A stretch of 35,986 bases of DNA from contig DBFBFY010000116.1 in assembly GCA_048201615.1 (NCBI GenBank), forward strand, positions 1-35,986, given 5' to 3'. This document shows positions 1 to 35,986 of the stretch, piece by piece. Each line of letters begins with the position of its first letter. The stretch's first letter is position 1. The notes beneath the pieces are model-generated. The model did not search any database. It was not told the DNA's origin and saw only the letters and a program-made list of their open reading frames with translations. The position numbers and the translations under genes were made by a program. This DNA is from Collinsella sp. GTDB taxonomy: Bacteria; Actinomycetota; Coriobacteriia; Coriobacteriales; Coriobacteriaceae.

Positions 1-188
1 CACTTGCGAACAACAAAGTTGGTCACCCATTCATATGGAAGTCCCACGCCGTGCAGGAAACCGCGGATAGCTTCCATGACCGTTAGGCTCAGCGAGCCCG
101 ACCCCGAGCCGGGAACCAGCGAATTGCCCCAGATCAAGAGCGCCATCAGGCAGGTCACGACCGCCCATTTTCGATTGATCTTAACCAT
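1..188 (-). CDS. VanZ-like family membrane protein (N-terminal part; runs off the window)
   Basis: Manual translation from ATG at 188: MVKINRKWAVVTCLMALLIWGNSLVPGSGSGSLSLTVMEAIRGFLHGVGLPYEWVTNFVVRK. The hydrophobic N-terminus, IWGNSL...S..S and terminal VRK are typical of VanZ-like proteins. Starts 7 bp after the upstream stop. Confidence 0.7.
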   Translation of the reverse strand, partial: MVKINRKWAVVTCLMALLIWGNSLVPGSGSGSLSLTVMEAIRGFLHGVGLPYEWVTNFVVRK

Positions 189-195
189 GCAGAAG

Positions 196-1596
196 TTATG
201 CCTCCGCGCGGAGCGGCGCGAAGCTGGCGGTACCGCCCTCGATAACGCTCAGGTAGGCACGGCCCGTACGCTTGGCGGCAGAGGACTGCAGGCGCTCGAT
301 CTCTTCCTCGAGGATCTGATTGACGCGCTCGTGACGACGGTTTTCCATAATGCCGGCGGCAATAGTCTCGGCCCGCTCGATGCTCTCGCGCGAGATACGG
401 GCAGTATCCTCGGGGAACACAGCGCTGTGACGGCCGACATAGGCGGGGGCAGCAGGCTGAGGGGCAGCGACGGGAGCGGGGGCTGCAACAGGAGCAGGCT
501 CGTCAATCTCATCCAGAATCGCGGTGGCGGCGGCCCACATGTCCTCGTGGCCCGAGTAATCAGCCATGGGGACATCAACCTCGAGTGAGGCATCCGGAAG
601 GTCGCCGGTGTCGATGCGATCTTGGGCATCAATCGATGCAGTGATGGCTGCAGGCTCATCGAGGTCATCGAAATCGATATCCGCGGCACCGGAGATGATA
701 GGCATGCTGGCGAGGTTTACATTGTACGGCGCAGCCTCAGCCGCCTGCTGCTGGGCAGGAGCGCCCCACAGCGAGCTTTCGGCGGCACGGCGGGCGGCAA
801 CGGCCTCCTCGTCCGCGGCCATGGCTTCATCAACGTACGAATTGTCGGCAGAAGCGTTCGCGTCCGCCGAGGTAGCGCTGTAGGCGTTATTGGCTGCCGC
901 GTTGGCGACGAGTGCCACGAAAGCCGCCGTGCTGCCCGCAGGGGCGGCCTGGGAGCCAGACACGGCGCGTGCCGCGGCGGCGATGTCGTCGCGATTGAAG
1001 GAGCCGGTCTGCCCGCCGTTGGTGAGCTCGTCGATGGCGACTTGATAGACGTCGCGCGAGTGTGCAGGGTCGCAGCTCACCGGCGAATCGTCGTCAAGCA
1101 TACTGTCGATCATGGACCAAGCCTCGTCCTCGTCCATAGCATCTGCGGCTCGAGCGATGGTAGGGACACCATCATCGGCATGACGGCGCTGGAACGCACC
1201 AGTCAGGCCGGAAAGGAATGCCGAGGTAGACTGCTCCGCCTGAGCCTGAGAATCAGAAGCCGCAGCGTAAGGAGTCGCATCCTGCTGCTGAGCTGAAATC
1301 GAGGCGGTCTTGAACTCGCTTTGATGCTGATTGAGATTGGCGGCACCGCCCATGGCATCGGGCTGGAACAGACGCTCTTCACGCTGCGCACGATACTCGG
1401 AGATACCCAGCGAGGCGGCATAGATGCCCACGCCCGCCACCGCGCCCACGGCGAAGGGAACCGCACCCGCCACGACCGTCTCGTTCACAGACGAAAACGG
1501 CAGCGTCGCGGCATACATAACCACGGGAGCGGCAAGGCCGATCCCGCACGAAAGTCCGGCAAGGACTGCTCGTTGTGTTGCATCAGAAGAAGCCAT
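196..1596 (-). CDS. Hypothetical protein: two N-terminal transmembrane segments plus a long acidic Ala/Asp-rich region
   Basis: Long ORF with host-like codon usage. Likely start MASSDATQ at 1596, preceded by GGGGAG. No recognisable catalytic motif. Confidence 0.7.
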   Translation of the reverse strand: MASSDATQRAVLAGLSCGIGLAAPVVMYAATLPFSSVNETVVAGAVPFAVGAVAGVGIYAASLGISEYRAQREERLFQPDAMGGAANLNQHQSEFKTASISAQQQDATPYAAASDSQAQAEQSTSAFLSGLTGAFQRRHADDGVPTIARAADAMDEDEAWSMIDSMLDDDSPVSCDPAHSRDVYQVAIDELTNGGQTGSFNRDDIAAAARAVSGSQAAPAGSTAAFVALVANAAANNAYSATSADANASADNSYVDEAMAADEEAVAARRAAESSLWGAPAQQQAAEAAPYNVNLASMPIISGAADIDFDDLDEPAAITASIDAQDRIDTGDLPDASLEVDVPMADYSGHEDMWAAATAILDEIDEPAPVAAPAPVAAPQPAAPAYVGRHSAVFPEDTARISRESIERAETIAAGIMENRRHERVNQILEEEIERLQSSAAKRTGRAYLSVIEGGTASFAPLRAEA

Positions 1597-1840
1597 GAGC
1601 TCTCCCCATCTTCCAGCACCCAAATCGCATCATTCAGTTGGCTGCGCGAGAGAAGATGAAGCGGGGCTATGCCCCAAAGCAACGGTATATGGTTCGTTTC
1701 ATCTGCGTTATCCGTCGCGAAGCTTAAAAGCTATTATGCGAAACCGCCCTGTCGATTGCAAGCGACGATGTCGGATTGAAACGGGAAACCTGCTGCTTGC
1801 CAGTCTTATGGTCAAAAATAAGCGCGGAGCGGCGATATAG

Positions 1841-1872
1841 AAAAGGGCCGAGGCTCAAAGCCCCGACCCTTT
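1841..1872 (-). terminator. Intrinsic terminator downstream of rho
   Basis: Minus strand GGGTCGGGGC-TTTGA-GCCTCGGCCC-TTTT, a stem with G:U pairs followed by a U tract. Confidence 0.7.
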
Positions 1873-1909
1873 ATTGCATTGATGACTATCGCTGCGTGTG
1901 GATGACAAC

Positions 1910-4483
1910 CTAGAACGTCTGCTCGTAGTCGCTGTGCTTTTTGGCCGAACGCACCAGGAACTCCTGGTTGGTGTTGGTGCCCTTAAGACCCTTGATAAAC
2001 GACGCAGCTGCGCGCTCGGTGTTGTTCATGCCGGCAAGAATGCGACGCAGGCCAAAGACAAACGGACGCATCTGCTCGTCAACCAACAGGTCCTCGTTAC
2101 GCGTACCGGAGGCAACGGGGTCGATAGCCGGGAAGATGCGGCGGTCGGCCAGGTCGCGGTCGAGCTTGAGCTCCATGTTGCCGGTGCCCTTGAACTCCTC
2201 AAAGATGACCTCGTCCATCTTGGAGCCGGTGTCGATGAGGGCAGAGGCCAGGATGGTGAGCGAGCCACCGTTCTCGATATTGCGGGCTGCGCCCAGGAAG
2301 CGCTTGGGCGGATACAGTGCCGCCGAATCGACGCCGCCCGAAAGGATGCGGCCTGAGGCGGGCGCCGCCAAGTTGTAGGCGCGGGCAAGACGCGTGATGG
2401 AGTCGAGCACCACCACGACATCGCCGCCCAGCTCCACGATGCGCTTGGCGCGCTCGATGACGAGCTCTGCCACACGAGTGTGGTTGTCGGCGGGCATATC
2501 GAAGGTCGACGCCACAACCTCGCCCTTGATGGAACGCTGCATATCGGTAACCTCTTCGGGGCGCTCGTCGACGAGCAGGCAGATGAGGTGCACCTCGGGG
2601 TTGTTAATCGAGATAGACTGGCAGATCTTCTTGAGGATTGTGGTCTTGCCGGCCTTGGGCGGGGACACGATCAAGCCACGCTGACCCTTGCCGATCGGCG
2701 ACACGATGTCGATGGCGCGACCGGTAATGGAGTCCTTGCCATGCTCCATGCGCAGCGGCTCGTTGGGATAGACCGGGGTGAGGTCACCGAACTTGGGGCG
2801 GTTGCGAATCTGCTCGGGGTCTAGACCGTTGACGGTCGTGATTTTGGCGAGGCCGGCGCGCTTGTCGCCGCCGCGCGAAGGACGAAGCGAGCCCTCGATG
2901 ACGTCGCCCGTGCGCAGACGCGCGGAGCGGATGAGGTAGGCGGGCACGAAGGCGTCGTCGTTGGACTTCATGTAGCCATGGGCATGGATGATACCGGAGC
3001 TGTCCGGACGAATCTGCAGGATGCCCTTGATGTCGCGGAAGCCCTCGGCCTTCGCGGCGGTGACGTAGATCTCCTCGACGAGCTCGGCTTTCTTCTTGCC
3101 GGTCGTCTCAATCTCGAACTCCTTGGCCTTCTCGCGCAGCTCGGCGACCTTCATGGCCGCGAGCTCCTCGCGCGAAAGCGTGGGCTCGGTGGGAGCGGCA
3201 TTACGCTCCTTGTTGCGCTGCTTGCGATCGCGCTGGCGGTTGCGGCGGTCGTTGTTGCGCTCGTCCTTGCGCTCGTTGCGCTCGTCGTTGCGCTTGTGCT
3301 GGCGACGGTTGGGGCGAGCGCCGTCTTCGGCCTCGGCGGGCGCGGCGCCATCGGTTGCGGCGGCATCGGCGTTAGCCGCAGTATCATCGCTGGCCTCGGC
3401 CTTGGAATCGCCCTGCAGCTCGGCCTCGGCCTGCTGCTCGGACGCCTTGGCCTTAGCGGACTTCTTACGACCGCGCTTGGGCTTCTCGGACGCAGACTGT
3501 TCGACGTCTTGGGGCTCGGCGGCATCAGTCGATGCATCGGCGGTCGTCTCGGCGGAATCCTCGGACGCACCCTTCTTGGCAGTCTTGGCCTTGGACGTGC
3601 GCTTAGCAGCAGTACGATGGCTGCGACCAGGACGGACGTCGGCGGGCTCGACATCGGCGGGAGCGGCCTCGGAAGTCGTAGCATCCTGGACGGGTGCATC
3701 GGCAGCGGTTGCAGACTCGGCGGTCGCCGCAGCATCCCGAGCGGCTGCAGCTGCGGCTGCGGCCTTCTCTGCCTCGACGAAGGCCTTGGGCTTGCGACCG
3801 CGACGGTGCGGGCGCAAAGCCGGATCGACAACGGGAACTTCGCTGGCCTCGACAGGCGCAGCGGACTCAGCAGGCGATGCGCCCTCCCCTGCCGCGGAAC
3901 GAACCGAAGCCTCGGTGAGCTCGAGGGTTACCTGATCGGCAACCTGCTCGGCCTTAGCAGCCGTGCGACGGCGTGTGCGCGGTGCCGGCTTCTCGGTCGG
4001 CTGGTCGGCGGCAGGGGTCTCGGTGGCGGCAGGCGTCTCGGGCACAGACGGAGCTGCAAGCTCGGTCAGAGCCGCGGCCTCGCGCTCGGCAGCACGACGG
4101 CGGGCGCGCACCACCTGAGCCTCGCTAATCTGCGCCAACGCACGTGCCTGCGCGACCTCATCGGAAATCGGCGCCGAGGAGTCAGCTGCAACGGTGCGCT
4201 TGACGCGCGTCATGCGCGTGGTACGGCGCTTGGGCTTGGTGACCTCCTCGCCGTCAGCAGCAGGCTTGGCCGTGCGGCGCGTACGCTTGGGCTTTGCCGG
4301 AGCAGCCTCCTCACCAGTTGCAGGCACGGCCTTCTCAGCCGCTGCAGGCGTAGGCGTCGAAGCAGCCTTAGGCGTCTCAGGAGCCGAGGCATGCGCGGGC
4401 GCCGCGACCTGGTCCGACGCAACCGGTGCAGCGGGAGCGGCTTGCGTCGTCGTTATTTCGTTTTCTTGCTGTTGATCAGACAC
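1910..4483 (-). CDS. rho: Transcription termination factor Rho with ~430-aa low-complexity N-terminal extension
   Basis: PIGKGQRGLIVSPPKAGKT Walker A, LLVDERPEEVTDM, DSITRLARAYN and EEFKGTGNMEL motifs; GTG start. Confidence 0.98.
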   Translation of the reverse strand: MSDQQQENEITTTQAAPAAPVASDQVAAPAHASAPETPKAASTPTPAAAEKAVPATGEEAAPAKPKRTRRTAKPAADGEEVTKPKRRTTRMTRVKRTVAADSSAPISDEVAQARALAQISEAQVVRARRRAAEREAAALTELAAPSVPETPAATETPAADQPTEKPAPRTRRRTAAKAEQVADQVTLELTEASVRSAAGEGASPAESAAPVEASEVPVVDPALRPHRRGRKPKAFVEAEKAAAAAAAARDAAATAESATAADAPVQDATTSEAAPADVEPADVRPGRSHRTAAKRTSKAKTAKKGASEDSAETTADASTDAAEPQDVEQSASEKPKRGRKKSAKAKASEQQAEAELQGDSKAEASDDTAANADAAATDGAAPAEAEDGARPNRRQHKRNDERNERKDERNNDRRNRQRDRKQRNKERNAAPTEPTLSREELAAMKVAELREKAKEFEIETTGKKKAELVEEIYVTAAKAEGFRDIKGILQIRPDSSGIIHAHGYMKSNDDAFVPAYLIRSARLRTGDVIEGSLRPSRGGDKRAGLAKITTVNGLDPEQIRNRPKFGDLTPVYPNEPLRMEHGKDSITGRAIDIVSPIGKGQRGLIVSPPKAGKTTILKKICQSISINNPEVHLICLLVDERPEEVTDMQRSIKGEVVASTFDMPADNHTRVAELVIERAKRIVELGGDVVVVLDSITRLARAYNLAAPASGRILSGGVDSAALYPPKRFLGAARNIENGGSLTILASALIDTGSKMDEVIFEEFKGTGNMELKLDRDLADRRIFPAIDPVASGTRNEDLLVDEQMRPFVFGLRRILAGMNNTERAAASFIKGLKGTNTNQEFLVRSAKKHSDYEQTF

Positions 4484-4738
4484 AGTGTTTGCTCAACTTT
4501 CTTTTCAAGCCCTGTGATCACATGCTCCCTGCATAAACCTTCAGGGCGGCTAAACAGTCTAGTTCCGTTCAAAACGACGGACATCATTGATCTGTATCGA
4601 GATGATTGCGTCATATACGCGGCATTAGTGTAACACAACCGCCGCCACCTGCAACTTAGTCATTGGGAACGCTCTTAAACGACTAGTCAAAAGGGGCACT
4701 CTTTGGTTTAACACCCACAAATCTGACTGCCTCCGCCA

Positions 4739-4889
4739 AAACTATGGCGGTTTACTACGATGAATCGCTCAACCGCGACCACTCCGAAACTTGTTGAACT
4801 AAAACCGCAGGTAGATGCCCTGCACTTTTTTGCGAAAAGCTGGCGTGGTTGGAATTTCTCATATTCATCGTAGTGAACCGGCATAGTTT
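4739..4889. repeat. 151-bp MITE-like element with 27-bp terminal inverted repeats
   Basis: AAACTATGGCGGTTTACTACGATGAAT (4739-4765) matches the reverse complement of 4863-4889 at 25/27 positions. Confidence 0.65.
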
Positions 4890-4933
4890 CGTATTTCCAG
4901 CAGTTCCAAATTCGTCAATACGTCGGCGTTTGC

Positions 4934-4966
4934 AAAAAACCCGACCTCCGCATGGAGATCGGGCTT
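4934..4966 (-). terminator. Intrinsic terminator of argS
   Basis: Minus strand AAGCCCGATCTCC-ATGC-GGAGGTCGGG-TTTTTT. Confidence 0.75.
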
Positions 4967-5012
4967 ATAGGGCTCAGCAAAGCCGAACCTACACGGTTAA
5001 ATGACCCGCAGC

Positions 5013-6866
5013 TTACATCTGCTCGGGAGCGGAGACACCAACAAGGGTGAGCACCAGGGCGAGCGTCACGCGGACGGCATCGCAAGCGGCCAGACGGGCA
5101 CGCGAAAGCTCGGGGTCGACGGGACGGCCCTCGCTCGGCAGCACCTGGCAGGCAGCGTAGAAGCTGTGGAAGTCGCCGGCAAGCTCCTCGGCAAAGTGCG
5201 TCAGACGGAACGGGGCGCGGTCGCGAGCGCAGCTGGCGATGAGGTCGGTGAGCTCGTTGAGCTTACGCGAAAGGGCAAGCTCGGTCGGGTCGGTCAGCAG
5301 CGAGTAATCGACGTTCTCGCCGATGGCCTTCTCGGCGACGGCCTTCATGCCCATCTCGTCAGCCTGCTCGGGCGTAACGTCGGCGGCACGGCGCAGGATG
5401 GAGCACACGCGGGCGTGAGCATACTGCACGTAATAGACCGGGTTGGAGTTGTCGCGCTTCTTAACGGCCTCAATATCGAAGTCGACCATCTGGTTGGAGC
5501 TCTTGGAGATGAGCGTGTAGCGAGCGGCATCGGAGCCGACCTCGTCGACGAGCTCCTGCAGGGTCACCATGGTGCCCTTGCGCTTGGACATTCGGACGGG
5601 CTTGCCGTTACGCAGCAGGTTGACGAGCTGGCCCAGCAGAACCTCAAACTTGCCGGGATAGCCAAGGGCGTCGCAGACGCAGCGGACGCGCTCGATGTAG
5701 CCGTGGTGGTCGGCACCCCAGATGTCGATGACGTGGTCGACGCGCTGGAACTTATCCCAGTGATAGGCAACGTCGGAGGCGAAGTAGGTGTACTCGCCGT
5801 CGGACTTGATCAGGACGCGGTCCTTGTCATCGCCCAGGTCGGTGGAGCGGAACCACAGGGCGCCGTCCTTGGTGTAGAGGTAGCCCATCTTGTCGAGCTT
5901 CTCAAAAGCGCGGTCGACGGCGGAGGTGCCGGCGGTCTCACCCTCGGTGTCCTTCACATACAGCGAACGCTCGGAGTACCAACGATCGAAGTCGCAATTG
6001 ACGGCGTGGCAGAGGTCGCGCATGTTGTCGACCATCTTCACATAGCCGCGCTCGCGGAAGCTCTCCATACGCTCCTGCGGGTCGGCGTCGACCCACTTAT
6101 CGCCGTCGGTGCGCCAGAACTCGGCAGCCTCGTCGATGATGTAGTCGCCGCCATAGGAGTCCTTGCCCAGGGTCTCGGCAAAGTTGTCCTGATACGGATG
6201 GGTCTCGGGGTGCTCGTCGTTCTCGTCGGCAACAAAGGCGTCACGGTCGGCGATCAGCAGCTTGTGAGCCTCGTCGATATCCACGCCCTGCTTGGCGATG
6301 ATGTCGGCAAGCTGCATATAGCGCGTGCTGATGGAGTTGCCGAAGGTGTTCATCTGAGAGCCGTGGTCGTTGATGTAGAACTCACGCTGGATGTCGTAAC
6401 CGGCGTGGTCCATCACACGGCAGAGCGAGTCGCCCAGCGCGGCCCAGCGGCCGTGGCCGATGTGCATGGGGCCGACGGGGTTAGCGGAAACGAACTCGAC
6501 CTGGGTCTTCAGGCCACCACCGACGTTGGACTTAGCGAAGTCCATGCCCTTCTCGCGAGCCTCGCCAAAGATGGCATTCTTGACGGCAACGGAGAGGTAG
6601 AAGTTGATGAAGCCGGGGCCTGCGATCTCGACCTTCTCGATCGCGGGGTCCTCGGGCATATGGGCAACGATGGCCTCGGCGATCTTGCGCGGGGCGCAGT
6701 GGGCCAGCTTGGCGGACTTCAGGGCCATGGTAGAGGTCCACTCGCCATGAGAAGTGTCAGCCGGTCGCTCGATAGCGCAATCGTCAAGTTCAAATGCGGA
6801 AAGGTCGCCGGCCTCCTGGGCCGCAGCAAGCGCAGCGCGTACCAGCTCTTCAATCTTCTCGGGCAT
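5013..6866 (-). CDS. argS: Arginine--tRNA ligase
   Basis: EFVSANPVGPMHIGHGR (HIGH), RMSKRKG and NPVYYVQYAHAR motifs; RBS AAGGAGG before ATG 6866. Confidence 0.98.
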   Translation of the reverse strand: MPEKIEELVRAALAAAQEAGDLSAFELDDCAIERPADTSHGEWTSTMALKSAKLAHCAPRKIAEAIVAHMPEDPAIEKVEIAGPGFINFYLSVAVKNAIFGEAREKGMDFAKSNVGGGLKTQVEFVSANPVGPMHIGHGRWAALGDSLCRVMDHAGYDIQREFYINDHGSQMNTFGNSISTRYMQLADIIAKQGVDIDEAHKLLIADRDAFVADENDEHPETHPYQDNFAETLGKDSYGGDYIIDEAAEFWRTDGDKWVDADPQERMESFRERGYVKMVDNMRDLCHAVNCDFDRWYSERSLYVKDTEGETAGTSAVDRAFEKLDKMGYLYTKDGALWFRSTDLGDDKDRVLIKSDGEYTYFASDVAYHWDKFQRVDHVIDIWGADHHGYIERVRCVCDALGYPGKFEVLLGQLVNLLRNGKPVRMSKRKGTMVTLQELVDEVGSDAARYTLISKSSNQMVDFDIEAVKKRDNSNPVYYVQYAHARVCSILRRAADVTPEQADEMGMKAVAEKAIGENVDYSLLTDPTELALSRKLNELTDLIASCARDRAPFRLTHFAEELAGDFHSFYAACQVLPSEGRPVDPELSRARLAACDAVRVTLALVLTLVGVSAPEQM

Positions 6867-7208
6867 AGATCCTCCTTGTGTTAAAGCCCCCGAGCTCTTG
6901 GTCACTCGTAGGGCAAAAGCCAGAGTTTGTAGCACTCTATCACAAGCGACGGGCACTGTCGCAGGGTAAAGCTAATAGATATTGCATATGCACAAAAATG
7001 ACTACAGCTTGTATGGAGTCACTCAAAGATGCCGGTCTGCCTGCAGATTATGCAGGCGTTGAAAATGCATAAAGGTGTGAATGAGCTGCGTCTGTTATCG
7101 AATACTCTTACCTATCAGAGTTGTGTGCTTTTCCTGCATAAAGTACGGGTTTGCGCACGTCAGCGTGTTATTCTAGACATACGTAAATTCGTATAAGTTG
7201 GAGGTAGC

Positions 7209-7694
7209 ATGTTCTCAATCGGTCAACACGTCATTCATCCGGGCCAGGGAGTCTGCACCGTCGTCGGTTTTAGGGACGACACACCGCAGCCCATGCTGCT
7301 ACTCGAGACCAAGCAGGGACATGCGCAGACGATCCTCATGTACCCCGTGGCGCAGGCCGACCGTTTGCACGCCGCCATCTCGCAGCAAGATGCCGAGCAC
7401 CTGCTGAGCCACTATGACGAGTTGGAGTGCGACACCTTTACCGAGCGCAACAGCTCGCTTGAGGAGACACACTTTAAGCAGCAGCTCAAGCTGGGCGCGC
7501 CCGAGACGGTCCGCGTGGCAAAGACCATGATGCACCGCATTCGCCAGGCCGAGGAAGCTGATAAAAAACCCAGCTCCTACTACATGCGCGTACTCAAGGA
7601 GGCCAAGCGCCGCTCCATCGAGGAGTTCGCCGTGGCCTTGGGCGTCACCGAGGAGGACGCCGAAGCTCGCCTAGCCCAAGCCGCCCTCAACTAA
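7209..7694 (+). CDS. CarD/CdnL-family RNA polymerase-binding protein (divergent)
   Basis: N-terminal MFSIGQHVIHPGQGVCTV matches the CarD/TRCF RNAP-interaction domain; 161 aa; RBS GGAGG. Confidence 0.85.
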   Translation: MFSIGQHVIHPGQGVCTVVGFRDDTPQPMLLLETKQGHAQTILMYPVAQADRLHAAISQQDAEHLLSHYDELECDTFTERNSSLEETHFKQQLKLGAPETVRVAKTMMHRIRQAEEADKKPSSYYMRVLKEAKRRSIEEFAVALGVTEEDAEARLAQAALN

Positions 7695-7707
7695 CCCATC
7701 CGCGCCA

Positions 7708-7748
7708 AAAACCACCACAAAGGGGACAGGCACCTTTGTGGTGGTTTT
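7708..7748. repeat. REP-like palindrome, copy 1
   Basis: AAAACCACCACAAAGG-GGACAGGCA-CCTTTGTGGTGGTTTT, a perfect 16-bp stem. Identical copy at 8418. Confidence 0.85.
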
Positions 7749-7802
7749 CTTGTTCTAGTAGTATTCATTCTTATCGATACCCACGAGCACAAGGAGTCTC
7801 TT

Positions 7803-8402
7803 ATGGCAGAGCCGCTTACCGCCGGAATCACCCGCGACCGTGCGTTCGAACTGCTCAACGAGCACAACAAAGATCCGTTCCACATCACCCACGGCGAGAC
7901 GGTCGAGGGCACCATGCGCTACTTTGCGCGCGAGTTCGACCCAGAGAACGAGGAGTTTTGGGGCATCGTCGGTCTGCTGCACGACCTGGATTGGGAGGAG
8001 CATGAGGACGACCCCATGAACCACACCATCTATGCTGCCGAGATTCTTAAGGGCGAAGGTGCGTCTCCCGAGCTCATTCGCGCCATCCAGACGCACACGT
8101 CGGACTTCAATACCTCGCTGCCCAAACCCGAGCTGCAGATGGAAAAGATCCTGTTTGCCTGCGATGAACTCACCGGCCTGATCGGCGCTGCAGTCATCAT
8201 GCGCCCGAGCAAGAGCGTTATGGACTTTACGACCAAGTCGCTCAAGAAGAAGTTCAAGGACAAACGCTTTGCCGCCGGCTGCTCGCGCGACGTGATTTCG
8301 CAGGGCGCCGAGATGTTGGGCTGGGAGCTCCCCGAGCTCTTTGACCGCACCATCGCGGCCATGCAGTCCTTCGCCCCCGACCGCGATACCTTCCAGGCCT
8401 AA
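7803..8402 (+). CDS. HD/HDIG-domain phosphohydrolase
   Basis: H...GLLHDLDWE...H...AIQTH...DELTG pattern; RBS AAGGAG. Confidence 0.88.
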   Translation: MAEPLTAGITRDRAFELLNEHNKDPFHITHGETVEGTMRYFAREFDPENEEFWGIVGLLHDLDWEEHEDDPMNHTIYAAEILKGEGASPELIRAIQTHTSDFNTSLPKPELQMEKILFACDELTGLIGAAVIMRPSKSVMDFTTKSLKKKFKDKRFAAGCSRDVISQGAEMLGWELPELFDRTIAAMQSFAPDRDTFQA

Positions 8403-8417
8403 CCGCCCACGCCACCT

Positions 8418-8458
8418 AAAACCACCACAAAGGGGACAGGCACCTTTGTGGTGGTTTT
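8418..8458. repeat. REP-like palindrome, copy 2 (likely a bidirectional terminator between convergent genes)
   Basis: Identical to 7708-7748; lies between the HD gene stop and the proA stop. Confidence 0.85.
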
Positions 8459-8473
8459 TCGTTTACGAGGGGT

Positions 8474-9760
8474 TTAGGGGCGGACCTGGCCGGTGCCGCG
8501 GAGCTTGTATTTGTAGGTGGTGAGGGCCTCGGCGGCAAAGGGGCCGCGGGCGTGGAGTTTTTGGGTCGAGATGCCGATCTCGGCACCCAGGCCAAACTCG
8601 CCGCCGTCGGTGAAGCGAGTGCTGGCGTTGGCGTACACGGCCGAGGCATCGACCGCATCGAGGAAGCGCTCGCAAGCATCCGTGTCCTCGGCAACGATGG
8701 CCTCGGAGTGCATCGTGCCGTAGCGATTGATGTGTGCGATGGCCTCGTCCTCGTTTGCCACGACCTTCACGCTCATCTCGAGCGCCAGGTACTCGCGACC
8801 CCAGTCCTCCTCAGTCGCGGCGACGTAGTTGTCGCCCTCGGCAAGCCCAGCGTCGGCGCATGCGGCGCACGTGGCCTCGTCGCCGTGAATCAGTACGCCG
8901 TGGTCGTGCAGCACGGCAACGACTGCGGGCAGGAAGCGATCAGCAACGGCACGGTCGACCAGCAGCGACTCGGCGGCATTGCACACGCCTACGCGCTGGG
9001 TCTTGGCATTGACGATAATGTTGAGCGCCTTATCAAAGTCGGCGGATTCATGCACGTAGATGTGGCAGTTGCCCGTGCCCGTCTCGATCACCGGCACAAG
9101 CGACTCGCGCACGCAGCGCTGGATCAGGCCTGCACCGCCGCGCGGAATGAGTACGTCGACGATACCGCGGAGCTTCATGAGCTCGCCAGTGGCCTCGCGG
9201 TCGGTGGACTCGATCATCGACACGGCCTCGCGCGGGAAGCCCTTGGCCTCGAGCGCATCGGCCAGCAGCTCGGCGATCATGGCACACGAGTGATAGGCCA
9301 GCGAGCCGCCGCGTAGAATGCAGGCGTTGCCGGTACGGATGCAGATGCCTGCGGCGTCGGCCGTCACGTTGGGGCGCGCCTCGTAGACCATGGCGACCAG
9401 GCCCAACGGCACGCTCACGCGGGTCAGGTCCACACCGCTCGCAAGCACGCGGTGGTCGAGCACGCGGCCGACGGGATCGGGCAGCTCGGCGAGCTTCTCC
9501 AAACCGGCGGCCATGCCCTCGACGCGCTCAGGCGTCAGCAGCAGACGGTCGAGCAGACCGGCCGAAGTGCCCGCATCGCGCGCGGCGGACATATCGAGCT
9601 CGTTGGCGGCGACGATGGAGTCGACACCGTTGCGCAGTGCTGCGGCCATGGCGCGCACGGCCTCCTGGCGCTGCTCATCGCTCGCCGTGGCAAGCGAGGC
9701 CGACGCTGCCTTGGCGGCAACGGCAAGATCGTGGACATACGTGGCTATATCGACCGACAT
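8474..9760 (-). CDS. proA: Gamma-glutamyl phosphate reductase (glutamate-5-semialdehyde dehydrogenase)
   Basis: YEARPNVT, IPRGG, GVCNAAE and NASTRFTDGGEFGLGAEIGISTQKLHARGP motifs. Confidence 0.97.
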   Translation of the reverse strand: MSVDIATYVHDLAVAAKAASASLATASDEQRQEAVRAMAAALRNGVDSIVAANELDMSAARDAGTSAGLLDRLLLTPERVEGMAAGLEKLAELPDPVGRVLDHRVLASGVDLTRVSVPLGLVAMVYEARPNVTADAAGICIRTGNACILRGGSLAYHSCAMIAELLADALEAKGFPREAVSMIESTDREATGELMKLRGIVDVLIPRGGAGLIQRCVRESLVPVIETGTGNCHIYVHESADFDKALNIIVNAKTQRVGVCNAAESLLVDRAVADRFLPAVVAVLHDHGVLIHGDEATCAACADAGLAEGDNYVAATEEDWGREYLALEMSVKVVANEDEAIAHINRYGTMHSEAIVAEDTDACERFLDAVDASAVYANASTRFTDGGEFGLGAEIGISTQKLHARGPFAAEALTTYKYKLRGTGQVRP

Positions 9761-9872
9761 GGGCGGCCCTTTCTCCTAGAAGTTTGCAACCATGGTAGCC
9801 GATTTGCGCATGGCCTCGCCCGCGGCGGTAGAATTGGTCAACCCGAAACACCGCAACGAACGGAAGACTCAC

Positions 9873-11291
9873 ATGGCCCTCATCACTTCGTACCACGTCC
9901 CCGGCCTTTACGTCGAGGACCACAGCATCGACGTCCCCCTTGACTGGCGCGGCCTGGAGCCGATGCTCCTGGCCGTCGGCAGCACCATGCGCCGCGGCGC
10001 TATGCCGGCACCAATCGCCGGCGCGCCCGAGAGCATCAAGCTCTTCTACCGCGTGGTTTGCGCGCCCGACCGCATCAACGACGATCTGCCGCTGCTCCTG
10101 TTTTTGCAGGGCGGCCCCGGCGGCGAGAGCCCGCGTCCGCTGTCGCCTACAAGCGACGGCTGGATCGAGGAGGCCGTCAAGCACTTCCGTGTGGTCCTTC
10201 CCGACCAGCGCGGCACCGGACGCAGTAGCTGCGTGGACGGACGCACGATCAAGGCACTGGGTGATCGCGCAACGGCCGCCGGCGCCGATACAGCACGCTC
10301 GCAGGCCGACTTCCTCAAGCGCCACCTCGCCAGCTCCATCGTGCGCGATTTTGAGTACCTGCGTCTGGTGGGCTTTGGCGGCAAGCCCTGGGTCACGCTC
10401 GGCCAGAGCTACGGCGGCTTTTTGACGTTGAGCTATCTGTCGCTCTTCCCCGAAGGCGTGGCGGCAAGCTTTACCTGCGGCGGCATTCCACACGTGCCAG
10501 CGAGCGCAAGCGAGGTCTACGCGCACACCTTCCCGCGCATGGCCGCCAAGACGCAGCAGTATTATGACCGCTACCCCGCTGACGTCGACCGCGTGGCAGC
10601 CCTGGCCGATGCGCTCGAGGCCCAGAAGCCCGTGCTGCCCGACGGCTCGCCGATGACGGTCGAGCGCCTACAGCTCATGGGCAGCGACTTTGGCATGAAG
10701 CCGAGCTTTGAGCGCATGCATTGGATTATCGATCACGCGTTTGTTACTGGCGACGGTACGCTTAGCTGCGGCTCCTCGGTATCCGACAGCTTTTTGATGC
10801 GCGCCTTCGAGCGCACCAACACGCGTACAAACCCGCTGTACTGGACGCTGCAGGAGTTTATCTACGCCGACGGCGACACCATGCCCATTCGCTGGGCCGC
10901 AGCAGAGGAGAAGGCCCATCGTGCCGAGTTCGACACACTCGCGCGCCCGCTCATGTTTACCGGCGAGGCCATGTTCCCGTGGATGTTTGAGCAGATGCCC
11001 GAGCTTATGCCGTTTAAGCCCGCCATGGACCTGCTGATGGAAGACACCAGCTGGGACAAGATCTACGACCCGCAGCGCCTAGCCTGCAACGAGGTGCCAC
11101 TCCAGGCCGCGGTGTATTTCGACGATATGTACGTCGATTCGGGCATGCAGCTCGATACGCTCAGCCGCGTGGGCAACTCGCATGCCTGGGTGACCAACGA
11201 GTTCGAGCACGACGGCCTGCACGGCAGCGCGGTGTTCAAGCACCTCTTCGACGAAGCGCTCAACCGCGGAGACCTGCGCCGGATCTTCTAG
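9873..11291 (+). CDS. Proline iminopeptidase (alpha/beta hydrolase, peptidase S33 type)
   Basis: LQGGPG, DQRGTGRS, GQSYGG nucleophile elbow, DDMYVD and C-terminal EHDGL. Likely start MALITSY at 9873. Confidence 0.88.
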   Translation: MALITSYHVPGLYVEDHSIDVPLDWRGLEPMLLAVGSTMRRGAMPAPIAGAPESIKLFYRVVCAPDRINDDLPLLLFLQGGPGGESPRPLSPTSDGWIEEAVKHFRVVLPDQRGTGRSSCVDGRTIKALGDRATAAGADTARSQADFLKRHLASSIVRDFEYLRLVGFGGKPWVTLGQSYGGFLTLSYLSLFPEGVAASFTCGGIPHVPASASEVYAHTFPRMAAKTQQYYDRYPADVDRVAALADALEAQKPVLPDGSPMTVERLQLMGSDFGMKPSFERMHWIIDHAFVTGDGTLSCGSSVSDSFLMRAFERTNTRTNPLYWTLQEFIYADGDTMPIRWAAAEEKAHRAEFDTLARPLMFTGEAMFPWMFEQMPELMPFKPAMDLLMEDTSWDKIYDPQRLACNEVPLQAAVYFDDMYVDSGMQLDTLSRVGNSHAWVTNEFEHDGLHGSAVFKHLFDEALNRGDLRRIF

Positions 11292-11445
11292 CTAAGGAGT
11301 GTCCCAAAGTGCCGGCACAGACGATATGAGCAGGACATAAAAACATTGAGAGCCCCTGCTGCATGAAAGACCGCGGATTAGGCCGACAATGGTGAGTGTC
11401 TAATCCAACCGTGGCGGCCACGCCGCATTCATGGAAGGGGCTCCC

Positions 11446-12558
11446 ATGCTCGATACTACCACCTTCATCGGCCTCGACGTCCACGCCCGCTCGATAAAGG
11501 CCGTCTCCCTCGACGTCATGACCGGGGAGGTACGTGCCGCGACCTTCGGCTACGACGCCGGCGCCGTCGCGGAGTGGGTCCGTTCCGTGGACCCCAGGGC
11601 CAGGTGCGTGTACGAGTCCGGGGTCACGGGCTTCGACCTGCAGAAGAGGCTTTCCGGCCTGGGGGTCGACTGCGCGGTCGGCGCCGTCTCGAAGATGATC
11701 AAGCCCAGCGCGGACAGGCGCAGGAAGAACGACCGCAACGACGCCGAGTTCCTCGCCCGCATGCTGTCGGTCGGCAACGTGGTCGAGGTGTGGGTCCCCG
11801 ACGACGAGTGCGAGGCCGCCCGCGACCTGACCAGGGCGCTCGAGGACGCGAGGGACGACCTCTCGCGCTCGAAGCAGCGGCTCTCCAAGTTCCTGCTCAG
11901 GCACGGGCTCGCCTTCGACGAGAGGACGCCCACCGGCCGCAGGAAGGGCAACTGGACCCGGGCGCACTGGTCCTGGATCGAGTCGATAAGGTTCGCGGAG
12001 AGGGCCGACAACGACGTGCTCGCCTACTACGTCGACGCGGTCAGGCGGGCGGCGGAGGAGAAGGCGAGGCTCGAGGGGCTCGTCGAGGCCGAGGCCCGCA
12101 AGCCCAGGTGGAGGAAGAGGGTCGACTCCCTCCGCTGCCTCAAGGGCGTAGACACCGCGTCCGCCGCCGACCTCGTGTTCGAGGCCGGCGAGTTCTCGAG
12201 GTTCAGGAATGCCCGCTCGTTCGCGGCGTGGGTCGGCCTGACGCCCTCCGAGCACTCCAGCGGGGAGAGCGACCGCAGGGGCGCGATCACCAAGGCCGGC
12301 AACAAGCACCTGAGGAAGACGCTGGTCGAGGCCGCGTGGCACTACCTGACGTGCTCGGGGCGGCCGAAGGGCCTCGCCAAGGGCCAGGCCCCGGACCGGG
12401 GCGCCCGCAGGCATGCCGCCAAGGGCGTGCGGAGGCTGGTCGAGAGGCGGGAGGCGCTGCTCGCGCGCGGGGTCCACGGCAACAAGGCGAACGTGGCCAC
12501 GGCGCGCGAGCTCGCCTGCTGGGTGTGGGCGGTCGGCCTCATGGCCGAGGAGGCGTAG
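11446..12558 (+). CDS. IS110-family DEDD transposase/recombinase
   Basis: FIGLDVH, VYESG and KNDRNDA RuvC-like DEDD residues; C-terminal GLTPSEHSSG...GAITKAGN; ORF intact. Confidence 0.96.
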   Translation: MLDTTTFIGLDVHARSIKAVSLDVMTGEVRAATFGYDAGAVAEWVRSVDPRARCVYESGVTGFDLQKRLSGLGVDCAVGAVSKMIKPSADRRRKNDRNDAEFLARMLSVGNVVEVWVPDDECEAARDLTRALEDARDDLSRSKQRLSKFLLRHGLAFDERTPTGRRKGNWTRAHWSWIESIRFAERADNDVLAYYVDAVRRAAEEKARLEGLVEAEARKPRWRKRVDSLRCLKGVDTASAADLVFEAGEFSRFRNARSFAAWVGLTPSEHSSGESDRRGAITKAGNKHLRKTLVEAAWHYLTCSGRPKGLAKGQAPDRGARRHAAKGVRRLVERREALLARGVHGNKANVATARELACWVWAVGLMAEEA

Positions 12559-12559
12559 G

Positions 12560-12850
12560 GGGCGGTCCCCCGCACATAAGCCAGTCACCCCGGAAGCGGT
12601 TCGATCCGAAGCCGTTGAGGCGAACCTCAGGTCCCTTTTCTGCGAGCGCCCAGGGCGCCACACGCGTGCACAGACTGTCGGTTCGACGTAGAAGCCTCAG
12701 CCGTAGCAACGGATTGCCCAGCGAGAGATCGCCGCGGGCGGATATTAAACTGCAAAGACGAGCGTCGGTAAGACACGCCGAGGTCGCCGCGGACGGGCTG
12801 ATATAGGGAGAGGGCCTGACCCCATATCGTTGGGGCCAGGCCCGATTTTG
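12560..12850 (+). ncRNA. Candidate IS110 bridge/seek RNA in the 3' non-coding end
   Basis: Structured ~290-nt region inside the IS with segments matching its junctions (GCACAGAC, ATATTAAA, CCTTTT, CATATCGT). The RNA function is inferred from IS110 family knowledge. Confidence 0.65.
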
Positions 12851-12924
12851 CCTCTTGACAATGTCCTGCTCATATTAAAAGGAACGTCCCCAAGTGCCGG
12901 CAGTGGGACCCCGCCGCCTCAACG

Positions 12925-12991
12925 AGTTGCGGTGAAATAAGGACTGTTAAAGGCTTTAAAGCCGCCAAACCATCCCTATTTCACCGCAACT
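12925..12991. repeat. 67-bp palindromic element, copy 1
   Basis: AGTTGCGGTGAAATAAGGA ... TCCCTATTTCACCGCAACT. A same-length copy lies at 17711 in opposite orientation. Confidence 0.8.
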
Positions 12992-13039
12992 TACGATATG
13001 CCGGCGTTACGGCCATCGCAGGTAGAGAACGGAAAGCGA

Positions 13040-13137
13040 AAACGCCCCTAAGCGAGCAAGGTGACGTGAATGAGGAGGGCATTGACCTTTTGGTCATGCC
13101 CGACGATTGAACGTCAGATTGCCGCTTAGGGGCGTTT
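13040..13137. repeat. ~100-bp multi-stem hairpin element (MITE-like or structured RNA)
   Basis: Outer 15-bp perfect IR AAACGCCCCTAAGCG/CGCTTAGGGGCGTTT, middle TGACGT/ACGTCA, apical GGGCATTGACC-TTTT-GGTCATGCCC. Confidence 0.65.
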
Positions 13138-13150
13138 GCAGCGTCGCGCC

Positions 13151-13178
13151 GTTACGCGGTTTGATAAAACCGCGTAAC
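13151..13178 (-). terminator. Hairpin directly after the lacC stop
   Basis: GTTACGCGGTTT-GATA-AAACCGCGTAAC, a 12-bp stem with no U tract. Confidence 0.45.
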
Positions 13179-13179
13179 C

Positions 13180-14115
13180 CTACAGTTCAGTCACGACAAC
13201 GCTGTTGTAGACCTCGTCCCAGCGGTCCATGACCAGGTGGCCGGTCTTGGGATCCATGGCGTTGAGCTTGCCGCAGGTATTGGCGGTCTTGAGCACCGTG
13301 ACGTCGTCGGCTCCAGCAGCAATGGCATGTGCAAAGCCGGCGATGGTCGAGTCGCCGGAACCCGTCGCGTTCACAGCCGCAATCGCGGGCGTCTTGGCGC
13401 GGAACGCGCGGCCCTCATGGAAGCCCACCGAACCGGCAGCGCCCATCGAAACGACAACCCAGGGGATACCGGCAAAACGGTCATCGGCGGCAAGCGCCTC
13501 GCGCAGAGCATCGACATCATCGGTCGTAAAGGACGTACCCAGCAGGCCGTTAATCTCGGTCAGGTTGGGCTTTACGAGCTCAGGCATAGCGTCGGACTCC
13601 AGCGCGGCCTCCAGCGATGCACCCGAGGTGTCGAGCAGCACCTTGGCGCCCGCCTCCTCGGCGATCTTGACGAGTTCGGCATAGTAGCCGGCATCGACGC
13701 CACGCGGCAGCGAGCCCGAAAGCGTCACAACGTCCGCCTTCGCTGCAAGCTCGGCAAACTTGGCCGTAAAGGCCTCGAGCTCGGCCGGGGCGATCTGCGG
13801 GCCGCTCTCCAGCAGCTCGGTCTGATTGCCCTCGTGCAGAATATTCAAGCAAATGCGCGTCTCACCGGCGATGGGCACAAAGTCGTTCTTGACGCCGTCG
13901 GCATCCATGAGCTCGGCCATATAGGCACCCATGTGACCGCCGAGCAGACCGGTCGCGAGCACATCGTCGCCCAACTGCAGCAGCACACGGCTCACGTTGA
14001 GGCCCTTGCCGCCAGCGGTCTTTTCGGGCGTCACACGGTTAACATCGTCGATGATCAGCTTATCGAGCTGATAGCGCGTATCAATCGACGGGTTCATGGT
14101 AACGGTCAGAATCAT
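13180..14115 (-). CDS. lacC: Tagatose-6-phosphate kinase (PfkB family)
   Basis: MILTVTMNPSID, AGGKGLNVSRVL, KPN and VNATGSGDS motifs; lac context. Confidence 0.9.
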   Translation of the reverse strand: MILTVTMNPSIDTRYQLDKLIIDDVNRVTPEKTAGGKGLNVSRVLLQLGDDVLATGLLGGHMGAYMAELMDADGVKNDFVPIAGETRICLNILHEGNQTELLESGPQIAPAELEAFTAKFAELAAKADVVTLSGSLPRGVDAGYYAELVKIAEEAGAKVLLDTSGASLEAALESDAMPELVKPNLTEINGLLGTSFTTDDVDALREALAADDRFAGIPWVVVSMGAAGSVGFHEGRAFRAKTPAIAAVNATGSGDSTIAGFAHAIAAGADDVTVLKTANTCGKLNAMDPKTGHLVMDRWDEVYNSVVVTEL

Positions 14116-14171
14116 ATTGAACTCCTGTTTCCGGGGCACGACACGCGCAGCCCCAAACATACGATAGCTCG

Positions 14172-15053
14172 TTAAAGGATCTCGATCTCAAAGCCGCGGG
14201 TGACGGTCTCCCCCGGCTTGGCCACCAGGCAGCCGCGCTTGTGCTCCAGAATATCGTCCTCGTCGGAGCAGGTGGACAGGCCGCCCCACGGTTCCACGGC
14301 CACAAAGTCGCCCTCGGGCTTGCTCCACACAATCAGGTACGGCATATCGGGGAACGTCAGGCGCACGCCCTTGTCCTCGGTCTTCTTGGTCAGCGTAACC
14401 ACGCGGCTCTCGAGCACGTCAAAGATGGTCTCCGCGAAGTCGAAGAGCTCGTGGGTCAGCGGCAGGTTCTGGTCGATCATGGGGTTCTTGCTGCGATGCT
14501 CAACATCAATCAGACCCGTCGAAGGAACGGCAGTACAGAGCTCGGCGGCCTCGCGCTGATCAAAATGGAGCTCGTAGTCGTCATAGGACTCGCCCTCGTC
14601 AAGCGGGCACTTAAAGCCAGGGTGGCCACCCACAAAGAACGGCATGTCCTCGGTGCCCTCATTGGTCACCTCGTACGACACGGCCACCTTAGCCGCATCG
14701 ATCGTGTAACGAGCAACGATCTTAAACGGATACGGGTACTGCTCGAGCAACTCGGCATGGTCGGCAGAGCTTAGGCTCAGCGCGACCATGTTGTCGCCCT
14801 GCTCCTCGAGCTTCCACTCCTGTTTGCGAGCAAAGCCGTGACGGGCGAGCTTAACCTCGCGGCCGCCCATGGTCATTGCGCGACCGTCACGAAGGCCGCC
14901 GCAGATCGGGAAACAAATGGGTGCCTGGCCCGACCAGACCGCCGGGTCACCCTGCCACAGGTACTCACGGCCGTTGGCCGTAATAGAAGTGAACGATCCG
15001 CCAGCCGTGCTCAACGCAATGCGGACAGAGCCGTTATCAAGAACAAACTCCAT
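14172..15053 (-). CDS. lacX: LacX-like aldose 1-epimerase family protein
   Basis: EYLWQGDP..WSGQAP..FP, RHGFAR, GGHPGF and VAVEPW motifs; RBS AAGGAG before ATG 15053. Confidence 0.85.
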   Translation of the reverse strand: MEFVLDNGSVRIALSTAGGSFTSITANGREYLWQGDPAVWSGQAPICFPICGGLRDGRAMTMGGREVKLARHGFARKQEWKLEEQGDNMVALSLSSADHAELLEQYPYPFKIVARYTIDAAKVAVSYEVTNEGTEDMPFFVGGHPGFKCPLDEGESYDDYELHFDQREAAELCTAVPSTGLIDVEHRSKNPMIDQNLPLTHELFDFAETIFDVLESRVVTLTKKTEDKGVRLTFPDMPYLIVWSKPEGDFVAVEPWGGLSTCSDEDDILEHKRGCLVAKPGETVTRGFEIEIL

Positions 15054-15256
15054 GGGAATCTTCTCCTTCACATATCATCTCGCACGATCCATTGTGAACG
15101 TCGTGCCTTTAGCAGAAAGGTAATGAGGCAGCGCCGCAAACAAAAGAACAATGCACTTCCAGCCCGCTGGGCCAATTGGGCTGATAGCAAACCGGCCCGC
15201 GCCCCATCACAGAAACGCGAGCCGTCAACGGACTAGTTAATTACGCCGGATACCCG

Positions 15257-15781
15257 CTAATCATGGTATTCGCCGCGGTCCCACTTCTCGAGGAACTCGT
15301 CAAAGAAGTGCGGGTCAGCCTGAGCCTCGGCGTCGGCCTTATTGCAGGCATCGATCTTGGCAATCAGGGCATCGTGCTCGGTGGTCTTCTCGTAGGGCTC
15401 CTCCAGGAAGGCAAGCATGATATCGGCCATCAGGAACTCGCCGGTGATCTTACCGCCAAAGCCCACGATGTTGGCGTTGAGCTCGCGACGGGCATACAGG
15501 GCAGAGGTCATGTCGCGAACCAGGGCGCAGCGGGCGCCGGGAACCTTGTTGACGGCGTTGGTGATGCCGATGCCGGTGCCGCAAAGGGCCACGCCAAAGT
15601 CGGCCTTGCCGCTGGCAACAGCCTCGCCCACGGCCTTACCGTAGATGGGATAGTGCGTACGGGTGTGGCTGTAGGTGCCGCAGTCGAGCACCTTATAGCC
15701 AGCCTGCTCCAGGCGGTCGGCCAGATAGATCTTCTCGTCCGTAACGATATGGTCGCAACCGATTGCGATGGTCTTCTTCAT
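15257..15781 (-). CDS. lacB: Galactose-6-phosphate isomerase subunit LacB
   Basis: [27 protein letters not shown] and [16 protein letters not shown]. Confidence 0.96.
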
Positions 15782-15844
15782 CAGAACGTCCTTTCGTCTG
15801 AATTCACAAGTTGAGGTAGAAGTTCGAGTTCTCGGTGGCTCTCG

Positions 15845-16273
15845 TTAGGCCATCTTGTTGAGCATGTCGACACGGATCTGGTGACGGCCGCCGGCGTACT
15901 GGGCGCGCAGGAACTCGTGGGCGATCTTCTTGGCGACCTCGGTGCCCACAACGCCCGGGCCCATGGTGACCATGCGCGAGCCGTTGTGCTCGCGGGTCAT
16001 GTAGGCGGAACGCTCGTCGGAAATATTGGCGACGACCATGCCCTTAATCTTGACGGCGGCCATATAGGAGCCGACTCCGTACTTATCGAATGCGAAGCCC
16101 TGGGAATCCTTGTGCTCCAGCAGGTCCTTGGCAACGGCGGTCGCGGAATCGACAAAGTCCGCGGCAGGGGTCTCGGAATAGTCGACGACCTCGTGACCGT
16201 CGGCGATGAGCATCTCCTTGATGGACTCCTTCATCGACATACCGTCGGCATCGGAAGCGATTACAACCCTCAT
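15845..16273 (-). CDS. lacA: Galactose-6-phosphate isomerase subunit LacA
   Basis: SDERSAYMTREHN and YAGGRHQIRVDMLNKM; 142 aa. Confidence 0.96.
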   Translation of the reverse strand: MRVVIASDADGMSMKESIKEMLIADGHEVVDYSETPAADFVDSATAVAKDLLEHKDSQGFAFDKYGVGSYMAAVKIKGMVVANISDERSAYMTREHNGSRMVTMGPGVVGTEVAKKIAHEFLRAQYAGGRHQIRVDMLNKMA

Positions 16274-16367
16274 GACATCCTCCTTGAGAGATACGCAGGT
16301 GCGTAGTTTCTGTTTGGAAGTGTTGAATCGCGTTCAGGTCCGGGCATCTGAATGTGCGGTTCTTCAC

Positions 16368-16441
16368 TGTTCATGTTTATTTGAACATATTCGAACAGTA
16401 ACTGCAACAACTATTTGTTTATCTTTGTTCTTTTTGAACAA
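16368..16441. promoter_or_regulatory. lacA promoter region with putative DeoR/LacR operators
   Basis: AT-rich; palindrome TGTTCA-N8-TGAACA (16368-16387) and 10-bp-phased TGTTT/TGTTC (16416, 16426). Confidence 0.55.
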
Positions 16442-16504
16442 ATACCGTTCACGGATGATTGCTGACCGTTTGAACCGGGCGCGGACGTAGCGACCATGTG
16501 TTCA

Positions 16505-16545
16505 ACAAACAAAAGGGCGGCCAAGAACGTGTCTCGGCCGCCCTT
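16505..16545 (-). terminator. Intrinsic terminator
   Basis: Minus strand GGGCGGCCGAGA...TCTTGGCCGCCC-TTTTGTTT. Confidence 0.7.
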
Positions 16546-16579
16546 CGGCGGTATTCCCCGGTATATACAGCTGTCTTAG

Positions 16580-17593
16580 CTACTCGAACTGCCCACCCTT
16601 TTTGGCGTGCTTGGACGGAGCACTCAGAAAGCGGCCCGTCAGATAGTTCGCGGGACCGGAGATATCGATCCCCAGCAGGGTGTGGCCCAGCCACAGAAAC
16701 GCCACGAGCACCAGCAGCGGGATAACGCACGAAGTCACGATCATCACGATGACGCCTTCAATCAGATCGGTCACCTGCTGCACGATCTCGTCGGTCATCT
16801 GCTTGGCGCCGCTGGTCACCGACGTGACCAGGCTCGAGGCACCGTCGGCAAGCTGCTCAAGCACGTTCTTGGACTCTGTGGACCCGGTCTTTTTCTTGCT
16901 TGCTTTGGAGCTATCGCTATTTGCCGTACCCGCAGCGTCGGCCGCCTTTTGCTCGGCCGCCTCGATGCTAACGCGATACGTTTCGTCGACCTTCTGCGAC
17001 ACCCAAACGCTTGCAGGCACCAACGCCATGCCAATTATGGCGACCACCAGCACACGCGTTGCCACGCGGCGAATGACCGCGCTCGTGCTCCAGCGCCCGT
17101 GAATGCCGAGCGACACCGCAAAGAGCACCAACGCAAACGGGATTAAGATGCCCAGGCCAACCGACCACAAAATCGTGAGCAAATATTTCTCTAGGTATAG
17201 CACGGCAAGCACGATACCAAGGTTGCCCGAAAGCTGTGCGAGCTGCTCGGCAACCGGCGTTCCCGTATCACCCGGCAGCGCGGTAATACCCGCAGACAGA
17301 GCAACGCATGAAGCCGTGAGCGCCAAAACGTTGCCCTTCTTTTGGTCGATGACCTCGATGGTAGAGTCCCAAGTTTTGGTATCGGCGAAATGCGGACGAG
17401 CAACAAAGCCCGACAGCAGTGCCAGGACCACGAGCGCAACGATAAAGCCAATCTGCAGCTTTTTGTTTGTGCACACGACATCGGACAGACTGGGCTGCAG
17501 CTCGGTTACCGTCGTATGCTCGGTTATCTGGACAGGACGCCCATGAGCCATCTCGTGCGCGTCTCTTTTTTGTATTGACCCGTTATCCGGCAT
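16580..17593 (-). CDS. Uncharacterised multi-pass membrane protein
   Basis: Strong RBS GAGGAGG before ATG 17593; several hydrophobic helices and a polar loop. Confidence 0.8.
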   Translation of the reverse strand: MPDNGSIQKRDAHEMAHGRPVQITEHTTVTELQPSLSDVVCTNKKLQIGFIVALVVLALLSGFVARPHFADTKTWDSTIEVIDQKKGNVLALTASCVALSAGITALPGDTGTPVAEQLAQLSGNLGIVLAVLYLEKYLLTILWSVGLGILIPFALVLFAVSLGIHGRWSTSAVIRRVATRVLVVAIIGMALVPASVWVSQKVDETYRVSIEAAEQKAADAAGTANSDSSKASKKKTGSTESKNVLEQLADGASSLVTSVTSGAKQMTDEIVQQVTDLIEGVIVMIVTSCVIPLLVLVAFLWLGHTLLGIDISGPANYLTGRFLSAPSKHAKKGGQFE

Positions 17594-17710
17594 TTGGATA
17601 CCTCCTCAGTCCGGCGTTTAATGCGAAAGGAAGTATACCCACCGAGCAAAAATCGAACGGGAGGACGAACGGAGCGCACCAAGACTGTCCCCAATGACTA
17701 TCTCCGGATG

Positions 17711-17777
17711 AGTTGCGGTGGAATAGGGATTGTTTTGCGCCCGTCGGCCCCTATTCAGTCCCTATTTCACCGCAACT
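17711..17777. repeat. 67-bp palindromic element, copy 2
   Basis: AGTTGCGGTGGAATAGGGA ... TCCCTATTTCACCGCAACT. Confidence 0.8.
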
Positions 17778-17790
17778 TAGAGGAGGACAG

Positions 17791-17824
17791 AAAAAGCCCT
17801 GCCGCGGGTAGCGGCAGAGCTTTT
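17791..17824 (-). terminator. Intrinsic terminator after lacF
   Basis: AAAAAGCCCTGCCGC-GGGTA-GCGGCAGAGCTTTT. Confidence 0.7.
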
Positions 17825-17851
17825 GGAAGGGGACTTGGTTGTGAGGGCTCG

Positions 17852-18190
17852 TTAGGCGAGCTTGGCCTCGAGTTCGGCGATGCGCTTATAGGCATCGATG
17901 GTAAAGCGGGTCTGCTTCTCCAGGATCATAGTGGTCATGAGAGTGTCCTGAGCGTGAGCCATGATGAAGGTCATCTCCATCTCGCCACCGCCGGCCTCCT
18001 GCGAAAGCAGTTTGGTCTGCGTGTCGTGGGCACCGATGAGCGCATCGCTGGCATCCTTGTGCAGCTGTTCGGCCTTCTCAAAGTCACCCTCGCGAGCAGC
18101 ATCGAGCGCTGCAAGCAGATCGGTCTGGGCGTCACCTGCGTATGCGACGATCTCGAATCCAACCATCGAGATTTCTTCTTTGGTTGCCAT
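17852..18190 (-). CDS. lacF: PTS lactose-family EIIA
   Basis: GFEIVAYAGDA, AHDTQTKLL and MAHAQDTLMT (phospho-His); 112 aa. Confidence 0.95.
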   Translation of the reverse strand: MATKEEISMVGFEIVAYAGDAQTDLLAALDAAREGDFEKAEQLHKDASDALIGAHDTQTKLLSQEAGGGEMEMTFIMAHAQDTLMTTMILEKQTRFTIDAYKRIAELEAKLA

Positions 18191-18404
18191 ATTGCGTTCC
18201 TTTCACATATGAACCAATGGAGAGCATCGCGTCCGGGCATACGCGCTGCGTTGTGTATGACAGAAACAATAACATTCAAACAAAAAAGAACAGCTCAAAA
18301 CGTAATTTCGAGCTATGAACGGTCACTTTTCGCCCGTGAACGGTTTTTAAACCAATCTGAACAATATCAAACACAATTATCGGCAACCCAAACAGGACCG
18401 CACC

Positions 18405-19409
18405 CTAACACAAATCGCGCACCGTATCGCCCTCTACAAGCACACCGGGGATCAGCATGTGCTCCACGCCAGACGCACCCCCATCGGCGCCGGCAATCTT
18501 GTCGACCGCCCACATGCCGACGCGCTTGTTGTCAAAGCGCACCGTGGTCAGGCGACGGTCGGGCACGATATCGCCCAGGCTGTCATCAACACCCACCACG
18601 CTCACGTCCTCGGGCACACGCCTTCCGCACGACTCGAGCCCGCGAATGCAGCCGTATGCCATGGCATCGTTGGAAGCATAAATGGCCGTACAGGTCGGAT
18701 CGTCCGCCAGAGCCTGACCGGCAGCATATCCGCTCTGTGCCGTCCAATCCCCACGGACGAGTCGCGGCGGCTCAATTCCATGCGCGCGCAATGTCTCGCG
18801 CCAGCCTTCCTCGCGCCGCATGCCCGAAAGCGAGCGCTCGGGACACGAGATAAAGTGCACGGTTTTGTGCCCCCGCCCCAGCAAGTACTCGACCACCTGG
18901 CGCGAGCAATCGAACTGGTCGTTATCGACCGTTGAACAGAGCGGGTGCTCCAGCATCGTAACGAGCACCGTCTGCATGCCGGGCAGCGGCTCGAAGGTGC
19001 CAAAGTCCGCCGGCATGCGATTCATGATCACGACCATGCCGTCTACCGGCAGCGCGCTCATGCGCGACGATGCGCTCTCGAGGGTATACGGATGCCCATC
19101 TACTTTAGTGAGGGTGATGGCATAGCCATGTTTGTCGGCCGCGGCGGCAAAGCCCTCCATACGGTCGAGGTTGCCGGTACCGGTAATGTTGAACATGGCG
19201 ACGCCGACGGTCTTAAACTTGCCACGGCGCAGCGATCGACCGGCAAAATTGGGGCGATACCCCAGCTCGCGCATGGCGGCACGCACGCGTTCCTTGGTCT
19301 CGGGGCGCACACTGGGCGAATCGTGCACGGTGCGCGAGACCGTCTGCTCCGAGACGCCCGCGAGGCGCGCCACGTCTTTGACGGATACCGATTTTTTAAC
19401 AGCGGCCAT
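18405..19409 (-). CDS. LacI-family regulator 1
   Basis: VKDVARLAGVSEQTVSR HTH, YRPNFAGRSL hinge and PEDVSVVGVDD. Confidence 0.95.
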   Translation of the reverse strand: MAAVKKSVSVKDVARLAGVSEQTVSRTVHDSPSVRPETKERVRAAMRELGYRPNFAGRSLRRGKFKTVGVAMFNITGTGNLDRMEGFAAAADKHGYAITLTKVDGHPYTLESASSRMSALPVDGMVVIMNRMPADFGTFEPLPGMQTVLVTMLEHPLCSTVDNDQFDCSRQVVEYLLGRGHKTVHFISCPERSLSGMRREEGWRETLRAHGIEPPRLVRGDWTAQSGYAAGQALADDPTCTAIYASNDAMAYGCIRGLESCGRRVPEDVSVVGVDDSLGDIVPDRRLTTVRFDNKRVGMWAVDKIAGADGGASGVEHMLIPGVLVEGDTVRDLC

Positions 19410-19423
19410 AGGTCGATCTTTCT

Positions 19424-19704
19424 ATGTCAACGATGCCATTGGTGGCACCCTACGCAGTCAAATGAAACGTCTTCAAGTATATCTAACGCCTCCCCCACCA
19501 TACGCTCACCACCCAAAACCTACCGTTCACCGACATTTTTGCTTCCCCGAACGGCTTTTGTCGCTCAAATGTTAACGTTGCCATTGTGCAAACACAGAGC
19601 CACCGGGCGGCTCAAACGTTTACGCGCAAGGAATCGACGGTCCACAGGCACAGGGGCCATCGGTTCGCGTCTTATTTTGTGTCGCAAAATGGCAACGTCA
19701 ACAT
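19424..19704. promoter_or_regulatory. Three LacI-type operators, module 1
   Basis: ATGTCAACGATGCCAT (19424), ATGTTAACGTTGCCAT (19569) and ATGGCAACGTCAACAT (19689): central-CG 16-mers. Confidence 0.7.
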
Positions 19705-19766
19705 TTTGGCAACCAAACGTCAAAAGCTACCATCGTTGCCAACCCACCGACTCTTAGGAGCTTTGC

Positions 19767-21533
19767 ATGGAGCAACTCATCGCCATCATCGAAAAGGGGC
19801 AGCCCTTTTTCAACGCGATCGCCCGCAACAAGTACCTCAAGGCGATCCGCGACGGTTTTATCTCCGTCATCCCCATCATCATCTTCTCGTCCATCTTCTG
19901 CCTGGTAGCCTCGGTTCCCAATATCTGGGGTTTCTACTGGCCCGATGACATCAACAACGCCCTATGGAAGTGCTACAACTACTCCATGGGCATCCTGGCC
20001 ATCGCCTGTGCCGCCACCACGGCCAAGCACTTCGCCGACGCTCAGAACCGCGATCTGCCCAAGAACAACCAGATCAACTTCATCTCGTGCATGTGCGCGG
20101 CCATCATCGGCTTCTTGCTCCTTTCGAGCGACACGATCGCCACGGACGCTGCCAGCGGCTTCAACACCACCTACCTTGGTTCCAAAGGCCTGCTGACCGC
20201 CTTTATCGCTGCGTTTGTGACCGGCATCATCTACAAGTTCTTCATTAAGCGCAACATCACCGTCAAGATGCCCGAGCAGGTTCCGCCCAACATCTCGCAG
20301 ACCTTTAAGGACATCATCCCCTTCTCCGTCTGCATCACCGTCTTTTGGGTCTTTGACATCGCCTTCCGCGCTGCTTTTGGCTTCTGCTTTGCCCAGGGCG
20401 TCATCCAAGTGTTCCAGCCCCTGTTCACCGCTGCCGATGGCTACATCGGCCTCGCTGTGATCTACGGCGCCATGAGCCTGTTCTGGTTCGTCGGCGTCCA
20501 CGGCCCCTCGATCGTCGAGCCCGCCATCGCCGCCGCCCTTGTTGCCAACATGACCGACAACCTGGCCGCATTCCAGGCTGGCCAGCACGCTTCCGCTGTC
20601 CTGACCCAGGGTGCCCAGTACTTCGTCGTCTGCATGGGCGGCACCGGCGCCACGCTCGTCCTGGTCTTTATGTTCTGCTTCCTGGCCAAGTCCCAGGAGA
20701 TGCGTGCCGTCGGTAAGGCCGCTATCGTTCCCGTGTGCTTTGCCGTCAACGAGCCGCTGCTGTTCGCCGCACCCATCGTGCTCAACCCCGTCTTCTTTGT
20801 CCCGTTTGTCTTTGCCCCGATCGCCAACATCTGGATCCTCAAGATCTTTATCGACTTCTTGGGCATGAACGGCTTTATGTACACCCTGCCCTGGACCGTC
20901 CCCGGCCCCATCGGTACCATCATGGGCCTGGGCTTCCAGCCGCTCGCCTTTGTGATGCTCGCCCTTATCCTGGTCGTCGACTTCGTTCTGTACTACCCGT
21001 TCTTCCGTGCCTATGACGCCCAGAAGTGCGCCGAGGAGGCCGAGATCTCCCAAGAGGAGCTCGCCGCCAAGAACGCCGAGAAGGCCGCCAAGCTCAACGA
21101 TGCCTTCCAGGGCAAGGCTGACGCCAAGAGCGTTGCCGCCGGCGCTGCTGCCGAGGCCGTGAAGGCCGACGCTCCCGCCGCTGTCGCCACTGAGACTACG
21201 ACCGCCAGCGACCTCAACGGCAAGCGCGTACTCGTGCTCTGCCAGGGTGGCGGTACCTCGGGCCTGCTCGCCAACGCGCTGGCCAAGGCCGCCAAGGAGC
21301 GCGGCATCAATCTTGAGACCGCTGCCGAGGCCTATGGCAACCACGTGGACATGCTCCCCGACTTCGATCTGGTCGTCCTGGCCCCGCAGGCCGCAAGCTA
21401 CCTGGCCGACCTGCAGAAGGACTGCGAGCGCGTGGGCAACAAGTGCGTCGCCTGCCGCGGTAAGCAGTACATCGAGCTTTCCCAGAACGGTGATAAGTCT
21501 CTCGCCTTCGTCTCCGAGCAACTCTCGAAGTAA
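19767..21533 (+). CDS. lacE: PTS lactose-family EIICB, paralog 1
   Basis: YLKAIRDGF, FWFVGVHGPSIV and MGGTGAT, NEPLLF, Ala-rich linker, EIIB VLVLCQGGGTSGLLA. Confidence 0.93.
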   Translation: MEQLIAIIEKGQPFFNAIARNKYLKAIRDGFISVIPIIIFSSIFCLVASVPNIWGFYWPDDINNALWKCYNYSMGILAIACAATTAKHFADAQNRDLPKNNQINFISCMCAAIIGFLLLSSDTIATDAASGFNTTYLGSKGLLTAFIAAFVTGIIYKFFIKRNITVKMPEQVPPNISQTFKDIIPFSVCITVFWVFDIAFRAAFGFCFAQGVIQVFQPLFTAADGYIGLAVIYGAMSLFWFVGVHGPSIVEPAIAAALVANMTDNLAAFQAGQHASAVLTQGAQYFVVCMGGTGATLVLVFMFCFLAKSQEMRAVGKAAIVPVCFAVNEPLLFAAPIVLNPVFFVPFVFAPIANIWILKIFIDFLGMNGFMYTLPWTVPGPIGTIMGLGFQPLAFVMLALILVVDFVLYYPFFRAYDAQKCAEEAEISQEELAAKNAEKAAKLNDAFQGKADAKSVAAGAAAEAVKADAPAAVATETTTASDLNGKRVLVLCQGGGTSGLLANALAKAAKERGINLETAAEAYGNHVDMLPDFDLVVLAPQAASYLADLQKDCERVGNKCVACRGKQYIELSQNGDKSLAFVSEQLSK

Positions 21534-21599
21534 GTAACGCTCAGGGCCAGCCGACCATCCAAGACCGGCTGGCCCTTCGATTTAGACGATTGGATCATC

Positions 21600-23039
21600 A
21601 TGTCCGTTAACCCTGCTAGCGTCACCAACCCGCCTACGCAGTTTCCCGAGGACTTTGTCTTTGGCGGCGCCACCGCTGCCTACCAGGTAGAGGGCGAGAC
21701 CCGCACCCACGGTAAGGGCAAGGTTGCCTGGGACGACTTCCTGGAGGCCCAGGGGCGCTTTTCCCCCGATCCCGCTTCGGACTTCTACAACCAGTACCCC
21801 GTCGACTTGGAGCTGTGCGAAGAGTTTGGCATCAACGGCATTCGCCTCTCCATCGCCTGGAGCCGCATCTTCCCCAACGGTACCGGCGAAATCAACCCCG
21901 AGGGCGTCCAGTTCTACCACGATCTCTTCGCCGAGTGCCATAAGCACCATGTTGAGCCGTTCGTCACGCTGCATCACTTTGACACGCCGCTTCCTCTCTT
22001 TGAGAAGGGCGACTTCCTCAACCGCGAGACCATCGACGCCTTTGTGGACTTTGCCACCTTCTGCTTTAAGGAGTACGCCGACCAGGTGACCTACTGGTTC
22101 ACCTTTAACGAGATCTGGGCCGACGCCTCCAACACCTACATCGAGGGCACCTTCCCCGGTGGCGTCAAGGCGCATCTTGCCGAGGCCTTCCAGTGCGAGC
22201 ACAACATGATGCTCGCCCACGCCAAGGCAGTGCTGGCCTTCCACAACGGCGGCTTTAAGGGCAAGATTGGCGTCATTCAGTCGCTGGAGTTTAAGTATCC
22301 GCTCAACGAGAACGACCCCGCCGACATCAAAGCCGCCAACAACGAGCACGTGCTGCAAAACCAGTTCTTGCTCGACGCCACCTTCCGCGGCGACTACGCG
22401 CCCGACACCCTCGAGTGCGCCAACCGCCTGGCCGCCGTCTCGGGCGGCACCATCGAGATCTTGGACGAGGATCTGGATATCATGCGCGAGGCCGCGCTCT
22501 ACAACGACTACCTGGGCGTTAACAACTACCAGTGCCGCTTCTTGAAGGCCTACGATGGCGAAAACGACCTGCACCACAACGGTACGGGAGAGAAGGGCAC
22601 CGGCCGCTGGCGCGTTAAGGGCATTGGCGAGCATGTGAACAAGCCTGGCATCCCCACCACCGACTGGGACTGGATCATCTATCCCGAGGGCCTGTTCGAT
22701 CTGCTCGTCTACATTAAGCAGCGCTACCCCAACTACAAGCAGATCTTCATCACCGAGAACGGCATGGGCTACAAGGACCCCTACAAGGACGGTTTTGTGG
22801 ACGACCAGCCGCGCATCGACTACATCGAGCAGCACCTGCGTTGGCTGCTCAAGGCCATGGAGGTGGGCGTCAACGTGGGCGGCTACTTCCTGTGGAGCCT
22901 GCAGGATCAGTTCTCCTGGACCAATGGCTACAACAAGCGTTACGGCTTCTTTTACGTTGACTTTGAAACCCAGAAGCGCACGCCCAAGGCAAGCGCCTAC
23001 TGGTACAAGCACGTGGCGCAGACCCGTCGTCTGGACTAG
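21600..23039 (+). CDS. lacG: 6-phospho-beta-galactosidase (GH1), paralog 1
   Basis: GGATAAYQ, TFNE, ITENG and DQFSWTNGYNKRYG (Ser-Trp galactose-6-P signature). Confidence 0.93.
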   Translation: MSVNPASVTNPPTQFPEDFVFGGATAAYQVEGETRTHGKGKVAWDDFLEAQGRFSPDPASDFYNQYPVDLELCEEFGINGIRLSIAWSRIFPNGTGEINPEGVQFYHDLFAECHKHHVEPFVTLHHFDTPLPLFEKGDFLNRETIDAFVDFATFCFKEYADQVTYWFTFNEIWADASNTYIEGTFPGGVKAHLAEAFQCEHNMMLAHAKAVLAFHNGGFKGKIGVIQSLEFKYPLNENDPADIKAANNEHVLQNQFLLDATFRGDYAPDTLECANRLAAVSGGTIEILDEDLDIMREAALYNDYLGVNNYQCRFLKAYDGENDLHHNGTGEKGTGRWRVKGIGEHVNKPGIPTTDWDWIIYPEGLFDLLVYIKQRYPNYKQIFITENGMGYKDPYKDGFVDDQPRIDYIEQHLRWLLKAMEVGVNVGGYFLWSLQDQFSWTNGYNKRYGFFYVDFETQKRTPKASAYWYKHVAQTRRLD

Positions 23040-23085
23040 TGGCTGGCGGGGTTGCCCGCTCACACAACCTGTCCCCATTTCTCAG

Positions 23086-23134
23086 CCGGGGGCGGCACGT
23101 CACACGGCGCGCCGCCCCCGGTCTTTTTGTTTTT
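23086..23134 (+). terminator. Intrinsic terminator after lacG1
   Basis: CCGGGGGCGGC...GCCGCCCCCGG followed by TCTTTTTGTTTTT. Confidence 0.8.
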
Positions 23135-23150
23135 GGGCTGGTCGGGAGCC

Positions 23151-23296
23151 GTTTGTCTCGATCTGTAACATCTAGCCGAGTTTTTTGGTCCTAGCTGTTA
23201 CAGATTGAGACGAACAGGATTGCTCTTTCCGAAGAATCTAAATCTGTAACACGTAGCCCGCTTTTGACCGTCTACCTGTTACAAATCGAGACAAAC
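23151..23296. repeat. ~80-bp palindromic repeat array A (2 units)
   Basis: ATCTGTAACA-N25-TGTTACA(G/A)AT at 23161 and 23242. Confidence 0.9.
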
Positions 23297-23306
23297 GGAG
23301 TAGGAC

Positions 23307-24335
23307 CTAACCCCGTATGTCCCTAACAGTCGAGCGTTCGACCAGCGTACTCGGCACATGAATCGCCTCGATAGACGAGCTCTCTCCAATCGCCGCCTCA
23401 AACGCAAGCTTACCGACACCGCGCAAATCAAATCGCAGCGTCGTCAGCCGATTGTGAGGAACAAGTCCCTCGAGTGCGTCGTCGATACCAACCACGCTCA
23501 CGTCGTCGGGCACGGACAGGCCCGCGTTCTCGAGCGCGGCGATAACGCCCAGCGCCATCTGGTCATTTGCCGCAAGCACGGCAGTCGGCGCCTGCGACCC
23601 GCCGGCAAGCACCTCGGCCGCAATCCGCTCGCCCATGGCGTACCCACTGTCCGCACTCCAATCGCCACGCAGCATCGGAGCGGCATCGACATGAGCACGA
23701 CCCAGCGTATCGCGCCAACCGGCCTCACGAAAACGCGAGGAAATCGAGTTTTCCGGACCCGCCACAAACCGCATATTCGAGTGACCATGTTCCAGCAGAT
23801 AATTGGTCAACAGCTCGCACGAACCATACTGGTCGGAGTCGATCGTCGTGCAGCGCGGATGCGCATACATGGACAGGATGACCGTTCGCACTCCCGGCTG
23901 GGGAACAAACTCCTCAAAATCGGGAGCCATGCGGTTCATGTTGAGAATCATGCCGTCGACGGGTCGCTCGACCATGCGGCGCGAGGCATCGGCAAGTGTA
24001 TAGGGCTTGTCGCCGCCCATCTCGATCATAGTGACGGCAAAATCGTGCTCGCGCGCCGCTTGCATGATACCCTCGAGCGTCGCCAGGTTACCGACACGTG
24101 TGATGTTGTACATGCACAGGCCAATAGAACGATACGACCCGCCGCGCAACGCCGCTCCAGCAAAATTGGGACGAAAGCCCAGCTCTTCCATGGCGGCCAG
24201 CACACGCTTGCGCGTCTTTTCCGTCACGTTGGGCATACCGTTGACCACGCGAGACACAGTCTGGCGGCTCACGCCAGCGAGCGCCGCAACCTCTGCCGCG
24301 CTCGCCGAATGACCATTCCTTGTCTGCTGAGCCAT
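23307..24335 (-). CDS. LacI-family regulator 2
   Basis: EVAALAGVSRQTVSR, FRPNFAG and PDDVSVVGIDD; probable ATG at 24335. Confidence 0.93.
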   Translation of the reverse strand: MAQQTRNGHSASAAEVAALAGVSRQTVSRVVNGMPNVTEKTRKRVLAAMEELGFRPNFAGAALRGGSYRSIGLCMYNITRVGNLATLEGIMQAAREHDFAVTMIEMGGDKPYTLADASRRMVERPVDGMILNMNRMAPDFEEFVPQPGVRTVILSMYAHPRCTTIDSDQYGSCELLTNYLLEHGHSNMRFVAGPENSISSRFREAGWRDTLGRAHVDAAPMLRGDWSADSGYAMGERIAAEVLAGGSQAPTAVLAANDQMALGVIAALENAGLSVPDDVSVVGIDDALEGLVPHNRLTTLRFDLRGVGKLAFEAAIGESSSIEAIHVPSTLVERSTVRDIRG

Positions 24336-24395
24336 GCCTTCCACGCTAACCTGCTTCCCAACTATTCCCCGCGCCCATGGCGCATCGTACATACA

Positions 24396-24565
24396 TCGAT
24401 AACGTGCTCATGATACCCGAGCCATATACCACAACATGAAAACTTCTGTCAATCAAAACCGCTTACCGAACAAATACAACCGTTCGCGGCTGTTTGAAGT
24501 TGTTTTGTTTCTATACATCCCAGCCGGATGTTAACGTGCTCATTGTCAAATGTTCACGTGCTCAT
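24396..24565. promoter_or_regulatory. Three LacI-type operators, module 2
   Basis: TCGATAACGTGCTCAT (24396), ATGTTAACGTGCTCAT (24528) and ATGTTCACGTGCTCAT (24550). Confidence 0.7.
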
Positions 24566-24685
24566 TTTGGTTCTAATCATTTTAAGATAGTGTTTATCGG
24601 GCTTTTTCACCGCTGAACGCTAACCAGGGAGCCTCCTGAGCGCAAACGCACAATATCGAACAGCGAGACGAGAGGGTGTATGCAT

Positions 24686-26128
24686 ATGTCTTTGCTAAAC
24701 CGCGTACAGCAGCTGCCGAAGGGCTTTGTTTGGGGCGCCGCAACCGCCGCGTACCAAACGGAAGGTTCCACGAAGGTGGCAGGCAAGGGTAAGACCATGT
24801 GGGACGATTACCTTGTCGCCCAGGGTCGCTTTTTGCCCGACCCGGCCAGTGATTTCTACAACCGCTACGAGGAGGATATCCGCCTTTCTGCCGAGCATGG
24901 ACTCAACGCCATCCGTGTGTCCATCGCCTGGACCCGCATCTTCCCCAACGGCGACGATGCCGAGCCCCTCGCCGAGGGCGTTAAGCACTACCACGAGCTG
25001 TTCGCCTGCTGCAAAAAGTATGGCGTCGAGCCCTATGTGTCCCTGCATCACTTTGACTCCCCCGCCGCCCTGTTCAACCAGGGCGACTGGCTCAACCGCA
25101 AGACCGTCGACGCCTATGTGCGCTATGCCGAGTTCTGCTTCCGCGAGTTCCGCGAGGTCAAGAATTGGTTCACCATCAACGAGCTCATCAGCCTCTCGCA
25201 CTCCCAATACATCCAAGGCAACTTCCCGCCCAACCATCACTTTGATGTGACGAGCGGCATCCAGAGCCAGCACAACGAGCTCGTTGCCCACGCCCGCGCC
25301 GTCAACCTGTATAAGGATCTTGACGAGACCGAGCACCTGGGCGGACGCATTGGCATGGTCAACGTCCTGACGCCGGCATATCCTGCCACAGACTCGCCCG
25401 CCGACCAGCACGCCGCCGACCTGTACAACGCCTTCTACACCGACTTCATCATGGACGGCGCCTTCCTGGGTCACTACTCCGCGCGCACCCTCTCACTCAT
25501 CAACGAGATTCTGCGTGCCAACAACGCCACGCTTACGGTTGAGGACAGCGACATGGAGGAGCTCGCCAAGGCGGCGCCCCGCAACGATATGTTCGGCCTC
25601 AACTACTATCAGTCGGCGTTTATCGCCGCCTACGATGGCGAGTCCACCAACAGCTTTAACGGCACCGGAGACAAGGGCACCTCGTGCTTTAAGTTTAAGG
25701 GCGTCGGGCAGCAGGTCGATATGCCGGGTATCCCCACCACCGACTGGGATTGGCTCATCTACCCGCAAGGCCTCTACGACACGCTCAAGCACATCAGCGC
25801 CACCTATCCCAACCTCCCCGTCATCTATATCACCGAAAACGGCCTGGGCCACAAGGACCCCGAGCCCGACGCAAACGGCATCGTCGCCGATCCCGAGCGC
25901 ATCGACTTTGTCGACCAGCACATGGAGAAGGTGCTCCGGGCGCGCGCCGAGGGCGTCGACGTCCAGGGCTACTTTATCTGGAGCCTGCAGGACCAATTCT
26001 CGTGGGCCAACGGCTATAACAAGCGCTACGGCCTGTTCTACATCGACTTCGACACGCAAAAACGCTACATCAAGCAGTCGGCACTCTGGTACAAGGAGCT
26101 CGCCGACACTATGGCGGACGCGCAGTAG
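24686..26128 (+). CDS. lacG: 6-phospho-beta-galactosidase (GH1), paralog 2
   Basis: WGAATAAYQ, TINE, ITENG and DQFSWANGYNKRYG. Start is 24686 or 24680. Confidence 0.92.
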   Translation: MSLLNRVQQLPKGFVWGAATAAYQTEGSTKVAGKGKTMWDDYLVAQGRFLPDPASDFYNRYEEDIRLSAEHGLNAIRVSIAWTRIFPNGDDAEPLAEGVKHYHELFACCKKYGVEPYVSLHHFDSPAALFNQGDWLNRKTVDAYVRYAEFCFREFREVKNWFTINELISLSHSQYIQGNFPPNHHFDVTSGIQSQHNELVAHARAVNLYKDLDETEHLGGRIGMVNVLTPAYPATDSPADQHAADLYNAFYTDFIMDGAFLGHYSARTLSLINEILRANNATLTVEDSDMEELAKAAPRNDMFGLNYYQSAFIAAYDGESTNSFNGTGDKGTSCFKFKGVGQQVDMPGIPTTDWDWLIYPQGLYDTLKHISATYPNLPVIYITENGLGHKDPEPDANGIVADPERIDFVDQHMEKVLRARAEGVDVQGYFIWSLQDQFSWANGYNKRYGLFYIDFDTQKRYIKQSALWYKELADTMADAQ

Positions 26129-26304
26129 CGCATCGCCTCGCTTTCCCCCGAGAGGGGAGCGGCCCTATGCGATACAAACCCAGCCGCTCCCCTCTCTCCC
26201 CCTGGGACCGACCCCGCCTGCACCCGGGCTTTTAGCAAGCGGGAGACCATATAGGTTTTCAACGTCCATGCCATTAAGATTTCATGCAAAGAGGAGCGTG
26301 AACT

Positions 26305-28065
26305 ATGGAATCGATCGTTAAGTTCTTGGAGAAAGGTCAGCCGTACTTCGACAAGGTCTCTAAGAACATCTACCTTCAGGCCATTAAAGACGGCTTTTTG
26401 GCAGCAATGCCCATCATCCTGTCTTCTTCTGTCTTCCTGCTTATTTCGACCCTGCCGGGCGTTGTCGCCACGGTCGGCGGCTTTACGCTGCCCGACTGGT
26501 GGAACGTCGACGTCGTGAACTTCTGCAACAAGGTTTACAGCTTCACGATGGGCGTCGTGGGCATCATGGTCGCCGGCACCACCGCAAGCGCGCTGACCGG
26601 CTCCAAGAACCGCCGCATGCCTGCCGGCAAGGCCATCAACGCCACGAGCACCATGGTCGCCGCCATGTGCGCTATGCTCATCTTGGCCGTTACCCAGACG
26701 AGTGCCAAGATCGACGGCGCCGATGTCTCGGTGTTCTTTACCGACAACATGGGCACCAAGGGCCTACTGAGCTCCTTTGTCGCCGCATTTGCCACGGTCA
26801 ACATCTATGCCTTCTGCATTAAGCGAGACATCACCATCAAGCTGCCCAAAGAAGTCCCCGGCGCCATCGCCCAGAACTTCCGCGACATCTTCGCCTTCAG
26901 CTTCTCCATCCTGTTTGTCGCCGTCATCGACGTTATCTGCCGCACCTGCTTGGCCGTCCCGTTTGCCAACGTCATCTCCACGCTGGTGAGCCCGCTGTTC
27001 GCCGCTGCCGATTCCTACGCCGGCCTCGCCCTCATCTGGTTCATGATCCCGCTGTTCTGGTTCATGGGCATCCACGGCCCCTCGGTCGTTAAGCCTGCCC
27101 TCAACGCCGCGCTGTTTGGCAACATCACCACCAACCTCGCCACGCTGCAGGCCGGCGGTCACCCCGCCCTCGCCCTGACCGAGAACTTCGGTAACTACAT
27201 CGGCGAACTCGGCGGCACCGGCGCCACGTTCATTGTCCCGATCATCTTCCTGCTCTTTATGCGCTCCAAGCAGCTCAAGGCCGTCGGCAAAGCCTCTGTC
27301 GTACCCGTGATGTTCGCCGTCAACGAACCGCTGCTGTTCGCCGCGCCCATCATCCTCAACCCGTACTTCCTGATCCCGTTCCTGTTTGCCCCCGTGGCCA
27401 ACGTCCTCATTGGTAAGTTCTTCATCGACTTTTTGGGCATGAACGGCTTTATCTATGCCATGCCGTGGGCACTCCCCGGACCGATCGGCACCTTCATCGA
27501 CACCAACTTCCAGCCGATCTCTCTGGTCCTGGTTGTCGTCCTGCTAGTCGTTGACTTCTTAATCTACTACCCGTTCTGCAAGGCCTACGACAACGTCCTG
27601 TGCAAGCAGGAGGCCGAGACCCTGGCCGAAGAAGAGGCCGAGGAGACCAAGGCCGTCAAGACCGCTGCCGCCCCCGCCGTTGAGGCTCCTGTTGTCGAGA
27701 CCGCTTCTGCCACTGAGGCCTCCGCAGCTCCGTCCGCCCTTAAGGGCAAGGATCTGAGGGTTCTGGTTCTGTGCGCTGGCGCCGGCACCTCTGCGCTGCT
27801 CGCCAACGCGCTTAAGGAAGGCGCCGACGAGCTGGGCATCGACATTACCGCCAACGCCGGTGCCTACGGCAGCCACTACGCCATCATGGACCAGTACAAC
27901 GTCATCGTCCTGGCTCCGCAGGTTCGCACCTATTACAACGAGATGAAGGCCGACACCGACCGCCTGGGCATCACGCTGCTGTCGCCCAAGGGCAAACAGT
28001 ACATCGACCTCACTAAGGATCCCAAGGGTGCCGTCGCCTGGATCGAGGAAAACCTCGAGGCATAA
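26305..28065 (+). CDS. lacE: PTS lactose-family EIICB, paralog 2
   Basis: YLQAIKDGF, FWFMGIHGPS, LGGTGAT and EIIB VLVLCAGAGTS. Confidence 0.92.
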   Translation: MESIVKFLEKGQPYFDKVSKNIYLQAIKDGFLAAMPIILSSSVFLLISTLPGVVATVGGFTLPDWWNVDVVNFCNKVYSFTMGVVGIMVAGTTASALTGSKNRRMPAGKAINATSTMVAAMCAMLILAVTQTSAKIDGADVSVFFTDNMGTKGLLSSFVAAFATVNIYAFCIKRDITIKLPKEVPGAIAQNFRDIFAFSFSILFVAVIDVICRTCLAVPFANVISTLVSPLFAAADSYAGLALIWFMIPLFWFMGIHGPSVVKPALNAALFGNITTNLATLQAGGHPALALTENFGNYIGELGGTGATFIVPIIFLLFMRSKQLKAVGKASVVPVMFAVNEPLLFAAPIILNPYFLIPFLFAPVANVLIGKFFIDFLGMNGFIYAMPWALPGPIGTFIDTNFQPISLVLVVVLLVVDFLIYYPFCKAYDNVLCKQEAETLAEEEAEETKAVKTAAAPAVEAPVVETASATEASAAPSALKGKDLRVLVLCAGAGTSALLANALKEGADELGIDITANAGAYGSHYAIMDQYNVIVLAPQVRTYYNEMKADTDRLGITLLSPKGKQYIDLTKDPKGAVAWIEENLEA

Positions 28066-28092
28066 GACGCTGACGCCACCTGCCGCTCGCAG

Positions 28093-28142
28093 AAAAAAAA
28101 ATGGCCCGTGCATCGATGCGTGATGCGCGGGCCATTTTGTTT
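28093..28142. terminator. Bidirectional intrinsic terminator
   Basis: A-run, then ATGGCCCGTGCATC...GATGCGCGGGCCAT, then TTTGTTT. Confidence 0.75.
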
Positions 28143-28161
28143 AGACCGCACCCGTCCTCCT

Positions 28162-28465
28162 GTTCATCTTAATCTGTAACATCTAGCCGAGTTTTTGGGT
28201 CCCAGCTGTTACAGATCGAGGTGAACGCACAGGCCAAGCCAAAAATCTCAATCTGTAACATGTAGAGCGCTTTTGACCGCTTAGATGTTACAGATCGAGA
28301 CAAACAGATGGGTCAATCCAATCAATCTAGATCTGTAACACCTGGCTGGTCATTTCACTCCTAACTGTTACAGATCGAGACAAACGGAATAAGCCGGGCC
28401 GAATTGTCTAAATCTGTAACATCTAGCCGAGTTTTCGGGTCCCACCTGTTACAGATTTAGACGAG
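28162..28465. repeat. ~80-bp palindromic repeat array B (4 units)
   Basis: ATCTGTAACA-N25-TGTTACAGAT at 28172, 28251, 28331 and 28412. Confidence 0.92.
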
Positions 28466-28479
28466 CAGGCCGAGCACGT

Positions 28480-29490
28480 CTACGCCCGCAGATCCCTTAC
28501 GCTGGAACGCTCGACCAACACGCCCGAGACGAGCGTACGGCTTCTGGAGCTCGGGGCTTCCAGACCTGCGACGACCTCGTTAAGCGCACGGATGCCCAGC
28601 TCGCGGTGGCGAAACTTCACCGACGTCAGAATCGAGTTGGGAATCGTCTTGTAGAGCTCATCGTCGAAGCCGATCACGGACACGTCGTCGGGCACACTGA
28701 GCCCTTTGTCACGTAGAGCCATCATCACGCCGTTTGCCATGCAGTCGTTAGCAGCGAGGACCGCCGTGCAATCGGGCTTATCGGCAAGCACAAGGCCCGC
28801 GGCATAGCCACTATCCGCATTCCAATCGCCTTGCAGAGGCTCGGGCGGCTCAATGCCACGTGCCTCGAGTGCCGCTCGCCAACCTTTCATACGGCACTGG
28901 CTCGACAGTGATTCTTTCTTACCAGAGACGAAGTACACGTTCTTGTGCCCGTGGTTCAAGAAGTACTCGCACGCCATGCGCGCGCCGCCCTCTTGGTCGT
29001 CACTGACGGTAGAGCAGGTAGGATGTTCCATCGGTGTGATAATCACCGTCTTGAGGTCTTTCGGCGCCTCAAAGGTATCAAAGTCATCGACCATCTGGCG
29101 CAGGTTGAAAATCATGCCGTCGACGGGGAGCTGCGACATTCTACGCGCCGCTTCGGCAAGGGTCATCTTCTCCCCCGCCCGCTTTTTGATCATCGTAAGA
29201 GCAAAGCCTCGCTCTTCGGCGGCATCGGCGATACCGTCGATCATGTCCACGGCACCGCCCGACAAGTGGAACAGCACGACGCCGATGCACCCGTAACGGC
29301 CCAACTTGAGCGAACGCGCGGCAAAGTTGGCTCGAAACCCGAGCGCCTCCATGGCCGAATGAACCTTATCGCGTGTCGACTCTCGCACGCTATCGGGCTC
29401 GTTAATCACGCGCGAAACCGTCTTGAGAGAAACACCAGCGGCAATCGCCACATCATTCATTGAGACATTTTTCTTGTCCATCGTTGCCAC
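28480..29490 (-). CDS. LacI-family regulator 3
   Basis: MNDVAIAAGVSLKTVSR, FRANFAARSL and PDDVSVIGFDD; GTG start with GGAG upstream. Confidence 0.94.
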   Translation of the reverse strand: MATMDKKNVSMNDVAIAAGVSLKTVSRVINEPDSVRESTRDKVHSAMEALGFRANFAARSLKLGRYGCIGVVLFHLSGGAVDMIDGIADAAEERGFALTMIKKRAGEKMTLAEAARRMSQLPVDGMIFNLRQMVDDFDTFEAPKDLKTVIITPMEHPTCSTVSDDQEGGARMACEYFLNHGHKNVYFVSGKKESLSSQCRMKGWRAALEARGIEPPEPLQGDWNADSGYAAGLVLADKPDCTAVLAANDCMANGVMMALRDKGLSVPDDVSVIGFDDELYKTIPNSILTSVKFRHRELGIRALNEVVAGLEAPSSRSRTLVSGVLVERSSVRDLRA

Positions 29491-29620
29491 TGCTTCTCCA
29501 GTCGGTTTTACATCGCTTGTTTTTGCGTTCTAGCATACACTACCTGCCTGACTGATAAATCAACCGTTTACCGAACAATATCGACCGCTCACCCGTATAT
29601 CCTTGTTGCTCTTCCAAAAA

Positions 29621-29663
29621 TGTCTTACGTTGTCATTAACGAAATGACAACGTTGTCATTTCG
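29621..29663. promoter_or_regulatory. LacI-type operators, module 3
   Basis: TGTCTTACGTTGTCAT (29621) and the perfect palindrome CGAAATGACAACGTTGTCATTTCG (29640-29663). Confidence 0.75.
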
Positions 29664-29764
29664 CAATGCCTTCCTTAAGCAGGAAGGTTTCCGGGCAGTC
29701 CTGACCATCCATCGACGACCAGTTCCATCCACATGCATCGCGCATCAAGTAGCAAAGGAGCTCT

Positions 29765-31543
29765 ATGGACGCCATCGTAAAGATGCTCGAAAAGCATCAG
29801 CCGTTCTTTGAGAAGATCTCGAGGAACATCTACCTCCAGGCTATTAAGGACGGATTCCTTGGGTGCATGCCCATCGTCCTCACCTCTTCGATCTTTCTGC
29901 TCATTGCCACCCTTCCCGGCGTAGTCGGCATCACGCTGCCCCAGCCGCTCATCGACTGGTGCAACAAGCTGTACAACTTCACCATGGGCGTCATGGGCAT
30001 CATGGTCGCCGGCACCACTGCCAAGAACTTTACGGCTTCCATGAACCGTCGCATGCCCGCCGGCAAGGTGCTCAACGACGGCTCCACCATGGTGGCCGCC
30101 CAGTGCAGTATGCTTTTGCTCGCCGTTACGCAGTTCACCACCAAGTTCAACGGCTCCGAGCTTTCGGTCTTCGACTGCACCAGCATGGGCACGCGCGGTC
30201 TGTTCTCGGCCTATATCGCCGCGTTCATCACCGTGTGGGTCTACAAATTCTGCGTCTCTCGCGATCTGACCATTAAGCTGCCCAAGGAGGTCCCGGGCGC
30301 CATCGCTCAGAACTTCCGTGACATCATCCCCTTTGGCGGCGCCGTCATCATCTGCGGCATCATCGATGTCGTCGTGCGCAACCTCATGGGCGTTCCGTTC
30401 TCCGAGCTGCTCATCAAGCTGCTCTCCCCGCTCTTCACTGCAGCAGAGACCTACCCCGGACTCATCCTTATTCAGGCAGCCACCGCGTTCTTCTGGTTCA
30501 TCGGTGTCCACGGTCCTTCGATTGTCCAGCCGGGCATCGACCCCATCCGTCTTGCCAACCAGGCCGAGAATCTGCAGGTTCTGCTGGCCGGTGGTCACCC
30601 CGCCCATTCCCTCACCTTCAACATGTCGCTCGTGGGTGAGTTCGGCGGCACCGGTGCCACGTTCATCGTGCCGCTTCTGCTGATTCTCTTTATGAAGTCC
30701 AAGCAGCTCAAAGCCGTCGGTAAGGCCTCGATTGTTCCTGTTGCCTTCGCCGTCAACGAACCGCTGCTCTTTGGCGCGCCGATGATCCTTAACCCCTACA
30801 TGCTCATCCCCTTTGTTGCCGCCGGCTGCGTCAACGTGAGTGTTGCCAAGTTCTTTATCGATAACGTGGGCATGAACGGCTTCTCCTTCGTGGTGCCTTG
30901 GGCTACCCCTGCCCCCATCGGCATCTTCATCACCACGAACTTCCAGCTTATCGCCCTGGTATTTGTCGCGATCATCATCTTGCTGGACGCCATCATCTAC
31001 CTACCGTTCTTGAAGGCATACGATAAGCTGCTCTGCGACCAGGAGGCCGAGCGCGCCGCCGAGCTGGGTCTTGAGTCCGATGGTGCTGCCACCATCGCCG
31101 CCAGCACCTCTGCGCCCACTGTCGAACAGACTACCGCTTCCGTCGAGCCGACCGCCGCTGCCGCCGACAGCGAGCCTGTCGCCGATCAGCCCGAGCCCGC
31201 AGCCGACGCATCCGCTAAGAAGGATGTCGACGGTCTGAAGGTCCTCGTCCTGTGCGCCGGCGCCGGCACCTCTGCCATGCTTGCCAACGCCATCAAGGAA
31301 GGTGCTGCGCAGACCGGAGAGAACATCGCTTCCTCCGCAGGCGCTTATGGTCAGCACACTGCCATCATGGATCAGTACGACGTTATCGTGCTTGCCCCGC
31401 AGGTCCGTAGCTACTACAACGACATGAAGGCCGACACCGATCGTCTGGGCATTAAGCTGCTCGCCCCGCGCGGCAAGGAATATATCGACCTTACTCGCGA
31501 CCCCGCTGGCGCCATTAAGTGGCTCCGCGAGAACCTCGACTAG
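29765..31543 (+). CDS. lacE: PTS lactose-family EIICB, paralog 3
   Basis: YLQAIKDGF, FWFIGVHGPSIV, FGGTGAT and EIIB VLVLCAGAGTS. Confidence 0.92.
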   Translation: MDAIVKMLEKHQPFFEKISRNIYLQAIKDGFLGCMPIVLTSSIFLLIATLPGVVGITLPQPLIDWCNKLYNFTMGVMGIMVAGTTAKNFTASMNRRMPAGKVLNDGSTMVAAQCSMLLLAVTQFTTKFNGSELSVFDCTSMGTRGLFSAYIAAFITVWVYKFCVSRDLTIKLPKEVPGAIAQNFRDIIPFGGAVIICGIIDVVVRNLMGVPFSELLIKLLSPLFTAAETYPGLILIQAATAFFWFIGVHGPSIVQPGIDPIRLANQAENLQVLLAGGHPAHSLTFNMSLVGEFGGTGATFIVPLLLILFMKSKQLKAVGKASIVPVAFAVNEPLLFGAPMILNPYMLIPFVAAGCVNVSVAKFFIDNVGMNGFSFVVPWATPAPIGIFITTNFQLIALVFVAIIILLDAIIYLPFLKAYDKLLCDQEAERAAELGLESDGAATIAASTSAPTVEQTTASVEPTAAAADSEPVADQPEPAADASAKKDVDGLKVLVLCAGAGTSAMLANAIKEGAAQTGENIASSAGAYGQHTAIMDQYDVIVLAPQVRSYYNDMKADTDRLGIKLLAPRGKEYIDLTRDPAGAIKWLRENLD

Positions 31544-31619
31544 TTTCCTCCCTCTGATGGTGCCTGGATCCCCAGTTCGGGCACCTCTCCCTATTCGTAT
31601 TCCACAGAAAGGATGACTC

Positions 31620-33041
31620 ATGACCAACCCCATGCAGTTCCCCGACGGCTTTGTGTTTGGCGGCGCCACCGCTGCTTACCAGGTTGAGGGCGAGACCCGT
31701 ACGCACGGCAAGGGCAAAGTGCCCTGGGACGATTTCCTGGCTGCTCAGGGTCGCTTCTCCCCCGACCCCGCAAGCGATTTCTACAACAAGTACCCGGTCG
31801 ATATCGACCTGTGCCAGCGCTTCGGCATCAACGGTATCCGTGTCTCCATCGCTTGGAGCCGCATCTTCCCCAATGGCACCGGCGAGATTAACCCCGAGGG
31901 CGTCGCTTTCTATCACGAGCTTTTCGCCACCTGCAATAAGGCCGGCGTTATCCCCTATGTCACGCTCGATCACTTTGATACACCTGAGGCCTTTTACCAG
32001 AACGGCGGCGAGGGTTTCCTGACGCGCACGACGATCGACGCCTTTGTCGAGTACGCCAAGTTCTGCTTTGCCGAGTTCACCGAGGTCAAGCACTGGTTTA
32101 CCTTTAACGAGATTCCCGCGACCGCCGAGGGCAGCTTTATCGTCGGCAACTGGCCGCACGGCGAGAAGTATCGCCTGGACAAGGCTTTCCAGCTCATGCA
32201 CAACATGATGGTGGCCCACGCCAAGGCCGTCGTCGCCTTCCATGAGGGTGGCTTTGAGGGCGAGATCGGCATTGTCCAGAACCTAGAGCCCAAGTATCCC
32301 CTCGACCCCAACAACGCCGCCGACTGCGAGGCAGCTCGCATGGCCGACGTCATCAACAACCGCTGGGTACTCGACGCCACCTTCCGCGGCCACTATGCAG
32401 CCGACACCATGGAGGCTGCGACCAAGCTGGCCCATATCGCCGGCGGCGAGCTCGACGTCCGCGACGAGGACATCGCCGCGCTGACCGCCGCGCTCCCCTA
32501 CAACGATTGCTTGGGCGTCAACACCTACAAGTGCCAGTTCCTGCGTGCCGCCGAGGGCGAAAACGACATCAACCACAATGGCACCGGCGACAAGGGCTCC
32601 TCGCGCTGGTTCCTCAAGGGCGTGGGCGAGTCATGCGTGCGCGAAGGCGTACCCACCACCGATTGGGACTGGATCATCTATCCCGAGGGCCTGTACGATC
32701 TGCTGCTGCGAATTAAGAACGATTACCCCAACTACAAGAAGATCTACATTACCGAGAACGGCATGGGCTATAAGGACGACTTTGAGGACGGCTTTATCGA
32801 CGACGCCCCTCGCATCGACTACATGCGTCAGCATCTCGCATGGATTCTCAAGGCAATCGACGGCGGCGTGAACGTCGACGGTTACTTCGTGTGGTCGCTG
32901 CAGGACCAGTTCTCCTGGACCAACGGCTATAACAAGCGCTATGGCCTGTTCTACATCGACTTTGAGACCCAGAAGCGCTATCCCAAGGCGAGCGCGTACT
33001 GGTACAAGAACGTCGCGGAGACCGGCCTGCTCATGGCCTAG
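31620..33041 (+). CDS. lacG: 6-phospho-beta-galactosidase (GH1), paralog 3
   Basis: GGATAAYQ, TFNE, ITENG and DQFSWTNGYNKRYG. Confidence 0.93.
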   Translation: MTNPMQFPDGFVFGGATAAYQVEGETRTHGKGKVPWDDFLAAQGRFSPDPASDFYNKYPVDIDLCQRFGINGIRVSIAWSRIFPNGTGEINPEGVAFYHELFATCNKAGVIPYVTLDHFDTPEAFYQNGGEGFLTRTTIDAFVEYAKFCFAEFTEVKHWFTFNEIPATAEGSFIVGNWPHGEKYRLDKAFQLMHNMMVAHAKAVVAFHEGGFEGEIGIVQNLEPKYPLDPNNAADCEAARMADVINNRWVLDATFRGHYAADTMEAATKLAHIAGGELDVRDEDIAALTAALPYNDCLGVNTYKCQFLRAAEGENDINHNGTGDKGSSRWFLKGVGESCVREGVPTTDWDWIIYPEGLYDLLLRIKNDYPNYKKIYITENGMGYKDDFEDGFIDDAPRIDYMRQHLAWILKAIDGGVNVDGYFVWSLQDQFSWTNGYNKRYGLFYIDFETQKRYPKASAYWYKNVAETGLLMA

Positions 33042-33063
33042 TTTCCGCCGCATACCCCCTGTC

Positions 33064-33110
33064 GGCCGCATACGAATCCCTCCACGGGTTCGCATGCGGC
33101 CTTTTTGTTT
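33064..33110 (+). terminator. Intrinsic terminator after lacG3
   Basis: GGCCGCATACGAATCC...GGGTTCGCATGCGGCC-TTTTTGTTT. Confidence 0.8.
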
Positions 33111-33131
33111 TGGCTCGGACCTGAGCGGGCC

Positions 33132-33274
33132 GTTTGTCTCAATCTGTAACATCTAGCAGGGATTTTCGGCCCTAGCTGTTACAGATCAAGACAAACAAAA
33201 CGCCCGAGCAGAAATATCTCAATCTGTAACACATAGCCCACTTTCGACCGTCTACCTGTTACAGATCGAGACAA
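33132..33274. repeat. ~80-bp palindromic repeat array C (2 units)
   Basis: ATCTGTAACA-N25-TGTTACAGAT at 33142 and 33222. Confidence 0.9.
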
Positions 33275-33326
33275 TAAGATAGTCAAATCCGAACTTTCCA
33301 AGCAGTTATGAACCATGGTTTCCAGT

Positions 33327-33401
33327 TTTCGGTATCACGAACATACTTTCGGTATCATTTAATGATATTATGATATCGAAAGTATGTTCGTGATACCGAA
33401 A
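33327..33401 (+). promoter_or_regulatory. 75-bp palindromic promoter/operator of the fic gene
   Basis: 32-bp arms (31/32 complementary), four TTTCGRTATCA boxes, central TGaTATTAT extended -10; abuts RBS AAGGAG. Confidence 0.75.
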
Positions 33402-33409
33402 GGAGCCGC

Positions 33410-34642
33410 ATGCGCCAGTTCGATTACACCACAGTCCCAGCGGAACTCGAAGCAACTCCAATCACCAACCTCCTCCTCTCGATACGCGAGCATAAAGGCC
33501 GTCAGCTTGCTCTGAGTCAAGTCAAACCCGAGCTTCTATCGTCCCTAATGGAGGAGGCTAAGATCCAAAGCACCCGATCCTCCAACGGACTTGAAGGAAT
33601 TGTTACCACCCAAAAAAGACTCAAAGCGATTATGGCGTATTCCGCCAAGCCAAGCTCCCGCGCAGAGGAAGAAATCGCTGGATACCGAGATGTGCTGTCG
33701 CTTATTCACGAGCAACACGATTCCATTCCCGTAACGCCATCGGTCATTCTGCAGTTGCATCGTGACCTCATGGCGCACACGGCAATCTCGTATGGAGGCC
33801 ATTGGAAAGATGGCGATAACGAAATCGTCTCCATTGACGATCAAGGTAATCGATTTGTGCGCTTTAGGCCCCCTTCGGCTCTAGCAACCCCGGGACTTAT
33901 TAAAGAAGCCTGCCAGTCCCTCAACGATGCTTTATCTTGCCAAGTTTGCGATCCCCTCCTTATATCGCTCCGCTTTATCTTCGATTTTGTTAGCATTCAT
34001 CCCTTCAACGATGGCAATGGCAGGATGAGTCGGCTCCTTACAACGCTGCTGCTCGAAAAGACTGGATACGACGTTGCGCGTTACATCAGCATCGAACGAC
34101 TTATTGAAGACAACAAAGCGCTTTACTACAACGCTCTCGCTGCAAGCTCCACTGGATGGAATGAAAATCAAAACACCGAAGTACCCTTTATCCGTTTCAT
34201 GCTCGGAACAACCCTGGCCGCCTACCGACAGCTCGAGCAGCGTACCTTAATTGAATCAAGCACTCGTCCCATGTCGAAGCAAGCGCGCATCGCCGTTCTA
34301 TTTCAACAGAGACCCGGCGTCATTAAGAAATCCGACATCCGATCCAACTGCCCCGATATCAGCGAGGTTACCGTTAAACGAACCCTCGGTCAGCTTGTTA
34401 GTTGCAGCGCAATCGAAAAAACAGGAGCGGGTCGTTCGACGGGCTACATACTCAAAGACGTCCATGCTCTAGAACTATTCTTGCAATCCGCAATACCCGA
34501 TAGCGAGGCCGCAATAACAAAAGAGGCTCCAAAGGATAAGCTCCTTGAACGTATAAACCACGCCGAGGATGAAAGCAGAGAGGAGCTCTATGAAGACTAC
34601 GATTCATTCTCAAGGGACATAAAGACAAAATACGGAGTCTAG
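33410..34642 (+). CDS. Fic-domain protein with C-terminal winged-HTH
   Basis: Canonical HPFNDGNGRMSR motif, N-terminal STRSSNGLEG, C-terminal ISEVTVKRTL...IEKTGAGRSTGY. Visibly lower GC than neighbours. Confidence 0.93.
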   Translation: MRQFDYTTVPAELEATPITNLLLSIREHKGRQLALSQVKPELLSSLMEEAKIQSTRSSNGLEGIVTTQKRLKAIMAYSAKPSSRAEEEIAGYRDVLSLIHEQHDSIPVTPSVILQLHRDLMAHTAISYGGHWKDGDNEIVSIDDQGNRFVRFRPPSALATPGLIKEACQSLNDALSCQVCDPLLISLRFIFDFVSIHPFNDGNGRMSRLLTTLLLEKTGYDVARYISIERLIEDNKALYYNALAASSTGWNENQNTEVPFIRFMLGTTLAAYRQLEQRTLIESSTRPMSKQARIAVLFQQRPGVIKKSDIRSNCPDISEVTVKRTLGQLVSCSAIEKTGAGRSTGYILKDVHALELFLQSAIPDSEAAITKEAPKDKLLERINHAEDESREELYEDYDSFSRDIKTKYGV

Positions 34643-34750
34643 TCATATCCCAGAATAGCCTCATCCTTGTTGCCCAAAATTATTTGCGCGTCAACGTGAA
34701 GCGGTAATCCCCGCGCCGACAGGGGGCAGAAGTATCGCCTGCAGCGCTTG

Positions 34751-35515
34751 TTAGCAGATGACCCGCGTATGTTCCTCGATGGCGACACGATCCTCGGCGG
34801 CGATGCCCGGCTCGCACACCACGGCGTCCAGGCTGTCCAGGCGGCAGAAGGTGTAGAAGTCGCGCTTGCCGATCTTGCTGGAGTCGGCGATCAGATAGCG
34901 CGAGTCGGCCTTGCTAAAGGCGAGCTGCTGGATACGACCCTCATCCATATTAGACGTAGACACGTCGCCATCCAGAATGCCGTTGGCGCCGATAAACGCC
35001 GCATCGATACCCAACGCACGCAGAGTATCCTCGGCCGTTGGCCCCACAAAAGCGGCGGTGCGGCGACGGTACATACCGCCCACGAGGCACAGGTCGCAGT
35101 CTTCGCGCGCCTCGAGCAGGTTAAACACCGAAAGCGAATTGGTCACAATGCGCAGGCGAAACGCCGGCAGCATCGAGGCCATCTGCTCAACCGTGGTGCC
35201 CGTACCCAAAAAGATGGTCGAGCCCTCCTCGATGAGCTCCACAGCGCGGCGCGCGATCTGCAGCTTTTCCTCGGCATGCTTGGTGCGCTTTTCGCTGTGC
35301 GAATACTCGTGGCGCAACATAGCGTGGGGACGGCCCTGTGCACTACGGGCTCCGCCGTGCACGCGCTCGATCTCGCCCAGGCTTGCAAGCTCCTCAAGGT
35401 CGCGACGGATCGTCATGTCCGAGACACCTAACGCATCCGAAATCTCCTTAACCGAAACCGTGCCCTGCTCATCGAGCAGCTGGCGAACCCTATCCTGTCG
35501 CTCTGCCTTAATCAC
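34751..35515 (-). CDS. lacR: DeoR-family repressor (LacR-like)
   Basis: VSDMTIRRDL HTH, IFLGTGTT, VTNSL and ADSSKIG; located at the end of the lac/tagatose locus. Confidence 0.85.
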   Translation of the reverse strand: MIKAERQDRVRQLLDEQGTVSVKEISDALGVSDMTIRRDLEELASLGEIERVHGGARSAQGRPHAMLRHEYSHSEKRTKHAEEKLQIARRAVELIEEGSTIFLGTGTTVEQMASMLPAFRLRIVTNSLSVFNLLEAREDCDLCLVGGMYRRRTAAFVGPTAEDTLRALGIDAAFIGANGILDGDVSTSNMDEGRIQQLAFSKADSRYLIADSSKIGKRDFYTFCRLDSLDAVVCEPGIAAEDRVAIEEHTRVIC

Positions 35516-35720
35516 GATGAATCCTCGCCGTTCTATGCGTGCATATCATTCAAACAGTAACGAACAAATTGTATCAGACCCGTGCGCGTCAAAAATGAAC
35601 GCCCGCACAGCTCCAATCATCACTTTTTTGAGAAAAATACCCCTGCTTTAGTGGGGTGTAGTGATAATCTCGCCTGTTCGCGCTACAGTTTGTCGGAAAT
35701 ACCTCGATGTTAGGAACCAA

Positions 35721-35986
35721 ATGATCACTTCCGAGCTTTTCGGCACCGCGCCGTGCGGTACCCCCGTTCATCGTTACACCCTCAACGGGCCCGAGATCTG
35801 CGTTCGCATTATGGACTATGGCGCCACCGTGCTTGGTATCGACGTGCCCGACATTCCCGGCAACGTGCGCGATGTGGTGCTGGGCTTCGATAAGCTCGAG
35901 GATTACTTTGACAACCCCGCCTGCTTTGGCGCGACCATCGGCCCCGTGGCAAACCGCACCGCGGGCGCCACGATCACCATCGACGG
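35721..35986 (+). CDS. galM: Aldose 1-epimerase (galactose mutarotase), 5' part
   Basis: Manual translation MITSELFGTAPCGTPVHRYTL...IMDYGAT...DVVLGFD...FGATIGPVANR; RBS AGGA; truncated by window end. Confidence 0.88.
   Translation, partial: MITSELFGTAPCGTPVHRYTLNGPEICVRIMDYGATVLGIDVPDIPGNVRDVVLGFDKLEDYFDNPACFGATIGPVANRTAGATITID

Follow-up and report, generated by a model that had tools for sequence, protein, structure and literature searches.

The window, by which we mean the whole 35,986-nucleotide stretch of Collinsella sp. DNA analysed here, carries three modules in which a LacI-family regulator gene precedes genes for a phosphotransferase system (PTS) component and a GH1-family protein, followed by a Fic-domain gene and a DeoR gene. 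An array of short palindromic units closes each module, past the terminator of its PTS/GH1 operon:

18405–23039, module 1 (Pfam): LacI-family regulator gene 18405–19409 (minus strand); PTS EIIC-EIIB gene 19767–21533 (plus strand); GH1 gene 21600–23039 (plus strand)
23085–23134, plus strand: intrinsic terminator of the module 1 PTS-GH1 operon (RNA fold −36.8 kcal/mol, z −6.0, then a T-run), upstream of array 1
23151–23301, no strand assigned: array 1, two units (23161–23205, 23242–23286) plus arm extensions, between the GH1 gene of module 1 and the 3′ end of the LacI gene of module 2
23307–28065, module 2 (Pfam): LacI gene 23307–24392 (minus strand); GH1 gene 24680–26128 (plus strand); PTS EIIC-EIIB gene 26305–28065 (plus strand)
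28098–28141, plus strand: intrinsic terminator of the module 2 GH1-PTS operon (RNA fold −31.1 kcal/mol, z −6.5), upstream of array 2
28162–28470, no strand assigned: array 2, four units (28172–28216, 28251–28295, 28331–28375, 28412–28456), between the PTS gene of module 2 and the 3′ end of the LacI gene of module 3
28480–33041, module 3 (Pfam): LacI gene 28480–29490 (minus strand); PTS EIIC-EIIB gene 29765–31543 (plus strand); GH1 gene 31620–33041 (plus strand)
33064–33110, plus strand: intrinsic terminator of the module 3 PTS-GH1 operon (RNA fold −26.8 kcal/mol, z −5.6), upstream of array 3
33131–33276, no strand assigned: array 3, two units (33142–33186, 33222–33266), between the GH1 gene of module 3 and the Fic gene
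33410–34642, plus strand: Fic-domain gene (Pfam)
34751–35515, minus strand: DeoR gene, the right bound of a variable segment that starts at array 3

The units are the matches, with at most two mismatches, to the pattern ATCTGTAACA-N25-TGTTACAGAT, and they start at 23161, 23242, 28172, 28251, 28331, 28412, 33142 and 33222, as compared to none expected by chance (mean 0, maximum 0 in 100 dinucleotide-preserving shuffles). The match is exact in seven of the eight, the unit at 23242 having one mismatch (TGTTACAAAT), and start-to-start periods are 81 bp in array 1, 79, 80 and 81 bp in array 2 and 80 bp in array 3. The original prediction of eight units in three arrays, made from this DNA alone, is thus confirmed at all eight positions. 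It had also placed the arrays outside the ordinary terminators, and this is so for all three, because the start of each follows, at a distance of 17–30 nt, a strong intrinsic-terminator hairpin that carries a T-run. The terminators were identified by folding; a consensus terminator scan had missed them through its loop-length limit. The hairpins of array 1 fold with z-scores of −6 to −7 on both strands.

Scanning the genome and its relatives, the check proposed with the prediction, revealed a family of far wider distribution. In this genome, 46 units were counted, grouped in 20 intergenic arrays that are spread over 15 contigs (reversed-pattern control: 0), with about four decayed units beside the 46 intact ones. 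Hence the claim that confines arrays to the three module boundaries is right inside the window but fails genome-wide, 17 further arrays lying elsewhere, and array neighbours are mostly housekeeping genes, with accessory genes as well (glutamate synthase, glycogen phosphorylase, Dxs, CoaX, aconitase and others). Every array is intergenic by gene prediction, one of them overlapping a predicted gene start by 10 nt, and consists of one to four tandem units without genes between them (up to eight elsewhere). Eight of the 20 arrays stand no more than 650 bp from a contig end in this metagenome-style, fragmented assembly, as compared to 12.8% expected (p = 0.002). The unit, with at most one mismatch, was found in 350 of 369 sampled species-level Collinsella genomes, typically in 25–80 copies, and was absent from all 29 genomes of five sister genera; an order-level survey gave above-noise counts in Collinsella genomes only, and a single true unit occurs in one genome of another family (G505). 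The units are an interspersed palindromic repeat family, genome-wide in distribution and confined to one Collinsella clade. Their copy number, about 45, is lower than that of classical REP families. A palindrome scan (9-mer arms, gaps of 10–40 nt, at least four recurrences) of 400 kb, about a fifth of the genome, of the unit-free Collinsella G044 detected no analogous family with other arms; run as a control on 400 kb of the own genome, it recovered the unit family and a second family. In unit-free congeners, the best GlgP matches to the MalK/GlgP locus, one of the array-bearing loci, are 42–43% identical, so they are probably paralogues.

The consensus, RTCTCRATCTGTAACA-nnTAG-n6-TTT-n7-CTAnn-TGTTACAGATYGAGAY, comprises two inverted arms of 16–20 bp that flank a fixed 25-bp spacer. 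The arms are nearly invariant in sequence and the 25-nt core is near random, with a mean pairwise core distance of 13.0 out of 25, compared to 12.96 for random draws. Saturated cores in a clade-confined family would fit a history of burst and drift only for a burst dating from long before the clade radiated. In a logo of 359 unique units, the arm extension TCTC(A/G) and its mirror, which lie outside the search pattern, are 98–100% conserved, and the outermost GTTTG/CAAAC is weakly conserved. Throughout the genome the spacer measures 25 nt in 45 of 46 units and 26 nt in one, and 26 of 26 distances between neighbours within arrays are 79–81 bp, the arms alternating with gaps of 25 nt and about 15 nt (35 nt between the 10-nt arm cores). 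The predicted arm extension, plainly visible in the sequence, is confirmed by the logo, and the predicted 79–81 bp period, 25-nt spacing and variable cores and linkers of near-fixed length are all found again in the window and in the whole genome. A conserved TAG stands inside the hairpin after a 2-nt mismatch, and the base before it is mostly C, giving CTAG; apart from TAG/CTA, complementarity of mirror pairs in the core does not exceed chance, and no compensatory pairing was detected there. Conserved arms, fixed spacing and a free core, together with the lack of compensatory changes in the arms, point to sequence-specific recognition, in line with the earlier suggestion of protein-recognised sites.

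That suggestion had been paired with one of processed hairpin RNAs. An element acting at the RNA level, its units transcribed and serving as processed hairpins, as stabilisers of mRNA 3′ ends or as secondary terminators, is in our estimation very unlikely. It would draw on the stability of the predicted hairpins (−15 to −20 kcal/mol, z −5 to −8, in DNA folds of units, an inverted doublet being able to form one long hairpin), on the position of the window units downstream of operons and on contigs of three RNA libraries that bridge or cover array 1 (X1 record 3, X3 record 17, X12 record 7), contigs that come without ends or strands and may reflect DNA carry-over. However, the arms are conserved as sequence and the core displays no pairing constraint, unit orientation is mixed within 7 of the 20 arrays, three of the 20 lie between divergent genes, and the window arrays stand behind strong terminators. 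A search of the whole window with Rfam at the gathering threshold returned no match, and at E ≤ 1 over 23100–33300 there were two matches, neither of them in an array. The mixed orientation and the lack of covariation weaken the processed-RNA proposal in particular.

Comparison with relatives covered five array-bearing loci and one control stretch. Among 14 orthologous lac loci, 5 are devoid of module 2 and 4 have module 1 only; where module 2 is absent, its junction is one chimeric array, with a left flank like that of array 1 and a right flank like the end of array 2. Array 3 bounds on its left side a species-variable segment, the Fic gene being one of several alternative contents between this array and the DeoR gene, and every extra module to the right of array 3 has its own terminal array. 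All lac-locus arrays have core types and orientation in common, as expected from exchange between arrays, and the module-2 junction does not separate a homologous from a site-specific crossover. The attC sites of integrons lie at the ends of cassettes and are imperfect palindromes in which conserved outer boxes enclose a variable centre unique to each site, and CALINs are clusters of attC sites without an integrase. The Collinsella units resemble them in being imperfect palindromes with conserved outer parts and a variable centre. One could accordingly envisage an integron-like, site-specific system in which a trans-acting recombinase inserts, excises and shuffles operon-sized modules at arrays of attC-like units, a possibility that accommodates the conserved arms and unique cores, the location of both module-2 breakpoints in arrays, the terminal arrays of the alternative modules and the enrichment of arrays near contig ends.

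We nevertheless judge such a system very unlikely. The shared modules are collinear in 14 of 14 orthologous loci and were never seen at another locus, which argues that no shuffling takes place, and arrays also occupy stable housekeeping loci: at the MalK/GlgP locus (C52), 18 of 25 relatives have the two flanks side by side on a single contig without extra DNA, and alignments to relatives always break inside the array. Across the loci compared, breakpoints are as frequent at array-free sites and hairpins as at arrays, the array-free half of the window having at least six recurrent breakpoints, of which two fall at another family of hairpins. Accessory DNA lies at or within about 100 bp of units at three loci (lac, C110 and C67), so that, with the excess of arrays near contig ends also in view, the units may have an active part in integration. 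At C67 and C110, the islands are joined next to units or at another hairpin and not within a unit. As opposed to attC sites, the units have no R box match beyond AAC/GTT, stand in tandem without intervening genes and occur in both orientations in one array, no integron integrase accompanies them, and the modules, unlike integron cassettes, are multi-gene, collinear and equipped with their own regulators. No tyrosine recombinase (PF00589) was detected in the window, as the original prediction had noted of a cognate recombinase, nor on any array-bearing contig; five PF00589 matches lie on the array-free contigs C78, C179, C167, C93 and C45 of the fragmented assembly. The idea of arrays as points that add, delete or shuffle modules therefore keeps one part, the presence or absence of module 2 at arrays, and loses the shuffling, with the C52 array sitting between stable flanks. 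Likewise, the proposed alignment of orthologous lac loci gave a variable module number and a chimeric module-2 junction but also collinear modules and breakpoints equally common without arrays. Ordinary repeats had been named as the outcome if copies were scattered genome-wide and module number were constant: the units are indeed scattered beside unrelated genes, but module number is not constant. A related proposal, in which the units are sites of a sequence-specific protein and the arrays are active boundaries that gain and lose operon-sized modules (sugar modules, Fic, a restriction gene, a surface-protein island), similar to attC/CALINs but multi-gene, strikes us as highly improbable. To our knowledge, integrons are not known in Actinomycetota.

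Arrays themselves change by whole 80–81-bp periods at conserved intergenic positions. At C110, the gain or loss of a unit corresponds to exactly one in-register 81-bp period between left arms. The C67 array, present in G430 and G360 and absent from G097 and G236, came in as one piece of about 340 bp, together with a further copy of an adjacent 33-nt hairpin, and is bounded by the two hairpin copies. Interspersed tandem units of strain-variable copy number are also known from mycobacterial MIRU-VNTR loci, which are not palindromic.

No protein partner emerged for the units, and of two candidate partner elements neither was retained. For a link to RAYTs, two Y1_Tnp matches (65.3 and 44.7 bits on NF047646, cut-off 80) have no units or arms beside them. 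Members of the RAYT-like family occur in 18 of the 29 sister-genus genomes, all unit-free, and in unit-free Collinsella genomes such as G002, G008 and G013, and was not found (E ≤ 1e-5) in the unit-rich G262, G303 and G346. The RAYT-like gene on C62 has inverted repeats of its own that are unrelated to the units, akin to RAYT genes noted by Di Nocera et al. whose long flanking inverted repeats have no relation to REPs (Di Nocera et al., 2013, PMC3733652). The IS110 element at 11291–12899 of the window is single-copy in the genome, with no unit nearby and with ends unrelated to the arms.

The layout of the unit also resembles terminal inverted repeats, and Neisseria Correia elements, which are MITEs, are short intergenic elements with inverted ends. 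If the 65-bp unit were a non-autonomous transposon of this kind, with the 20-bp arms as terminal inverted repeats, an IS transposase acting in trans and arrays built by nested or adjacent insertion, the presence and absence of the C67 array at an orthologous site and the lone true unit in G505 would find an explanation. We consider this unlikely, since no full-length element with unit ends was found in the own genome, where 7 of 7 orphan arms are decayed units or chance matches and none adjoins a transposase, and since the IS110 element and the RAYT-like genes have unrelated ends. Neither a parent IS nor a target duplication as in MITEs was found for the units, no short duplication being seen at the two loci examined, C110 and C67. 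The C67 array came as a block with a hairpin copy, the C110 gain is an in-register period, and the saturated cores give no sign of a recent burst.

A closer parallel is provided by the REPINs of Pseudomonas fluorescens SBW25, described as having fixed spacing and forming ordered tandem clusters (Bertels and Rainey, 2011, PMC3116915). By that description, SBW25 REPINs and Collinsella units alike consist of two inverted, short conserved copies at a fixed distance that give a long hairpin, are extragenic, occur mostly as singles with some ordered head-to-tail arrays of up to four or more units, and have singlet or doublet sequences better conserved than the spacer (PMC3116915). The two differ in that SBW25 REPINs adjoin their RAYT genes, the presumed agents of their mobilisation, and that tandem units in SBW25 are near-identical including their flanks (PMC3116915), whereas Collinsella neighbours differ in cores and linkers. 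The Collinsella arm is not itself a small palindrome, and the copy number is about 45 rather than hundreds. The Collinsella units thus share with REPs and REPINs a short palindrome, an extragenic position, many copies (though few for the class) and an inverted doublet of fixed distance, but have no terminal GTAG or CGTC tag at the end of the stem-loop as in REP/REPIN-RAYT systems. GTAG/CGTC-tagged REPs and TIRtrons, as presented by Di Nocera et al., form stem-loop singletons, dimers and tandem clusters, whereas the Collinsella TAG is inside the hairpin and mostly CTAG rather than a terminal GTAG; the main text of that paper names neither Collinsella, Coriobacter nor Actinobacteria (PMC3733652). 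E. coli BIMEs are described as alternating REPs, or palindromic units, with fixed linker motifs (PMC2817692). Like them, the Collinsella arrays are made of regularly spaced palindromic units of alternating orientation, are intergenic, often follow operons and vary in copies per array; unlike them, they belong to the phylum Actinomycetota, are unrelated in sequence, and have far stricter arm conservation with no compensatory stem variation. BIMEs are bound by IHF, gyrase and Pol I, and both rearrangements and IS insertions are known to occur at REPs.

Taken together, our results make it likely that the units are a REPIN/BIME-like repeat family, probably read by a protein and serving as a passive substrate for recombination, rather than a private gene-cassette system. 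The family is apparently undescribed, no description having been found in the literature on Collinsella extragenic palindromes or inverted repeats. A dedicated repeat-delimited cassette system, the original idea, is not needed to explain the data, because the family is genome-wide, the C52 flanks are stable, breakpoints also fall at array-free sites, modules are collinear and array contigs carry no recombinase. For the REPIN/BIME-like family, we infer that selection keeps the arms since a sequence-specific protein reads them, either as two half-sites in double-stranded DNA, separated by a bendable T-tract, or as a hairpin. Slippage or unequal crossing-over between identical arms would let arrays grow and shrink, and similar arrays after neighbouring operons would constitute portable homology, such that ordinary homologous recombination between two arrays could delete or duplicate the module between them and module 2 would come and go. 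Arrays would then lie at module boundaries because terminator-distal spacers are where the unit family and other hairpin repeats of the genome accumulate, and the cassettes would not be defined by the arrays.

Among the abundant commensals of the human gut are Collinsella aerofaciens and its relatives, whose loci for carbohydrate use vary greatly. In 350 of the 369 sampled species-level genomes, a strictly conserved repeat marks about 20 intergenic sites per genome, and the contrast between its near-invariant arms and its random cores implies that the cell has a reader for it. The arrays break up assemblies and alignments, are involved in the loss or gain of at least one operon-sized segment and, with their variation in copy number, could serve as typing markers. 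A recombinase as reader would make the family a novel path to modular genome change, and a nucleoid or topology protein would make it an actinobacterial equivalent to BIME biology.

Searching the window with the pattern ATCTGTAACA-N25-TGTTACAGAT, at up to 2 mismatches, returned 8 palindromic units, starting at 23161, 23242, 28172, 28251, 28331, 28412, 33142 and 33222; 7 of the 8 were exact, the remaining one carried a single mismatch, and none was found in 100 dinucleotide-preserving shuffles of the window. Arms longer than the search pattern and a period of 79-81 bp are visible in the window sequence itself. The units form three arrays, each at the end of one LacI/PTS/GH1 sugar module of the lac locus:

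Gene order around the arrays (Pfam; strand in brackets)
Module 1: LacI (-), PTS EIIC-IIB (+), GH1 (+), array 1 (23151..23301)
Module 2: LacI (-), GH1 (+), PTS (+), array 2 (28162..28470)
Module 3: LacI (-), PTS (+), GH1 (+), array 3 (33131..33276)
Right of array 3: Fic (+), DeoR (-)

A strong terminal hairpin with a T-run closes each operon (RNA folds of -36.8, -31.1 and -26.8 kcal/mol; z about -6), and in all three cases the array starts 17-30 nt behind this terminator hairpin. Pattern search, Pfam and RNA folds thus bear out the original prediction in its description of the units, the layout and the position of the arrays beyond the terminators. Elsewhere in the window (1910-4483 and 13180-16273) are a Rho factor gene with a long N-terminal extension (857 aa) and, upstream of the PTS/GH1 modules, tagatose-pathway genes (a PfkB kinase, an aldose epimerase and two LacA/B isomerase subunits).

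The proposal that the units are special to PTS/GH1 modules did not survive a search of the whole assembly (1.98 Mb in 195 contigs, estimated 86.5% complete, the window being contig C116) with a spacer of 20-30 nt and up to 2 mismatches. This search yielded 46 units, and none for a reversed-pattern control, in 20 arrays of 1-4 units across 15 contigs, with a spacer of 25 nt in 45 of the 46 units (26 nt in the other) and a neighbour distance within arrays of 79-81 bp in 26/26 cases. By predicted genes all 20 arrays are intergenic, a single one overlapping a gene start by 10 nt, and their context is convergent (5), tandem (7), divergent (3) or undefined on one side (5). The neighbours are varied: glutamate synthase, Nramp, glycogen phosphorylase, a MalK-like ATPase, Dxs, pantothenate kinase, aconitase, a P-type ATPase, a DEAD helicase, an M16 peptidase, 5-FTHF cyclo-ligase, an MFS transporter, a GmrSD restriction enzyme and a 2208-aa BspA-type LRR protein. 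One contig (G000:C31, L140, 1-7208) has three arrays with common core types within 7.2 kb, separating an MFS transporter, a small ORF and a GmrSD-type restriction gene in a layout like that of the lac locus.

The consensus, taken from a logo built on 359 unique units of this genome and loci L001-L135, is RTCTCRATCTGTAACA nn TAG n6 TTT n7 CTA nn TGTTACAGATYGAGAY. The TCT at -4 to -2, conserved in 355-359 of the 359 units, is free of ascertainment bias because it lies outside the search pattern. Within the core, TAG/CTA apart, complementarity between mirror positions does not exceed chance, mutual information is strongest between neighbouring positions rather than stem partners, and the mean pairwise distance is 13.0 of 25 (379 unique cores), where random sampling of the column frequencies would give 12.96. 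As a single strand the unit folds into a 16-20-bp stem, a 2-nt mismatch, 3 bp and a ~15-nt loop (z -5 to -8, both strands). Given the logo, mirror-pairing and core-distance results, what is conserved in the arms is the sequence itself and not just the structure, and the core is unconstrained except for its length and three small motifs. Since, in addition, this genome holds only ~4 decayed units besides its 46 intact ones, the pattern indicates selection on arms and spacing, for which a sequence-specific protein reader would be the simplest explanation.

The family is concentrated in one genus. An exact-pattern scan with one genome per species found at least 135 loci, and among the matches listed by title (80 of these) nearly all records were titled Collinsella. 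At up to 1 mismatch, units occurred in 350/369 sampled same-genus genomes, mostly in 25-80 copies (1-4 in four genomes), and in 0/29 genomes from five other genera of the family. In an order-wide scan of 100 genomes (18 specified bases, up to 3 mismatches), many matches were confined to the same genus (7/13 sampled genomes); outside it, genomes had at most 5 matches, like the control, with the exception of one genome from another family of the order, which holds a single clear unit with 1 mismatch (G505:C4:30094-30136). Two further units lie on a record titled Acutalibacteraceae (L040), and both cases may reflect contamination, mis-binning or transfer. The DNA-divergent congeners G409, G410 and G419 have no units. 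The half-complete G415 and G425 have 21 and 43, and their arrays reach 8 units. Scanning 400 kb of G044, a congener without units, for palindromes detected no analogous family, and the same scan run on the present genome recovered the units.

The original prediction had further cast the arrays as a possible repeat-delimited cassette system, with recombination points for the sugar modules and the Fic gene. Aligning window 18300-35900 to 60 same-genus genomes gave recurrent alignment ends at array 1, array 2, the end of array 3 and window ~34742. In 14 orthologous loci mapped for module content, module 2 was present in 5 (G153, G184, G236, G403, G328), missing with modules 1 and 3 kept in 5 (G430, G438, G150, G424, G416), and module 1 stood alone in 4 (G110, G186, G437, G310). 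Loci without module 2 keep one array, its left flank that of array 1 and its right flank that of the last unit of array 2. From array 3 to DeoR there is 0.74 kb in G153 and 2-14 kb of other DNA in other loci; the Fic gene (1.4 kb) fills this stretch here and in G236, G184 and G430, and extra modules in it each close with their own arrays. Position 34742/34743, ~100 bp past the stop codon of Fic, is a recurrent insertion point: in several species it holds additional DNA of 4.3-4.6 kb or more, part of which is an incomplete DeoR-like duplicate (G430 matches window 34752-35147 twice). The number of modules therefore varies, and the module-2 breakpoints fall in the arrays; this part of the prediction holds, but a dedicated cassette system is not needed to account for it. 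Common modules were collinear in 14/14 loci, and no lac-locus module was seen at another locus in the 60 genomes or the 14 fetched loci. All lac-locus arrays share a small set of core types and one orientation, as expected if homologous recombination occurs between arrays, and this likeness supplies the homology needed for module deletion.

A second repeat family, the highly conserved 33-nt hairpin CCACCACAAAGG-N9-CCTTTGTGGTGG with its loop in either orientation, has 34 copies in this genome and looks like a bidirectional terminator and dispersed repeat. Several copies are close neighbours of unit arrays (25-90 bp away), and the C18 array has them on both sides.

33-nt hairpins
Window 7712-7744 and 8422-8454: bracketing an HD-domain gene, at recurrent synteny breakpoints
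C18: 2382, 2752
C67: 3331, 10351, 13000, 16030
C110: 4832
C165: 12741

Three other sites illustrate array dynamics. The M16-peptidase/FTHF-ligase spacer on C110 holds 0, 1 or 2 units in 27 loci from different species, and one and two units differ by exactly one 81-bp period, between two left arms, as slippage or unequal crossing-over would give. Judged by spacer length, 14 of the 27 also carry a HicA/HicB toxin-antitoxin cassette (Pfam; ~750 bp; e.g. L197:2246-2834 in G406), polymorphic between species, which is inserted directly after the 33-nt hairpin beside the unit and ends in its own hairpin. In the MalK/GlgP spacer on C52, the flanks are adjacent on one contig with no extra DNA in 18/25 relatives, and alignments always end inside the array, which is stable in position and variable in content. 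On C67, we found three states: an empty site with just one copy of the 33-nt hairpin (G097, G236), the hairpin followed by three units and a second hairpin copy (G430, G360), and this latter state plus a 12.4-kb island whose joint lies ~40 nt to the right of the last unit (in this genome, G150 and others). The island (L142, ~3640-16010), missing from many same-genus genomes, encodes a 2208-aa BspA-type LRR/Ig-like surface protein, an 821-aa protein without Pfam match and a LuxR-type regulator, and carries two more unit arrays.

The coincidence of arrays and breakpoints is confounded, because terminator-distal spacers tolerate insertions and arrays also live there. The array-free half (window 1-18300) has at least 6 recurrent breakpoints among 40 genomes, of which 7696 and 8435-8471 coincide with the 33-nt hairpins at 7712 and 8422. 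An active role of the arrays is still possible, since 8 of the 20 are no more than 650 bp away from the end of a contig (12.8% expected, p = 0.002). This fits strain-variable DNA beside them; alternatively, repeats can break assemblies.

As had been noted originally, Pfam finds no recombinase among the window genes, and all five tyrosine recombinase matches in this genome are on array-free contigs. No orphan arm flanks a transposase in this genome. Two Y1-transposase genes resemble REP-associated tyrosine transposases (RAYTs; 65.3 and 44.7 bits against a curated cut-off of 80):

RAYT-like genes, both with a C-terminal extension of ~100 aa
G000:C62:4350-5195 (L136)
G000:C114:217-1017 (L137)

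We rejected them as mobilisers: no unit lies beside either gene, and the distributions do not match, the transposase family occurring in 359/369 same-genus genomes, unit-free congeners included, and in 18/29 sister-genus genomes, all unit-free, and giving no match in three genomes rich in units. The C62 gene lies between inverted repeats of its own (~23 bp; 12-mers from them are found 4-6 times across the genome), like the 'TIRtrons' of PMC3733652. An IS110-family element in the window (11291-12899; DEDD_Tnp_IS110 and Transposase_20, ORF 11431-12558) was likewise discarded, being single-copy in this genome, unrelated and with no unit nearby; relatives carry it at other places (97-99% identity). 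A third palindromic intergenic repeat of ~75-100 bp (L141, G000:C52, 13966-14065; DNA fold -29 kcal/mol) has 27 BLAST matches in this genome and many in relatives, and ARAGORN finds no tRNA at it.

Processed hairpin RNAs had been suggested as another reading. RNA-library contigs bridge array 1, although contigs cannot show transcription, ends or strand, and Rfam has no match at the arrays. Against a strand-specific RNA role stand the mixed orientation of the units (the central T-run lies on differing strands inside 7 of the 20 arrays), the absence of covariation and the fact that the arrays lie beyond terminators. The closest known counterparts, matching in geometry, are E. coli BIMEs and REPINs with their ordered tandem clusters, the latter as described in PMC3116915; however, the units lack the RAYT association that defines REPINs and the terminal GTAG tag of REPs, and no feature of MITEs or attC sites that was looked for was clearly present. 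We found no description of this family in the literature on Collinsella repeats; the unit hairpin might be among the 250 'palindromic' motifs in the candidate-RNA tables of PMC8040213. The unit family is real, widespread in its clade, apparently undescribed and ordinary in type.
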